This document shows, piece by piece, positions 1 to 64,000 of a stretch of 64,000 nucleotides of DNA. A program made the position numbers and the translations under genes. Source of the DNA: Methanobacteriota archaeon (lineage in GTDB: Archaea > Thermoplasmatota > E2 > DHVEG-1); NCBI GenBank assembly GCA_963769885.1, contig CAVYNH010000007.1, positions 128,001 to 192,000 on the forward strand, in the 5' to 3' direction. Numbering within the stretch: the first letter of the stretch is position 1; every line of letters begins with the position of its first letter. A model generated the notes under the pieces. The model was not told the origin of the DNA, searched no databases, and worked only from the letters and a program-made list of their open reading frames with translations.

Positions 1-1
1 C

Positions 2-319
2 CCTTCGCCCGTCACCCCCTGGCTGCTCACCATGAACGCATGGATCATCGACGTCGAAGGGGAGTTCCTGAAACTCGAAATCATCGACGCTGATAACGAA
101 GCCGCCTTCAACCCCCTTATCGGCCACTCCCCCCAAGCCTACATCAGGGAAGCACGTATCATTACCGATGGGACCACAATTCTCGGAGAAAACACGCGCG
201 TCTCCTTCCATTTCACCACCCTAAGTCTCGCTGCAGTCCCACCCTTCGGCATGATGTGCGGTGACCTACAGCCAAATTGGGCAGACGACGCAACCCCAGG
301 GTTTCTCGATATCTCATGA
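2..319 (+). CDS. Hypothetical protein, 3' part (frame open to the window edge)
   Basis: Open frame from base 2 through ORF 32..319; its stop overlaps the next ATG (ATGA at 316-319). Confidence 0.55.
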   Translation, partial: PSPVTPWLLTMNAWIIDVEGEFLKLEIIDADNEAAFNPLIGHSPQAYIREARIITDGTTILGENTRVSFHFTTLSLAAVPPFGMMCGDLQPNWADDATPGFLDIS

Positions 320-939
320 TGTATCCCCCCCGATGGCTTATCCTCCTTCTGGTTCTCTGCCTCCCTCTTGTCTCAAATCCTAAAGCAATCGCAGGATCCT
401 GCGAATATGGCTCATGCCACGCCTGGATCCGAATCAATCATGGGTCCTGGCAGCCTGCCACTATCCATCCACGATTACACCCCGGGGAGACTTTTGAAAT
501 CATCATCAAGATTCATCCGATAATCCCGACAGCTGCCATATTTTGCAGACTTTACGAATTTGGGACGCCAGTCTACGAAGTCACCGAAGGGCCATCACCA
601 CTCAATACTCTGATCTCCGACGTGAGCAATTCAATGGATGCTGAGCTGACGTACTACTGGGTTATTCGTGTCTTGACAGACACACAATGGATCAACGGCA
701 CGGCGCCGCTTGAGGTCTTCACCCAGTTCTCAGCAGTGAATGGCTCTACCCAAATTCTATCCTTTGATGTCCTCTGCGCGTTCATTGAAGACACCGGCAG
801 ATCTTCATATCAAGCAGATGAAGCCCCCATTCAGGAATCACCCCCCTATACCTCCATTCTAATATATTGTAAAAACCTCATGGTTCTATTGTTTTTTGGA
901 ATCGTCATCATCTTTTCAAGAAAGAAAAATACGAAATAA
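316..939 (+). CDS. Sarcinarray/MAST-domain-like secreted, membrane-anchored protein
   Basis: Signal peptide; motifs CEYG..HAW, L.PGE.FEI, YEV.EGPS, W..G.APL; C-terminal TM helix + RKK. Confidence 0.6.
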   Translation: MMYPPRWLILLLVLCLPLVSNPKAIAGSCEYGSCHAWIRINHGSWQPATIHPRLHPGETFEIIIKIHPIIPTAAIFCRLYEFGTPVYEVTEGPSPLNTLISDVSNSMDAELTYYWVIRVLTDTQWINGTAPLEVFTQFSAVNGSTQILSFDVLCAFIEDTGRSSYQADEAPIQESPPYTSILIYCKNLMVLLFFGIVIIFSRKKNTK

Positions 940-955
940 TCAATGGTATTTCGTA

Positions 956-2335
956 TTATCGAAAAGAGGAGAGGAACGCGCGAAGGAAGGAAGAATCATT
1001 CCTGCGCAGTGTCGATGATAAAAGCCGAATGCCATATTGAGGCCGGAGATAATACGCAAACTGGGCAGCTTGACAGCGTTGCACCAATTGTTTCTCGGTG
1101 AGCAGCGAGAGGCCGCGGTTCGAATCCGCAATGACGATGTACTCGTCCTCCGAGATTTTCCCCTCCTTTCGAGCCTCATCCCACAGCTCGGATCCTACCA
1201 TATACCGCAAAGGAAGAAAAGAAACAGAGTCAAACGGTAGTTTTTTCGCGAACCGTAGCGTCTCACGCATCTGCCCCACGGTTTCAGCTGGTGCTCCGAA
1301 GATGAACGATCCAATAGTGATGAAGCCCATTTCATGGCTGAGCCGTATGGTCGCCTCGATTTGTTCGACGGTGGTCTGTTTATGGTAGAAATCAAGGATT
1401 TCCTGGCAGCCAGATTCGCAGCCGAACTGGACGGACACCACTCCGGCCCGCTTCATCTTCCGGTAAAGAACCGGGTCAGCGAGATCCACTCGTGCTGCAG
1501 TTACGATGAATTTAAGGTCAAGGTTCTCCTTTAATATTGCGTCGAACAGGGCATGGGCGCGGGGAAGCGGTGGCGGGAAGCAGTCGTCCATGATCGCGAC
1601 AATACGATACCCTGCTGTCTGGATGGCATGGAGCTCTCGTATGATGCTGGGAATGAAGTGGGGGCGGTAGCGGCGGGCGCTCAGCGACGTCCGTGAACAG
1701 AATCGACAGGAATAGGGGCAGCCTCGGCTGGTGATCAGGGAGGTGAGCTCCCCGGCTTTGATTCGAGGATCATAGAAACGTCCATAGGTGTAATGGCGCA
1801 CGAGGTCTCGTGCGGGAAACGGGAGGGTCTCAAGATCGTTGCAGGGACGAGCTGAAGGCCCGGCTTGGATGCCGTTTCGAGTTCGTGTCCATAGTCCGGG
1901 AATGGGGGCAGTTGTTGTTCCGAGGATGAGTCCTCTAAGTCTGCGGATGGGTTCTTCTCCGTCGCCTTGGACGCAGGACCGTGCCGGGGCCGCCGTCAGA
2001 GTTTTTTCGGGGAAGAGGGTGGCATGAGGCCCGCCGAGCACAATGGGCAAAGAGGGATCGATACTGTGGATGGTTTGTACTATTTCAGAAATATGAGAAA
2101 GAGCGGGGGTGAGCGTCGTCATGCCGACAAGATCTGCATTAGTAATGGATCGGGCGAGGGCTTCTGCGGTGTAGGGTTCCGCAGTGAAGTCGATGACGCG
2201 GACGGTGTCGCCTGCTTCTCGCAGAATGCTGGCGAGGTAGAGAAGGCCGAGGGGCGGGGCGAGTCCTCCGCTGGTGCTTTTGCCCTGATGGATGAAGAAG
2301 GGGATGAGGCGGGGATAGAGTAGGACGACGTTGAT
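956..2335 (-). CDS. B12-binding radical SAM protein
   Basis: SRGCPYSCRFC motif, GGPHAT; frame extends upstream of 2122 through PPLGLLYLASIL to an ATC at 2335 preceded by AGGAG. Confidence 0.85.
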   Translation of the reverse strand: MNVVLLYPRLIPFFIHQGKSTSGGLAPPLGLLYLASILREAGDTVRVIDFTAEPYTAEALARSITNADLVGMTTLTPALSHISEIVQTIHSIDPSLPIVLGGPHATLFPEKTLTAAPARSCVQGDGEEPIRRLRGLILGTTTAPIPGLWTRTRNGIQAGPSARPCNDLETLPFPARDLVRHYTYGRFYDPRIKAGELTSLITSRGCPYSCRFCSRTSLSARRYRPHFIPSIIRELHAIQTAGYRIVAIMDDCFPPPLPRAHALFDAILKENLDLKFIVTAARVDLADPVLYRKMKRAGVVSVQFGCESGCQEILDFYHKQTTVEQIEATIRLSHEMGFITIGSFIFGAPAETVGQMRETLRFAKKLPFDSVSFLPLRYMVGSELWDEARKEGKISEDEYIVIADSNRGLSLLTEKQLVQRCQAAQFAYYLRPQYGIRLLSSTLRRNDSSFLRAFLSSFR

Positions 2336-2404
2336 GGCTGAGCCGCTCCTTGTTGAAGGAGGATGCAGAAGGTGCTTGATATATTATTTGCGTAATGTTT
2401 TTTC

Positions 2405-5308
2405 TTAGTAGAGCCTGAGGAGGTCGGTAAGGATGGCGTCGTTGTCTTCGTCTGTGGTGAGTTGGTAGCGGCGGGGGATCCAGCCATGTTTGCGTAGTTC
2501 GTTGTTGTCGCGATGGTGGTCTTGGGTGGTGGGGATTGTGGTGAGGATGATGGCGTAGCGTCGGCTGTTGATGGTGAGGGTGAGGTCGAGCGGGATGGGG
2601 GTGGTGCCTGGGGGTGGTTGGCTGAAGGGGAGTCCGCTGGTTTCGAGCTGGCGGAGGAGGCGCTGTGTGTGCGGGTTTTGTGGGGTGGTGGTGTGGGTGA
2701 GGGCGTCGGCGTAGTGGGCGAGGTCGGCGAGGGGGCCGGGTGTTTTGGCGCAGGTGGTTTTGTCGCCGATGATGATGAGGTGGGTGCGGGCGCGGGAGAC
2801 GGCGACGTTGATGAGTTGTCTGGTGGTCCAGATCCAGTAGAGGGTGCCGGGTTTGGCGCCGGTGCTGATGGCGGGGGAGAGGATGATGATGTCGCGTTCG
2901 TCGCCTTGGAAGCGGTGGGCGGTGCCGACGGTGATGGAAAGGTTTTGGAGGTGGGGGGTTTGGGCGATTTTATCGGCGATGAGGTCGGCGTGAGCGCGGA
3001 AAAGAGTGACCACGCCGAGGCTGGGTGGTTTGGTTTGATGTTGGAAGTGGGTGTAGAGGGTGGTGAGGAGGTCGATGCAGGCTTGGGCTTCTTGTTCATT
3101 GTAGGGGCTGGCCGTGGTGGTGGTGTGGCCGGTGGTGTGGTGCCAGGTGAGGTGTGTGGGGGTGTCGGGGAGCGTGGAGGAGGATTGGTTGTGGGTCATG
3201 ATAGTGAGGTGGCCATGATAGTAGTGGAGGTTGGAGTAGGTGATGATGTCGGGGTGGCAGCGGTAGTGTTCGTTGAGGAGGATAGGGTGGCGGTGATTGG
3301 TGGTGAGGATGTCGGCGATGAGGTTGTAGAGGCTGTGGGTGGTGTAGGCGTAGCGGTCGAGGTGATGGGCGGCGTGGTGGTGGTCTGCGGTGAGGTGGTC
3401 GTCGGTGGTGGTGAGGAGGCTGACGTGGCGGAGTTGGTTGGGGTCGCCGATGATGACGGCGTGTTTGGCGCGGTAGAGGAGGGGTAGCGCGCTGGGGATG
3501 TCGCATTGGCTGGCTTCGTCGATGATGAGGAGGTCGAAGAGGTTGTTTTCGAGGGGGAGGCTGCGGTGGGCGGAGAGGTTGGTGACGACCCAGATGGGGA
3601 GGTTGGGGAGGGTGTGACGGAAGGCGTGGGTGCGTTGGCGGGTGCGGGTGGCGAGTTCGTCTGGGTTTGTGGGGTCTGGGTCTGCGGTGAGGTCGAGGTA
3701 GGTGGTGAGGTGGCGTTGGGTGGTGGGATCGTGGTGGAGGGTGCGGAGCCAGTGGTCGGTGAGGAGGGTACGGGCGAGGGTTTGGCGGTGGTGTTGGAGG
3801 GTGTGGGTGTCGGTGAGGAGGTGGGGGACGGTGGGGGTGGTGTGGAGGCGGGTGGTGATTGCTTGGAGTGTGGTTTTGTGTTCTTGGAGGTGGTGGAGGT
3901 CGGTGAGGGTTCGCAGGGTGGTTGCCATGTGATCTGGGGTGTCTTCATGGATGGTCATGAGGGTGTCGTGGAGTGGGGTGGGGAGGCGGGTGAGGTGGCG
4001 GTGGTAGCAGGCGTGCTGTCGGCGGCGGGTCCAAGGGAGGTGGTGGCGGGGGGTGGCGGGGAAGTAGCGGTGGAGGTCGCGGTCGAGGTCGGGGTCGTGG
4101 TAGGCGGGGGTTTTGGTCAGGGTCTGGTAGAGGGCTGGGGGGAGGCGGGCGGCGTGGGTGTCGAGGGCGGTGAGGGTGGTGTCGAGTTGGTGGTTGAGGT
4201 GGGCGATGTCGTGGAGCTGGCGGCGGATGTGGGTGAGGCGGGTGGAGAGCCCGGCGTATTCTTGGTGGTCGGTGGGGGTGGCTGGTGGGGCGGGGAGGTC
4301 GGTGAGGAGGGTGTGGCAGGCGGCGGCGGTTTGTTGGCGGATGGCGCGGTGGCCCATGCGGATGGCGAGGGGGCGGGGGAGGATGGCGTTGAGTTTGTCG
4401 ACGACGACGTCGACGGCTTTGTTGTTTTTGCTGGCGAAGAGGACGGTCTGGTGGTGGGTGACGGCGTTGGCGATGATGTTGAGGACGACTTGAGATTTGC
4501 CGGTGCCGGGGGGGCCGGTGATGAGGGTGAGGGGGCTTTGGAGGGCGTTGGCGACGGCGTGTTCCTGGGCGTCGTTCATGAGGAAGACTTCGAGGAGGTC
4601 GGGAGGTGTGGTGATGGTGGTCTGGGGGGCGTCGTCGGTGAGGAGGGGGTAGAGGGCGGTGTGGGCGAGGTTGTCGAAGGGTTTGTGTTGGAGCTGGTGG
4701 AGTTCGCGGATGAGGCTGGCGGTCATCCCGGTCTTGTCTGCGTAGGCGAGGAGGGCGCCGGTGCAGAGGCGTGGTCCGCTGTGGGTCTGATCGTCTGGTG
4801 GAGTGAGGGGGAGTTTGAGGAGGGCGGCGAGCTGGGCGCAGGCCTGGTCGAGGGGGAGTGATTCGAGGTCCTGGCGGATGTGTTGGATTTCTTCGGTGGT
4901 GTAGCCTTGGGTGCAGAGGACGGCGGGGTTGAGGCTGGCTGGCTCTGAGGCGGTGAGCTGCAGGGTGGCGTCGTTTGTGGTGATTTCGACGGGGAGCATG
5001 AGGGTGGGGATGCGTCGGTTGTCTCTGTCGATGAGGTAGGGGGTGGTGTAGTAGAGCTGTTTTTTCTCGGCGTGGCGGCCGGCGTGGAGGAATCGGGCGA
5101 GCGGTTCGGTGAGAGGTAGATAAAGCGTGGGGGTCTGGCGTGTGAGGAAGGTGGGGTCTGCGGCGAGCGGGTGGAAGAGTCGTCCTTCGCTGTGGGCGTC
5201 GAAGGTGAGGGCGAGGGCGTCTTCCTTGGCCAGGCAGGCGATATAGTACTGGAGTAGTACCTCGAAGTCTTTGGCGGACTGTATCACGGTGTTGAAGCTC
5301 CCAGACAA
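2405..5308 (-). CDS. Superfamily 1 (Upf1/DNA2/NAM7-like) helicase with possible degenerate C-terminal nuclease-like domain
   Basis: GPPGTGKS, ASKNNKAVD, IIDEASQ, IGDPNQL, HYRC, TAHRFQGDE, NVAVSRAR. Confidence 0.85.
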   Translation of the reverse strand: MSGSFNTVIQSAKDFEVLLQYYIACLAKEDALALTFDAHSEGRLFHPLAADPTFLTRQTPTLYLPLTEPLARFLHAGRHAEKKQLYYTTPYLIDRDNRRIPTLMLPVEITTNDATLQLTASEPASLNPAVLCTQGYTTEEIQHIRQDLESLPLDQACAQLAALLKLPLTPPDDQTHSGPRLCTGALLAYADKTGMTASLIRELHQLQHKPFDNLAHTALYPLLTDDAPQTTITTPPDLLEVFLMNDAQEHAVANALQSPLTLITGPPGTGKSQVVLNIIANAVTHHQTVLFASKNNKAVDVVVDKLNAILPRPLAIRMGHRAIRQQTAAACHTLLTDLPAPPATPTDHQEYAGLSTRLTHIRRQLHDIAHLNHQLDTTLTALDTHAARLPPALYQTLTKTPAYHDPDLDRDLHRYFPATPRHHLPWTRRRQHACYHRHLTRLPTPLHDTLMTIHEDTPDHMATTLRTLTDLHHLQEHKTTLQAITTRLHTTPTVPHLLTDTHTLQHHRQTLARTLLTDHWLRTLHHDPTTQRHLTTYLDLTADPDPTNPDELATRTRQRTHAFRHTLPNLPIWVVTNLSAHRSLPLENNLFDLLIIDEASQCDIPSALPLLYRAKHAVIIGDPNQLRHVSLLTTTDDHLTADHHHAAHHLDRYAYTTHSLYNLIADILTTNHRHPILLNEHYRCHPDIITYSNLHYYHGHLTIMTHNQSSSTLPDTPTHLTWHHTTGHTTTTASPYNEQEAQACIDLLTTLYTHFQHQTKPPSLGVVTLFRAHADLIADKIAQTPHLQNLSITVGTAHRFQGDERDIIILSPAISTGAKPGTLYWIWTTRQLINVAVSRARTHLIIIGDKTTCAKTPGPLADLAHYADALTHTTTPQNPHTQRLLRQLETSGLPFSQPPPGTTPIPLDLTLTINSRRYAIILTTIPTTQDHHRDNNELRKHGWIPRRYQLTTDEDNDAILTDLLRLY

Positions 5309-5419
5309 ATTCGGATTTGTATATTTTTTGACAATATTAATCTTCCTTTCTGGCGTAAAGCCAGGATTTTATAAAGCCGCTGCCGATTCAGGGTCTCATC
5401 GTGAGTCTCAGGGGAATCG

Positions 5420-5965
5420 TTGATGGAATTTCAGCAGGTTGTCCAGGCCCGTCGAAGTGTACGGAGTTTTCAGAAGGCGCCGGTGGAGGAGGAGAAGCTG
5501 CAGTACGTGCTGGAGTGCGCCCGGCTCGCGCCGTCATGGCGGAATGGGCAGTGTTGGCGGTTCATCGTCGTCCGTGACCCAGAGATGAGGAAGAGGATTG
5601 CGACGACGAGTCCTTTGAATACCTGGTTGAAGACCGCGCCGGTCATCCTGGTGGCATGCGCGGATCCACGGGACAGCGGGCGCCGCCGCGGCATTGACTA
5701 TCTCGCCGTTGATGTCGGCATCGCCTTTGAGCATCTGATGCTCGCAGCCGCCGACGTCGGACTGGGGACCTGCTGGCTAGGCGCCTTTGACGAAAAAAGG
5801 ATCAAAGAGGCGTTGAAGATCTCGGAGCGGATTAAGGTCGTCGCCCTCTCGCCGCTCGGCTATCCTGCGCAACGGCCGTCGCTGCGCGCCCGACTTACGT
5901 CCGCGGTCGCCAGAAGCAAAAAACGCAAGCCGCTCGCCGATATCGTCCACTATGACCGTTGGTGA
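5420..5965 (+). CDS. Nitroreductase family protein
   Basis: RRSVRSF, ARLAPSWRNGQ.WRF, GLGTCW. Confidence 0.9.
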   Translation: MMEFQQVVQARRSVRSFQKAPVEEEKLQYVLECARLAPSWRNGQCWRFIVVRDPEMRKRIATTSPLNTWLKTAPVILVACADPRDSGRRRGIDYLAVDVGIAFEHLMLAAADVGLGTCWLGAFDEKRIKEALKISERIKVVALSPLGYPAQRPSLRARLTSAVARSKKRKPLADIVHYDRW

Positions 5966-5972
5966 GGGGGAC

Positions 5973-6923
5973 ATGGTTTTAAATTCGGTCGTCTTCTTTC
6001 CTGCCCCGCCCATGCCGTCCGCCGCATCGCAGCCTGACCAGCGTCCGTCGCCGATCATCTTGTGGCTGCCGATCGTGTTTTGGGCGCTCGCCTTCCCGTT
6101 CATCAAGATCGGCCTGCGTGAGCTGTCGCCGGTGAACCTGACGATCATGCGGTTGTTTTCCGTCTGCGCCATCTTCCTGCTCATCCGTGTGGTGGCCCCC
6201 AAGCGGTTCTCGCCGCTGCAAAAACGAGATTTCTTGTCATTGTTTCTCCTCGGGTTCTTCGGCGTTGTCGTCTATCATCTCGGGCTGAACTACGGGGAGA
6301 CGCTCATGTCCGCCTCGGCCGCCAGCCTCATCATCGCGACCATCCCCTTGTTCATGGTCGTTTTCTCCGTGTTGTTCCTCAAAGAAAAAATAACCAAGAG
6401 GATCATGATGGGAATCCTGATTTCCGCCCTCGGTGTCGTGATCATTGCTCTAGTCGGTACGAACAGCGACCCGCTCTCCGTCTCGTACCTCTTTGCCGCT
6501 ATCGCCGTCCTCCTCGCCGCGGTCGTCGGCGCGGTTTATACGGTCGCCGGTAAGAAGTTGCTGGAGCGGTACAACGGCTTCTCATTGACCATCTACGCTT
6601 TCCTCTTCGGATCCATCGGCCTGCTCCCCCTCCTCGCCGTCTCTCCCTCTCTCGCTACTGAAGTCGTTGCCATGAGTTGGGAGAGCTGGGCCGCGGTCCT
6701 CTTCCTCGCGGTCTTCCCCACGGTCATCGGATACATTTTCTGGTACGTGGCCCTGGAGAAAATCTCAGCCGCTAGGATAGGGGTGTACCTCTACTTCATC
6801 CCCGTGCTCTCCACGATCGCCTCCTATTTCATGTTCGATGAGGCAATCACCTGGCTGTTCATCGTCGGCACCGCCTTTGTCCTCGGCGGCCTCGTCATCC
6901 TGAACCGCCCCGAGACCTCGTGA
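5973..6923 (+). CDS. DMT/EamA family transporter (start could be 6012)
   Basis: ~10 TM helices in two EamA-like repeats; FLKEKI motif. Confidence 0.85.
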   Translation: MVLNSVVFFPAPPMPSAASQPDQRPSPIILWLPIVFWALAFPFIKIGLRELSPVNLTIMRLFSVCAIFLLIRVVAPKRFSPLQKRDFLSLFLLGFFGVVVYHLGLNYGETLMSASAASLIIATIPLFMVVFSVLFLKEKITKRIMMGILISALGVVIIALVGTNSDPLSVSYLFAAIAVLLAAVVGAVYTVAGKKLLERYNGFSLTIYAFLFGSIGLLPLLAVSPSLATEVVAMSWESWAAVLFLAVFPTVIGYIFWYVALEKISAARIGVYLYFIPVLSTIASYFMFDEAITWLFIVGTAFVLGGLVILNRPETS

Positions 6924-6960
6924 AAGCCTAATAAAGCCGCCCCTCGTTTCCAGCCCTGCC

Positions 6961-7659
6961 ATGATCACCGTCTCAAACCTCGTCAAGCGCTACGGCACCG
7001 TCATTGCCTTAAACCAGGTCTCCGCCTCCTTCCCGGACGGCCGCGTCATCGCCATCATGGGGGAAAACGGGGCGGGCAAAAGCACGCTACTGAAGGTCTG
7101 CGCCGGCATCCTCCCCTACGAACGAGGCGAGGTCTTCATCGACTCCTACTCGCTGCGCCAGAACCCTATCGCCGCCCGAAAGGCGCTTGGATACCTCCCG
7201 GAAATCCCCGAGCTCTATGAACGGATCACCGGCCGCGAGTTCCTCTTCTACATCGCCTCCCTGCGCGGAATGAAAAATGCGGAGAACGTCATCTTGGACC
7301 TTGCGAAATCACTTGGGATCGACGACGCCTTAGACTATGAGATGGGCGGCTACTCAAAGGGAATGAAGCAGAAGATCTCGCTGCTTAGCGCCCTCATGCA
7401 TGCCCCCCGCAACCTGCTCCTCGATGAGCCGATCTATGGGCTAGACCCGCTCGCCTCCCGCACGATGCTGCACTACATCCAGACCAGACAGGGCATGACC
7501 GTAATCGCCACCCACTCGGCGCAGCTCGTGGAATCAGTCGCAGATATGGTGTATTTCCTGATGAACGGCCGCGTCGTTCACTTCGAAGACACGGCCTCCC
7601 TCTTGACTCGGTTCAAATCCATCGAGGAATCCTATTTTCACTACAAGGCCACAAGCTAA
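6961..7659 (+). CDS. ABC transporter ATP-binding protein
   Basis: GENGAGKST, YSKGMKQK, LLLDEP. Confidence 0.9.
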   Translation: MITVSNLVKRYGTVIALNQVSASFPDGRVIAIMGENGAGKSTLLKVCAGILPYERGEVFIDSYSLRQNPIAARKALGYLPEIPELYERITGREFLFYIASLRGMKNAENVILDLAKSLGIDDALDYEMGGYSKGMKQKISLLSALMHAPRNLLLDEPIYGLDPLASRTMLHYIQTRQGMTVIATHSAQLVESVADMVYFLMNGRVVHFEDTASLLTRFKSIEESYFHYKATS

Positions 7660-7721
7660 ACCCATCGATAACTGCCTTGCCGCAAGGCTCACGGTAGGAG
7701 GCGTCTTCTGACGATTAGTTA

Positions 7722-10209
7722 TTATGGGTTAAGAAAAATAGGGGAAAAAGAGGACCATAGGGCCCTCAGTCTCGCCAGCAGTTGGGCGATGAAGTCATGC
7801 AGCCAAGTAATCCATCGCGGGATATACGGCATCTTCACCGCCAGGTAGGCCCAGTCGCTCTCTCCGGTGTTGTCCTTTGCCTTGGCTTTCACCTGGTAGT
7901 CCCCCTTCTTTGCCCAGGTGTGGTTCTTCACAACCTCGACCCCTGAGGTGTACGGCCCGAACCAGCTCGTGTTCGTCCCATCGCCCCAGTCAATGAAGTA
8001 GGAGACGTTGTCCCCATCATTATCTGTTGCGTTGACGGTATAGTTATAGGCGACATTTGGCTTCCCGCTCGATGGACCTTGCAAGTCCGGTGTCTCGGGG
8101 GGGTTATTCGTGGCAATCACCGCGGTGTACGGGAGGCTGTTCTGCGAGGTCACGACGATGTTGATTGGCTCCATGGACATTGAATTCACCGTGAGGACGG
8201 CAACCCCTGCGGCATCCGTCAGCCCTCTCACGTACATCCCGTTCGGCTGAGAGAGGCAGACCAAGGCGTTCGGCAGCGCACTCCCATTGCAGCCGACAGA
8301 AACGTTGACGGTGCAGGGCACGCCCGAGATCCCAGATGGATGGGTGACGCTCAGAGGCAGTGGAAACGCAGTCCGAATCTCCATCGAGGGATCTCCATGC
8401 ATGTTGAACTCCTCAAAGGTCGTCCGGGAAGTCGAAGCGCTGGGGGTCCAGGGATATGGAGCGCATCCACCTGGGACGATATATTTGTCATACATCCAAT
8501 ACTTACCGTAGTTCATGACTTGGGCGGTGCGCCAGACTGTCGTGTTGAATGGATTCGCGGATTGTCCATTGGGATAGTTCGGGTCGAAGTTCGGCCACAT
8601 GGCATCGTAGAGGCCGCAGCAGAACTCGTCGTTGTAGCCACTGTAACTCACTCGGGATGAGCAGAGTACTGCGGTGAATCCCCCGCTCGCCATCCGCAGG
8701 CCGTATTCGCCGAGGCACTCCCAGTTCCCCGACCCGCTATCGGTCTCGCCGTCGAACCATCCACTGTCACAATTCAGCGAGAACATGACTCCATACATCC
8801 GTCCATTCGTCAGCGCCTGTTCATCGACGGTGGTGAATTGGGGATACGACCATCCTGTGTACGAATATCCGTCGTTCTGGCTTGCGCCGTGGTCTCGATG
8901 GTTCGCAATGGCAACGCCGGTGTTCATGGCGGCGATGACGCCCGCGGTGGATCCGGGTGGGGTCGACCCAGAATACTGTCTGTTGCAAGAATAGCCCAAC
9001 GGGGTAAGGTAATTATAGATTCGTTCGGAGGTGTAGATGAAGTATCTCCCCGATTCCTGATAGGCTGCAAGGAGGATGTTATTGAACCAGTTCGTGCCCG
9101 TATAAGGCGTTTTTGAGTAATCCAGGATCTTGTTGACCGCGTTCGACAGTTCGGTCTCATTGTCCACGGAGATGCGGGCGCCATTGATGTCAGGGAGGTA
9201 ATCGGTGCCATCGATCGCCGTGTACCAGAGGTCGGTTCCCGTGCTGTACTGGTAACTCACAGGCACATGGTCCGCATCACCCACAATGAGGAGGAATGAC
9301 GGTGGAACTTCCCAGGTAGTATAGGCACTGATCATATAATTCCGGAGGTCGGTCGTCGTCGTCCCGATGTCTGACCATTTCATGACCTTCGTCTCGATCC
9401 CGGTCGCCTGCCGCCATTGTGCCAGTGGCTGGATCCCGTCGTAGTACCTGGTCAGCAGCGACGATTAGCAGGTCTGATCGGTTCCCCCGAGGCCCGTCAG
9501 TGACGCTTGGGTTGTTGAACACCGCTCGTTCAAGGGAGTTGTGGTTGAGGACGAACGCATCGAGGATGGGCTGGAAATAGACTGACCGCAGCCTCTCTGG
9601 GATGAAGACGTTCGTGCCTCCCACGAAACTGAGGCTTACTGATATCTCGGAGTAGGCTTTCACTGTCTGTTTCGCTGGGTTATAGGTGAATGGATATATC
9701 GTTACGAGGACCATCCGGCATCCACGCATCGTGAATGAGGGGCTAACATCGGCCACCGATTGGGGATAATATTGGTCAAGGGCATAGAAGCTCTCGTTCA
9801 TGGTAAACGGTGGCTGGGCATAGATATCAGACTCCGGCTTCGGCGGCTGAGCGGGATAGATGGTGTGTCCTGTCAGGATTGTTGGTTGAGTCGTGGTGTA
9901 GCTGAACATCACCTCGGCACCTTGTGGGACAGCGACGTAATAGCTCACAGTCGGCAGCTGGGGCTTCCCACAATCAGCCAACTGGCCGCTGTCTTGGATA
10001 CTGATGCATTCGAAATTGCTCGATTCCGCGGCCTCAAAATGATAGCCTTGGACCGAGACCTGAAAGTTGACGGCCTGGCAGTCGGCCCTTGAAACGCTCA
10101 CAAGGACGTCCTGAGTCGCCGCCGTTTGTTTTCCCGGGATACCATTGGACAAGGCCAATGGGCTTACCAGCAAGATTGCCACTAAACAGAAAAGCTTCCG
10201 TTTCAACAT
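7722..10209 (-). CDS. Secreted gingipain-like peptidase C25 (propeptide + catalytic + PKD domain) interrupted by a +1 frameshift near 9447
   Basis: Signal peptide, GKPQLP propeptide, LLIVGD.DHVP, NHRDHG and SLNCDSG catalytic motifs; removing one base joins DLLIVAADQ to YYDGIQPLAQWRQATG. Confidence 0.85.
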
Positions 10210-10518
10210 GTTCCTCCTACAGGATATGACTTCAATTGTATTTACTATCGGCAGGAGCTTTATCTATTTTTTTATAGAGTTTATATTATTAATCGACATT
10301 TTCTCCTTAAATTACCCTCTCGATAATTTGAGGTCAATAGAGGCGAGGATAACAGGTTTTTACACAAGGGCGCCTGGAGCCGGGGAGTCGTGCCCGAGCC
10401 GTGCCTGCAAGAAACCTTATAAAAACACGCCGGCGTTATGAGCAGTGAATGTCGATTTTCGATTACGACGACGCCTTCGGCCACGTCATGTTCTTGATCA
10501 ACTTCACTTGTGTCCCCT

Positions 10519-11895
10519 ATGTTTGAGACCACGCGGCTCCTGCTTTCGAATCAATATCGCGGCTTCCGAGACAAACTGCAGTCTTCTCCAATCTTGTACT
10601 TGTTTTTCTCGCTGATGATGGTTTTTTCTCTTGCCATGTTTGCTTTGCTGACAACCACAATCCTTGCCACTCATCTCCCGCTCACGGTCGCTGACGTGTT
10701 CTTCTTCGTCTTCTTCGTGTTTCTCATGAAGACCGGGTCTGATGTGCATCGGTCCTTCATCGCCGCGCCTCAGGTGGCGTACGCGATGTCGACGCCCACG
10801 AGCCATCGTCGGACGCTTGGCGGCATCATCCTTGAGATCCTCCTCGTAAACATGGGGATCTGGTTCTGCTTTTCCCTGCTGTTCCTCGCCTTCCTTCAGC
10901 TTTACCAGGTGCCGATGTGGTACCCGCTGGAATACCTTGAATTCTCCTGCGGCGTGCTCACCGCGACTCTTCTCGGCGCGGTACTGTCATTGCATTTTTT
11001 CTCCCCGTTCCCAATCCGGCTGTTGCCCACCGCGATTCTGCTTATGTTCTATGGGATTGTGCAGAATCCAGTCTATGTCCTAGTGACATTGCCGCTTGCC
11101 GGTGTGCAAGGCTGGTGGGCGGTGTCGCATGCCGAGTCGTCATACCGTTATGTGAAACGGAAGAAACGGTCCGCGGATGCGAAAAATGCGCGGATGCGTG
11201 GCGTCCTTTCCTCCCTGTTTTACCGGGAGGTCACGACGCTGTGGCGAGAACGCCTCTTCGTCAGCTTCATTTTCATGTCCATTATGACGGCGATTGGAAC
11301 CGGGTTCCTGTATCTGCATGGGGTAGAGCTGTTCCTCCCTCCTGCCCTCCAGCGGATCATGGGTGATTTTCTCCCCTCGCTGTTCATGTTCCTGGGGGTG
11401 TACGTCGTCGTCCTATATACGGCGGTATTCCCGGCGTTGAATCTGTTCTTGACGGAGGAGAGGACGCTGTGGGTTCTGCAGACGATGCCCGTGACTGCGG
11501 ATCAGGTCGTTCTCGGGAAGACCTCTGCGTTATTTCTCTGCTTCCTCACGGCGATCCCGTACCTTGCGATCATCCCATTGTTCGTGAATCTGGCGAATCT
11601 GCCGTTCCTGGCATGGTTCATGGTATTCTCATTCTTAGCGTCGGTTATGGTCGCGGTCCCGTTCGGAGTCAAATACATTGGTAAGAAATCGGACATCCTG
11701 CTCCTTTATAGTCTTTCGCTGATTTTGTTTGTAGTCCTCAGTCTTGTGGCGTCGTGGGTGAATGCCCTGCTCCAGTTTCACGACGTCACCATTGTCTGGC
11801 TTCTAGGATTACTCTTGCTGTGGGTGTGCTGTGGGGTATTCATTTCGTTAAAACTTTCGACGCGGCTGTTACGCTCATCCACCGGAATTCGCTAG
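10519..11895 (+). CDS. Polytopic membrane protein, putative ABC exporter permease
   Basis: ~12 TM; LFYREV..LWRE and EERTLWVLQTMPV....V.GK motifs. Confidence 0.65.
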   Translation: MFETTRLLLSNQYRGFRDKLQSSPILYLFFSLMMVFSLAMFALLTTTILATHLPLTVADVFFFVFFVFLMKTGSDVHRSFIAAPQVAYAMSTPTSHRRTLGGIILEILLVNMGIWFCFSLLFLAFLQLYQVPMWYPLEYLEFSCGVLTATLLGAVLSLHFFSPFPIRLLPTAILLMFYGIVQNPVYVLVTLPLAGVQGWWAVSHAESSYRYVKRKKRSADAKNARMRGVLSSLFYREVTTLWRERLFVSFIFMSIMTAIGTGFLYLHGVELFLPPALQRIMGDFLPSLFMFLGVYVVVLYTAVFPALNLFLTEERTLWVLQTMPVTADQVVLGKTSALFLCFLTAIPYLAIIPLFVNLANLPFLAWFMVFSFLASVMVAVPFGVKYIGKKSDILLLYSLSLILFVVLSLVASWVNALLQFHDVTIVWLLGLLLLWVCCGVFISLKLSTRLLRSSTGIR

Positions 11896-12323
11896 AAGTC
11901 GAGGAGGTTGATGCCGATGTCTGAGTCGAAGCTCCGTTCGATGGTGGCGTCGATGACGTCGATGATGATCTCGCAGGTGATAGAAACGGTCGCCGCGATG
12001 ACATGGCCTCCGAAGGATGCCTGGTCTGCGTTGCAGACGTTCGCATGGAGATGGATGTAGGGCTCGCCGTTCTTCGTCGTGATGTCCCCAAGTAGGGGGG
12101 CGATCTCGAAGTCGCCGATGAGTTCGCGGGAGAGATACTGCTTCGTGTTCGGGTTGAACAGCCCAAGCGTGATTTTGTTGACGGTGCCGATACCTTGGAC
12201 GGCGCCTGCCTTGACCTGGTGTTCTTTGCAGACGGCTTTGATGCTGCTGATGAGGTCTTCTCCCTTGTCGATGCGGACGATGATTTTATCCTTGAACCGA
12301 CGGTGCTTCATGTAGTATGCCAA
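11892..12323 (-). CDS. PPC/DUF296 domain protein
   Basis: RIDKGEDL, GIG, HLHA, GGHV motifs. Confidence 0.9.
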   Translation of the reverse strand: MAYYMKHRRFKDKIIVRIDKGEDLISSIKAVCKEHQVKAGAVQGIGTVNKITLGLFNPNTKQYLSRELIGDFEIAPLLGDITTKNGEPYIHLHANVCNADQASFGGHVIAATVSITCEIIIDVIDATIERSFDSDIGINLLDF

Positions 12324-12419
12324 GTCAGTGACCTTTAAAAAAATTTGCTTTTCATTCTAGGGAGAAGGCTGACCAAATGTTTTAATACAAACCCTTGATT
12401 CTGTTGTCACGACTACCCT

Positions 12420-12492
12420 GCCGTCCTAGCTCAGTTGGTAGAGCACTCGGCTGTTAACCGAGCGGTCGCCGGTCCGAGTCCGGCGGACGGCG
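12420..12492 (+). tRNA. tRNA-Asn(GTT)
   Basis: Acceptor GCCGTCC/GGACGGC, anticodon arm CTCGG-CTGTTAA-CCGAG, T arm GCCGG-TCCGAGT-CCGGC. Confidence 0.95.
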
Positions 12493-13062
12493 CTCATTTT
12501 TCCTTTATTTTAATAGATCCAGCATTTCAGGAACATTCCACCAAGGAGATTCTACTTCTTTTGTGTAATAGAAAGCTTGGGGAGCCCATAAGGAGAATCT
12601 TTGGGCTTTGTCGGGAAAAGATTCATTAGGAAACTGGACTCCCCATTGCTCTCAATCGACAATCGCCTTATTAACTCTTCCACGAGAATAGTCAGAATCA
12701 TCCGCCGTTCATCTGTGTTTTGTTGTCTGAAATTCGGATTGTCAAGTAGGAACCCTACGTCTCATCGAACTCTATATGATCTGGGGAAGAGACGAGCCTT
12801 GAGAAGCCGGGGGGGGCAGAACCGGTGGTATTGATTTCTTTTTTTCCGCTAGTTCAATCGAAAATAAGCATGAGAAGTGGGATGGGGGAATTAAATCGAA
12901 TGTCTGGGAGGTTTATTTGGGAGGTAACCAAAAAAACCGATCTTTTTAATTCCCCCAGCCAAGAATTATCTTTCCGGATTAATATAGTTTGTGTTCAAGC
13001 GGCGGGTGAGGCTCCGGGTGTCGAACAACGTATTTATATAATAGAGGGGATTACCCGGCCCC

Positions 13063-13398
13063 ATGCCTGAGGAACAGTCTGCGGAACCCAAGAAGAGCCA
13101 GGGGAGATACACGATCCAGGACGCCATGCAGGTGGCCGATGATGTCTTGAACCTCAGCAAAGAGAAGAAGTACTCGATTGGTGCGTTTGTGCATGGGCAG
13201 ATCTTCGCCTTGGAGTTCACGGCAGTCGCGTATGGGATTCCGACCCAGCAGATAGCGGAGATCAAGCGGACCTGCCGCAAGTACATCAATGATTTGATCC
13301 AGCTTCAAGCACAAGCAAAAACAGAGCCTCACGCCCCTGAGGAAGCGGAGCAAAAAACGAAGCAGAACCAAGAGCAGAAAGTCGAACAAAAGGCGTAA
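13063..13398 (+). CDS. Hypothetical protein
   Basis: ATG ORF downstream of a TTTATATA TATA box; plausible composition. Confidence 0.7.
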   Translation: MPEEQSAEPKKSQGRYTIQDAMQVADDVLNLSKEKKYSIGAFVHGQIFALEFTAVAYGIPTQQIAEIKRTCRKYINDLIQLQAQAKTEPHAPEEAEQKTKQNQEQKVEQKA

Positions 13399-13558
13399 CT
13401 CCCCTCGGAATACCGTCAGGGCCTCTCCATTTTTCAATTCATGTTTTCGGCAGCCTGGACTCAGTACATATCTACCAATAGTGGTACCTGCATCATTACA
13501 TATCCATAAATTATATAAAAACTGAGGCACTCTTAGTTTGCTCAAGGATGGTATTCGG

Positions 13559-14458
13559 ATGGGATGCGGAGAGTGCAAGACCAAAGTGAAACTTGACTAT
13601 ATCCAAGATTTTGAGATGATGTTTGAACGGATGAAGGTCGATCGTCCGCGGGAGGCCGCAGCGTACTACACGATCCTCATCGTTGACTGCCCCAAGGAGT
13701 TCTCGGATTATCTCAAGATCGCGGAAGAACTTACCAATATCACGCGCCGGCCGCTGGAGACCGGGCGCAACTCCCTGCTTCGCTACGGGCTGATCGCCGA
13801 GGTCCTGTTCACGGCGAACGCGGATGAGGACTTCGGGCGGGAGAGCTATCTGCCGGTGAACCCGCGGGTCATCTGGGAGGACATCAAGGAGAACCTCAAA
13901 GGCGTCGTCGCCCCGGACACCTATACGGCCATGCAGAACCGGCTGACGGAGTACACCTCGTCGTACAGCGAGCATTTCAAGACGTACGGCATCAAGATCA
14001 AGCGGGAGGGCAACGTCACACTGCGGTACAGCGGGAAATGGATTCTGTACAACATCCTGAACAACTGCCTGGACAAGAAGAACACGCTGCGGATGCAGAT
14101 CGGCGGGGAGCGGTTCTTCGAGGAGCCCTTCGTCCGGTACTTCAAGAAGTTCCTGGAGCTGAACTCCAAGGTCGAGTTGCTCATCGACACCGAGGCGAAC
14201 ATCGACATCGCCAAGTCGCTGAAGCAGGCGTACGGGGACAGCCTCGACATTCGGTATTTCTCCGAAAACACCTCTGGGACGATGCGCAACTACGTGTTCG
14301 GCAAGGAGCTCGCCGTCAACGGCATCAAGATCCTGTCGGAGTCGGATCCCAAGGAACCGATCTATGTCGGGACCGCGTACGTCAACCTCGAGGACATCGA
14401 GGTGCTGAACGCGAAGTTCGAAAACCTCTGGGGTCTGGCGAAGAAGCTGCCCGCCTAA
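13559..14458 (+). CDS. TrmB-like transcriptional regulator (wHTH + effector domain)
   Basis: EA..Y..L...L...GLI wHTH pattern; C-terminal FENLW..AK typical of the TrmB sensor fold; upstream TATA. Confidence 0.6.
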   Translation: MGCGECKTKVKLDYIQDFEMMFERMKVDRPREAAAYYTILIVDCPKEFSDYLKIAEELTNITRRPLETGRNSLLRYGLIAEVLFTANADEDFGRESYLPVNPRVIWEDIKENLKGVVAPDTYTAMQNRLTEYTSSYSEHFKTYGIKIKREGNVTLRYSGKWILYNILNNCLDKKNTLRMQIGGERFFEEPFVRYFKKFLELNSKVELLIDTEANIDIAKSLKQAYGDSLDIRYFSENTSGTMRNYVFGKELAVNGIKILSESDPKEPIYVGTAYVNLEDIEVLNAKFENLWGLAKKLPA

Positions 14459-14554
14459 ACAACCCTTCCCCCTTTTTTTAACAATCTTTTTATTATTCTC
14501 TGGACTGAGCCGTGAAAAGGAAAAAAAGAAAAAAGGGTGATGGGGTGGTCTGGC

Positions 14555-14980
14555 TTACTTCGACTGGATGAGTTCCTTGGCCTGGGTCGTGTCCCAAAGG
14601 GCACGGATGATGATGAAGAGGGCCGCGGGGGCGACGAAGATAGCGAGGTACTTCGTGATGTTGCTGAAGACTGGGGCCAGATCCTTGAAGTAGTAGATGC
14701 TCGTGGTCGTGGGGATGACCGCAAGGGCGACGAGGATCAGCGAGGCGATGAGGAAGGTCGGGACCCGCTCCTGGGTGATGGCTCCGAGGGCGAAGAACGA
14801 AAACACGCCGACGAAGAAGCCGAGGACCGCCAGCAGGATGCTCGCGGGGTCGACCCAGGTTGAGACGTTGTAGTTCAGGGGTGTTCCGAGACCGAAGACG
14901 AGGCCGACGACGATTGCGACGACGATTCCGATCAGGAAGAGCCAGCTGCCTAATTTCTTTACCATGTTCTCCATTTCCAC
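14555..14980 (-). CDS. Four-helix membrane protein
   Basis: Four hydrophobic segments; RBS-like AGGAG..GGTG upstream. Confidence 0.75.
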   Translation of the reverse strand: MEMENMVKKLGSWLFLIGIVVAIVVGLVFGLGTPLNYNVSTWVDPASILLAVLGFFVGVFSFFALGAITQERVPTFLIASLILVALAVIPTTTSIYYFKDLAPVFSNITKYLAIFVAPAALFIIIRALWDTTQAKELIQSK

Positions 14981-15201
14981 CGTCTCCTATAAATTTTTAT
15001 GTGAGTGCAGTAATGGAAGAATAGGCTTATTCTATATAAGAATTGTGTTTTTTTCGAGTTTTGTATTGGGGCCGACTGTTCCCAACAGGAGGCGTTTTCA
15101 CACTGCTTTTTTGGCACATTGCCGCCATACGCTTAAATACAAAGAATGCTAGAACCTATCACGCTAAAGAGTAGCATATGAGGTAAAAAAGGAGAGAGAC
15201 C

Positions 15202-15441
15202 ATGACAAAAGTAAACATCATGTATGACCTAGAACCCGACTACTTCCCCAACGAACTCCAACCATACCCAACCCTGACCATGCACGGGCCCAAGAACAAG
15301 TCCGTCCAGGTTTCAGACCGCGTCTTCGACGTCATGCTCAGCGAAGGCCTCCTGCGCAAGACCACCGATGGCTACGTCTTCGTCGGACGCGCCGAGGACC
15401 TCCCCAACAAACCCAAGAAGAAAAAACGCCACGCCTATTAA
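15202..15441 (+). CDS. Small hypothetical protein with basic tail
   Basis: AGGAG RBS, ATG, coding-like codon usage. Confidence 0.7.
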   Translation: MTKVNIMYDLEPDYFPNELQPYPTLTMHGPKNKSVQVSDRVFDVMLSEGLLRKTTDGYVFVGRAEDLPNKPKKKKRHAY

Positions 15442-15587
15442 AATACCGTCTGACCCGGTGCGAGAGGGCCCGCCTCTTCTCCGCACATCACCTCTTCTCC
15501 AAGTCCCCTGCGGCCCTCTCCTCTTCCTCCTCCTTTTCTCCAGAGGAAAACGCTTAAACAGCCCCACCTCTTACCATCATCACACCC

Positions 15588-16397
15588 ATGATCCATACCT
15601 CTGGAGCCCGCTACCATAAACGCACCGACGAAGAAGTCGACGACTTCGTCAAAAAACTCGAGCTCCAGGCCCAAGAAACCGCCGAGGAACGCCTTCCTCT
15701 CTACCTCGCCGCCGACATCCCCCACGCCCACCTCATCCTCGACATCGGCTGCGGCTCCGGCTTCGTCACCCGCGACATTGCCCGCCTCACCATCGGCACC
15801 GTCATCGCCGTCGACGGTTCACACCAACTCCTCACCATCGCCCGCACCACCCTCCACGACCACCCCAACACCCACCTCTGCCTCGCCGACGCCCACGCCC
15901 TCCCCTTCCCCACCGGGACCTTCGACGCCGTCACCTGCAACCTCCTCCTCATGTGGGTCGACAACCCCCAACGCGCCGTCCACGAAATGACCCGCATCAC
16001 CAAACCCGGCGGCACGGTCCTGGCCACCCTCGAACCAGACTACGGCGGCAAACTCCACTGGCCCGAAAACCGCCGCATCGACCCCTACTTCGCCGGCGAA
16101 GCCATCCGTAAAAAAGGTGGCGACCCCCACATCGGCAGAAAACTGCGCGCCCTCTTCGCCACCGCCGGACTCCACACCACCATCGGCATCGGCAACAGCC
16201 GCATCTGGACCTGCGACGAAGACAAACAATACTACCTCCACTCCCGCGACTTCTACATCAAAGTCCTCAAAGACGCCGGCCTCACCCCCCAAGAAATCGA
16301 TCACTGGGAATACGACTACCTCAAATCCCTCGACGACGGCACCCAACTCAACTTCTTCCCACAATTCTACGCTATCGGCAAAAAACCGAAGCCTTAA
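15588..16397 (+). CDS. Class I SAM-dependent methyltransferase
   Basis: LDIGCGSG, ADAHALPF...FD, KPGG. Confidence 0.9.
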   Translation: MIHTSGARYHKRTDEEVDDFVKKLELQAQETAEERLPLYLAADIPHAHLILDIGCGSGFVTRDIARLTIGTVIAVDGSHQLLTIARTTLHDHPNTHLCLADAHALPFPTGTFDAVTCNLLLMWVDNPQRAVHEMTRITKPGGTVLATLEPDYGGKLHWPENRRIDPYFAGEAIRKKGGDPHIGRKLRALFATAGLHTTIGIGNSRIWTCDEDKQYYLHSRDFYIKVLKDAGLTPQEIDHWEYDYLKSLDDGTQLNFFPQFYAIGKKPKP

Positions 16398-16435
16398 GAG
16401 TCCCCGCGAAATTCAACCCACACAAAGGTCACACC

Positions 16436-17293
16436 ATGACCGCACAAATCTTCAACGGCAGGGCACTCGCCCACAACCTCACCATCGCCATCGCCGAACA
16501 CATCAACCGACTCACCAAACAATACAAAACACCCCCGAGCATCACCACGATCATCATCGGCGACAACCCCGCCTCCCTCCTCTACCTCAAACGCCGCGAC
16601 GCCGCCTGCTCCCAAGTCGGCATCCACTCCACCCATCTCCGCTTCCCCGGCACCACCACAGAACACGAGGTCATCGAAGCAATCCAGCGACTCAACGACA
16701 ACCCGAGGACCCACGGCATCCTCATCCAATACCCCCTCCCCCAGCAGCTTCACCCATTGCGTCTTATGAGCACGGTTGACCCCCGCAAGGACGTCGAAGG
16801 CCTCAACCCCAGCAACCTCGGCCGTACGCTCAGTGGCGACGAGGATTTAGTCCCCTGCACACCCCAGGCTGTCGTCTACATCCTCACCCATGAAGCCATC
16901 ACACTCAAAGGAGCGGACTCAGTGATTATCAACCATAGTAATATCGTCGGTAAACCCCTCGCAGCACTCCTCATTAATCGAGACGCGACCGTCTCTGTCT
17001 GTCATGTCTTCACGAAGGACCTACAGCGATACTCCTCTGCCGCTGACATCCTTATTTCGGGCGCTGGTGTCGTCGGACTCATTACCGACGCCCATGTCAA
17101 GCCTGGCGCCGCAGTGGTCGATGTCGGCATCACTCCGACTCCAGGGGGCGTCCGCGGGGACGTAGTTTATGACAATGTTGCGAAAAAAGCGGGATTCATC
17201 ACCCCGGTTCCTGGGGGCGTCGGCCCCGTCACCACCGCGATGGCCCTCGCCAACATGGTCAAGACCTTTACCTACACCATAACCAAGACGTGA
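16436..17293 (+). CDS. folD: Methylenetetrahydrofolate dehydrogenase/cyclohydrolase
   Basis: GILIQYPLP, KDVEG, PCTP, SNIVGKP, TPVPGGVGP. Confidence 0.95.
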   Translation: MTAQIFNGRALAHNLTIAIAEHINRLTKQYKTPPSITTIIIGDNPASLLYLKRRDAACSQVGIHSTHLRFPGTTTEHEVIEAIQRLNDNPRTHGILIQYPLPQQLHPLRLMSTVDPRKDVEGLNPSNLGRTLSGDEDLVPCTPQAVVYILTHEAITLKGADSVIINHSNIVGKPLAALLINRDATVSVCHVFTKDLQRYSSAADILISGAGVVGLITDAHVKPGAAVVDVGITPTPGGVRGDVVYDNVAKKAGFITPVPGGVGPVTTAMALANMVKTFTYTITKT

Positions 17294-17308
17294 GTTCACC
17301 GGATTTTT

Positions 17309-18079
17309 TTAAGCTTCACTTCGGTTGAACAGGTAGCTGCCCACAGCCCACAGTACGATACACATCAAGATGATTATTCCAAGATCAAAATATGGTGAAA
17401 ACAAATTGTTAGCTCCGGTCAAGGCACCTCGGGTCCCATCGACCATGTAAAATAACGGGTTGAACAAGGTAATCGTCTGCAACCATCCCGGCCAGTCGTG
17501 ACTAATGGGGAAGAACGCCGACGAGAGGAAGAACAGCGGTAAGAGAATGAGGTTCGAGATCACCTGGAACCCTTCGTAATCCTTGATGACGGAGGCGGTG
17601 ATTAACCCCATGCCAACGGCAGCAAAGGTCAACAGGACCATGATGAGAACCGTTAACGCAAGGTTCGCTAGCCCTGGGACGACGGCGCCCATAAACAGGG
17701 CTATTCCTAGGATGACGAATCCTTGGACCAACGCGAGCGTCGCCCCGCCGAATGTTCGCCCGAGAATGATCGAAAACCGGCTCACGGGCGCAACGAGGAC
17801 TTCCTGCAAGAACCCGAACTGCCGATCCCAGAGCACGGAAACACCAGTAAAGATCGAGGACATCATAATCGCCATCGCGATGATCCCCGGCGCCAGGAAA
17901 TTGAGAAAATTGGTCTCGATACTCGGGAAGACAGCACTCCCAAGCCCAAGACCGAGGATGACAAGGAGGAAGAGGGGCTGCACGATGGTGCCGATGATTC
18001 GACTTGGCGCTCGGATGAACCGCTTCATCTGCCGCAGCCACAACACGTAGATGGCTTGCAACTCCCGATAGATATTCAC
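17309..18079 (-). CDS. ABC-2 type (DrrB-like) permease
   Basis: APGI.AM, WDRQFGFLQE.LVAP, NPLFYMVD. Confidence 0.9.
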   Translation of the reverse strand: MNIYRELQAIYVLWLRQMKRFIRAPSRIIGTIVQPLFLLVILGLGLGSAVFPSIETNFLNFLAPGIIAMAIMMSSIFTGVSVLWDRQFGFLQEVLVAPVSRFSIILGRTFGGATLALVQGFVILGIALFMGAVVPGLANLALTVLIMVLLTFAAVGMGLITASVIKDYEGFQVISNLILLPLFFLSSAFFPISHDWPGWLQTITLFNPLFYMVDGTRGALTGANNLFSPYFDLGIIILMCIVLWAVGSYLFNRSEA

Positions 18080-19065
18080 GGGTTCCCCCCTGCATTCTTC
18101 TGGTTGATCTTCAATTCGTCCTCAGGTTCTTGGTCTCGAATGCTCCTGCCAGTGTAATAGAGGAACACGTCATCCAACGTGGGTTTTCGAATCGTAATGG
18201 AACGAACAGCGATCTGTGCCTTACGGGCAAGCTCGATGATCTCGGGGATTTTTTCATCCCCGCGGCTGGCCCCAAAGGTCAATTTCTCGTGATCGATTTT
18301 TGGATTCTGCACCCAAGGCTCTTTCGCGAGCCGTGCTTGAAGCCCGGGGAGATCAGAGCAGGTCAGCGTGATGACATCGCCGCCCACTGAAGCCTTCAGG
18401 GCATCGACGGTATCTAAGATGAGAATTTTACCATGGTCGATGATGCCGATGCGGTCGCAGAGGAAATCCGCCTCGTCCATGTAATGGGTCGTCAGGAAGA
18501 TTGTCGTGCGTTCCTCTTTGTTCATCTTCCGGACATAGTCCCAGATCGCTCGTCGTGTTTGAGCATCCAGGCCGAGGGTCGGCTCATCAAGAAAGAGGAT
18601 GGTCGGCGAGTGCATCAACCCGCGGGCGATCTCCAACCGACGTTTCATCCCGCCAGAGTAGTTTTTCACGAGCACGTCCTTTTTTTCGATGAGATCGACG
18701 AGAGTGAGCACCTCGTGAATCCTGCGGATTCGGTTCTCTTTTTGCAGCCCGTAGATGCGGGCATGGAAATCGAGGTTCTCCTCCCCGGTCAGTTGTGTCT
18801 CAAGGGCGGGTTCTTGGAAGACGACGCCGATAATCTGTCGAACCGCGTCTCGTTGGCGGCGGACGTCGAAACCGCAGATCAGCGCCTTCCCAGATGTAGG
18901 GCGTTGGAGGGTCGTCAACATCTTTATCGTAGTGGTCTTCCCGGCGCCGTTTGGCCCTAAAAAGCCGAAGATTTCACCTTCATGGACCGAAAACGAAATA
19001 CGGTTGACGGCGGTGAATCCGTTGAAGGACTTGGTGAGGTCTGTCGTCGTGATGATGTCGGGGAT
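18076..19065 (-). CDS. DrrA-like ABC ATP-binding protein
   Basis: Frame extends upstream of 18921 through GEIFGFLGPNGAGKTT to an ATC at 19065 after GGAGG; YSGGMKRRLE, LDEPT. Confidence 0.9.
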   Translation of the reverse strand: MPDIITTTDLTKSFNGFTAVNRISFSVHEGEIFGFLGPNGAGKTTTIKMLTTLQRPTSGKALICGFDVRRQRDAVRQIIGVVFQEPALETQLTGEENLDFHARIYGLQKENRIRRIHEVLTLVDLIEKKDVLVKNYSGGMKRRLEIARGLMHSPTILFLDEPTLGLDAQTRRAIWDYVRKMNKEERTTIFLTTHYMDEADFLCDRIGIIDHGKILILDTVDALKASVGGDVITLTCSDLPGLQARLAKEPWVQNPKIDHEKLTFGASRGDEKIPEIIELARKAQIAVRSITIRKPTLDDVFLYYTGRSIRDQEPEDELKINQKNAGGNP

Positions 19066-19118
19066 GGCTGGCGCCTCCGATTGTCTGGAGGGAGAGAATG
19101 TCTACCCCATTAAAAAGC

Positions 19119-19818
19119 TTATTTTCTTGAGACGATGGCGAAGTAGTTATCGGCTGAGTGGCGGGAGGCGAGTCTGACGGCGCGAATCGAGGACACCTTG
19201 AGGTCGGCTGCGGCGAGGTCGTCGGCGAACTCCCGGCGACTGTAGAGATGGTAGAACCGAGGCACGGCGAGACGATGCTGACGCCACATGATGTCGATGT
19301 CGCCGAACTCACCTTCTGGCATGATGCGGAGTCGTTCTTTGAGAAAATGTGTGCGGTAGGTGTCTTGCCAGCGTGCCCAGACGCTGATGAGGCTAACTCC
19401 TGAAGGCGTCAGTACCTCGGCGGACTTCCCTGAGGGCTTCTTGGCGGTTTTTCCGAGTCCGGATGTTGTGCAACGTTGCTATGAATGGTACAACATCCGC
19501 AATCTTGTCGCAGCAGGGGAGGCGTTCAAGGTCAGCTTGTATCAACGAGATATTATCAATGTTCTGTGTTGTGATTTTCCTCAGGACGATTCTTAGGAGG
19601 TTTCGTGAGAAATCCACGCCGATGGCTTGGTGCGCATAGGCTGCTGCTGGTAGCAGATGACGGCCGTTGCCGCATCCAAGGTCTAGTATGGTGTCTGCGG
19701 TCTTTTGGTTCCTAAGGAACTCAAGGACGATAGGCCAGGGGCGTCGGCGGGTGTGATCGAAGCTTTCCGCGATTATGTCCCAAGACGCCATCGCGTTGTC
19801 TCGCCACATCCCAGCCAC
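19119..19818 (-). CDS. Trm9/ALKBH8-like SAM methyltransferase with a +1 frameshift near 19416
   Basis: IAESFDHTRRRPW, LDLGCGNGR, IATLH; the second frame continues VLTPSGVSLISVWARWQ...RFYHLYS. Confidence 0.8.
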
Positions 19819-19822
19819 CAGG

Positions 19823-21461
19823 TTAGGTGAGGAGTTCGTCGATGTTCACTTCGAAGGCGATGCAGGGGTGCTCCAGGCTGAATGCTTGGATGGTTCGTGG
19901 GTGTAGTTCGCCAAATGTTCCGATAGCCTTGTTCTGTGTTTGGATGGTGGCGCAGCGTCCGTCGATGAAGGTGGGGTCATGGCCTTCGGTAAATGAGAAG
20001 AGGTGGCCGGAGCCGCGGCCGATGGCCTCGATGTAGGCCTTGCATTCGGTGAAGTTGGCCTTGGCGTCGACTTTGATGCCGGCGAGGTGCCAGCGGTTTT
20101 TCGCGTTTCCATCCACGACGACACCGACTTCGAAAATCTGCTGCGGCAGGTGATGATGGCGGTTTTCACGTAGCAGTTTCAGCATAGAAGGGAGCAGGCT
20201 GATGCGCATGCCGTTGAATTCTTCACCGATAGGGTTTGCGATCTCCACCCATTTCTCTGGTTTTTTGCCCATTTTCTTGAATTCATCTTGGTTGTTGGAG
20301 ATACAGAACGTCGTGACTTCGTGGAATCCAAGGCCGATGAGGAGAAGTCGGAGCGAGTTGTTGGTCTGGGTTGAGGATAAGAGGCGTCCGAAGGTCATAG
20401 CTTTGGGGAAGTCCATGGTGAATTGGTCGAAGCCGTAGCCGACGGCGACGTCCTCGATGAGGTCGACTTCGTGGAGGATGTCTGATCGCCAGGGCGCGAT
20501 TTCGACGAGGAGCGAGTCCTCTCCAAGTATGATAACGTTGTGGCCCATTTTCCGGAGGCAGTCGCTGATGCCCTTGTTGGTGAAATTGGTACCGAGGAGC
20601 TGGTTTACATGGGAAATCTTCAGCTCGTGTTTGTAAGTAGAGAGGTCGGGGGAGATGATTTCTTTGCCGTCGTCCAGTACCCGTAGTCGTGTGGATTTCA
20701 CCGCCGCGTTCGGCGAGGGCGGTGGTAACGATGTTGAGGGCGATGTTGATGGCTTTACGGTCGGTGCCGGTGACGTCGATGAAGAGGTTCTTGGTCTGGG
20801 GGGTGACTTCGGTGAGGGCGCCGTTGATGATCGGGGGGAAGGAGAGGACCTCATTTTTTGAGTCGAGGATAATGGGGTACTTGGTGTATCCTTTGAGGAG
20901 GTGGGCGTAAGCTTGTCCTTTTTCGTGGCGCTGAAGGATTTCGCTGAGGGTCATGGGCTCGGTTTTGGTGAGGGGGATAAAAGTGAGGTCGTCGGGGAGG
21001 ATAGCGGTGTAGGTGAACGGGGGGGTGACAGCGTCTGCATTGTGGACGCCGATGGCGACTTTTTTGCGGTCCCGTCCGAGGCCGACGTGGAGTTTTTCTT
21101 GGAGGCTCATGAGGGATTCAATGAGGGCGTCGGACATGGTGACATGGGTGACGAGGGCGGTGGTGACGTAGGGGCGGACGGTTTTTACGGAAGGGTCGAC
21201 GGTGAGGCGGATGCGGGAGGGGTCGAGGTGGTAGGTTTGGAGCCCGGGGTTGAAGCCGAGGTAGGCGCGGCAGGCTCTGGCAATGCCTTCGACGGAGGTG
21301 AGGTCGGGGCGGTTGGGGAAGAATTCGATGTTGATTTGGTCGCCGGTGATGGTGCCAAGGTCGCCGCCGATCATAGGGAGTTTTTCGATGAGGGTGGAGA
21401 GGGGGATTTCATGGCCTAGGAGGGTGATGAAGTCTTGGTAGTCGAAGGTGATAACTGGCAT
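19823..21461 (-). CDS. pheT: Phenylalanine-tRNA ligase beta subunit (+1 frameshift near 20681)
   Basis: MPVITF start, PNRPDL.SVEG, QEKLH, SFPPIIN, WRSDILHEVDLIEDVA, FGELHP spread over two frames. Confidence 0.93.
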
Positions 21462-21577
21462 AGTTGGGTGCTGGGAATGGTGTGGAGGTATATTTGAGTT
21501 TGCCGTTATACTGATATCCAAATTTCTTCTCATAAAGATTTTAAATATTGCTGGTCATTCTCTATGTGTCGTGGCGA

Positions 21578-22729
21578 ATGGCGAAGATCCTTATTCTGAA
21601 CGTGGATCGGGATGATGATTTTGGGCGGAAGGCTCAGGTGCAGAGCCCGATTATTGGATTGCAGAGTAATCTGGATGCGGCGATGCGGCTGGGACGCAGT
21701 GACCCTGAGGATTCCGATTTGAACGCGGTGTTTTTTGCGATTCAGGTGTTTGACTCGATGAAGGCGGAGGGGGCGGACGTCGAGGTCGTGACGTTGTGTG
21801 GGGATATCAATATCGGGGTGAAGTCTGATCAGCGGCTGGCGGAGCAGCTGGACCGGGTGATTGCGGAGACGCATGCGGAGGAGGCGGTGTTGGTCAGCGA
21901 TGGGGCGGAGGATGAGTACATCCTGCCATTGATCCAGTCACGGTTGAAGATCACAGCGGTGCAGCGGGTCAGCGTCAAACAGAGTCGGCAGATCGAGGAT
22001 ACCTATTATCGGATCGTGAAGCTGCTGGATGAGGACAAGGTCAAGAAGCAGTTTTTCCTACCGATCGCGTTGATTTTAATGGTCTGGGCGGTGTTCGCGA
22101 TCTTTGGGATGGCGGCCAGTGGGTTCGGCGCGATCTTGTTTACGCTTGGGATTTATCTCTTGATCCGGACGTTTAATTCGGAGAAGAAGCTGGCGGCGCT
22201 GTGGCATGAGTTCCGCCAGGGGCTGTTGATTGGGCGGCCGTCGTTTTATACGACGATCCTGGCGATTGTGATTATCGTCGTGACCGTGTTTTATGCGTAT
22301 AACAAGACGCCGTTCAACATGGAGATTAATTTGATCATCCCGGTGTTGGCGTTTTTGAATTCGATTACGTGGGGGCTGGTGGCTGCGGGGCTGCTGTTTG
22401 CGTTCGGGCGGGTGACGGACTTGTTCATCCGGGAGAAGAAGATCCTGTGGACGTATTGGATCGTGCCGTTTTCGCTGTTCTCGTATGGGTTTGTGGCCTC
22501 GGCGGTGTTCGGGACGTTGGAGAGTTCGATTCGTGATTATTTCAACAGCAACGAGTTCTCGATCGAGCCGTTCCTGGGCGTGACGTTCGTGGGGTATGTC
22601 GCGGCGGGCGTGATCATCGCGTTCATCGGGGCGATCAGCTACCATTACATCAAGGAGCAGCACGCGATCGACGAGTTCGAGCTGGACATCGACGAGCAGA
22701 TGTCGAAGGCGTCGAATCAGGCCAAGTAG
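21578..22729 (+). CDS. DUF373 family membrane protein
   Basis: LNVDRDDD.GRK, DPEDSD.N, SDGAEDE, VKQS..IEDTYY. Confidence 0.9.
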   Translation: MAKILILNVDRDDDFGRKAQVQSPIIGLQSNLDAAMRLGRSDPEDSDLNAVFFAIQVFDSMKAEGADVEVVTLCGDINIGVKSDQRLAEQLDRVIAETHAEEAVLVSDGAEDEYILPLIQSRLKITAVQRVSVKQSRQIEDTYYRIVKLLDEDKVKKQFFLPIALILMVWAVFAIFGMAASGFGAILFTLGIYLLIRTFNSEKKLAALWHEFRQGLLIGRPSFYTTILAIVIIVVTVFYAYNKTPFNMEINLIIPVLAFLNSITWGLVAAGLLFAFGRVTDLFIREKKILWTYWIVPFSLFSYGFVASAVFGTLESSIRDYFNSNEFSIEPFLGVTFVGYVAAGVIIAFIGAISYHYIKEQHAIDEFELDIDEQMSKASNQAK

Positions 22730-22769
22730 CTGACCTACAGCTTTTTAACCCCGGAGGCATTCCCAGCGG

Positions 22770-24167
22770 GTGATGTCACCACTGGACGGCGTTATTATTT
22801 TCCTGGTGTTGATCGTCATCTACACGGTTGCCGTCTACGTCCTCTATAAGAGAGGAATTCTGAAGAAGTACAATATTTCGTTGTATGGGCCTGCGTTAAT
22901 GTGGCGGACCCAACGAGGCGTCTCGTTCCTGGAGCGGCGCGCACGGCGGAAGCAGCTCTGGACCGGCTTAGGTAACCTCAGCGTCGTGTATTGTTTCATC
23001 GCGATGGTGCTTATGACGGCGTTGATGATCCTGACGGCCTGGTTGATTTTCGGGTTCACGCCGGCACAGCGTCAGGCGCTCCCCGGCCCCGAGGTCGCCT
23101 TAGTCATCCCCGGAATCAACCCGATCCTCCCCCTTGAGTACATCGGGTATATCCTCGTTGCCATCATCATCGCGATCGTCGTCCACGAGTTCTCCCATGG
23201 TATTTTGACGTTGGTCAGCAAGCTGAAGGTGAAGTCCCTGGGAATCCTGTATCTCATCGTCCCCATTGGGGCATTCTGCGAGCCGGACGAGGAGGTGCTG
23301 AAGAAGGCGCCCGTCTCTCACCGGATGCGGATCTATTCAGTGGGTCCCGCCTCGAATTTTGCCATCACCATTCTCACGCTCCTTCTGTTCTCGTTTGTCT
23401 TGATATCCGCGGTGCAGCCTGCCCATTCCGGCGCGGTCGTCTTCGCGGTCGACTCAGGTTCCCCGGCGCAGGCTCTTGGGCTGCAGCCTGGGTTCATCAT
23501 CACAAGCTTGAATGGGACTGCGGTCACCAACGCGAGCGACTACTTCCATGCCTGGAACAAGACACAGGCGAACCAGTCGGTCACGATCACCTACCTGGTA
23601 CAAGGACATGCGTATTCGCGGAACATGACGCTCACCGACAAATATGCGGAATATGCGAAACGCGATACAATATACACAAACAATGCTTCGTACAAGGGGA
23701 AGGGGTATACCGGGGTCCGGTCGATCATCAGGGACGAGTTCTTCAAGGAATATGTGACGATTTTGAAGAACCCGTTTGCTGACTTCCCGCGGGGGATGCT
23801 GACGTTCTACAGCATCCCGATCATCGGGTATTTCGAAGGCTACAATGCGCTCGTCTCGCCCTACACCAACTCCTTTGTCATCACCGGTCCCCTCGGGGCT
23901 TTGCCTCCCTCGGCATTCTGGATCCTGGTGAACGGCATCTATTGGATCTTCTGGCTGAACCTGGCCTTCACCATGTTCAATGTCCTGCCTATGGTGCCGC
24001 TCGATGGGGGCTTCATTTTCACAGACGGTGTCCGCGGGGCGATCCAGCGACTCCGTAAGGGAATCAGTGAGGAGAAGAAAGAAGCTATCGCCAAGAACGC
24101 AAGCCTCGCCGTCTCCTTACTCATCCTCTCTTTGCTGATCCTACCGTTCTTCGTGAAGTACCTGTAA
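22770..24167 (+). CDS. Site-2 protease (M50) with PDZ domain
   Basis: HEFSH, GAFCEPD, GPASN, N.LP..PLDGG. Confidence 0.92.
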   Translation: MMSPLDGVIIFLVLIVIYTVAVYVLYKRGILKKYNISLYGPALMWRTQRGVSFLERRARRKQLWTGLGNLSVVYCFIAMVLMTALMILTAWLIFGFTPAQRQALPGPEVALVIPGINPILPLEYIGYILVAIIIAIVVHEFSHGILTLVSKLKVKSLGILYLIVPIGAFCEPDEEVLKKAPVSHRMRIYSVGPASNFAITILTLLLFSFVLISAVQPAHSGAVVFAVDSGSPAQALGLQPGFIITSLNGTAVTNASDYFHAWNKTQANQSVTITYLVQGHAYSRNMTLTDKYAEYAKRDTIYTNNASYKGKGYTGVRSIIRDEFFKEYVTILKNPFADFPRGMLTFYSIPIIGYFEGYNALVSPYTNSFVITGPLGALPPSAFWILVNGIYWIFWLNLAFTMFNVLPMVPLDGGFIFTDGVRGAIQRLRKGISEEKKEAIAKNASLAVSLLILSLLILPFFVKYL

Positions 24168-24207
24168 CGAAAGGAGAAGAGAAAAAAACGGCGGCCGAAA
24201 TCCTGTT

Positions 24208-24726
24208 TTAATGGATGAGCTCTTGGCCTTTGTCAAGATGGATGGTGCAGGGTGTCGACAGCTTCATGCCTGCTTTTCTGAGCGCCTCTTTCGCCGGCGT
24301 ATAGAACTGTTCCGAGGTCTCCACTGTGATGAGCGTCTGGTCGACGTCCACACGGGCGGCGGTCCCCACGGGCTTGCCGTACGACCGGCGCATCCCTTGA
24401 GAAACACGGTCCGCGCCCGCCCCGGTCGCCTGCTTGTTCTCGCGAATCACATTGTGGGGATAAACGCGGATGAGCATACGATAATTCGTTGGGCCAATGT
24501 TCTTCTCCAGCACCTTGTTCGCGGAGATACGGGCGGCCTCAAGCGAGTTATGCCGCAGCTGGCACTTCTCGTTCGCGGTCAGCGACAACTGGATGGAGAA
24601 CTCCGCTGTCTTGTTGCCCATAACGAACTGGGTAATCCGTGAGGCAGGGACGCCCCCCATGTACTCACGACGGGTCGTCGCCATGCTTTTAATGTATCGA
24701 TACATCTTCGCTGGTTTGCGCGCCAT
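24208..24726 (-). CDS. rpl10e: 50S ribosomal protein L10e/uL16
   Basis: MARKPAKMYR, LEAARI, GAGADRVSQGMR. Confidence 0.97.
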   Translation of the reverse strand: MARKPAKMYRYIKSMATTRREYMGGVPASRITQFVMGNKTAEFSIQLSLTANEKCQLRHNSLEAARISANKVLEKNIGPTNYRMLIRVYPHNVIRENKQATGAGADRVSQGMRRSYGKPVGTAARVDVDQTLITVETSEQFYTPAKEALRKAGMKLSTPCTIHLDKGQELIH

Positions 24727-25025
24727 AGACAGTCACCATAAGGGATGATGGTCTTCTAGGCTCATCGAAATAAACAACCCATTAATAAAAGTTCCCCTGA
24801 ATCATCCCCTGCTCACTCCTCATCAATCCATGCTTCAGCCAGCCTTCTTTTCCAAGACGATTGAAACGCAGAGAATTGATTTCATTCATGAAATTTCTAT
24901 TCATCAAAAATTCCTTTTTTTTCTCCTGACTAGGCATTCATGAGACATCCATATTTTTTGACACCATAACCTTTAAAACATAGCGGACCTTGCCATATAC
25001 GAATCCAGAAGAAGGTTGAAACAGA

Positions 25026-25595
25026 ATGGCTGATAAACTCGTAATGCCCGGCGATCAGCTCTCGACCGTGGAGGAGCTCCTCCCCGGCGACGGGACCTTT
25101 GAGGAAAACGGGGTCATCAGAGCAGCACGCCTCGGCTTTTATATCATTGACCAAAAACACCGCAGCGCCCAAGTCAAACCCATCACCAGCGTCCCTGTCG
25201 TCGTCAACAAGGGAGACACGGTACTTGCCCGCGTCACCATGGCGAAGCCCTCTATGATCATCACTGACGTCATCCATGTCATCGGCAAAGACCGCTCCGT
25301 CAGCGGCGAGACCGACTCGACCATCCACGTCAAAGAGATCGCCCAAGGCTACATCAAGGACGCAACAACGGAGTACAAAGTCGAGGACGTCGTCCGGGCC
25401 AAGGTCATCCAGACCACCCCAAGCGTGCAGCTCACCACCAGGGACCGCCATCTCGGCTCGATCATGGCGCTCTGCAGCAAATGCCGCCATCCGCTCGTGA
25501 AGAAAGGCAACCAACTTGAGTGCGAGAACTGCGGCAACCGGGAGCACCGCCGGATCGCCGAGGACTACGGTCAAATTGACGTTACTAAGCTATAG
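25026..25595 (+). CDS. csl4: Exosome RNA-binding protein Csl4
   Basis: VMPGD, S1 domain, C-terminal Zn ribbon CSKC...CENC; adjacent to rpoL. Confidence 0.93.
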   Translation: MADKLVMPGDQLSTVEELLPGDGTFEENGVIRAARLGFYIIDQKHRSAQVKPITSVPVVVNKGDTVLARVTMAKPSMIITDVIHVIGKDRSVSGETDSTIHVKEIAQGYIKDATTEYKVEDVVRAKVIQTTPSVQLTTRDRHLGSIMALCSKCRHPLVKKGNQLECENCGNREHRRIAEDYGQIDVTKL

Positions 25596-25610
25596 AGGAG
25601 GATTCTTCCC

Positions 25611-25874
25611 ATGGAGTTAAAGCCCCTTCGGAAAACAAAGACGGAACTCGAGCTTCAGATCTCAGGGGAGGACGAGACAATCCTTCATCCTCTTACCCAC
25701 GTCCTGCTCCAGAATAGCGACGTCGAGTACGCCGCGATTACCGCAGAGAACCCGCTGGCTCCCATCAAAACTCTGATTATCCGAGTGAAGAAGGGGTCGT
25801 CGGAAGACCACCTGAAAAAAGCAGTCAAGCAGCTGGAAGACGAGATTAAGACCTTTGGCAAGCAAATCCAGTAG
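25611..25874 (+). CDS. rpoL: RNA polymerase subunit L (Rpo11)
   Basis: GEDETI...L, VEYAA; conserved csl4-rpoL order. Confidence 0.88.
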   Translation: MELKPLRKTKTELELQISGEDETILHPLTHVLLQNSDVEYAAITAENPLAPIKTLIIRVKKGSSEDHLKKAVKQLEDEIKTFGKQIQ

Positions 25875-27186
25875 CACGACTCCTGTACCCTCGCCTAAGT
25901 TTGAGCGCGATATCGGGATCGAGGTTTTTTTCACCCCTCAGCCTGGCATCGGCGGTCATCTCCGCCAAATCCCTGAAGATTTTCATGTCTCTGAGGTGTA
26001 CCAGCTGCCGCCCTCGTCTGACCACGGCCGGTACATGATAGCAGAGGTGACCAGTACAAATTGGGAGACGCACACCCTGGTGCAAGCCCTGGCTGAGCAT
26101 CTCGGGGTCCATCCGCGACGCATCGCGTTCGCTGGGACCAAGGACCGACGTGCGGTCAGCGTGCAGCTGATGTCTTTCGACGGCGTCGATGGGCAAGGCC
26201 TCTCGTCTTTGCGGCTGAAAGATGTCACAGTTAAACCCCTGTTTCAGAGTACGGCGCCGCTTCATCTCGGGCAGCTCATCGGGAACCGTTTTTCGATTAC
26301 ACTCCGTAACTGTGACAGCGCCGAAGGGATCCACGGTCTTTTCTCACCGTTGGAAGCCCTCGGTGGTTTCCCGAATCTTTTCGGAATTCAGCGGTTCGGC
26401 GCAGTCCGGTCGATTACCCATCTTGTCGGCAAGCACCTGACCCGGGGGGAGTTTGAAGCCGCGGTCATGACCTACATCGCGCATCCGATACAGGGTGAAA
26501 ACGAGCAGACGTTCAAACTTCGTCAAGACCTTGAACAAACCCGTGATTTTGCTGCGGCGTACCAGCACTATCCAAAATCCTTGAATTTCGAACGACTTAT
26601 CCTCGAACGGCTCTCGAAGAATCCGACGGATTTCATCGACGCGATTCAAGCACTGCCAAAGAACCTGATGTTGATGTTCGTGAGCGCCTACCAATCCTAT
26701 TTGTTCAATAGGATCCTCAGCGAGCGTATCCGCCGCAAGCTGCCGCTCAATCAAGCGATTCCAGGCGACCTCGTCGCTGTCATCAAAGACGGCCGATTAA
26801 CCGATGAAATAGTCCCTGTTTCTGCCGCAAACTGCATGAAGGTGAACCAGCAGATTCAGCGGAAAAAAGCGGCTGTCACCGGAGTACTGCTGGGCAGCGA
26901 CTCGATTCATGGTTCTGGTGAAATGGGTGAAATTGAGTCTAGGATCTTCGAACAGGAGAAGGTCGAAGCCCGGGCGTTCATCGTCCCTGAAATCCCATTT
27001 CTTTCTTCATCAGGGTCCCGACGGATGCTGCTTGCGCCTCTGAAAGACCTTGTGTGGTCGGCGGCAGGAGACGACCTGAACCCAGGCAAGGCAGCGGTCC
27101 ATGTGACCTTTGAACTCACGAAAGGCTGCTATGCGACCTCGTTCCTCCGTGAGCTGATGAAAGCTCCCTCCGCAAAGGATTATTGA
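25855..27186 (+). CDS. truD: tRNA pseudouridine(13) synthase TruD
   Basis: PEDF.V.E, AGTKDRRAVSVQ, GNRF, G.QRFG, AYQSYLFN, KGCYAT..LRE. Confidence 0.95.
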   Translation: MASKSSSTTPVPSPKFERDIGIEVFFTPQPGIGGHLRQIPEDFHVSEVYQLPPSSDHGRYMIAEVTSTNWETHTLVQALAEHLGVHPRRIAFAGTKDRRAVSVQLMSFDGVDGQGLSSLRLKDVTVKPLFQSTAPLHLGQLIGNRFSITLRNCDSAEGIHGLFSPLEALGGFPNLFGIQRFGAVRSITHLVGKHLTRGEFEAAVMTYIAHPIQGENEQTFKLRQDLEQTRDFAAAYQHYPKSLNFERLILERLSKNPTDFIDAIQALPKNLMLMFVSAYQSYLFNRILSERIRRKLPLNQAIPGDLVAVIKDGRLTDEIVPVSAANCMKVNQQIQRKKAAVTGVLLGSDSIHGSGEMGEIESRIFEQEKVEARAFIVPEIPFLSSSGSRRMLLAPLKDLVWSAAGDDLNPGKAAVHVTFELTKGCYATSFLRELMKAPSAKDY

Positions 27187-27716
27187 ATATACCCATGGTA
27201 GCTGAGGTAGTTATAGATTTGGAGCATGTCAAAGACGTTTCCGGTTGCGTAGCATATCCAGGTCTTCCCCTGGTATTCGCCGACGAGGAGCACCACCCCT
27301 GAAATCCCATGAGTAAACGTCCAATAATACATGGTCTGGTCCCATTGGGAATAGGAGCCGGAGTAGTGTGCCTGCTGGTTGTAGCCCGCCTGACCTAACA
27401 GCGTCCGATATTGGGTTTTTACCGTTGGGATAGAGTCGTTTGAATAGAATACTTCTAACGTAATCTTGTCGATGCCGGGGATCTGTCTCGTCTGATTCAA
27501 CAGAAAGAAGAACAGGTTCGGGAGACTCTGGTTGCTTGTGTTCTGCTCTTGGATGTATTCTTGGACCGTAGGCCAATCCATTGGGATCAGTCCTTTGCCG
27601 GTAACCACCCGTTTTTCGGTCAGTAAATACCCGGTCTGCCACAGCATGCCTAGAATGATGCACACTACAACAACGATGGTCATGCCGATAATCAAGAGCG
27701 TCTTCCTAGTAAGCAT
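27180..27716 (-). CDS. Membrane-anchored hypothetical protein
   Basis: N-terminal TM anchor followed by a soluble domain. Confidence 0.7.
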   Translation of the reverse strand: MLTRKTLLIIGMTIVVVVCIILGMLWQTGYLLTEKRVVTGKGLIPMDWPTVQEYIQEQNTSNQSLPNLFFFLLNQTRQIPGIDKITLEVFYSNDSIPTVKTQYRTLLGQAGYNQQAHYSGSYSQWDQTMYYWTFTHGISGVVLLVGEYQGKTWICYATGNVFDMLQIYNYLSYHGYIQ

Positions 27717-27928
27717 GGGAAATCCAGCACTCAGAGGTCCACCGATGCTTTATATTTTTCTCCAGTGGCACGAATCCTTGCAACCTAGAAGTTCTTTGTG
27801 TGAACCAACGTCGTAACCCCGCCGTGACCAGGCAGACATCACCCAAGATTTACTAGATAAGGGAAATGTTTTAACGGAGGTCTTCGATTACCCTGCCATC
27901 CCACCCCGTAGTTTTCAAGGAGAAACGA

Positions 27929-30900
27929 ATGGTCATCGCGGCCTCGCAGAAATATTCCCCTAAAGACGTAGAACATCGCATCCTTCAGTTCTGGAAAGAG
28001 CATGACACATTCCAGCAGTCCATCATCCAGCGTAAAGGCTACCCCCGCTACGTCTTCCTCGAAGGGCCTCCGACGGCCAACGGATTACCACACCCCGGAC
28101 ACATCCTCACCCGGGTCATGAAAGACCTCGTCCTCCGCTACCAGACCATGACCGGCCATTACATTCTACGCAAGGCCGGTTGGGACACCCATGGGCTGCC
28201 GGTCGAAATCGAGGTCGAGAAAAAACTCGGGCTGACCAACAAACAGGACATCGAGCGCTATGGCATTGAGAAGTTCAACGAGGAATGCCGAAAGAGCGTC
28301 TTCAAATACGAGCACGCCTGGGTCGAGATGAGCGAACGCATCGGCTTCTGGCTCGACATGGACCATCCCTACATCACCCTCAAAAACGAATACATCGAAT
28401 CCGTCTGGTGGTCCCTCAAACAAGCCTTCGACAAAGGACTCCTCTACAAAGGCCATAAGGTCGTCCCCTACTGCCCCCGCTGCGGCACCGCCCTCTCTGC
28501 CCACGAAATCTCCCAAGGCTACAAGACCATCGAAGAACCCTCCATTTTCGTTAAATTCAAAATCAAAGACGAGGACGCCTACTTCCTCGCCTGGACCACC
28601 ACCCCCTGGACGCTTATCTCCAACGTCGCCCTCGCCGTCAATCCGACCGCAATCTACCTGAAGATCCGCTACCATGACCAGACCCTGATCTTCGCCGAGG
28701 AGCGCGTCACCATCCTCCTTAAAGGACAAGAATATGAAGTCCTCGACAGCTTCCCGGGAAAAGATTTGGAATACAAGGAGTATGAGCCGCTTTTCTGCTT
28801 CGCTAAACCAGACCGCAAGGCCTGGTACGTCGTCCTCGCGGACTTCGTCACCATGGAAGACGGCACCGGCATCGTCCACATCGCCCCCGCATTCGGCGAA
28901 GACGACTACGCCGTCGGCCGCAAATACAACCTCCCCGTTGTTCAGCTCGTCAACCTCGATGGCACCTTCCCCCAGGAAGTTACCCCCTGGTGCGGTCAGT
29001 TCGTTAAAACCGCGGACCCCCTCATCATCACCGAGCTGGAGAAAAGCGGCGTCCTTGAAGGCACCAAACTTTACAGCCATGAGTACCCCTTCTGCTGGCG
29101 CTGCGACTCCCCCCTCCTCTACTATGCCATGGAATCCTGGTTCATCGCCATGCCCAAGGTCCAGGACTCCCTCACCCGCAACAACGACAAGATCGCCTGG
29201 TACCCCACGCATCTCCAATACGGCCGCTTCGGCGACTTCATCAAAGACGTCAAAGACTGGGCCCTCTCCCGCGACCGGTACTGGGGCACCCCGCTCCCTA
29301 TCTGGATCTGCGAAAACAAATCCTGCCGCCACGCCATCTGCGTCGGCAGCGTCAACGAACTCAAGACGCTCACCGACAACTTCCCAAAAACCTACGACCT
29401 CCACAAGCCCTTCGTCGACGACCTCCACGTCACCTGCCCCCGCTGCCACGGTCGCCTGATCAGAGAACCGGACGTCATCGACTGCTGGTACGACTCCGGC
29501 TCCGCCTTCTTCGCCCAATGGCATTACCCATTCGAAAACAAACCAGAGTTCACCACCAACTACCCCGTCGACTTCATCTGCGAAGCCCTCGACCAGACCC
29601 GCGGCTGGTTCTACAGCCTCCTCGCTATCTCCACCTTCCTCTTCGACAACACCCCCTACAAATCCTGCCTCACCCTTGGTCTAGTCCTTGACAAAGACAA
29701 CCAAAAAATGAGCAAAAGCAAGAAAAACTACGTCGACCCAACCATCATCCTGGACCACGAAGGCGCCGACGCCCTCCGCTGGTACCTCATCAGCGCCAAC
29801 GCCCCCTGGATGTCCACCCGCTTCTACGAAGACGCCATCAAAGAGACCCTCGGCAAATTCATCCTCACCCTCTGGAACAGCTACAGCTTCTTCACCACCT
29901 ACGCCGCCCTCGACCACTACGACCCCACCACCACCCCGCCCCCCATCGACACGCGACCCCTCCTCGACCGCTGGATCCTCTCCCGCTACCACCACCTCAT
30001 CGCGGACATCCACGACAATATGAGCCACTTCGACACCCACAAAGCCGCCCGCGCCATCGAAAGCTTCCTCATCGACGACTACAGCAACTGGTACCTCCGA
30101 CGCAGCCGCAAACGCCTCTGGACCGAAACCGACACCCCCGACAAACATGCCGCCTACGCCACCCTCTACGACATTACCCTCGGCCTCACCCAACTCCTCG
30201 CCCCCTTCACCCCCTTCATCACCGAAGACATCTACCAAAACCTCAAAACACCCACCATGCCCCACAGCATCCACCTCAACGACTACCCCACCAGCGACCC
30301 CCACTACATCAACCCCACCCTTGACGACGGCATGACAAAGATCCGCAGCCTCGTCGAAGCCGGCCGCGCCCTCCGCTCCAAGATCCAAATCAAAGGACGC
30401 CAACCCCTCCCCGAAGCTGTCATCATAACACCCACTACCACCCAAGACACCATCCGCCCCCTCATCAGCCTTCTCCAAGACGAACTCAACGTCAAAAAAA
30501 TCACCTTCAACACCGACACCACCGGCCTCACCATCAAAACCGCAAAACCCAAACAAGCCACCCTCGGACGACGCTTCAAAGCCAAAGCCAAAGACATCGT
30601 CCACGCCCTCGACCTCATGCCAAACCACGACCTCACCACCCAACTCCTCACCCACCACCACGTCACCATTACCGTCGGTGCCGAAGCCATCACCCTCCCC
30701 GACACCGACTTCGACATCACCGAACACGAAAAACCACACTACGCCAAAACCCAGACCGCCGACGCCACCCTCTTCCTCAACACCTCCGTCACCCCCCAAC
30801 TCGAAGCCGAAGGACTCGCCCGCGAACTCATCCGCCGCATCCAATCCATGCGCAAAGACCTCAACCTCTCCGTCGACGACCACATCACCGTCACCCTCAC

Positions 30901-31081
30901 CCTCCCCCCCACCACCCCCGAACTCACCTACTGGCACGACCACATCAAAACAGAAACCCGCGCCACCACCCTCACCCTCACCCCCACCCCCACCGGCACC
31001 CTCGTCAAAACCTGGGACATCGACGACCTCACCACCACCATCGGCATCAACCCCGACCACCAAAAACATCGGACCAAATAA
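27929..31081 (+). CDS. ileS: Isoleucine-tRNA ligase
   Basis: EGPPTANGLPHPGH, GWDTHGLP, WTTTPWT, DQTRGWF, KMSKS. Confidence 0.97.
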   Translation: MVIAASQKYSPKDVEHRILQFWKEHDTFQQSIIQRKGYPRYVFLEGPPTANGLPHPGHILTRVMKDLVLRYQTMTGHYILRKAGWDTHGLPVEIEVEKKLGLTNKQDIERYGIEKFNEECRKSVFKYEHAWVEMSERIGFWLDMDHPYITLKNEYIESVWWSLKQAFDKGLLYKGHKVVPYCPRCGTALSAHEISQGYKTIEEPSIFVKFKIKDEDAYFLAWTTTPWTLISNVALAVNPTAIYLKIRYHDQTLIFAEERVTILLKGQEYEVLDSFPGKDLEYKEYEPLFCFAKPDRKAWYVVLADFVTMEDGTGIVHIAPAFGEDDYAVGRKYNLPVVQLVNLDGTFPQEVTPWCGQFVKTADPLIITELEKSGVLEGTKLYSHEYPFCWRCDSPLLYYAMESWFIAMPKVQDSLTRNNDKIAWYPTHLQYGRFGDFIKDVKDWALSRDRYWGTPLPIWICENKSCRHAICVGSVNELKTLTDNFPKTYDLHKPFVDDLHVTCPRCHGRLIREPDVIDCWYDSGSAFFAQWHYPFENKPEFTTNYPVDFICEALDQTRGWFYSLLAISTFLFDNTPYKSCLTLGLVLDKDNQKMSKSKKNYVDPTIILDHEGADALRWYLISANAPWMSTRFYEDAIKETLGKFILTLWNSYSFFTTYAALDHYDPTTTPPPIDTRPLLDRWILSRYHHLIADIHDNMSHFDTHKAARAIESFLIDDYSNWYLRRSRKRLWTETDTPDKHAAYATLYDITLGLTQLLAPFTPFITEDIYQNLKTPTMPHSIHLNDYPTSDPHYINPTLDDGMTKIRSLVEAGRALRSKIQIKGRQPLPEAVIITPTTTQDTIRPLISLLQDELNVKKITFNTDTTGLTIKTAKPKQATLGRRFKAKAKDIVHALDLMPNHDLTTQLLTHHHVTITVGAEAITLPDTDFDITEHEKPHYAKTQTADATLFLNTSVTPQLEAEGLARELIRRIQSMRKDLNLSVDDHITVTLTLPPTTPELTYWHDHIKTETRATTLTLTPTPTGTLVKTWDIDDLTTTIGINPDHQKHRTK

Positions 31082-31134
31082 GCCAAACAACCTTCCCCAA
31101 ACCTATTTGACCACCATCTGAATTCCACGAACCA

Positions 31135-32127
31135 ATGATCTGCCTAGGAATCGAAGGGACCGCCCACACCATCGGCGCCGGCATCGTCCACGACAACAAC
31201 GGACACTGCCACGTCCTTTCCAACGCCCTGAAAACCTATGCTCCCGCCCACGGCGGCATCCACCCCCGAGAGGCAGCCAACCACCACGCCCTCCACCTCG
31301 CCAACCTCATCCACGACTCTCTCACCACAGCCCAGATCTCCTCCAAAGACGTCGACCTCGTCGCCTTCTCTCAAGGTCCCGGCCTCGGACCCTGCCTGCG
31401 CACCGCCGCCACCGCCGCCAGAGCCCTCTCCCTTACTCTTAACGTCCCTCTCATAGGCGTCAACCACTGCGTCGCCCACCTGGAAATCGGCCGCGGTACC
31501 ATCCCCGAATGCACCGACCCGATACTGCTGTATGTCTCCGGGGCCAACACCCAGGTCATCGGCTTCGCCGAAGGCAAATACCGCGTCTTCGGAGAAACCC
31601 TCGACATCGGCATCGGCAACTGTCTCGATAAATTCGGCCGCCAACTCGACCTCGAATTCCCCTGCGGCCCAAAAATCGAGGCGCTCGCCACACAAGGAAC
31701 CCGATACCTTTCCCTCCCCTACTCCATCAAGGGCATGGACATGGCCTTCTCAGGACTATTGACCGCAGCAGAGGCATATTACCGCAACCACGAGCCGCTC
31801 CCGGACATCTGCTACTCTATGCAGGAAACCACGTTTGCGATGCTCACGGAAGTCACCGAGCGCGCCATGGCACATACGGAAAAAACCCAGGTCCTCCTCG
31901 GCGGCGGCGTCGCCAGCAACACCCGTCTCAGGCGTATGGTCGACACCATGGCCAAAGCCCGCGGCGCCTCACTCTACGTCCCCGCAAAAGACCTCTGCAT
32001 CGACAACGGCGCGATGATTGCCTGGCTCGGCATCGTCATGCACAATAGCGGTGTGCGGATGGCGCTGGCCGACAGCAAGATCAACCAGCGATTCAGGACC
32101 GACATGGTGGAGGTCACCTGGCGATGA
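31135..32127 (+). CDS. kae1: KEOPS t6A synthase Kae1
   Basis: GIEGTAH, GGIHPREAA, GPGLGPCL, NHCVAH, DNGAMI. Confidence 0.96.
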   Translation: MICLGIEGTAHTIGAGIVHDNNGHCHVLSNALKTYAPAHGGIHPREAANHHALHLANLIHDSLTTAQISSKDVDLVAFSQGPGLGPCLRTAATAARALSLTLNVPLIGVNHCVAHLEIGRGTIPECTDPILLYVSGANTQVIGFAEGKYRVFGETLDIGIGNCLDKFGRQLDLEFPCGPKIEALATQGTRYLSLPYSIKGMDMAFSGLLTAAEAYYRNHEPLPDICYSMQETTFAMLTEVTERAMAHTEKTQVLLGGGVASNTRLRRMVDTMAKARGASLYVPAKDLCIDNGAMIAWLGIVMHNSGVRMALADSKINQRFRTDMVEVTWR

Positions 32128-32747
32128 CACAGCAAATCCTCTACCGGGGAGCAGAAGCCGAGATTCGCGTCTCGTCACACCTGGGAAAAGACGTGGTCCA
32201 AAAACGCCGACTGCCCAAGCACTATCGCCTCCCGGAGATTGACCATGCGCTTATCGGCTACCGGACCCGGGAGGAATCAAAGCTCATCACCGAGGCACGT
32301 GCTGCCGGCGTCAGCGTCCCCGTGCTCTACGACATCGACCTTCAAGGGGGAGTCATCACGATGGAGTACATCAGAGGCCGCCGCGTCAAAGACATCCTCA
32401 ACACCCTCCCTGAACCCGAGCGAAAACAACTGTGCGTCCTGATCGGTAAAAGCATCGCCATGCTCCATAATCATGATATCATCCATGGTGATATCACCAC
32501 ATCGAACATGATCCTAGCGGATAACAGAGTCACCTTCATCGATTTCGGCCTCGGCAGCAAAAGCATCGAGCTTGAAGCCAAAGGTGTCGACCTGCATGTC
32601 CTCATGGAAGCCTTCGAATCCACGCATTCCCAGCGGCCGACCTGTTTCCAGGACGTTTTCGAAGGATACCAACAGGCGTTCACGGGCGACGCGGACGCGG
32701 TCATGGGAAAAATCGAGGACATCGTCCGACGAGGGCGGTACCGATGA
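32124..32747 (+). CDS. bud32: KEOPS kinase Bud32
   Basis: GAEA, HGDITTSN, IDFGL, VDLHVL, RGRY. Confidence 0.95.
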   Translation: MTQQILYRGAEAEIRVSSHLGKDVVQKRRLPKHYRLPEIDHALIGYRTREESKLITEARAAGVSVPVLYDIDLQGGVITMEYIRGRRVKDILNTLPEPERKQLCVLIGKSIAMLHNHDIIHGDITTSNMILADNRVTFIDFGLGSKSIELEAKGVDLHVLMEAFESTHSQRPTCFQDVFEGYQQAFTGDADAVMGKIEDIVRRGRYR

Positions 32748-33298
32748 AGCATATCACGTTCATCACCAGCAACAAAGGCAAGGTCGCCGAAGCCAGCGCC
32801 CGGCTCGCACCGCTCGGCTACGCCGTCGAGCAGCAAGACCTCGGCTACCCAGAGATCCAGGCCGATTCCCTCGAAGAGGTCGCCCGGTTTGGCGTGGACT
32901 GCGTCCACAAACGCCTGCACTCCGCCTTCTTCCTTGAAGACTCTGGATTGTTCATCACCAGCCTGGCGGAATTCCCTGGCGTCTATTCAAAGTACGTCTA
33001 TCTGACCATCGGACTGCCCGGCATCCTCCGCCTGTTAGAAGGAAAGGATGATCGGTCCGCCGTCTTCCAATCCGTCATCGCCTACGTCCAGCCTGACCAT
33101 GACCCGGAAATTTTCGTTGGTGATTGCCCCGGCTCCATTGCCACGGCGCAGCGGGGGACCGGTGGGTTCGGGTACGACCCGATCTTCATCCCACACGGAT
33201 GGTCGCAGACGTTTGCCGAGGTCTCACCACAAGTCAAAAACACAGTATCGCATCGCGGGAAAGCCATGGACCTCCTCGTCCAGTGGCTCTCGCACTAA
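32744..33298 (+). CDS. rdgB: XTP/dITP diphosphatase (RdgB/Ham1)
   Basis: TSN.GK, EDSGL, FPGVYS, GFGYDPIF, SHRGKA. Confidence 0.95.
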   Translation: MKHITFITSNKGKVAEASARLAPLGYAVEQQDLGYPEIQADSLEEVARFGVDCVHKRLHSAFFLEDSGLFITSLAEFPGVYSKYVYLTIGLPGILRLLEGKDDRSAVFQSVIAYVQPDHDPEIFVGDCPGSIATAQRGTGGFGYDPIFIPHGWSQTFAEVSPQVKNTVSHRGKAMDLLVQWLSH

Positions 33299-33345
33299 AT
33301 CCTCGATGCTTATATAGGCGTGGCCGTTTTCCTTTCTCTGTTTTC

Positions 33346-34353
33346 ATGAACGCCATCGAGGTCCAGGACCTCTCAAAAACCTACCGAGGCAACATCAAGG
33401 CCATCCGCAGCCTCTCCTTCACCGTCACAGAAGGCAGCGTCTTTGGCTTCCTTGGCCCGAACGGTGCCGGTAAATCCACCGCCATCAAAATTCTTGTTAC
33501 CTTGATTCAAGCCACCGAGGGCACCGGCCGGATTTTCGGCGTGGACGTCGCCCGTCACCCCAAGGAGATTCGTCGGATGATCGGCTACGTCCCCCAAGAA
33601 CTCTCCGCGGACGGCTCCCTGACCGGTTACGAAAACCTCCTCCTAGCAGCGAAACTCTATGATATCCCACCAAAAGAACGGGAACAACGCATCGACGAGA
33701 TCCTCGAGATGATGGATCTCTCCGACCGAGCCGATAACCTCATCGACACGTATTCTGGGGGTATGGTTCGGCGATTGGAAATCGGCCAAGCCATGCTACA
33801 TCATCCGCGACTCCTCTTCCTCGATGAACCCACCATCGGACTGGACCCGGCAGGCCGCGTCCTTGTCTGGCACCAGATCCAAAAACTGAACCGCGACGAA
33901 GGCATGACCATCTTCCTGACCACTCACTACATGGAGGAGGCAGAGGCACTCTGCACCCAGATCGGAATCATCGATCGCGGGACGCTCTCCGCGGTCGGCT
34001 CCCCCGCCCAGCTCAAAGAAAAAGTCGGCGTCGGCACTATCCGAATCGAACTCAAAGCCGTCCCCACCCCAGAGACCATCCTCGCACAGTTCAAAGCACA
34101 CATCCCTGAAGCCACCCTCTCTTTCCTGGAATCGAGCATTATTGAAATCAAAATCGCAGACCCAGCTGAGTACATCACAAAGATTTTGGATGTACTAAAA
34201 ACCAATAATGTCATCGTAAGTGACATGGAGCTCCGCGGGCCGACCCTGGAAGATGTCTTCCTGCGGTTCACCGGCTCTCGTTTCGAACAGGCAGGCCCCA
34301 AAGAATGGAAATCGATCAAACAACGACGTCGCAGCGTCCGCAGGGCATCCTAA
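33346..34353 (+). CDS. DrrA-like ABC ATP-binding protein
   Basis: GPNGAGKST, YSGGMVRRLE, LDEPT. Confidence 0.92.
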   Translation: MNAIEVQDLSKTYRGNIKAIRSLSFTVTEGSVFGFLGPNGAGKSTAIKILVTLIQATEGTGRIFGVDVARHPKEIRRMIGYVPQELSADGSLTGYENLLLAAKLYDIPPKEREQRIDEILEMMDLSDRADNLIDTYSGGMVRRLEIGQAMLHHPRLLFLDEPTIGLDPAGRVLVWHQIQKLNRDEGMTIFLTTHYMEEAEALCTQIGIIDRGTLSAVGSPAQLKEKVGVGTIRIELKAVPTPETILAQFKAHIPEATLSFLESSIIEIKIADPAEYITKILDVLKTNNVIVSDMELRGPTLEDVFLRFTGSRFEQAGPKEWKSIKQRRRSVRRAS

Positions 34354-35123
34354 GCAGACCCTGGCAGAGCATCAACAAAACACTCATTATCTTCGAGTTC
34401 GAAGTGCGCAAGCTCCGCCACGACCCACTCGAGGTCTTCGTCCGGCTCATCCAACCGACCCTCTGGCTCGTTGTCTTTGGCACAATCTTCACCAGCTACC
34501 GCGCAATCCCCACCGGAAATATCCCGTACCTCGCATTCCTGACTCCTGGTGTGATGGCACAGTCCCTCCTCTTCACCGCTATCTTTTATGGGATTGCAAT
34601 TACGTGGGATAAAGACTCAGGCATCCTAGCGAAACTCATGGTCACACCCACAAATCGAGGGTCTATTGTTGTCGGAAAAGCCATGTCGGCCGGCGTCCGC
34701 GGGCTACTCCAATCCTCGGTCATCATCCTGCTTGCCTTAGCATTGGGCGTCGCTTTTGTGGTCGGCATCATAAACAGTGTGGCTGTCATCTTCGTCATTG
34801 TGCTGGCCTCGACCTGTTTCGCATGCCTTTCAATTGTCTTCGCCTCGTTCCTTCGGAGGCGGGAACGGTTCATGGGCGTCATCCAACTCATTACCATGCC
34901 GTTGTTCTTTGCAAGTACCGCCCTCTATCCTATCGAGGTCATGCCCGATCCCCTGCGATTTGCGGCGCAGTTTAACCCACTCTACTATGTCGTAGAATGC
35001 CTCAGGGCACTCCTCATCACCAATAACCTCACGTTGGTCCCTTATGACCTCGCAATCCTGTTGCTGTTCACGATCTTTTTCATCTTCGCCGGGATTTATG
35101 GTTTAAAACGATTAATGCAGTAG
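34305..35123 (+). CDS. ABC-2 type permease
   Basis: PGVMAQ, WDKDSG.L, NPLYYVV. Confidence 0.9.
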   Translation: MEIDQTTTSQRPQGILSRPWQSINKTLIIFEFEVRKLRHDPLEVFVRLIQPTLWLVVFGTIFTSYRAIPTGNIPYLAFLTPGVMAQSLLFTAIFYGIAITWDKDSGILAKLMVTPTNRGSIVVGKAMSAGVRGLLQSSVIILLALALGVAFVVGIINSVAVIFVIVLASTCFACLSIVFASFLRRRERFMGVIQLITMPLFFASTALYPIEVMPDPLRFAAQFNPLYYVVECLRALLITNNLTLVPYDLAILLLFTIFFIFAGIYGLKRLMQ

Positions 35124-35153
35124 AAAAGAGAAAAAAGAAGGCCCTGCGTTTTT

Positions 35154-36797
35154 TTACTTATTCAAGATATGACGCAGGAAAGAAAATGTATCAGGAAAGC
35201 GTTCCAAGAGCCAGTGCAAGAATCCCGCGAGGGTGAAGTGGTACGGCATGGTGACGGGTAAGTCCGCCCAATCACTCAATGCACCCTCAGTGTCTCGTGC
35301 CTGGACTCGTACAGTATACGATCCTTTTTTTGCCCAGCTGTGAGAACGAGTGATAGTATCACCGGATGGATACGGTCCGATCCAGCTACTATTGGATCCA
35401 TCCCCCCAGTCAATGAAATACGAGACATTATCCCCATCAGGGTCCGAAGTCGAGACCGTATAGTTGTATGTGGTCTTCGGCTTACCGTGGCTTGGTCCTG
35501 TGATCAGTGGTTGCTCGGGCGGATGATTTTGAGGCGGCTGGCTCGAGGGTCGACCGATGCCGACGACCGCCTGCGGTACGAGGTTCGTCTGGGACGATAT
35601 CCCAATCGCGGCGCGCAATCCCGGGATATCCGCGATATCCATGATGACGCTGCAACTGAGGTTCAGGCTCCCGGCTTCGAGGAGTGCATTATAGGAAATC
35701 GCTCCTGCCTCGTAATACCACCATGTTTGGTAGGTGGATGAACCGACGTTCGTATCGAGACATTCCAGGAGTATCCAGGGGGCTGAGGCGAGTGAGATGT
35801 TTGCAGCGCCGACCGCATTTTGGATTAAGGCGCGCTGGTCTCCGGACAGAATCTGGGTAAGGGAATGTGATTCTGGTAGGTACCTATAAACGGCTGTTTG
35901 GTTCGCCGCATAAATCTTGAATGGATATTTGTCTATGGCGCTAGGGAGCGTTCGATGGCGGAGTATCGTCGAAGTATGCTCTGTATTATATGAGAATCCG
36001 TAAGACGCCCATATTAGCTGTGATTCCTCATACTGGGAGAGCGACTGGTTGTCCCAAGCGTTAGTAATATGGCGGTTATCGATGGCTTGTGCAAGAGTCA
36101 TGGTATTGTTCTGAACAGCCGGTAGGTTCGTTAGGGGAAGTGGATTATAGGTAAACGAGGGAGGGGTTGTTGGGTGCCCGACGTGCATAATAATCTCGGG
36201 TTTTTGATCGGAAGGAAGTCCGAGTTGATTCAAGTCGTTGACGTTCATGCCGGTGGTGATGGCAGTGAGGCCGAGGGCGTTGGCGTCGAAGTAGACGCTT
36301 TGTGCGGTCATGCCGATTTCGGCCATGGCGTCTTTTTCATCGGGGAGGAGGGTCATGTTCCAGACCATGCCGAGCTTGATGGGGGCACCTGTAGCTTGAC
36401 CAAGGTTGAGGTGGTTGCCGGTTTTGAAGAGAATGAGGCTGTGGTTCTTGGGGTTGTAGGTGTAGGTGTTGTCGCTGCGGATGACGTAGATGACGGTGGC
36501 GTAGATGCCGGTGGGGCTGTAGATGGTACGGTTGCCGTTGGTGGTGATGCCGTAGCCGGCCCAGAGGATGGTGGAGAGTTCTTGGTCGGTGAGGTTTTGG
36601 CTGGTGTAGGAGCGTATGGACATGCGTCGGCAGATTGATTTTTCCATGATCGTGCCTGGGTCGATGGGTGGTGGGAGTTGGATATCTGTTTGTGTTTGTG
36701 GGGGTGTGGTGGCTTGGGTGTAGTTCAGGCAGGGTAAGGGGGTTATTAGTATGAGTAGGATGATTCCTACAAGGATGATGTGATGATTTTTCGTCAT
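35154..36797 (-). CDS. Secreted protein with two SagB/nitroreductase-like domains and a C-terminal PKD domain
   Basis: Signal peptide; RRMSIRSY..LS.ILWA.YG and a second QLIWASYG..RTLPSA..YP..EAG; YFIDWGDG PKD. Confidence 0.8.
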   Translation of the reverse strand: MTKNHHIILVGIILLILITPLPCLNYTQATTPPQTQTDIQLPPPIDPGTIMEKSICRRMSIRSYTSQNLTDQELSTILWAGYGITTNGNRTIYSPTGIYATVIYVIRSDNTYTYNPKNHSLILFKTGNHLNLGQATGAPIKLGMVWNMTLLPDEKDAMAEIGMTAQSVYFDANALGLTAITTGMNVNDLNQLGLPSDQKPEIIMHVGHPTTPPSFTYNPLPLTNLPAVQNNTMTLAQAIDNRHITNAWDNQSLSQYEESQLIWASYGFSYNTEHTSTILRHRTLPSAIDKYPFKIYAANQTAVYRYLPESHSLTQILSGDQRALIQNAVGAANISLASAPWILLECLDTNVGSSTYQTWWYYEAGAISYNALLEAGSLNLSCSVIMDIADIPGLRAAIGISSQTNLVPQAVVGIGRPSSQPPQNHPPEQPLITGPSHGKPKTTYNYTVSTSDPDGDNVSYFIDWGDGSNSSWIGPYPSGDTITRSHSWAKKGSYTVRVQARDTEGALSDWADLPVTMPYHFTLAGFLHWLLERFPDTFSFLRHILNK

Positions 36798-36946
36798 GGT
36801 TTTTCGTGGCCTCCTCTTTGGTGTGGTGTTTTATTATGGTTAATGATTTATTAAAGGTTTTCGAGGTTGTCTTATGTCGGTGCAGGACTGATGGAGAATC
36901 CGAGAAGACTAGTGTCTGTTGGGAGGGGTCTATTAGAAAATTGTTG

Positions 36947-36971
36947 AGTGCAGGGGAAGGGATTTGAACCC
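36947..36971 (-). repeat. att-like duplicate of the tRNA-Leu 3' end
   Basis: AGTGCAGGGGAAGGGATTTGAACCC identical to 38340-38364. Confidence 0.9.
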
Positions 36972-37025
36972 CAGTTTACCGGTGAAAATATATGTTTTCT
37001 CCTATTGAAAAAAATTGTAAAAAGA

Positions 37026-38225
37026 TTAGTGTAAAGGCTCTGGAGGCACACCTTCAGGCAAAGATGGTTGTATATCAGGTGTTTCCCAATTATGAAGATT
37101 CTCAATGTTAACAAGAAGATACATAAAAACCGGAAGGGTAGTTTCCATCCAATGAACAAGATGGTCATGTTTACCCCCACCATCGCCTGGGTCATAATCA
37201 AATGGTAAAAAATCAACCGCAAATGAAGGTATACGAAATTCTTTGAAACACCAATCCTCTGCTGAACCACTCATATAAGGATTTAATTTATCTGCATTTC
37301 CTCCCTTTTTATATTCCGTATTCTTATCAATCCAGTCTTTTACGTAATTATAGACATATTGTTCCTGTTTTGGTATCTCAAAAGGTGGTCTAAAAGCATC
37401 CCAAGGGCTAAAAAGCATAAGACCAGCGGTATGACAGTTTAAATAAAAAGAAAAATCATTATTTTCAAGTTCTCTCATAAAATCCCTCATTGCCTGAGTT
37501 TCAGGCTCTGAAAAAGGATGGCGACCGCAATTTTCAAGATGTAATGGAAAACTTGGGAACAATTTATTCAAGAGTGTGAAATCTCGGGACCAATTGGAAG
37601 GGATTTCAGGGATTTTTATACGACCAAATAACTTACCCAAAGGTATAGCACCTCCTTTTATCCTACCGAAATCAATATCAAAATTACGATTCAAATTTAT
37701 ACCATTGTCATTATATCGGGAATCAGCCTGTCTCCCATCGGGATTTACAAAAGGAACGATGTACACTTCAGATGAATTTAGAATATGAGTAATTGTCTCA
37801 TTGGCATCAAAGTTAATGAGAAGATACTCGGCAAGATACAAACACGCCTCGCCTCCTTCCCATTCAGCACCATGGATACAACCATCAATAAGACAAGACG
37901 ATTTTATCGTATTGTTCTTCTCATTGGTTAACCTGATACACCAAATATCTTTTCCAAGAACACTTTTGCCAATAGAAAATACATTTACTAAATCAGGATA
38001 TTTACCATTAAAATCATTCAGCATTTCCATGGTGCTATAGTAATCGTGGTATTCTCCATCTGTCCAATTTGGAAGAAAAGAAGGTTGGTCCAATTGTGCT
38101 TCTGGTAGTACGGTTTCTGTTGATACTGCTGTTTTTTGTTCCTGATTAATACATCCAGTAAAGAGTACAGTGAGCAAAATACCACAGAGAAACAATGCGA
38201 GTAAATGAGATAATTTCTTATCCAT
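37026..38225 (-). CDS. M14 zinc carboxypeptidase, putative lipoprotein
   Basis: Lipobox-like LFTGC; IGKS..G, HGAE, NPDG, NLNRNF, FSEPET, NCH. Confidence 0.88.
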   Translation of the reverse strand: MDKKLSHLLALFLCGILLTVLFTGCINQEQKTAVSTETVLPEAQLDQPSFLPNWTDGEYHDYYSTMEMLNDFNGKYPDLVNVFSIGKSVLGKDIWCIRLTNEKNNTIKSSCLIDGCIHGAEWEGGEACLYLAEYLLINFDANETITHILNSSEVYIVPFVNPDGRQADSRYNDNGINLNRNFDIDFGRIKGGAIPLGKLFGRIKIPEIPSNWSRDFTLLNKLFPSFPLHLENCGRHPFSEPETQAMRDFMRELENNDFSFYLNCHTAGLMLFSPWDAFRPPFEIPKQEQYVYNYVKDWIDKNTEYKKGGNADKLNPYMSGSAEDWCFKEFRIPSFAVDFLPFDYDPGDGGGKHDHLVHWMETTLPVFMYLLVNIENLHNWETPDIQPSLPEGVPPEPLH

Positions 38226-38341
38226 TTTCTATTCCTTAGAATATTTGAATAAGTTTTATAGTATATAATTATATTTTCCTGTGAATTTTACCGGTAAATA
38301 GGTGTATGTATTAATTTTATATCGCATGTAATATAAAAAAG

Positions 38342-38426
38342 TGCAGGGGAAGGGATTTGAACCCTCGGACCTCTACAGGACAAGACTCTGAATCTTGCGC
38401 CGTTGACCAAGCTTGGCTACCCCTGC
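38342..38426 (-). tRNA. tRNA-Leu(CAG)
   Basis: GCAGGGG acceptor, CAAGA-TTCAGAG-TCTTG anticodon arm, long variable arm, GGGTTCAAATCCC. Confidence 0.95.
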
Positions 38427-38565
38427 GTCGTGGTATCCGCAAATCACTCATCCCTATTTTAGGTTGTCGCGGAGAAGGCTCGTCGACGAACGGGGGACGG
38501 TGGTGGTTTTTTTGTTGCGGTTAAGTATAAGTATTTGCTTCGGTATGTGCCTCTCGCTTCAGTAT

Positions 38566-38639
38566 GGCCCGAGTAGTGTAGCCTGGTAACATATGGGACT
38601 GTGGATCCTCTGTGCCGGGTTCAAATCCCGGCTCGGGCC
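38566..38639 (+). tRNA. tRNA-His(GTG) with encoded G-1
   Basis: G-GCCCGAG/CTCGGGC-C acceptor, CTGTGGA anticodon loop, CCGGG-TTCAAAT-CCCGG; upstream TATA-like TAAGTATAA. Confidence 0.93.
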
Positions 38640-38640
38640 T
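38622..38640 (+). repeat. attL core (tRNA-His 3' end)
   Basis: CAAATCCCGGCTCGGGCCT, repeated at 51463-51481. Confidence 0.92.
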
Positions 38641-38692
38641 ATTCAGCAATCCTTAAAAGCCCTTACACGCTTCCTCCTTAGCGTGATGCGAC

Positions 38693-39940
38693 GTGACAGA
38701 CCCGATCGATGAGCGGTTGAAGCGGGCCCGGGTCTATATTGAGAAGCTGAAGACGACCCGCGAAAACAAACGGCTCTTTTTTGATTTCTACAAACAACTC
38801 GCCGGTGGAGTAAAACCGCTCTCCCAGGTCCGCCAAGACAAATACCTCTACGCTTTTTCAACAATTGTTGAACTCCTGCCGATAGATTTTCGCCAGGTCA
38901 CGAAGAAAGACATCGAACGCTTCTGCATTGGTGTCAACACACTAACCACATCCAAAGGGAAGCGATACAGTGAATGGAGTCGGCGTGACCTAAAGATCAT
39001 CATCAAGCGGCTCGTAAAATTCATCAGGGAATCAGAAGGACAAGAGTTCGAGAAGCAACAGTATCCAAAAGAAGTCTCCTGCATCGAGATTAACATCGAC
39101 AGAAAAACCACGAACTACAAAAAGAAGCACCTTGACTGGGACGATATCGTGAAGATGGCCAGAGTCGCAAACAACCTTCGGGATAAGGCATTCGTGCAGT
39201 TCCTCTATGAGAGCGGGGCGAGAATCGGCGAAGTGTTAAGCGTTCAGATCAAGGATGTGACATTTAAACAGTCCTACGCGGAAGTCCAACTACCAGTGAG
39301 TAAAACAAAACCCCGTCCAGTGTACGTCAGCCGGAGCGCACCGGCTCTCAGCCAATGGCTTCACGAGCATCCGAAAGCAGGCGACCCTGAGGCTTTCCTG
39401 TTCTGCGGCCTGTGGTCCAAGAAGAAAGGCGACGGGATCAACTACCAGACGTTCCGATTCATGCTCCAGGGCCTCGCCACACGCGCTGGCGTCAAGAAAC
39501 CGGTGAACCCGCACCACTTTCGACATAGCAGGGCGACGGAGCTGGCGCACTCGCCGGATCTGACGAACGCCCAGCTCTGCCAGCTTATGGGTTGGGTTCA
39601 GGGAAGCCGGGAACTTAAAACATATATTAACGACGTTGACACCGAAAAAGCGATGCGGAAGATGTTTGGCATTGAGGATAAAGAAGAGGAGAAGAAACAA
39701 CAGAAGATCATCGTCTGTCCGCGCTGCGGCACTGAGAACAGTCCTGGGAGCGAGTTCTGTTTTAACTGCCGTCTGGGGCTGGATGATAACGCCGTCCTCA
39801 AGTATGAGGCTGCAAGTAAGGAGTTGCTAAAACAAACCGAGGACATCAAGACTCAGAACGATCTCGCTGAGGTCGTCGCGTCCCTGCAGGACGAGGTAAG
39901 GGAGTTGAAAGAACAAATCAGAAAAAAGAATCAGAAATAA
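38693..39940 (+). CDS. int: Tyrosine integrase with C-terminal Zn ribbon and coiled coil (resembles SNJ2-type)
   Basis: ESGARIGE, PVSKT, PHHFRHS, LMGW, TY; CPRC...CFNC. Confidence 0.92.
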   Translation: MTDPIDERLKRARVYIEKLKTTRENKRLFFDFYKQLAGGVKPLSQVRQDKYLYAFSTIVELLPIDFRQVTKKDIERFCIGVNTLTTSKGKRYSEWSRRDLKIIIKRLVKFIRESEGQEFEKQQYPKEVSCIEINIDRKTTNYKKKHLDWDDIVKMARVANNLRDKAFVQFLYESGARIGEVLSVQIKDVTFKQSYAEVQLPVSKTKPRPVYVSRSAPALSQWLHEHPKAGDPEAFLFCGLWSKKKGDGINYQTFRFMLQGLATRAGVKKPVNPHHFRHSRATELAHSPDLTNAQLCQLMGWVQGSRELKTYINDVDTEKAMRKMFGIEDKEEEKKQQKIIVCPRCGTENSPGSEFCFNCRLGLDDNAVLKYEAASKELLKQTEDIKTQNDLAEVVASLQDEVRELKEQIRKKNQK

Positions 39941-40013
39941 CTACATATTACGTTATACATAATACGTTAAATATTTTTATAAACCAATAATTTATTCTAT
40001 TTTTGTGATTATC

Positions 40014-40187
40014 ATGGAAAACGAAATCGAAAAAGAAGGCCACTTAGAACCGCTTGATATCCTGAACTACCTTGACTATCTCTGCAATAAGAAGACAGTA
40101 GCGGAGTTACAGGCGGCGATACACAAGATCAAGGATGTCATCGAAGCAGACCGGGTCGGCCAAATGTGTGAAATCTTTCGACCATAA
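40014..40187 (+). CDS. Small hypothetical protein (element)
   Basis: TATA-like TTTATAAA upstream; hairpin + T-run terminator downstream. Confidence 0.55.
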   Translation: MENEIEKEGHLEPLDILNYLDYLCNKKTVAELQAAIHKIKDVIEADRVGQMCEIFRP

Positions 40188-40399
40188 ACCGGGGGAGACC
40201 AGCCCCCCTCTTTTTTTATTTCTATCTCGATTATTTATAATAAATCCTGGCGCGTTAATGTGTTCTCGAAGCGGGTGTGGCTATTCCCCGGCCCTTGAGA
40301 GGCCGCACGAGGGGCCGCCGTCACGCCTGGGGCAAACCCCGGCCCCCTTTGTACAAATGGGTTGTACATAGTACCTATAGAGGTCAATGATCCACTCTT

Positions 40400-41071
40400 C
40401 TATTTTTTTAAATAGCATTGAACAAACGCCATTTGAGGAGCCTCAAGGGATTCTTTCTTCTTAATAATTTTTTCAATTTCAAGCAACGACAGGAAAATCA
40501 ACTCTCGAAGATATTTAATTTTTTTATTGTCTTCCCCTCTATCCGTTCGCATCAGAGAGTTTCTTTCCTCTTTTGTCACCCCGTAAAAAACTTGATTAAA
40601 TTTAATCCCCTCTATTTCATCGTAAAAAGATTTAATCTCACTAAATTCGTATCTTTCTAAAATCTTTTTAACTATATATCGGGAGAGTTCTACCATTCCC
40701 TTTGAAGTGACATAATATTTTTTTCCTTTTTTGTGGACAAACCTTAGTCCTTTCTTGCTTTCACCCAATCGATGATTGAGATAATGATTTAGATGAGATC
40801 GATTGCCACTCTTAATTACGCCACAATACCGATTTTCACTTTTTTGATGAGTCTTAAAAAAATCTTCTATTTTTCTATAGTTATATGCCGTTTGAGGCTC
40901 GTTCTTAATTCGTTCCGGAGTCGCATATTCATCCATGAGAAGATAACGGAGATGCTTTGGTTCCAAACCATCATTAGGATTAACAGTGTAGCAAAGAGAC
41001 CAAATAATGCCTCTAACAATTTTATTATCAAAAACATCCCTGCTCGGTGCCTTTCTTTTCTTTTGTTTCAT
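40400..41071 (-). CDS. AT-rich wHTH-like protein, candidate element repressor
   Basis: HLNHYLNHRL...FV.K.GKKYYVTSKG wing-like pattern; divergent from the RHH gene. Confidence 0.5.
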   Translation of the reverse strand: MKQKKRKAPSRDVFDNKIVRGIIWSLCYTVNPNDGLEPKHLRYLLMDEYATPERIKNEPQTAYNYRKIEDFFKTHQKSENRYCGVIKSGNRSHLNHYLNHRLGESKKGLRFVHKKGKKYYVTSKGMVELSRYIVKKILERYEFSEIKSFYDEIEGIKFNQVFYGVTKEERNSLMRTDRGEDNKKIKYLRELIFLSLLEIEKIIKKKESLEAPQMAFVQCYLKK

Positions 41072-41195
41072 TGAACCACTTCCTGTTTAAGGAGTAATAA
41101 TCAATTGTTTTCTCCTTTGTTGTAAAAGGTAATTCTATACTTATGACACAACTAATATATGCTGACCACTATTAACACTTGTGGCAGGTGTGTTT

Positions 41196-41417
41196 ATGCC
41201 AAAGAAAGAGATGACGAAAGGGCGCCTGTCCGTCTCTGTCGATAAAGAATTTATCCGAATCATCGACCAGACACGAGGAATCGCATCAAGAAGCGCGTTC
41301 TTGAACCAATTTTTCAGGCGGCATTTAACATTTCAAACTGCTGCCGAATTGATGAAACCGCTCCCCGTTGATGGGAAATTATCACCCCCAAAACGAACAA
41401 CGAAGGCGACTCAGTGA
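41196..41417 (+). CDS. Ribbon-helix-helix (CopG-like) regulator
   Basis: RLSVSVD.E....ID..RG..SRSAF; AGGTG RBS. Confidence 0.75.
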   Translation: MPKKEMTKGRLSVSVDKEFIRIIDQTRGIASRSAFLNQFFRRHLTFQTAAELMKPLPVDGKLSPPKRTTKATQ

Positions 41418-41569
41418 ACTCCATTAACTTTTTCAAACGTGAAAACTGCCTGGAATGCGCCACGCCCTGCAAACAATCCGGCATTGAACTGATCAGCTGT
41501 CTTTTGACAAGAATAAGCGAGCTCAACGCTGAGATAAAAGACTTAAAAAAAGAGCTTGCGACGAGTTGA
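41414..41569 (+). CDS. 51-aa Cys-containing/coiled-coil protein (not in ORF track)
   Basis: GTG overlaps the upstream TGA; CLECATPC...C followed by heptads ISELNAEIKDLKKEL. Confidence 0.55.
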   Translation: MNSINFFKRENCLECATPCKQSGIELISCLLTRISELNAEIKDLKKELATS

Positions 41570-41597
41570 GATTGTTAATCCTGGAAAGTGATGTGAC

Positions 41598-42065
41598 GTG
41601 ACCCGGGTTTGTGTTGACTGCGGCAAGGACATCTCCGACCTGCCGAACAGAAGTATCCGATGCGCCCCTTGCCAACACCAATACACGCGGCAACACCGGA
41701 AACACTATCAGGCGCAACGGTACGACAAGCGACACCCCAGAGGCAAAGAACGCAGAAACAGACGCCGACAAACCATAGGCCATCAGAAACGCCTGAACCG
41801 GCTCGGCAGCGGCGGGTTTAATTCGTTACGCTACGCGATCCATTTTCTGGTCGATGACGACGGCAGGATCTATGACGAAGAAAGCCTCATCCGAAAATAC
41901 GCGCAGCTCAATGAAGACGAGGAGACCGTCGGGAGAATCATCACGGAGGACGGCATGGTCGTCGGGGAATGGAAAGGCGGCCTTCCGCTCACCATCGAGA
42001 CCGTCTTCAGTCTGACGTCAAACTATCGACATTGGCACTATTGGCGCGACCTTCTACGGGAGTAA
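41598..42065 (+). CDS. Zn-finger, Arg-rich protein
   Basis: CVDC-x12-CAPC followed by a basic helix. Confidence 0.65.
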   Translation: MTRVCVDCGKDISDLPNRSIRCAPCQHQYTRQHRKHYQAQRYDKRHPRGKERRNRRRQTIGHQKRLNRLGSGGFNSLRYAIHFLVDDDGRIYDEESLIRKYAQLNEDEETVGRIITEDGMVVGEWKGGLPLTIETVFSLTSNYRHWHYWRDLLRE

Positions 42066-42110
42066 AACCCCAAAGTGTTGAAAACATGATATATTATTGG
42101 AGGGCTAGGG

Positions 42111-42437
42111 ATGGCTCAAACAGTAGAACAGCGGCTCAACGCCGCCTTCAAGGCAGCGATGGAATCTATCACCGTTAAGGATGCCCAACACCCGGTGTGG
42201 ATGACTTTACGAGTTGATGGCGGTGCCGCCAAGATCCTCACGACGGCTGCTGCGCGGCTCAATCTCACGCCGGACGAACTTTTGACTCGTATCATCCAGG
42301 AGTACGCTTCTTTTCGATATTTCGACTGCTACTTTAGGATAGACGAAAAAACACTCGGAGAGATCGCCAGCCAGAAACACATGATTATTACTTATCGGAA
42401 AGAGGTTCGTCTCATCGATGAAGACAAAGGTGCCTAA
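42111..42437 (+). CDS. Small putative DNA-binding (RHH-like) protein
   Basis: GGAGG RBS; MTLRVD....L...AA..NLTPDELL.RII. Confidence 0.6.
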   Translation: MAQTVEQRLNAAFKAAMESITVKDAQHPVWMTLRVDGGAAKILTTAAARLNLTPDELLTRIIQEYASFRYFDCYFRIDEKTLGEIASQKHMIITYRKEVRLIDEDKGA

Positions 42438-42440
42438 AAA

Positions 42441-44300
42441 ATGACCGGAGAGAATCCCCCAAGCGCCTCAAAAAGCCATGTGTATCTCCAGGGCTCGCCG
42501 GCGCCCCCCGAGACCGCCCTGCAACTCCGCATCGACGTACGCGACGCCTTGAACACCCCCATCATCACCCTCGCCGCCAGCGACTTCGTCTTCAACCTCG
42601 GCGGAAAAACCGGGACGATCACATGGTCGAATTTCTATAACCAAGGCGACGGGAACTACACCTGGGATGCCACTGATACTGACGCCGAATCCGTCAACAT
42701 TACCACAACAATCGCGGACATCACCCTCGACGACGTCGTCACCGGCGTCTGGACCAACGAGGACAACACCTGGGACAAATACCAAGAATATGGGAAAATC
42801 GGCACAGAGATCGGCGTCGTCACCATCACGGACGCAGGAACCACCACCAGCCTCGACTGGTCCGGCTCCATGAAACTCATGAAGGCGATGGAAGGACTCT
42901 GGGCCACATTCACCTATCTCGATGAATCAAACCGCTATCTGATTCAATACGCCTACAGCCTCGACGAAGGCCTCACCTGGACCACCGGCAACGTCTGCTA
43001 CGATGTCGCCTACGACCAACGCTACCCCAGCATCGGCGTCGACCGCGCCCGCCTCGTGCATTTCGCCTGGACAGGGAAAAACAGCGGCAGCACATCCTAC
43101 ACACAAGCCCGCTACCGCAGCCTCAACATTTCAACGATGACCCTTGGAACCCTCTACAACGTCAGCAGCGAGACCAGCAACGTCATCTACGCCATCGCCG
43201 TCTGCGACCAGGACAACGGCGCCCACATCATCTGGATCGCCGCCAACATCCTGAAACATCAATACACCCTCAACCAGGGTGCTTCTTGGCTTGGAGTCAG
43301 CAGCATCACCGCGACGAACCCCATCGTCACCCCCACGCTCTACATCAGTCCGGACAACATCCTCCATCTCGCCTACGTCGACCCGACCGCCAAAGCCCTC
43401 TACTACGCCCGTAGCCTCGACCGCGGGGCGACCTGGAGCAGCCCCGTCTGCCTTTGCGCCACCACCTACATCCCCTACAACCCCTGCATCGGCATGGGCA
43501 ACGACGGCATCGCCTACCTCGTTTGGCAGCAGAGGATCAGCGCAGGAAACGCCTACCAGCAAATCCACCTGCGGATGAGTCTGGACAATGGCGTGACCTG
43601 GCAGACCGAGACGCAATGCAGCAGCCCGATCACCACGGACGCGAACTACGACCAGGAATACCCGACCATCGCCTGCGACCCGGCAATCAACGGCATGCAC
43701 CTCTTCTGGGACAGCAACAGCGCGGCCTACGGTGTTAAAAACATCAGACATGTCACCTACGACCATGGTCTCATCGGCTCCATGGAATGGGTCACGACCG
43801 GGACGGTGAACGACTGGACCCGACCGATCCCACTACGTCAACTCACGCCGTTCGAGGCACCATGGAACGGCTACGTCTTCCTCTGGCAATCCTGGACTAC
43901 CATAAAATTCTACTACAATGTGGACGACTGCTGGCTGCCGCCCGACGGCGACTACCTCCTTTACCCCACCAGCGACCGGACGCAGGCCGTCCCCGTCCCC
44001 TACCCCACCTCAGCGACCATCACCAGCACCGAAGAGATCAAACGCTGCTACTACACGGACAACACCAGCACCTCACGCGACGAAGGCAAAGAAGGCGACA
44101 CGATAACGTTGGGCGGCATCTTCTACGACGACGACCTCGTCGGCCTCCTCGAGGACCTCGAAGGCCAAGAGGTCGCAATCCTCGGCATGTCGGACAACAA
44201 TTTGGACGGCATCTATCTCATCTCAGATTTCCGCGTGCAGCGCGGACCCGGCAGCGAAGGCCAATGGCCCTATACATTGACTCTGGAGGCAGTCGAATGA
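42441..44300 (+). CDS. Putative tail-tip protein: Ig-like N-terminus, BNR/Asp-box beta-propeller, tail-hub-like C-terminus
   Basis: Asp boxes SLDEGLTW, TLNQGASW, SLDRGATW, SLDNGVTW; C-terminal TITLGG...GIYLISDF...YTLTLE; adjacent to the tape measure gene. Confidence 0.6.
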   Translation: MTGENPPSASKSHVYLQGSPAPPETALQLRIDVRDALNTPIITLAASDFVFNLGGKTGTITWSNFYNQGDGNYTWDATDTDAESVNITTTIADITLDDVVTGVWTNEDNTWDKYQEYGKIGTEIGVVTITDAGTTTSLDWSGSMKLMKAMEGLWATFTYLDESNRYLIQYAYSLDEGLTWTTGNVCYDVAYDQRYPSIGVDRARLVHFAWTGKNSGSTSYTQARYRSLNISTMTLGTLYNVSSETSNVIYAIAVCDQDNGAHIIWIAANILKHQYTLNQGASWLGVSSITATNPIVTPTLYISPDNILHLAYVDPTAKALYYARSLDRGATWSSPVCLCATTYIPYNPCIGMGNDGIAYLVWQQRISAGNAYQQIHLRMSLDNGVTWQTETQCSSPITTDANYDQEYPTIACDPAINGMHLFWDSNSAAYGVKNIRHVTYDHGLIGSMEWVTTGTVNDWTRPIPLRQLTPFEAPWNGYVFLWQSWTTIKFYYNVDDCWLPPDGDYLLYPTSDRTQAVPVPYPTSATITSTEEIKRCYYTDNTSTSRDEGKEGDTITLGGIFYDDDLVGLLEDLEGQEVAILGMSDNNLDGIYLISDFRVQRGPGSEGQWPYTLTLEAVE

Positions 44301-44330
44301 ACAAGAAGGCAGATTTGCAGGGAGGTTTCA

Positions 44331-46535
44331 ATGCCAGAAACAAGCGTTGATGTTGATGTAAAAAGCAAAGGCGACATGGTCATTGACCAGCTCACCAGGA
44401 AACTGGGTATTTTCAACAAGGCTGGCATCGGGATGGGCGTCGCCTTCGCCGGCGTGAATATCGCCGTCGGACTCGTACAACAAGGCATCTCCGGACTGAT
44501 TAACTACATCACCGAAGGCGTCGAAAAGAACCGACAGTTCGAGCTCTCCCTGACGCGCATCGGACTTGAAGCGGGAGACACCAGCGCCGTCGGCCTCGCC
44601 AACCTCCGCTCCGAGGTCGGCGCACTCAGCATCGCATTCGCTACAAGCACCAGCGAGATCGCCGCCGGCATGCAAAGTTTCATACGCGAAGGCGCGAACG
44701 CCAGTCAGGCCATCAACCAGATGGTCGTCGCCGAACGCCTCGCAGTCGTCACCGGCGATGATTTCACCGCGACACAACAGGCTATCACCACCAGTCTTGA
44801 AGTCTTCGACCTCGATGTCGAACAGACAAATAACGTTGCGGAGGATTTGAACCGCATCTGGCACACGACCGGCCTGACCATGGGTGACGTCGCCCGAGTC
44901 TTCGGAAGCAACGCCGGCAAAATCAACGAAGCAGGATTGTCATTAGACGACATGGTCGGCATCATGACGGAACTCGACCAGGAAGGCTGGAGCAACCGGA
45001 CCATGATCAGCCAGCTTGGCGACATCCTCGGCGACTACAAGACCGCTATCGACAAAGCGACCGAAGGCAACAAAAACTTCCGGGATAACCCCCCGATCCC
45101 CACTACCACCGAGGCGTACGAAAAGATCAGCGCGACCACGGAATACACAGATAAGATGATCGCCAGCCTCAGGGAGTACAAACAGATGGACCTCGGCGGC
45201 AAACTCGACATCGGCGCCACCTTCAATAAAGGATTATTTGATAATGCGAAGCAATGGATTGAAATACTGAAAACCGACGGGATCACCACACTCGCGGATT
45301 TCAATCAACAAGTGCAGGCGGCCCATAACCCGTTGACCATCGCCGCTGGACTCCTCGGTCTCTGTTCAGATAAAGAACGCGACATGATAGCAGTGGCTAG
45401 TCAGGCAGGCGGCGACGTTCTCTGGCTTGTCCGCGAGATGCTCGCTTACAATGCTGCCATGGACAAGATGGCTACAGTGACGGACCAGACGAAAAAAACC
45501 CTCAAGGATTGGGTCTCTGGCCTCAACTCCGCGAACGATAAACTCGCTGATTACAACAAGACCGCCGGTGACATCAGCATGGAAGAGCGGCGGATCACGG
45601 CCGTCCACGATCTGACCAGCCAGCTTCACTATATGGACCTCGGACTCAAGGACGCAAGCTACGCCGACCGGATACTGGATGCGCAGACCGCCTCGCTCGT
45701 CGACAGCCTGCGAATGCAGCGGGATGCCATCGATGAACTCACTCAGGCGAACGAACAATATAGTCTCCAGAGCAACGAGAACAGCCTGGAGATGATGAAG
45801 ATACAATACGAGGCGGACGAACACGGTGGCAGGATGACCCGTGAGCAGGAGGCCCGGCTGAAAGAACTCCAGCACGCCAACAACCTCCTGCGGATCAACA
45901 CCATGGAGAACCAGGACCAGATAGATAAAACGCAGATGGACATGGGGCCGGAACAGGCGCGTCTCAACGCAATTAAGACCCGGATGGGCGAAGAAGTCGC
46001 CACGTACCAAGATACCTACAACAAGGAGATTCTGGCGCTGGAGGACAAACGACGCGCTGAAGATCAATTGATCGACGGCGAGATATTGAAACGGCAGGGG
46101 GCCTTGGATGCTATCGCCAAGATTCATAACGAGCAATGGTTGATAGAGCATACAAGCGGCCCGATCACCGGCCCGCAATTCGCTCAATATACTGCTCCTG
46201 TTCCGCCTGGATGGGGTCTCTACCAAGGGCAACCGATCTCCCCGATCCTCGTTCCACTCTATAGGGATCTTCCCGGCTACCGGCAGTATCACGTCGGCGG
46301 TGACGTCCTCGAAACCGGCCTCGCCATGGTCCGCCAGGGAGAACGGATCACGCCGCCCGGCGGGACGCCACCCGGCCCAGCCCTACAGACCCGCCCGGTA
46401 TTCCCACGGATCGAAATCTACCTGCATGTCGAGAACGCCGACAACCTCGACAGATTCGCCCGGAAACTCGGCGAAGCCATCGGGAAGAAACTCATCACCG
46501 GAGACATCCAGAGCGTCTATCATTTCAAAGGGTGA
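44331..46535 (+). CDS. Phage tail tape measure protein (TP901-like core)
   Basis: Ala/Gly-rich helical core (FELSL.RI, EIAAGM..F.R.G, AGLSLDDM.G), long coiled coil, C-terminal YHVGG.V.ETGLAMV..GERITP. Confidence 0.85.
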   Translation: MPETSVDVDVKSKGDMVIDQLTRKLGIFNKAGIGMGVAFAGVNIAVGLVQQGISGLINYITEGVEKNRQFELSLTRIGLEAGDTSAVGLANLRSEVGALSIAFATSTSEIAAGMQSFIREGANASQAINQMVVAERLAVVTGDDFTATQQAITTSLEVFDLDVEQTNNVAEDLNRIWHTTGLTMGDVARVFGSNAGKINEAGLSLDDMVGIMTELDQEGWSNRTMISQLGDILGDYKTAIDKATEGNKNFRDNPPIPTTTEAYEKISATTEYTDKMIASLREYKQMDLGGKLDIGATFNKGLFDNAKQWIEILKTDGITTLADFNQQVQAAHNPLTIAAGLLGLCSDKERDMIAVASQAGGDVLWLVREMLAYNAAMDKMATVTDQTKKTLKDWVSGLNSANDKLADYNKTAGDISMEERRITAVHDLTSQLHYMDLGLKDASYADRILDAQTASLVDSLRMQRDAIDELTQANEQYSLQSNENSLEMMKIQYEADEHGGRMTREQEARLKELQHANNLLRINTMENQDQIDKTQMDMGPEQARLNAIKTRMGEEVATYQDTYNKEILALEDKRRAEDQLIDGEILKRQGALDAIAKIHNEQWLIEHTSGPITGPQFAQYTAPVPPGWGLYQGQPISPILVPLYRDLPGYRQYHVGGDVLETGLAMVRQGERITPPGGTPPGPALQTRPVFPRIEIYLHVENADNLDRFARKLGEAIGKKLITGDIQSVYHFKG

Positions 46536-46565
46536 CCATGGGGGTGATGTGACACGGACAAAGAG

Positions 46566-46772
46566 ATGATCGAGAGACTCATCGGCGGGCAACTACCTTC
46601 CAATGTCTGCAACCTCGTTTTGAGAGGCAACACCCAATACGCCTTCGCGCTCACCGGGGTCGTTCTGGCTATCGGTGATTCTTCGCTGCTCTTCAAGACG
46701 AAACAGAAAGAGGCCGTAATTGATTTTGCGTATATTTTGAAGTTGGAGCCCAACGATCGGAAGGAGTTATGA
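46566..46772 (+). CDS. Small beta-rich protein, possibly Sm/Hfq-like fold
   Basis: LTGVVLAIGDSSLLF and VIDFAYILKLEP resemble Sm1/Sm2 motifs. Confidence 0.45.
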   Translation: MIERLIGGQLPSNVCNLVLRGNTQYAFALTGVVLAIGDSSLLFKTKQKEAVIDFAYILKLEPNDRKEL

Positions 46773-47026
46773 TAATGCCTCACATTGAACAGGGCAGAGC
46801 CGTGGCGGGTACCCCCTCAACACCCGCCGACTCACCCCAATCACAAAACCGGACTGCGGGCGCACCACCATCAGCGCCCGCAGTTCCACCTCCTTCTCAA
46901 ACCAAGCAAACATATTTCATCTGCTTTAGAGGCGTGACTGGGGACGAAGCCAGAACACTCCTCCGCAACATCCGCCAGAATGCCAAGATCTTCCACATCA
47001 CGGTACGCAGGAGCGCGGACCAATGA
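46769..47026 (+). CDS. Hypothetical protein (element)
   Basis: ATGA overlaps at both ends; GGAG RBS. Confidence 0.6.
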   Translation: MIMPHIEQGRAVAGTPSTPADSPQSQNRTAGAPPSAPAVPPPSQTKQTYFICFRGVTGDEARTLLRNIRQNAKIFHITVRRSADQ

Positions 47027-48810
47027 CCGATATCCAGTTCACCAGGGATGTCCCCCCGTTCAAAGCCGGCGAGATCCTCCACGACGCCACAGACAGGGAA
47101 ATCACAGTCTGGCGGACCGTCAACGGCGTCGAAGTCGTCGACAAACAAAAGCCAAAGCCAGAATCACCATCTAAAGAAAAAGAACCCACGCCGCCACCAG
47201 TGCAGGATATTGAACGACAGCCAAATACCGACCAACAACGACTCCGCTGCAGTAGCTGCGGGGCCGCCGCACCCGCCAGCACGCCCGAAGGCGCAGGGCA
47301 CTGCCCGGTGTGTGGCCAGGACACCATCTTCATCCCCCAGCCCGATAATGAGCCTCCAGAGCCAGATCCACTCGCAGGGATCATGGAACGCGCCCTGGAC
47401 CAAGAACAAGACCGGCGACAACGCGAAAACCGCCTCCTGCAATACCTCGTCTTCGAGAAAGACAAGGACGGTAAACCCACTGGCGCCGTTAACTGCATCC
47501 GACTCGCCAGACTCCTCCTCGACGGCGACGGACGAAACTACATCTCAACGGAAGACAACCAGGAAATCTTCAGCTACAACGGCAGTCATTACGTCCCGCA
47601 AGGCGACGCCCTTATCAAACAACGCGTCCAATACTACCTCGGGGACGAAGTCCGCGGACTCGAACACATCAAAAACGAAGTTGTCGGTTACGTCCGAAAC
47701 AACCAGTACATCGACCGCGAGCAGTTCAACCCCCCATTGCACCTCATCAATGTCAACAACGGAATCTACAACCTGCAGACAGGCGAACTACTACCGCATT
47801 CACCCGACCATTATTTCCTGCAGAAAATCCTGGTTGACTACAAACCAGGCGCGAAAATAGACAAGATAGCGGCGTTCCTTGAACAGACATTCAATCAAGA
47901 AGACATCCCGATCCTGCAGGAATTCCTCGGAGACAGCCTCTACCGTTCACACCGCTACAAAAAAGCCCTCATCCTCGTCGGACCCACCGACACCGGGAAA
48001 TCACAGTTCCTCTCCCTCATCGGCAAATTCATCGGGGAAAAAAACGTCGCACACGTCCCCCTCGACCGCCTCTGCCACGATAAATTCACACCCGTCGAAC
48101 TTTACGGCAAACTCATCAACATCCGCGCGGAACTCCACGTCAAAACCCTCCGCAGCATCGACATGTTCCTCATGCTCACCGGCGGCGACGTCATCGGCGC
48201 CGAACGGAAATACCAAAACGGCTTCAACTTCCGCAACTACTCAAAACAAGTCTACAGCTGCAACGAGACCCCAGACTCAGAGAACAAAAACGACGCCTAC
48301 TACAACCGATGGATCCCCGTCGAATGCAGCAACACCATCCCCAAAGAAAACCAAATCCCCAACTATTTTGAGACCATCAGCACAGACGAAGAACTCAGTG
48401 GTTTATTGAACTGGGCCCTCAAAGGACTCTACCGACTCCTCAAACAAGGACACTACTCCCATCACCGATCCATCGACGAAGTCCGAGAATTCATGACCAA
48501 AGGCAAAAACCCCATCCGCGACTTCGCCGACCAATACATCATCAAAGACCCCGACGCAGAGATCACCAACGGCGAACTCTACAACAGTTATAGGGACTTC
48601 TGCAAACTCATGGGCCACCCCATCAAAGACAGCAGCGTATTCTCCAAACTCGTCCACCCCCTCCTCCCACAAGGAACCCAAAAAGGCGAAACCAGCAAAG
48701 ATGGCCATAAACGCGTCTGGCGCGGCATCACCTGCACCTACGTCACCGCCGACCTCACCACCCTCGACCACGACTCAACAGATAAGACCCTTCAGGAAAC
48801 ATTTCCTTAA
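47023..48810 (+). CDS. P4/D5-family replication protein (Zn ribbon + D5_N + SF3 helicase)
   Basis: CSSC..CPVC; INVNNGIYNL.TGEL.PHSP; GPTDTGKS; LYGKLIN..E; LTGGD.I.AE.K; SCN; LLNWAL.G. Confidence 0.9.
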   Translation: MTDIQFTRDVPPFKAGEILHDATDREITVWRTVNGVEVVDKQKPKPESPSKEKEPTPPPVQDIERQPNTDQQRLRCSSCGAAAPASTPEGAGHCPVCGQDTIFIPQPDNEPPEPDPLAGIMERALDQEQDRRQRENRLLQYLVFEKDKDGKPTGAVNCIRLARLLLDGDGRNYISTEDNQEIFSYNGSHYVPQGDALIKQRVQYYLGDEVRGLEHIKNEVVGYVRNNQYIDREQFNPPLHLINVNNGIYNLQTGELLPHSPDHYFLQKILVDYKPGAKIDKIAAFLEQTFNQEDIPILQEFLGDSLYRSHRYKKALILVGPTDTGKSQFLSLIGKFIGEKNVAHVPLDRLCHDKFTPVELYGKLINIRAELHVKTLRSIDMFLMLTGGDVIGAERKYQNGFNFRNYSKQVYSCNETPDSENKNDAYYNRWIPVECSNTIPKENQIPNYFETISTDEELSGLLNWALKGLYRLLKQGHYSHHRSIDEVREFMTKGKNPIRDFADQYIIKDPDAEITNGELYNSYRDFCKLMGHPIKDSSVFSKLVHPLLPQGTQKGETSKDGHKRVWRGITCTYVTADLTTLDHDSTDKTLQETFP

Positions 48811-48844
48811 GGGGTCAGGCAACAAGAGAAGCTACAATGCTGAC

Positions 48845-48974
48845 CATCCACAGCATCCACACCAACCCGGGCTTACCTTTCCCCCCGCACGCGAGCGCAT
48901 TAAGTACACAGTTACACTAAACGCGCACACACGGGGAAAACAGTAATCACTTACAGCCGTGGATGCCGTGGACG
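48845..48974. promoter_or_regulatory. Nested inverted repeats, candidate replication origin of the element
   Basis: CATCCACAGCATCCAC (48845-60) vs GTGGATGCCGTGGACG (48959-74), 14/16 inverted match; inner TTTCCCC/GGGGAAA. Confidence 0.5.
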
Positions 48975-49194
48975 ACTAAAACACTATAAAACCCCACCCT
49001 CGTACCTCATCCCGCGTCTCGGCCTTGTCTTTGGAAATTCGATCTTAGATTTTACAGTCCAGAATCCGACTATAGTTCAAAGCCCTGGCTGGGACTATGT
49101 GCCAGACCTGCACTTCCCGCATGGTTTTTCTGCTTGGGTATTTAAAGGAAATTCAAGTTTTTCGAGGGATAAAAATCATGGAGTGTGTTCTTGA

Positions 49195-49740
49195 ATGGCA
49201 GACGAGACATCATCTGAGAGCAAGACCCAGGATCCAATCACGGCCTCGACAGAGGAACCTAGTGGAGAGCCGGTGAAGACGCCGCCGGCAGAGCGCCGCG
49301 TCATCATCAAGAGGTTGATCGAGGAGAAGGGCCTGCATGCCTTGAACAAGCTGGAGTTGGGGCGGCGGTTCGGTATCAGCGATCAGCAGATCACCCGGGA
49401 CGTCGAGGAGATCATGGGTGATCTCCCACCGGTCGATTGGGGGAAGCTTTTCAATAAGACCTTGTTGGACATCGACCGTAGTTTGGACATTGCGAACAAG
49501 GCGTTGGATAAGGCGACGGATGAGCGGATCCGGGGCCGTCTGGCGAATCAGATCTCTGAGATTCTTCTGAAGAAGACGACGATCTTGGAGAAGATGGAGA
49601 AGCTACTGCCCGCATCTGCGAAGGCAGAACCGGTCACGATCACGTACCGCTGCGTCGAGCCCATCAAGGAGAAGAAGGACCTGGAGCCGCCTATGGAGGA
49701 GCCCGTGGTGGATCTCAGTGGGGTGCCTGCCAGTGGTTGA
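49195..49740 (+). CDS. terS: Putative terminase small subunit (HTH + helical)
   Basis: HTH LELGRRFGISDQQITRDV; directly upstream of and overlapping terL. Confidence 0.65.
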   Translation: MADETSSESKTQDPITASTEEPSGEPVKTPPAERRVIIKRLIEEKGLHALNKLELGRRFGISDQQITRDVEEIMGDLPPVDWGKLFNKTLLDIDRSLDIANKALDKATDERIRGRLANQISEILLKKTTILEKMEKLLPASAKAEPVTITYRCVEPIKEKKDLEPPMEEPVVDLSGVPASG

Positions 49741-50977
49741 CGTCGCCTGTCCGCGGGTGTTCCTTGAGAAGCAGAAGGAGTTCCTGGAGAGCGATGCGCG
49801 TTTCATCTATTATTGCGGCGGCTTTGGCAGTGGGAAAACGCTGTGTCTGGCTCATAAGATCATCCGGGGGTCTCTGGAGAATCCGGGAGCGGTGAGTCTG
49901 ATGGCGTCAGCAACGTATCCGATGCTTCGAGACACGGTTCTGCGGACGTTCTTGGAGGAGACGACGTTGTTGCAGAAGGCGTTTGATGAGGCGGGGGCTG
50001 GTGTGAAACTCATCAGGGAGTTCAACCGCGGGGAGCTGCGGATCGTGTTCTTTAATGGCTCGGTCGTCTTGTTTCGGTCGTGTGATTCTCCGGAGAAGTT
50101 CAAGAGTTTGAATCTGGATTTTGTGGGGTTGGATGAGCCGACGGATGTCTCTGAGGATGTGTTTAGGATGTTGCAGGGTCGTCTTCGTGGTCGGCATGCG
50201 AGGAATCAGAGGCATTTCCTTGCGATGAGTGGGAATCCGGGGTCGCGGCTGCATTGGTTGTATGGGTTGTTTTTTGAGCATCCTCCGAGCGGTGACTATA
50301 AGGTGATTAGTACGACGTCGTATGATAATTGTTTCTTGCCGGCGAGTTATATTTCTTCGTTGGAGGCGGGGTATAGTGAGGAGTATAAGCGGCGGTATCT
50401 GCGGGGTCAGTGGGTGAGTTTTGAGGGTCTTGTGTATCCTGAGTTCTCTCGTGAGGTCCATGTCGGTGACTTCCGGGATCGGATGTTCAGTTCGTATGGT
50501 GGGGGGCTGGATGTGGGGTTCACGAATCCGTCGGCCTTCGTTTTGGTGGGGCGTGATGGTGACGATAATTTGTTTGTGCTTCAGGAGTTGTATCAGAGTA
50601 GGTTGACGCCGGTGGAGTTGGCGGCGGCGGTCCGTGAGATGGTCGCGCCGGTGATGGGGTCGTTTAGCGAGGTGTTGTGTGACCCGTCTGCTCCGGGTGT
50701 GATTGAGTCGGTGGGTCGGTTTGTGCGGTGTTCAGGGGCGGATAATGACGTGTTCAGTGGGATCGGGCGGGTGAGGAGTCGGTTTCATCTGCGGCGGTTG
50801 TTCATCGACCGGGGGTGTGTGAACCTGGTCCGGGAGCTGGAGGGCTATGTTTATCAGAAGGAGAAGCAGGGGGCGGAGTATAGTGAGGTGCCGGTGAAGA
50901 AGAATGATCATTTGTGTGACGCGCTCCGGTATTGTTGCATGGAGCCGGGTGGGACGGCCGCGTTCCTCATCGGGTAA
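49718..50977 (+). CDS. terL: Terminase large subunit (PBSX/SPP1-like)
   Basis: GGFGSGKT Walker A, FVGLDE Walker B, SGNP, DN.FL, GLDVGFTNPSA, DPSA, NDHLCDALRY. Confidence 0.93.
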   Translation: MGCLPVVDVACPRVFLEKQKEFLESDARFIYYCGGFGSGKTLCLAHKIIRGSLENPGAVSLMASATYPMLRDTVLRTFLEETTLLQKAFDEAGAGVKLIREFNRGELRIVFFNGSVVLFRSCDSPEKFKSLNLDFVGLDEPTDVSEDVFRMLQGRLRGRHARNQRHFLAMSGNPGSRLHWLYGLFFEHPPSGDYKVISTTSYDNCFLPASYISSLEAGYSEEYKRRYLRGQWVSFEGLVYPEFSREVHVGDFRDRMFSSYGGGLDVGFTNPSAFVLVGRDGDDNLFVLQELYQSRLTPVELAAAVREMVAPVMGSFSEVLCDPSAPGVIESVGRFVRCSGADNDVFSGIGRVRSRFHLRRLFIDRGCVNLVRELEGYVYQKEKQGAEYSEVPVKKNDHLCDALRYCCMEPGGTAAFLIG

Positions 50978-50990
50978 TGAAGGTGACATC

Positions 50991-51338
50991 ATGGATAAAG
51001 AGAACATCGAATCATTGAAGGAACAGATTGACGAGCAAGGCAAACTCATCAACGACCTCCAAATAGTTATCAGACAGCTCGTCGCATTCAACAAAAACGT
51101 CGTCAATCATGCGAAGGCGATCCATGACCTTACAGCCTTCACCAAGACCTTCGTGGGCCTCGAGAATGCACAGAGAAAGACCATCGAACTCCTGCAATTC
51201 AGGATCGACGCGCTCGAGAGACAGGCCGCGGAACTGATTAAAGCCGTCACGTTTGAGAAAAAGGTCGATGAGTTGTCCAATGCCGCCGTCAGTCCGCCGA
51301 AGGACCAGGGCGACATCCACGACCGCAGCTACAGCTAG
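50991..51338 (+). CDS. Coiled-coil protein (element)
   Basis: AGGTGA RBS; heptad-rich 115 aa. Confidence 0.7.
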   Translation: MDKENIESLKEQIDEQGKLINDLQIVIRQLVAFNKNVVNHAKAIHDLTAFTKTFVGLENAQRKTIELLQFRIDALERQAAELIKAVTFEKKVDELSNAAVSPPKDQGDIHDRSYS

Positions 51339-51462
51339 ACCACTGAACTACGCCAACGACTAGCATAATTATATATATAATGTTCTGCTTACATAATCGT
51401 AATTAGAGTCTATTTTGTTTTTTTAACTTCAATTAATTGAGCGGGATGTGTAGAATAAACAC

Positions 51463-51481
51463 CAAATCCCGGCTCGGGCCT
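51463..51481 (+). repeat. attR core
   Basis: Exact copy of 38622-38640. Confidence 0.92.
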
Positions 51482-51582
51482 TTACGTTATTGGTGCAAAG
51501 CCCGAACATTTAACACTGGCCGCAGGGTGTTTTCGTGTGTCTATAGGGATACCGCGTCACTGCTTGACCGCTAGATGTTGTT

Positions 51583-51798
51583 CTAACGATTTGCATCAAA
51601 TAATTGGTTAACAAATTTACAACCACGATTATTTGAAGGGTTATAAAAGCACATCTTGATTGATTCCTCCTTTGAAAATTTTAAACATCCCCAACATTGA
51701 CTAAATAATCGCACTTTATGCTCATCTCTATACTTTTTACATAATTTGATTGCTTCCTCTAAAGAAATTGGATTATTATCCGTCATGGTGAAACTCAT
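51583..51798 (-). CDS. Small Cys-rich hypothetical protein, AT-rich
   Basis: QCWGC...MCF...RGC; low-GC patch. Confidence 0.6.
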   Translation of the reverse strand: MSFTMTDNNPISLEEAIKLCKKYRDEHKVRLFSQCWGCLKFSKEESIKMCFYNPSNNRGCKFVNQLFDANR

Positions 51799-51837
51799 CT
51801 ATTTTTGATATTTAATTCTAATTTTATTCTTATCAGT

Positions 51838-52527
51838 AGCGGCCGGGAATACTGCGTGGTCTGAACCGCAGTGAAGACCCGCAGATGAGAGGCCGCTCGT
51901 CGTCTTTTTCTCACAACACTCGTTACATTTTTTGTCGCGGCGGGCAGGCGTCCGCCTGCCCCTTTACCGCGCGACAGGAGTACAAAAACTTATGGAGAGT
52001 GTATCGAGCGGCAGCTCTAAAAAGGTTGCGGGTGACACCCGCAACAACTGGGTGACCATAATGTTCCCGACACACAAAAGGTACCGGAACTTCCGAAAAC
52101 AAAGCCACATCGACACCTGCACCCAGACGTTCCACAACCTGGAACGCCTTGGGTTCGAGTTCGGCGAATTCGGATTCGCCGAAACCCATGTACATCTCCA
52201 GGTCAACGTTCCCAAGCGGTACTCCATTGAAACCGCTGAGATTATTCTCAAGTCTTACACCTCCCGGAGAATGTTCCAGGCTCACCCCGGGTTCCACAAA
52301 CGCTACCCCCGCGGGGGATTCTGGAGCGGGTACGAGCACCACGAGTCCACCGGATTGACCAGCCTTGATGAATCCTCAGCCTACCTACGCGATCAGCAAC
52401 ACCATCACAACGTGACCATCATCGACGACCGACAACAACGCCTGACCGCCGAGTGAGATACGGCAATGCCCAAGAGGGCTTGCCGAGGAACGAAGGCGGA
52501 ACGGGGTCATAGGGGCGCAGCCCCTAT
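51838..52527 (+). mobile_element. IS200-like element (TnpA only) with flanking hairpins
   Basis: Y1 transposase ORF; hairpins at 51851-51872, 52461-52485 and 52509-52527; ends approximate. Confidence 0.7.
51992..52456 (+). CDS. tnpA: IS200/IS605 family Y1 (HUH) transposase
   Basis: HVHL HUH motif, LKSYTSR, FWS, catalytic Y in AYLRDQ. Confidence 0.88.
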   Translation: MESVSSGSSKKVAGDTRNNWVTIMFPTHKRYRNFRKQSHIDTCTQTFHNLERLGFEFGEFGFAETHVHLQVNVPKRYSIETAEIILKSYTSRRMFQAHPGFHKRYPRGGFWSGYEHHESTGLTSLDESSAYLRDQQHHHNVTIIDDRQQRLTAE

Positions 52528-52718
52528 TTCATCATATCATGTAAATGAATCCAATGGATAGTAATCTTAACCTGTTTTGTTAAGGGAAGAAGACAAAATG
52601 CGCTGTGCTATTCTGGTCTTCTTGTTTATATATTTGCGGAGGCATCCAACGAATTTTCTCAAGGATGTCGACATGCTTATTAAACCAGGGGGTGTTCAGT
52701 GCTTATTTATGGTGAGTC

Positions 52719-53375
52719 ATGGAGATCGTCCCTGGCATCCATTGGGTCGAAGGCGTGAATGGGAACGTCTACGTTCTGACTGAACCTGAGCTGACATTGG
52801 TTGATACCGGGCTTCCGCACCATGCTAAGAGAATCCTTACCTACGTGACCGACGAACTCCATCGGAAACCAAGCGAGTTAACGACGATTATTCTCACGCA
52901 TTATCACATCGACCATATCGCGAACGCGGAGGAGCTCCGGCAGCTCACTGGCGCGAAGATTGCAGTCCACCAGGATGACGCCGACTATATCGAAGGGAAA
53001 AAACCCCTTCCGCACCCGAAGAATCTCCTGTTCCGACTCGCGACTTCCTTCATGCGCGTCCGTCCGTTTCATGTTGATATTCGCCTCCAGGATGCCAGCG
53101 TCGTCGCTGGGTGCACCGTCGTTCATCTTCCCGGTCATACCCCCGGCAGCATCGCCCTTTTCGTGCCACAACAGTCTACCCTGCTCTGCGGCGACACGGT
53201 ACGCTCACCTCATGGGAGCCTCAAGGCTCCCTCCCCGCAGTTCTCGTTCGATTATGAACAGGCGCTGCAGTCGGTCCAGAGGATCAAGACGCTTGAATTC
53301 GATGTCCTTCTCAGCGGGCATGGAAAGCCGGTGCGCCCGCAAGCCTCCGTTAAGGTACGGTCGGCGTTCCCCTAA
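52719..53375 (+). CDS. MBL-fold metallo-hydrolase
   Basis: LVDTG, THYHIDH, PGHTPG, GD, SGHG. Confidence 0.92.
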   Translation: MEIVPGIHWVEGVNGNVYVLTEPELTLVDTGLPHHAKRILTYVTDELHRKPSELTTIILTHYHIDHIANAEELRQLTGAKIAVHQDDADYIEGKKPLPHPKNLLFRLATSFMRVRPFHVDIRLQDASVVAGCTVVHLPGHTPGSIALFVPQQSTLLCGDTVRSPHGSLKAPSPQFSFDYEQALQSVQRIKTLEFDVLLSGHGKPVRPQASVKVRSAFP

Positions 53376-53516
53376 TTGAACATCACCTGCTGCAGTACCA
53401 ATGATCCTATGGTATGGGCGCCGCGCATCCAAGATATTTAAATAACGGACCCTATACACTCAAGGCTCCTGAGACCTGACCTTCACTCCTTTCGCGATAA
53501 TATAGGAGGTGAAACC

Positions 53517-53792
53517 ATTCCCGAAACAAAAAATGAGGGCAAAGAATCTATCGTACTATATGCGTTAAGCACCTGCATTTGGTGTCGGAAAACGAAGCAG
53601 CTGCTCAATAGTCTTGGGGTCAAGTACCTCATCGTTGATGTCGATTTACTGGAGGGACCTGCCCGTGATCGAGCGGAAGACGAAGTCCACAAGTACAATC
53701 CTCAAGGTACATTCCCTACCCTCGTCATCAACGCGAAGCAGTGCATCAGGGGATATCAAGAGGACGAAATACGGAAGGTCTTTGCGAATTGA
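53517..53792 (+). CDS. Glutaredoxin-like protein (absent from ORF track; ATT start)
   Basis: GGAGGTGA RBS then ATT; LYALSTCIWCRKTKQLL...NPQGTFPTLVIN; stop overlaps the next TTG. Confidence 0.88.
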   Translation: MPETKNEGKESIVLYALSTCIWCRKTKQLLNSLGVKYLIVDVDLLEGPARDRAEDEVHKYNPQGTFPTLVINAKQCIRGYQEDEIRKVFAN

Positions 53793-54310
53793 CCATAGTC
53801 CCGCCATCGAATGAACAGGTTGCCGCCGCCTACCAGCGGTACAAAAAAGACGCCGAGGCCAGCGGGTACAACCTCAACCCTGATGTCGAGTTCACGACAG
53901 CGTTGGTCGTGAGCTTGCTGGTGAACCAGCGGCGATACGGGTACCCCGCCTGTCCATGTCGGCTTGCTGCGGGGACAAAACAGGAGGATGTCGACATCAT
54001 TTGCCCCTGCGATTATCGCGACGCGGACCTCACGACGTATGGGGCATGCTACTGCGGGTTCTATGTCTCTCAGGCGGTGTTGAACGGGGAGGCATCGCTT
54101 CACCCCATTCCGGAACGACGACCATCACAAAGGGAGGACCGCCCTCAATTCCAGCGTTCGACGTCTCTGTTTCGTCTGGGGAAACCGGTGTGGCGCTGTC
54201 GGGTCTGCGGCTATCTGTGCGCTCGGGACGATCCCCCGGATATCTGCCCGATTTGCAAGGCGAAAAAAGACCGCTTTGAGTTGTTCATTGCTTCCAAGGG
54301 TTCACCGTAG
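53789..54310 (+). CDS. Ferredoxin:thioredoxin reductase catalytic domain fused to a rubredoxin-like domain
   Basis: YGYPACPCR, ICPC, GACYC; WRCRVCGY...CPIC. Confidence 0.9.
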   Translation: MTIVPPSNEQVAAAYQRYKKDAEASGYNLNPDVEFTTALVVSLLVNQRRYGYPACPCRLAAGTKQEDVDIICPCDYRDADLTTYGACYCGFYVSQAVLNGEASLHPIPERRPSQREDRPQFQRSTSLFRLGKPVWRCRVCGYLCARDDPPDICPICKAKKDRFELFIASKGSP

Positions 54311-54435
54311 ACACCATCGGCTGGGTTGAGCCGAGGTTTTCCTCACTGTCGCCTATCGGCGCATATTCTATTCACTAGCGTTAAACGATAACGGTTATAA
54401 AGGACAGAAAGCTTACCTGTACATTGGAGAGACAC

Positions 54436-54729
54436 ATGGCTGTGCATAGGCACCTCCTCGAAATCGAAGGTCAGCGGGGCATCCTGCAGATCCTCCTCGT
54501 CCTCAAGGAGAACGGCGACACGCTGTACGCCAACCTCTACAACAACCCCTCCGTCATCAACATCAGCAATAACGTGACCGCCAAGCGCGCCTTGGACATC
54601 CTTCTCAAGCATGAGCTGATCCGCCAGCGACGAGAGAAAGGCAAGCGAGCCATCTACTACTGCCTCACCGACAAGGGCAAGAAATTCACCAGTCACGTCT
54701 GCGTCATGCAGCGGATCCTCACCGAGTAG
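54436..54729 (+). CDS. Winged-helix transcriptional regulator
   Basis: ILQILL.L...RALD.L....LI...YCLTDKGK. Confidence 0.8.
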   Translation: MAVHRHLLEIEGQRGILQILLVLKENGDTLYANLYNNPSVINISNNVTAKRALDILLKHELIRQRREKGKRAIYYCLTDKGKKFTSHVCVMQRILTE

Positions 54730-54736
54730 GTCGGGC

Positions 54737-55147
54737 ATGGAGCGGTCCAGCGGCGGCGTAATCCGACACGCCGACCACTACCTCGTCCTGCAGTACGACC
54801 TCGGCCATTGGGGCTTCGTCAAAGGCCACATCGAGGCAAACGAGACTCCCGTCAACGCCTTCCTGAGGGAAGCATATGAAGAAACTGGCCTGACGGTGCA
54901 GGACCTCATCATCATCCCGGACTTCCACGAAAAGATCCATTATTTTTACAAGAAAGGCAGCCAGACTATCTTCAAAGAAGTCCAATATTTCCTTGCGGAC
55001 TCCCGCTCTCGGACCATCGCCCTCTCCTTTGAGCATAAGACCTACCTCTGGCTCCCGTTCATGGAGGCTATCAAGACCATCACCTTCCCTGAAGACCGGG
55101 AAATCCTCGAGAAGGCACACGCCTTCCTCTACCGAGCGAAGAAATAG
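54737..55147 (+). CDS. NUDIX hydrolase (Ap4A hydrolase-like)
   Basis: HWGFVKGH.E..E...A..RE..EETGL; LSFEH. Confidence 0.9.
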   Translation: MERSSGGVIRHADHYLVLQYDLGHWGFVKGHIEANETPVNAFLREAYEETGLTVQDLIIIPDFHEKIHYFYKKGSQTIFKEVQYFLADSRSRTIALSFEHKTYLWLPFMEAIKTITFPEDREILEKAHAFLYRAKK

Positions 55148-55359
55148 AGATAGTCCCAGACGTCCACATCCTCCCCCGATCGCTACCTAAAGGACTTACG
55201 GGCCCCTTCGATAATCACCCGCGCCACGTCGCTTGGATTCGCGCCGCTAAGCCCCATCATTCTCGTCTCCGTCCTTAGGCTATATAACGATGATTCAACA
55301 ATGATTTAAACAAGAAACACAATCTATTTGAGACGTCTTCTTTTTCTCTCGTCTTGCGT

Positions 55360-56475
55360 ATGGTGCTTTCTCCTAAGGCAAAGCGGGTTTCTCTGCAAGT
55401 ACTGAATAAGTATTGTCGGAAAGGGAACATGGCGCGCAGTCTTCGCGACTTCCTGCCGTCCGCCGGCCTTTCAAGGGAGGAGCGGCGAGATGTTGCTGAT
55501 CTCATGCATCGGGTGGTGCGGTGGAAGAAATTGTACGCCTATCTTGCGGAGAGGGCCGGAATAGATCTAACCCCCCAAACACTACTCGCCTATTCGGAGG
55601 AGAATGCACCGGCCAGTGACAACGCTCTTCCCATGGAGTATCGGAATTCGTGCTCGTCGTATGTTGCCGGGCTTTTCAAGGAGCACCCGGGGTGGGCTGA
55701 GTATCTTAATTCTGATCCTCCTACGACTTTATGCGTCAATCAGATTTTGACGACGCGAGAGGCGGTCAAGGTGAGACTTGTTGGAGAACAGCTCTCGGTC
55801 CGTGACGGTACGCTGCCGACGGCTCTCCTCTCAGATTCTTCTGAAGTGAAGGATGCTGCTGTGCTTCAGGAGAAGCTTGTACATGTTCTTGACGAGAGCA
55901 GTCAGTTGGTCTCCTTGCTTGCGGTAAGCCTTGGGGATCGAGTCTTTGATTATTGTGCAGGGAATGGCGGGAAGACGCTAGCTATGGCGTCTCTTTCAAG
56001 GAATTCAAGGCTGCTTTTTGCCTATGAGACTGATGAGTCGCGGTTGGCCACACTGCGACGTCGGCTCGAGGAGTACCAAGCCGTGGTTAGGACTGAAACG
56101 ATGCCGCCGACTGATTCCATGGATGTTGTCCTCCTTGATGCTCCCTGCACGGGGCTTGGTGCGGCTCGACGGAATCCAGAAGCAAAGTACATCGAGAGTC
56201 CCGGTGATTTTCCTCGGGTTCAGGCGTCGATTCTTCGGGAGTCGATGAGATTCGTCAGGCCTCAGGGGTTTCTGGTGTACGTGGTCTGCACGATTACGCC
56301 GGAGGAAACCTCGGATGTGATTTCTTCGTTCGTCAAGGAGGCGCCCTTCAAGATTTCAAAACCTCCCTCTTCACTTGCCTCTTCTTTTGAACCAACTGTT
56401 AATGGGTATTTTACACGGATTCCGCAGGGTGACTTGTTTTTTGTCAGCATCCTTCAGAGAAAAATTACAGGTTAG
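55360..56475 (+). CDS. RsmB/NOP family RNA m5C methyltransferase
   Basis: DESSQL, DYCAG.GGKT, LDAPCTG.G, Y..CT. Confidence 0.85.
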   Translation: MVLSPKAKRVSLQVLNKYCRKGNMARSLRDFLPSAGLSREERRDVADLMHRVVRWKKLYAYLAERAGIDLTPQTLLAYSEENAPASDNALPMEYRNSCSSYVAGLFKEHPGWAEYLNSDPPTTLCVNQILTTREAVKVRLVGEQLSVRDGTLPTALLSDSSEVKDAAVLQEKLVHVLDESSQLVSLLAVSLGDRVFDYCAGNGGKTLAMASLSRNSRLLFAYETDESRLATLRRRLEEYQAVVRTETMPPTDSMDVVLLDAPCTGLGAARRNPEAKYIESPGDFPRVQASILRESMRFVRPQGFLVYVVCTITPEETSDVISSFVKEAPFKISKPPSSLASSFEPTVNGYFTRIPQGDLFFVSILQRKITG

Positions 56476-56632
56476 TTAAAAACGGGAGGAAGGAATGGGG
56501 AAAACATGAAGAGGCAGCTGGGATGTTAAGCGCGGATTCCCTTCCTCACCAAGGTTCTATTTCTTCATGAAGCTATTTATAGGTTCAGGGGAAATATGGC
56601 AGAATGCCGATTTTACCATCGCGTTGTCAGGG

Positions 56633-57931
56633 TCACATCTTATACATGACCAGCCCGGAGAGCATCTTGGGCAGGAAGTACGTCGATTTCTGCGGCATGA
56701 CTTCTTGGGCGTCGGCAATCGCCTTCAGCTGTTCGATTCTCGTGGCGTTAAGGAAGAAGGAGAAGTCGTATCTCCCGTCGTCGACGAGCTGGACCGCTTC
56801 GGCGTCGACGCGGGTGTATTTGACGTGGTCTTCGATGTTTTTTTCCGTGATGCCGAGGATCTCTTCGAGGATGAGCTTGTGGAGGATGGAGACGTCCAGG
56901 GTCCGCCAGGTTTTTAAGTGCTCGGAGGCGATCTTATCCATGACTCCTTCATCGTTAAGCGTCAGGATCCAGTACCCATTTCGGGTGTAGAGCCCAAACT
57001 TATGCTGGGACGTCGTGGCCAGGGCAGCCATCGCAGCGGCACCCCGTTCCTCAGCGGTTTTTTTCCCAGTGAGCGATGTTTTTTCTATCGTGAAGTATTT
57101 TCCGAGGCGTTCCTCAAGTTCTGCGAAGTCGGCGTCTGGTAAGGTGATGAGCCGGTGTGTCGGGAGGATTGAAAGGCCGGGGTCGAACATGTTGCAGAGG
57201 ACGACCATGATATAATTGTAGGGTGCATTCGGGTCTGGAGTCTTCCCCTGTGGCTGTTCCGTTGCATAATTGATTGAGGTTTGGTACCGGTGGTGGCCAT
57301 CGGCGATGAAGAGAATCTTGTCTTTGAGGGCGTTGACGGTGGCGGTAACGGCGGCGGGGTCGTCGAGCTTCCAGAGGGTGTGGGTGAATCCGTCGTAGCC
57401 TTTGACCTGGATTTGCGGGGCGCCGCGTGCCTTGTCGATGGTTTTACGGATGGTGTCGTGTTGGTCCATGTACATGAGTTGGATGGGTTCGAGGTTGGCT
57501 TTGCAGGCGCGCAGGAGGTTGAGGCGGTCGACCTTGGGTTTAGAAAGGGTTTTTTCATGGGCTTTGACGGTCTTGTAGTCTGGGTCGAGGTGCAGGAGGA
57601 TGAAGAAGCCATGCATCTGTTCTTTCTGTCCTTTGGTGGTGTAGTCGACTTGGTAGGGGTAGATGGCGGGGGTGGTGGTGGAGGTGAGAATCTGGTGTTG
57701 TTGCCAATCGTCGAAGAGGGTTTTGGCGCGGGTGTAGCGGTTGTCTGTATCGGTGTCGGTGGGCTGGATTTTGTTGAGGATGAGTCGGACGAAGTTGCGG
57801 GGGTCTTGGTCGTAGAGGTGCTGTTGCATCGTGTCTGAGATGATGTCGTAGGGGGGTGACATGACGGCGTCGAGGTTTTTGATCTTGGTTGTGTTATATT
57901 GGACACCTTTGAAGGGGGCGACATGAACCAT
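56633..57931 (-). CDS. DUF1015 family protein
   Basis: PPYDII, HEKT, IADGHHRY, PTHR, MPQKSTYF.PK..SGL. Confidence 0.92.
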   Translation of the reverse strand: MVHVAPFKGVQYNTTKIKNLDAVMSPPYDIISDTMQQHLYDQDPRNFVRLILNKIQPTDTDTDNRYTRAKTLFDDWQQHQILTSTTTPAIYPYQVDYTTKGQKEQMHGFFILLHLDPDYKTVKAHEKTLSKPKVDRLNLLRACKANLEPIQLMYMDQHDTIRKTIDKARGAPQIQVKGYDGFTHTLWKLDDPAAVTATVNALKDKILFIADGHHRYQTSINYATEQPQGKTPDPNAPYNYIMVVLCNMFDPGLSILPTHRLITLPDADFAELEERLGKYFTIEKTSLTGKKTAEERGAAAMAALATTSQHKFGLYTRNGYWILTLNDEGVMDKIASEHLKTWRTLDVSILHKLILEEILGITEKNIEDHVKYTRVDAEAVQLVDDGRYDFSFFLNATRIEQLKAIADAQEVMPQKSTYFLPKMLSGLVMYKM

Positions 57932-58179
57932 ATGATGGGGCCTCCGGTTCTCCCGTAGCTGGTGTCTTTTTAAAAATGTTCTCTTTTGCCGAGGAGAGTA
58001 GAATCTTGGTGTCCTCTTATTGTGTAGAAGAAACGTTGTTTTCCCGGAGCATTTTTTTTCATCTCACACCAAGGGATGGCCGATGCAGAGGCTGTGATTC
58101 GAATGCGGTCAGGGCCAAAGATGAAGTCGCCGGTCTGAATCTCAAATCGTCATAGGGAAACATTTTAACAGGAAGCTGT

Positions 58180-59358
58180 ATGTCCAAGCCGAGAAACAGA
58201 ATGGATCGACCCACAAACTCCCTGGAAGACTATTCCTTATGCGACGCGTGTTCTCAAAGGCTGACAAAGTTCCAACAGGATAAAAACATCTCGATTCAGA
58301 TTGTTCCCCTGAAGGAATGCTGGCTCTGCCAAGGGCTCTTGTCTGAGATCCCTCATTTCGCAGATCTCATTGAATCAGCACTGAGAGAGTTCGAGTATGG
58401 GTCTTTTCTCATCGGCTCCAAGGTTGATGACAACCTCGCCTCGCGGGAAGAGCTCCTGTGGCAGCATCTCGGCATCCAAGGCGAACCGATCAAGATGCAG
58501 CTGAACCGGGAGATCGGCAAACTCCTCGAACCACGACTTGGGAAACCAGTGGATTTTGAGCATCCGGATATCGTTGCCATGATTGATACCAGCTTTGATG
58601 TTGTGTCTCTCCAGATCAGCTCTGTGTACATTTACGGTCGCTACCGGAAACTCGCCCGTGGTATTCCGCAGACGAAATGGCCGTGTCGGATCTGTAATGG
58701 GAAAGGCTGCCGGTCCTGCGGGTTCAAAGGAAAACTCTATGAGACCAGCGTGGAAGAGCTCATCGCGGGCCCGCTCCTCGCCGCGGCTCAGGGCACTGAA
58801 CATGCTATGCATGGCTGTGGCCGGGAGGATATCGACGCCCGGATGCTCGGCACCGGACGCCCCTTCGTTGTAGAAATCAAAAACCCGAAAGTCCGCAACT
58901 TAGACCTCTTGGAGCTCTCCCGAGTGATTAACAAGTCGGCTGTAGGTCAGATAGAGGCCTTGGAGCTGCGGTTTACGAAGAAAGATGACGTGGAGCGGTT
59001 GAAGAGCGCGGAGTTCCGGAAAGTCTATCAAGTGCTGGTGGAAACGCAACAGGCGATTCCGAAAGAAAGGTTTATAAAGACGGTACAGGGATTACGGGGT
59101 GCAACCATTCAACAGTATACACCGACCAGAGTTGCTCATCGGCGAGCTCATAAGGTTAGAGTTCGCACGATATACAATTGCAGTGTTGAATCGGTAGCGG
59201 ATACCAGAGCACATCTGACGATTGAGACAGAGTCTGGCACCTATATCAAGGAGTTCGTCTCGGGCGACGGCGGGAAAACACAGCCGAACCTCAGCGACTT
59301 GCTCGGCACACCGTGTGTCGTCCGGGAACTTGACGTCATCGACGTCAAGGGGGAATAG
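58180..59358 (+). CDS. pus10: tRNA pseudouridine(54/55) synthase Pus10
   Basis: GRYRKL.RGIPQT.W, GREDIDARMLG.GRPF, Q.TP.RV..RR, GTYIKE. Confidence 0.95.
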   Translation: MSKPRNRMDRPTNSLEDYSLCDACSQRLTKFQQDKNISIQIVPLKECWLCQGLLSEIPHFADLIESALREFEYGSFLIGSKVDDNLASREELLWQHLGIQGEPIKMQLNREIGKLLEPRLGKPVDFEHPDIVAMIDTSFDVVSLQISSVYIYGRYRKLARGIPQTKWPCRICNGKGCRSCGFKGKLYETSVEELIAGPLLAAAQGTEHAMHGCGREDIDARMLGTGRPFVVEIKNPKVRNLDLLELSRVINKSAVGQIEALELRFTKKDDVERLKSAEFRKVYQVLVETQQAIPKERFIKTVQGLRGATIQQYTPTRVAHRRAHKVRVRTIYNCSVESVADTRAHLTIETESGTYIKEFVSGDGGKTQPNLSDLLGTPCVVRELDVIDVKGE

Positions 59359-59361
59359 CCC

Positions 59362-59655
59362 ATGGTCATACGATCGAAAGGAACGCGAAACAAGAGTCGG
59401 TACATCATGCGAAAGAAGCCGCGGGCCCGCGGCATCTCGGCCATCACCCGCGCGCTGCAGACCTTCCAAATCGGCGATAGCGTTGCTATCACGATAGACT
59501 CAGCCGTGCATAAGGGTATGCCCCATCACCGGTTCCAGGGGTTCACTGGGAAGGTCGAGGGCATGCAGGGGAACGCGTACCTAGTCGGCGTGGTCGTCGG
59601 CCACAAGCATAAGACCCTGGTCGTGCGCCCCGAGCACCTTGGGAGAGTCGTGTAA
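59362..59655 (+). CDS. rpl21e: 50S ribosomal protein L21e
   Basis: GMPHHRFQG.TG, RPEHL. Confidence 0.96.
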   Translation: MVIRSKGTRNKSRYIMRKKPRARGISAITRALQTFQIGDSVAITIDSAVHKGMPHHRFQGFTGKVEGMQGNAYLVGVVVGHKHKTLVVRPEHLGRVV

Positions 59656-59657
59656 TC

Positions 59658-59993
59658 ATGGCCGAGGAACACGCCAAGCCCGTGTCGCTTGCCGAGGTTA
59701 AGAACATCCTGCGCAAGATCAGCAAGGAACGCAAGGAGCTCATCTACGAGCAGCGGATCGCGCTTGAGCATGCGGAGCGGTTCTCCACGTTGTCTGCGAA
59801 GCAGACCAAGGACCTGACCGCCGAGCTGTTGAAACTAGAGCATATCGAGGAGTTTCATGCTTATAAGATCGCGGACATCCTCCCGCGGACGGTGGATGAT
59901 GTGAAGGCGATCTTCGCAAAGGAACGAGTGTCTCCGAACGAGAAGGAGATTAAGGCCATCATCGAGTTGGTCAATAAGTACTCGGTTGAGTAG
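59658..59993 (+). CDS. rpoF: RNA polymerase subunit F (Rpo4)
   Basis: YEQ..ALEH, KIADILP; conserved rpl21e-rpoF-DUF655-ksgA order. Confidence 0.93.
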   Translation: MAEEHAKPVSLAEVKNILRKISKERKELIYEQRIALEHAERFSTLSAKQTKDLTAELLKLEHIEEFHAYKIADILPRTVDDVKAIFAKERVSPNEKEIKAIIELVNKYSVE

Positions 59994-60017
59994 GACACAG
60001 AGCGAGAGGGTGAGAGA

Positions 60018-60599
60018 GTGGAGGACTACGTCTATGTGTTAGATTTCTTACCGAAAGGCAGGGGAGATCTTCCACCGTTTAAGCGGACCCCGCTCGTGTA
60101 CGGCATCGGGGAGAGCCAGTTCACCTTCCTGGAGTTGATCCCGAAGCATGAGGCGACATTCACCATCGGCGAGCGGGTGTACGTCGGCAAGGAGCCCCTG
60201 CAGCGCGTCAAGATCGAGAAGATCAAGGGCCGGGTGAACTTCGACAACCTGACCGCGACCGCGCATGGCGAGCTGCCCTATGTGATTAACGACATCGTGA
60301 AGAACCAGGAGGCGCAGTTCGTGAAGTTCTTTAACGAGGCGTCCGCGATCTCCACACGCTTTCATGTCCTTGAATTACTCCCGGGTTTGGGGAAGAAGAT
60401 GATGCACCAGATTCTGGATGAGCGGAAGAAGAAGCCGTTCACGAGTTTTCAGGAGATGCAGGACCGAATCGATTTTCTGCGCTCCCCGGACAAGCTGATC
60501 TCCAAGCGCATCGAGCTGGAGCTGACAGACCCGAACCAGAAGTACCGGATTTTTACGCGGGCGCCGATCTCTCACGACTCCGAATCGTCGCATTATTGA
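60018..60599 (+). CDS. DUF655 putative RNA-binding protein
   Basis: VLDFLP.G, FFNEA..I.TR.H.LELLPGLGKK. Confidence 0.92.
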   Translation: MEDYVYVLDFLPKGRGDLPPFKRTPLVYGIGESQFTFLELIPKHEATFTIGERVYVGKEPLQRVKIEKIKGRVNFDNLTATAHGELPYVINDIVKNQEAQFVKFFNEASAISTRFHVLELLPGLGKKMMHQILDERKKKPFTSFQEMQDRIDFLRSPDKLISKRIELELTDPNQKYRIFTRAPISHDSESSHY

Positions 60600-60609
60600 T
60601 AGCGGTGCC

Positions 60610-61365
60610 ATGGCATCGGCTCGTCTCGGCCAGCATTTTCTCATAGACCCTGCCGTCGCGCAGCGGGAAATCGACTACGCGCAACTGACATGGGACGATG
60701 TCGTCCTTGAAATCGGGCCAGGCACCGGTGCGCTCACCCGCCTGCTCGCCAAAGCCGCCCGGCAGGTCATCGCCATCGAGCTCGACACCGCGCTTGCGAA
60801 CCAACTTACGAAATCAATGCCCGACAACGTACAGCTTCTTCGAGGGAACGCGGTCACTGTGGACTTCGCCAGCCTCCCACAGTTCAATAAAGTCGTCGCC
60901 AACCTCCCCTTCTGGATTTCTACCGACATCACCATAAAGCTGCTTCATTGGCCAATAGAAAAGGCCGTGCTTATCTACCAATGGGAGTTCGCCCGACGGC
61001 TCGCCGCCGCCCCAGGCTCCAAACACTATGGTCGTCTGTCGGTTCTGGTCTCTTATCGAGCAACCTGCCGGCTCCTGGAACGCGTCCCCCGAACGAGCTT
61101 CAATCCACCACCCGCTGTCGACGCAGCCATCGTCGAACTCATTCCCCGGGCCATGCCGGCGTTCACCGTCCGAGACGAAGCGTTCTTCTTCGATGTCGTC
61201 CGACGCCTGTTCACCCATCGCCGCAAGAAGATCAAAACAATCCTCAAAGCGTTCACCCCAGACCTCGAAGGGCTCCCGTTCCTCGATGACCGAGTCGAAC
61301 ACCTGTCCCCGGAGCAGATCGGCCGACTTAGCGACCTCCTCCTGAAAAAAATCAGACGATCCTAG
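60610..61365 (+). CDS. rsmA: 16S rRNA dimethyladenosine transferase
   Basis: LGQHFL, LEIGPG.G.LT, ANLPF, YGRLSV. Confidence 0.95.
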   Translation: MASARLGQHFLIDPAVAQREIDYAQLTWDDVVLEIGPGTGALTRLLAKAARQVIAIELDTALANQLTKSMPDNVQLLRGNAVTVDFASLPQFNKVVANLPFWISTDITIKLLHWPIEKAVLIYQWEFARRLAAAPGSKHYGRLSVLVSYRATCRLLERVPRTSFNPPPAVDAAIVELIPRAMPAFTVRDEAFFFDVVRRLFTHRRKKIKTILKAFTPDLEGLPFLDDRVEHLSPEQIGRLSDLLLKKIRRS

Positions 61366-61390
61366 ACAAACTCCTCTTTTTCTCACGGGC

Positions 61391-61609
61391 TCAGTGCACG
61401 AGGTTCATGAGCTGCTGCTGAAGCCATGCTAGGGCACCTAACATATCAAGGACTACGAGGAATAGGATAATGAGGATGATATATAGGAAATACCGCACCG
61501 CGAACCGGATCACCAGCCAAATCACCAAAAATACCAAAATGATGAGAAACAAGAACGCCCACAGTGGGACCGTATACGAAAAGAACTCGACGGCCACAAT
61601 CCCAAGCAT
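61391..61609 (-). CDS. Small two-helix membrane protein
   Basis: Two long hydrophobic stretches. Confidence 0.6.
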   Translation of the reverse strand: MLGIVAVEFFSYTVPLWAFLFLIILVFLVIWLVIRFAVRYFLYIILIILFLVVLDMLGALAWLQQQLMNLVH

Positions 61610-61696
61610 ATCCCCGGAACCAATATAAACATTTGGAAAAACCATACCGCCTAACGTCCCCAAATCTCAAAAACTCCTCAACCATCTCAGTTCTCT

Positions 61697-63961
61697 GTGT
61701 ACATCACCCAAGAGCACGTCAAACCCGACGCCCTCGAAGCCCGCGACTACCAACGAAACATCGCCGCGGCAGCCCAGAAGGCCAGCACCCTCGTCGTCCT
61801 CCCCACCGGCATGGGCAAAACCATCATCGCCCTCCTCCTCATCGCCGAACACCTCAAAAACCCAACGAACAAGATTCTCTTCCTCGCCCCCACCAAACCC
61901 CTCGTCAACCAACACAGCACATTTCTTAAAACCAATCTTACCACCCCAGACCAAGTCACCACCTTCACCGGCGAGATCAGCCCCGACCAACGCCTCAAGG
62001 ACTGGAACACCCACCACATCATCGTCTCCACCCCCCAAGTCATCGAAAACAACCTCATCGCCAACCGACTCACCCTCCAAGACATCTCCCTCATCGTCTT
62101 CGACGAAGCCCACCGCGCAGTCGGCAACTACTCCTACGTCTTCGTCGCCCAAACCTACCGCCGCCACCGCCAGGACCGCCTTTGCCTTGCCATGACCGCC
62201 TCCCCCGGCAACGATATCCAAAAAATCCTCGAAATCTGCCACAACCTCGAAATCAAAACCATAGAAATCCGCACCCCCACCGACCCCGACGTCCGCCCCT
62301 ACGTCCACGACCTCGACGTCCAATGGAAAGAAATCCCCCTCCCCAAAGAATTCGCTGCCGTCCTCCAACACCTCAGACGCGCCCTCCTCGACCGCCTCCA
62401 CCGCATCAACGACCTCAAACTCACCGAGCCCCTCACCATCACCACCGTCAACCGCAAAAAACTCCTCGAGCTGCAGCAATGCATCCAAGAACGCCTCCGC
62501 AGCACCCCCACCCCCGATGGACGCCTCTACACCGCCGCCTCCACGCAGAACGCCGCCTTCAAGCTCTACCTCGCCATCGAACTCCTCCAGACCCAAGGCG
62601 TCACCGCCCTGCGCAGCTACTTCACCCGCATCCTCCAAGACGCCGCCACGAAAGGAGGCAGCAAAGCCTCCCGCGACCTCGCCAAGGACCCCAATATCCT
62701 CGAAGCCATCGCCCTCACCCGGACCCTCATCATTGATCATCCGAAAATCCCCGAAATCGGCGCGATCATCAAGAATCAATTTCAAGTGAATCCCCATTCA
62801 AAGATCATTGTCTTCACCCACTATCGCGGCACGGCCAACAACGTCGCCACCCACCTCGCCACCATCCCCAGCGTTAGACCCATCCGCTTCGTCGGACAGG
62901 CAGGAAAAGGAGACGATAAGGGCCTCACCCAAAAAGAGCAGATTGAAATCATCCGACGGTTCGAACATGACGACTACAACGTCCTCATCGCCACCTCAGT
63001 CGGCGAAGAAGGCCTCGACATCCCCTCCACCGACCTCGTTATCTTCTACGAACCCGTCCCCTCAGAGATCCGCACCATCCAACGCCGCGGCCGCACCGCC
63101 CGAAAAATGCCGGGTAAAGCCATCATCCTCATCGCTAAAGACACCCCCGACGAAGCCTATTACTGGAGCTCCCGGCACAAAGAAAAACAGATGCACACGG
63201 AGCTGGAAGTCCTCAGATCCTCCCTGCGCCGCCACTTCGATACCAAGCCAGCCCCAGCCACACAAATGACCCTGGGCGAACAGCAAGCAAAACTCACCGA
63301 CTACCACCCCGACAAAACCCTGACCGTCATCGTCGATCACCGCGAATCCCGCAGCCAGGTTATCCGCTGCCTCGCTGGTCACAACATCACCGTCCAGGTC
63401 CAAGACCTCGACATTGGCGACTACATCGTCTCCCAACGCGTCGGCGTCGAACGCAAGACCGTCGACGACTTCCTCAACTCACTCCTCGAAGGAAAACTCT
63501 TCCAGCAGCTCAAGGACCTCCGCCAGACCTTCTCCCGGCCGCTCCTCATCATCGAAGGCGACGGCCTCTTCACCACGCGAAATATCTCCCACGCTGCCCT
63601 CTTCGGCAGCCTCGCCTCCATCCTCATCGACTTCGGCGTTTCCATCATGTCAACCAAAACCCCGCAGGAGACCGCTGACTTCCTTGTTGCCGTCGCCCGC
63701 CGCGAACAACGAGATTCCACAAAACCTGTTGCGGTCCGCGGCGAAAAATGGGCATCTAGCCCCCAGGAACAACAACAGTTCGTCATCGAAGGCCTCCCCA
63801 ACATCTCGGCGGTCCTCGCCAAACGACTCCTCGAACACTTCGGCAGCATCCGCGCCATCGCCAACGCCACCGTCGACGACCTCATGGAAGTGCACGGCAT
63901 CGGAAAAGCGACCGCGCAGGAACTCCATTCACTCATTTCCCGGGAGTATGACGCCTCATAG
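61697..63961 (+). CDS. hef: Hef helicase/ERCC4 nuclease
   Basis: RDYQ, LPTGMGKT, DEAH, TASP, QRRGRT, VDHRE, GDY...ERK, C-terminal HhH. Confidence 0.95.
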   Translation: MYITQEHVKPDALEARDYQRNIAAAAQKASTLVVLPTGMGKTIIALLLIAEHLKNPTNKILFLAPTKPLVNQHSTFLKTNLTTPDQVTTFTGEISPDQRLKDWNTHHIIVSTPQVIENNLIANRLTLQDISLIVFDEAHRAVGNYSYVFVAQTYRRHRQDRLCLAMTASPGNDIQKILEICHNLEIKTIEIRTPTDPDVRPYVHDLDVQWKEIPLPKEFAAVLQHLRRALLDRLHRINDLKLTEPLTITTVNRKKLLELQQCIQERLRSTPTPDGRLYTAASTQNAAFKLYLAIELLQTQGVTALRSYFTRILQDAATKGGSKASRDLAKDPNILEAIALTRTLIIDHPKIPEIGAIIKNQFQVNPHSKIIVFTHYRGTANNVATHLATIPSVRPIRFVGQAGKGDDKGLTQKEQIEIIRRFEHDDYNVLIATSVGEEGLDIPSTDLVIFYEPVPSEIRTIQRRGRTARKMPGKAIILIAKDTPDEAYYWSSRHKEKQMHTELEVLRSSLRRHFDTKPAPATQMTLGEQQAKLTDYHPDKTLTVIVDHRESRSQVIRCLAGHNITVQVQDLDIGDYIVSQRVGVERKTVDDFLNSLLEGKLFQQLKDLRQTFSRPLLIIEGDGLFTTRNISHAALFGSLASILIDFGVSIMSTKTPQETADFLVAVARREQRDSTKPVAVRGEKWASSPQEQQQFVIEGLPNISAVLAKRLLEHFGSIRAIANATVDDLMEVHGIGKATAQELHSLISREYDAS

Positions 63962-64000
63962 TCCTCCATAATATATTTATCCACGATATCCCTTACCCTC

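What the first reader, a model, noticed from the sequence alone, without database searches (positions are those of the whole stretch)
38622..51481. Candidate archaeal virus satellite with its own terminase and tail-length/tail-tip genes but no head genes
Seen: perfect 19-bp att repeat at tRNA-His (predicted excised circle 12,841 bp); intact integrase; divergent wHTH/RHH pair; D5 helicase; terS-terL; tape measure; propeller protein; tight overlapping gene packing with no visible pseudogenes. No remaining ORF looks like a major capsid, portal, tail tube or lysis protein, and the unassigned ORFs are mostly under 160 aa. Known: size and int-regulators-rep-packaging layout match bacterial PICIs; classical PICIs carry TerS and capsid-size factors, and cf-PICIs carry heads but no tails. 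Inference: this may be the reverse design, borrowing capsid/portal/tube from a helper tailed virus while supplying the packaging motor and tail tip. I know of no such satellite described for archaeal Caudoviricetes.
Basis: partly seen in the sequence, partly recalled or inferred. Interest (0 to 1): 0.92.

Follow-up and report, generated by a model that had tools for sequence, protein, structure and literature searches.

The report
Capsid-less archaeal element with own terminase
A 12.8-kb mobile element in an archaeal chromosome carries its own virus DNA-packaging enzyme and two tail genes but no capsid genes, and it belongs to an old, conserved family of such elements, so it is most likely a parasite of tailed archaeal viruses of a design not yet described.

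Summary
A perfect 19-bp repeat at the 3' end of tRNA-His bounds a 12,841-bp element. It carries an integrase, a D5-type primase-helicase, a TerS-like gene overlapping an intact TerL, a tape-measure-like protein and a sialidase-fold propeller protein.

No ORF is a capsid, portal or tube gene. It is not a one-off deletion.
- At least 14 metagenomic contigs carry TerL 52-64% identical. Each is preceded by the same TerS-like gene and none is followed by a portal.
- Four elements with both ends visible measure about 9.5-14.5 kb and sit at different attachment sites.
- These TerLs form one clade (support 99), sister to complete tailed viruses.
- TerL and TerS are under purifying selection (dN/dS 0.07-0.16).
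- A conserved strand-skew switch and iteron palindrome after the helicase gene mark a likely origin.

The family core is integrase, primase-helicase, TerS and TerL. The tape measure occurs in only some members, and the propeller gene only here. No helper, excision or packaging was shown.

The nearest published case is NitKor-E1, called an enigmatic relic. This scan has already noted other capsid-less terminase elements on other DNA (DPANN, Actinobacteria).

The parts
38566..38640 (+). tRNA-His (GTG), the integration target; its last 19 nt are attL
   Evidence: ARAGORN; repeat D8
38622..38640 (.). attL, a 19-bp perfect direct repeat
38693..39940 (+). tyrosine integrase, 415 aa, with a C-terminal Zn ribbon
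   Evidence: PF00589 2e-21, phrog_216/phrog_1. Homologous integrases head the related elements L099, L102, L103 and L015.
40005..40187 (+). 60-aa ORF of unknown function
   Evidence: no family
40400..41071 (-). 223-aa AT-rich ORF on the opposite strand; a putative regulator by position only
   Evidence: No HMM hit. Related elements hold a non-homologous ORF on the opposite strand at the same place (L008 280 aa, L009 358 aa).
41181..41417 (+). 78-aa small DNA-binding-like protein (RHH-like by eye)
   Evidence: Homologs in L099 (2e-11) and L181 (3e-14); no Pfam hit.
41414..41569 (+). 51-aa ORF of unknown function
41598..42065 (+). 155-aa Zn-ribbon protein
   Evidence: Weak Zn-ribbon hits. The N-terminus resembles the L008 199-aa ORF at the same position. 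The protein atlas search was uninformative.
42111..42437 (+). 108-aa conserved small protein upstream of the tail module
   Evidence: Homolog in L098 (3e-08); no Pfam hit.
42441..44300 (+). 619-aa receptor-binding-like protein. It has a disordered or Ig-like N-terminus, a six-bladed sialidase-fold propeller (about residues 125-495) and a C-terminal beta domain shared with virus tail proteins. It is accessory and unique to this copy.
   Evidence: AF2 pLDDT about 90 over the propeller. PDB 5muk 3.7e-11, TM 0.68, and sialidases. BFVD phage G gp427 and tail spikes. The C-terminal domain matches L182 484 aa (2e-28), L134 256 aa (1e-12), L134 459 aa and L183 683 aa. A word-based search found only weak homologs.
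44331..46535 (+). 734-aa tape-measure-like protein
   Evidence: PF10145 1e-13, 11 PHROG tape-measure families. It is 51% identical to the L008/L098 orthologue and 37% to a tape measure inside a virus tail module, L134.
46566..47026 (+). Two small conserved ORFs (68 and 85 aa) directly upstream of the helicase gene
   Evidence: Homologs at the same position in L098, L099 and L100.
47023..48810 (+). D5-type primase-helicase (the replicase), 595 aa
   Evidence: PF19263, PF08706, PF03288; phrog_864 1.7e-71; 76% identical to the L098 orthologue.
48811..49194 (.). Likely replication origin. Tandem CATCCAC(A) iterons face inverted GTGGATG/GTGGACG copies 101 nt away, at the point where third-codon-position strand skew switches sign.
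   Evidence: analogous iteron palindromes in L098, L099, L100; skew switch in the window, L008, L009, L015, L014.
49195..49740 (+). TerS-like protein, 181 aa: an HTH followed by a long helical hairpin
   Evidence: Found immediately upstream of every satellite-clade TerL. A 15-sequence alignment has 55% mean column identity. AF2 gives a 3-helix HTH plus hairpin. Full-length Foldseek alignments include G20c and P74-26 small terminases, but these are not significant. dN/dS 0.13-0.16.
49718..50977 (+). Large terminase subunit, 419 aa, with ATPase and nuclease motifs intact
   Evidence: invariant Walker A G-x2-G-x-G-K, D134-E135, D260, D317, D392/D396; monophyletic capsid-less clade; dN/dS 0.07-0.15.
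50991..51338 (+). 115-aa coiled-coil protein, the last gene of the element
   Evidence: Homolog near the right end of L098 (1e-15). Only weak coiled-coil family hits.
51463..51481 (.). attR, the second copy of the 19-bp repeat
   Evidence: One metagenomic contig bridges it in the integrated state.

Best explanation
This is an intact member of an old family of small (about 9.5-14.5 kb) integrative elements of archaea. The fixed core is a tyrosine integrase, a primase-helicase with an adjacent origin, and the element's own terminase (TerS-like plus TerL). There are no capsid, portal or tube genes.

Most likely mechanism. The element sits in tRNA-His. When a tailed helper virus infects, it excises through the 19-bp att site. 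It replicates bidirectionally from the iteron palindrome just downstream of the helicase gene. Its own TerS then selects element DNA, and its own TerL docks on the helper's portal and pumps that DNA into helper-made procapsids, probably as concatemers of two to four units. Helper tails complete the particle.

This copy and some relatives also supply a tape-measure protein. This copy alone supplies a sialidase-fold, receptor-binding-like protein whose C-terminal domain matches tail proteins of related viruses. These may be built into the helper tail and change how or whom the particles infect.

Shown: the element's borders, gene identities, family recurrence, TerL monophyly, purifying selection, and the skew and iteron pattern. 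Inferred: helper dependence, packaging, and any use of the tail proteins.
For: - Borders and genes.
- Recurrence with conserved order (primase-helicase, then TerS-like, then TerL, never a portal) on 14 or more contigs.
- Four elements have both ends visible. They sit at different sites: tRNA-His, tRNA-Asp, inside an SRAP gene, and beside a C25 peptidase gene.
- TerL at 47% identity or less always lies in a TerL-portal-MCP virus module.
- The 12 element TerLs form one clade (SH-aLRT 99), sister to the virus clade.
- Catalytic residues are invariant. dN/dS is 0.07-0.15 for TerL and 0.13-0.16 for TerS at unsaturated dS of 0.44-0.88.
- Third-position GC and AT skew flips between the helicase gene and TerS in all five elements checked, whatever the GC content, though all genes share a strand. 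It does not flip in a related full virus. Iteron palindromes with element-specific motifs sit at the flip.
- Links to viruses: the tape measure is 37% identical to one in a virus tail module, and its upstream gene is shared with L098. The propeller's C-terminal domain is shared with genes downstream of the tape measure in virus contigs. A sister-clade virus contig sits in a genome of the same host family.
- The host is archaeal: Pus10, Hef and Kae1.
Against: - No helper was found. The 92%-complete genome holds no other TerL, portal or MCP.
- No excision or circle junction was seen in the one thin metagenome that holds the element.
- No member of the clade is in IMG/VR viral contigs.
- The TerS-like assignment rests on position and architecture. 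Fold searches were not significant.
- The window's TerL has the longest branch and 14 mostly conservative private changes at otherwise invariant positions. Some relaxation in this one copy cannot be excluded.
- Rooting with very distant outgroups placed the root inside the element group.
- The family is rare in reference genomes: 1 of 197 in the host's class.
Confidence: 0.6

Rival explanations
1. It is a non-satellite integrative plasmid-like element in which the terminase has been recruited for another job. That job could be resolving replication concatemers, loading DNA into vesicles or another carrier, or acting as a host-beneficial decoy that sabotages packaging by infecting viruses without the element itself being packaged.
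For: The element has an autonomous replication module and origin. No helper or packaged form was seen. L099 carries cargo typical of plasmids and islands (two glycosyltransferases). Krupovic et al. note that terminase had never been seen in non-viral elements and call its role enigmatic.
Against: No non-packaging role is known for a TerS-TerL pair. Both the ATPase and nuclease motifs are conserved. Several members also carry virion-related genes: tape measure, tail-protein domain, and a head-module gene in L009. This points to virions as the destination.
Confidence: 0.2
2. It is a decayed remnant of a complete tailed provirus that lost its head and most tail genes. This is the reading given to NitKor-E1.
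For: The TerL, tape measure and tail-domain genes have a viral origin. One related contig (L012/L107) shows a TerS-TerL block without an integrase or replicase beside it. The window's TerL sits on a long branch.
Against: The same capsid-less layout recurs across TerL divergence of up to about 47%, at different integration sites. The clade is monophyletic. Purifying selection is strong. Genes are tightly packed with no pseudogenes. The att repeat is perfect. The skew pattern implies long-term self-replication.
Confidence: 0.07
3. It is a complete miniature virus whose capsid proteins are too divergent to recognise.
For: Several small ORFs have no known function.
Against: Beyond the integrase, replicase and terminase, the smallest members hold only ORFs of 170 aa or less (L015) or 265 and 128 aa (L009). 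No unassigned ORF is conserved across the whole family. The window's only large unassigned protein is a propeller. By general knowledge, this TerL type is known only with HK97-fold capsids and portals of more than 300 aa.
Confidence: 0.05

Closest known systems
NitKor-E1, a cryptic integrated element of Ca. Nitrosopumilus koreensis AR1 (Krupovic et al. 2019, PMC6563490)
   Same: It is an archaeal integrated element with a tyrosine integrase and adjacent TerS-TerL genes and no other Caudoviricetes genes.
   Different: It is a single case, read as 'enigmatic ... likely a relic'. It carries VapBC and a restriction endonuclease, and no primase-helicase, tape measure or receptor-binding-like gene was reported. 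Sequence relatedness to the present family was not tested. Here the layout is shown to be a conserved, selected family trait.
Capsid-forming PICIs (cf-PICIs, e.g. EcCIEDL933; bioRxiv 10.1101/2022.09.08.507074)
   Same: They are integrative satellites that carry their own TerS and TerL. Their TerL forms deep clades separate from phage TerL, which was used as the argument against prophage decay.
   Different: cf-PICIs also encode capsid, protease, portal, connectors and HNH, and they borrow only tails. This family has no head genes, and some members carry tail genes, so the borrowed part is the opposite one. The host is archaeal.
Classical PICIs / SaPIs and marine VEIMEs (PMC9618062)
   Same: They share the size (about 9-15 kb) and the order integrase, regulators, primase-helicase, packaging gene. 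They also insert site-specifically at tRNA genes, and their TerS redirects packaging.
   Different: They carry TerS (or Rpp) only and depend on the helper's TerL. Here TerL is the conserved hallmark. They are bacterial.
Archaeal satellites pSSVx/pSSVi, haloarchaeal SRCEs and the putative Asgard satellite NMV2S (bioRxiv 10.1101/2025.02.15.638363; 10.64898/2026.08.12.739948)
   Same: They are archaeal elements with a plasmid-type replicase plus an incomplete virion module, thought to be packaged by a helper.
   Different: The first three parasitise spindle-shaped viruses. NMV2S (3.8 kb, helicase-primase, Cas4) has no terminase. None carries TerS-TerL or tail genes.
Satellite P4 of P2-like phages
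   Same: It is an integrative element with its own primase-helicase that uses the helper's head and tail proteins.
   Different: P4 has no terminase genes. It uses the P2 terminase through a shared cos site and remodels the capsid with Sid. No homology was tested.

Membership tests
Virus satellite (general definition) | Lacks genes for its own capsid | tested here: met
   No MCP or portal by Pfam or PHROGs, nor with MCP and portal queries from related viruses. The largest unknown protein is a propeller.
Virus satellite (general definition) | Own integration and replication functions | tested here: met
   Integrase, D5 primase-helicase, and an ori-like iteron palindrome at the skew switch.
Virus satellite (general definition) | Packaged and transmitted in virions made by a helper virus | not testable with these tools
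   No helper in the genome. No clade member in IMG/VR. The reads were uninformative.
Classical PICI / SaPI | Packaging relies on the helper's TerL (the element encodes at most TerS/Rpp and capsid-size factors) | tested here: not met
   The element encodes an intact TerL that is conserved family-wide.
Classical PICI / SaPI | Order integrase, regulators, primase/replicase, packaging module; size about 10-15 kb; site-specific att | tested here: met
cf-PICI | Encodes major capsid protein, protease, portal and head-tail connectors | tested here: not met
cf-PICI | Own TerS and TerL forming a clade apart from virus TerL | tested here: met
   (SH-aLRT 99)
cf-PICI | No tail genes | tested here: not met
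   A tape-measure-like gene and a protein with a tail-protein C-terminal domain are present.
Caudoviricetes provirus | TerL together with portal and HK97-fold major capsid protein | tested here: not met
   TerL is present. Portal and MCP are absent here and in all 14 related contigs, while sister-clade viruses have both.
NitKor-E1-type cryptic integrated element | Integrase plus adjacent TerS-TerL, no capsid genes | tested here: met
   Architecture matched against the description in PMC6563490. Sequence homology to NitKor-E1 was not tested, because its sequence was not at hand.
Small terminase subunit (TerS) | N-terminal HTH, central helical oligomerisation hairpin, gene directly upstream of TerL | tested here: inconclusive
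   The architecture and position fit. Foldseek lists G20c and P74-26 TerS only at E about 0.8, and VIA is dominated by generic hairpins.

The most novel reading that the evidence does not exclude
These elements are a 'reverse-design' class of satellites of archaeal tailed viruses. They steal ready-made procapsids by bringing a complete terminase of their own. In a sub-lineage they also swap in their own tape measure and receptor-binding protein, so that helper-built particles carrying satellite DNA enter cells by a route or host range set by the satellite. A second 8.4-kb element in the same genome (integrase, a tape measure of the same lineage, and a virus-type TerS but no TerL) suggests that tape-measure carriage is a recurrent satellite strategy in this host group.
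Probability: 0.3. Interest if true: 0.9.

Novelty: new variant of a known kind. Interest (0 to 1): 0.78.

Why it matters
Very few satellites are known in archaea (pSSVx/pSSVi, the recently proposed SRCEs of spindle-shaped viruses, and the putative NMV2S of an Asgard head-tail virus), and none is known to carry a terminase. Among bacterial satellites, a full terminase is known only together with a full capsid set (cf-PICIs).

A conserved, selected family that keeps TerS and TerL but no head genes would be a new way to hijack a virus: take over the packaging step itself and leave shell building to the helper. It would also turn the 'enigmatic relic' NitKor-E1 into the first glimpse of a wider class, and explain orphan terminases in archaeal genomes.

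The optional tape-measure and receptor-binding genes raise a testable question: can a satellite re-tool its helper's tail?

Practically, the TerS-like/TerL clade gives a marker for finding these elements, which virus-detection pipelines miss (none is in IMG/VR).

Tried and rejected
- IMG/VR scans with the window TerL and with the clade alignment found only virus-type TerL (47% identity or less) and no element of this clade.
- The GTDB species-representative scan found nothing above 34% identity. Whole-genome searches of 107 genomes of the host family with the TerS-like profile, and of 197 of the class with the TerL profile, found no second copy. There were only HTH-domain look-alikes without TerL (G086, G088, G090) and one virus contig (G034).
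- Sequencing runs: only one thin freshwater-sediment metagenome (Logan contigs) holds the element. No RNA holder is listed. There were no joints for attP or an empty attB. One 265-nt contig bridges attR in the integrated state.
- The same-genus genome G001 shares only a 713-bp piece of the right flank with no synteny, so no empty site could be read.
- A simple k-mer search found no CRISPR array in the genome, so no spacer link to a helper.
- TerS-like fold: no significant Foldseek match, and VIA hits are generic helical hairpins.
- Protein atlas look-ups of the 155-aa ORF and of E2's 219-aa ORF gave only unnamed clusters below useful scores.
- A PDB profile search for the L009 265-aa head-module family found nothing.
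- Pfam and PHROGs on all small ORFs gave no credible family.
- The first TerL tree, with very distant outgroups, rooted inside the element group. I judged this a long-branch and composition artefact and replaced it with closer outgroups.
- dN/dS for the tape measure is saturated (dS above 1) and is not used as evidence.

Full report
**1. Observation**

ARAGORN finds tRNA-His (GTG) at 38566-38640 on the + strand. Its last 19 nt, CAAATCCCGGCTCGGGCCT, recur exactly at 51463-51481, 12,841 bp away. Between the repeats, all but one of the credible genes lie on the + strand and are tightly packed.

HMM searches give:
- a tyrosine integrase with a C-terminal zinc ribbon (38693-39940; PF00589, 2e-21);
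- a 734-aa PhageMin_Tail / tape-measure-like protein (44331-46535; 1e-13, eleven PHROG tape-measure families);
- a D5_N/DUF5906/Pox_D5 primase-helicase (47023-48810; phrog_864, 1.7e-71);
- a large terminase (49718-50977; Terminase_3 9e-21, phrog_2 7.5e-50).

The 619-aa protein gave only sub-threshold BNR hits. The 181-aa ORF overlapping the TerL start matched no TerS model. The claimed wHTH/RHH pair has no HMM support. Flanking genes are archaeal: Pus10, Hef and Kae1.

**2. Not a one-off deletion**

A word-based search of 5.8 billion proteins found a tight group of TerL at 53-63% identity. A further group at 47% or less lies largely on contigs of 40-47 kb. I examined the gene neighbourhoods. 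I then scanned 31 metagenomic loci with reference proteins.

The split is clean:
- Every TerL at 52% or more (14 contigs) is directly preceded by a homologue of the 181-aa ORF. Where sequence is available, a primase-helicase (D5 type or PriCT type) lies further upstream. None is followed by a portal.
- Every TerL at 47% or less with downstream sequence is followed by a Phage_portal_3 portal and later a Phage_capsid_4 capsid gene. This holds also for a 29.8-kb virus contig in a genome of the host's own family (G034).

Four elements show both ends:
- the window: 12.8 kb, in tRNA-His;
- L099: about 14.5 kb, in tRNA-Asp, with a 15-nt repeat;
- L102/L009: about 9.5 kb, splitting an SRAP gene;
- L015: about 9.5 kb, with a 22-nt repeat beside a C25 peptidase gene.

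L103 again uses tRNA-His. L098/L008 is collinear with the window gene for gene, tape measure included, but lacks the propeller gene.

**3. Phylogeny and selection**

With moderately distant TerL as outgroups, the 12 element TerLs form one clade (SH-aLRT 99). That clade is sister to the clade of complete viruses. An earlier tree with very distant, long-branched outgroups rooted inside the element group. I regard that as an artefact, but it is a caveat.

Across 17 clade members, the Walker A motif, the D-E of Walker B and the nuclease aspartates are invariant. For close pairs with unsaturated dS (0.44-0.88), dN/dS is 0.07-0.15 for TerL and 0.13-0.16 for the TerS-like gene. Tape-measure comparisons are saturated.

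The window's TerL has the longest terminal branch and 14 private, mostly conservative changes at otherwise invariant sites. It is intact, but possibly evolving faster than its relatives.

**4. No hidden head genes**

The only large unassigned protein is the 619-aa one. An exhaustive HMMER search supplied homologues. I aligned a subset of them to give AlphaFold2 a usable alignment. The model has pLDDT of about 90 over residues 125-495. It is a six-bladed sialidase-like propeller (PDB 5muk, E 3.7e-11, TM 0.68). It resembles phage tail-spike and fibre proteins in BFVD.

Its C-terminal domain (roughly the last 100-190 residues) recurs at the C-termini of four other proteins:
- two proteins encoded just downstream of a tape measure in a virus-type tail module (L134: 256 aa at 1e-12, and 459 aa);
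- the last structural gene of two virus-like contigs (L182 at 2e-28, and L183).

So it is a receptor-binding-like tail protein, not a capsid, portal or tube protein. All other unassigned ORFs are 223 aa or less. Portal, MCP and tape-measure queries from the related viruses find no head gene anywhere in the 2.09-Mb, 92%-complete genome.

**5. The TerS-like protein**

Fifteen homologues align with 55% mean column identity. AlphaFold2 (pLDDT 74.6) gives a three-helix HTH (residues 31-75) followed by a long antiparallel helical hairpin (residues 82-137). That is the domain order of small terminases.

Foldseek found nothing significant. Its full-length alignments include the G20c and P74-26 small terminases (probability 0.77, E about 0.8). 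VIA-align returned only generic hairpins. The assignment therefore rests on position, conservation and architecture.

The family is specific to these elements. The sister viruses do not carry it upstream of their TerL.

**6. Replication origin**

All these genes share a strand, yet third-codon-position skew reverses between two blocks:
- primase-helicase: GC3 skew -0.27 to -0.64, AT3 skew +0.42 to +0.54;
- TerS/TerL: GC3 skew +0.26 to +0.56, with AT3 skew for TerL of -0.55 to -0.93.

This holds in the window and in L008, L009 and L015, across GC3 from 35% to 79%. L014, whose contig begins at the TerS-like gene, shows the same TerS/TerL skew. The related full virus shows no such skew.

At the switch point, immediately after the helicase stop codon, four elements (the window, L098, L099, L100) carry tandem short repeats facing inverted copies 60-100 nt away. 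The motifs differ between elements: CATCCACAG in the window and L098, TGAACG in L099, TGGAAC in L100. L102 and L103 carry other palindromes at the same place.

I infer a bidirectional origin recognised by the element's own replicase, and a long history of self-replication. Both argue against a passive relic.

**7. Tail genes are accessory**

Tape-measure orthologues occur in L098 (52% identity over the aligned length) and L100, but not in L099, L102, L103 or L015. The nearest homologue outside the elements (37%) sits in a virus tail module. The gene upstream of that tape measure is homologous to the gene upstream of the L098 tape measure. So a tape-measure block moved between viruses and these elements.

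L099 instead carries two glycosyltransferases and a LamG/DUF2341 lectin-like protein at its right end. L009 carries a 265-aa protein that is 44% identical to a gene lying between portal and capsid in the closest virus clade.

Different members thus carry different virion-related accessories around a fixed integrase, replicase, TerS and TerL core.

**8. What could not be shown**

- No helper provirus is in the genome.
- No CRISPR arrays were found.
- No clade member is in IMG/VR.
- The single metagenome holding the element has only thin contigs, with no excision joints.
- No empty site is readable in the same-genus genome.

Virus-type and element-type TerL contigs do come from the same sample series. 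That is weak co-occurrence evidence only.

**9. Comparison with what is known**

Zhou et al. state that only pSSVx and pSSVi were previously described as archaeal satellites, and add SRCEs of spindle-shaped viruses. The putative Asgard satellite NMV2S has a helicase-primase and Cas4 but no terminase. Marine VEIMEs and PICIs carry at most TerS. cf-PICIs carry TerS and TerL together with a full capsid set and no tail genes. Their separate TerL clades were used to argue for an old lineage rather than decay, which is the same logic applied here.

The closest published object is NitKor-E1: TerS-TerL plus integrase, judged 'enigmatic ... likely a relic'. The scan has also recorded capsid-less terminase elements in a DPANN archaeon and an actinobacterium. 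Those are other DNA, not look-alikes of this sequence.

**10. Verdict**

The best explanation is a functional, capsid-less, terminase-encoding satellite of archaeal tailed viruses, at about 0.6. The main rival is an element that uses its terminase for something other than being packaged, at about 0.2. Relic and cryptic-virus readings are unlikely.

I class it as a new variant of a known kind: a satellite with a design not described so far.

Noticed in passing
Outside the window: G000:C7:200144-208540 (L132:12081 to L133:540): A second small element (about 8.4 kb) lies 17 kb downstream of the first, bounded by a 12-nt repeat of the tRNA-Pro 3' end. It carries an integrase (428 aa), a 755-aa tape-measure-like protein closer to the satellite tape measures than to virus ones, a Zn-ribbon protein, a virus-type TerS (phrog_4102, 4.6e-24) and unknown ORFs. 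It has no TerL, portal or capsid gene, so it looks like a PICI-style, TerS-only satellite.
   Followed up: partly
Outside the window: G000:C4:382639-383848: A homologue (45-52% identity) of the PriCT-type primase of the L009 element. It may mark a third small integrated element in this genome.
   Followed up: no
window 27929-31081, 35154-36797, 55354-57931: Host genes show very strong local third-position strand skews (GC3 skew from -0.72 to +0.34). These do not simply follow gene orientation and suggest skew domains in the chromosome.
   Followed up: no
L009:11411-12208 and L112:6319-7203 (also L017:7026-7817, L016:14337-15092): The 265-aa gene after TerL in the 9.5-kb element L009 is 44% identical to a conserved virus gene lying two genes upstream of the capsid gene. 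Invariant His, V-S-V and G-A-C...G-C-G-I-G motifs recall a prohead protease or scaffold, but no HMM or PDB sequence match was found.
   Followed up: partly
L012/L107:8048-11533: A TerS-like, TerL and five-small-ORF block sits, inverted, between two pieces annotated DUF7286, with no integrase or replicase nearby. In L015 the same host genes flank a complete element. This may be a rearranged or decayed copy.
   Followed up: no
L099:12395-15437: The right-end cargo of a related 14.5-kb element consists of two glycosyltransferases and a LamG/ConA-like plus DUF2341 lectin protein. It is a different carbohydrate-binding accessory from the window's propeller.
   Followed up: partly
window 37000-38364: In the metagenome run X1, one contig joins 38364 back to 37000 with 28 other letters between them.
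   Followed up: no
G034:C22 (L006/L007), whole 29.8-kb contig: This is a complete-looking tailed-virus contig in a genome of the same host family. It carries TerL (41% identical to the window's), portal, capsid, exonuclease, minor tail and a 607-aa tape measure. It is a candidate for the helper virus lineage.
   Followed up: partly
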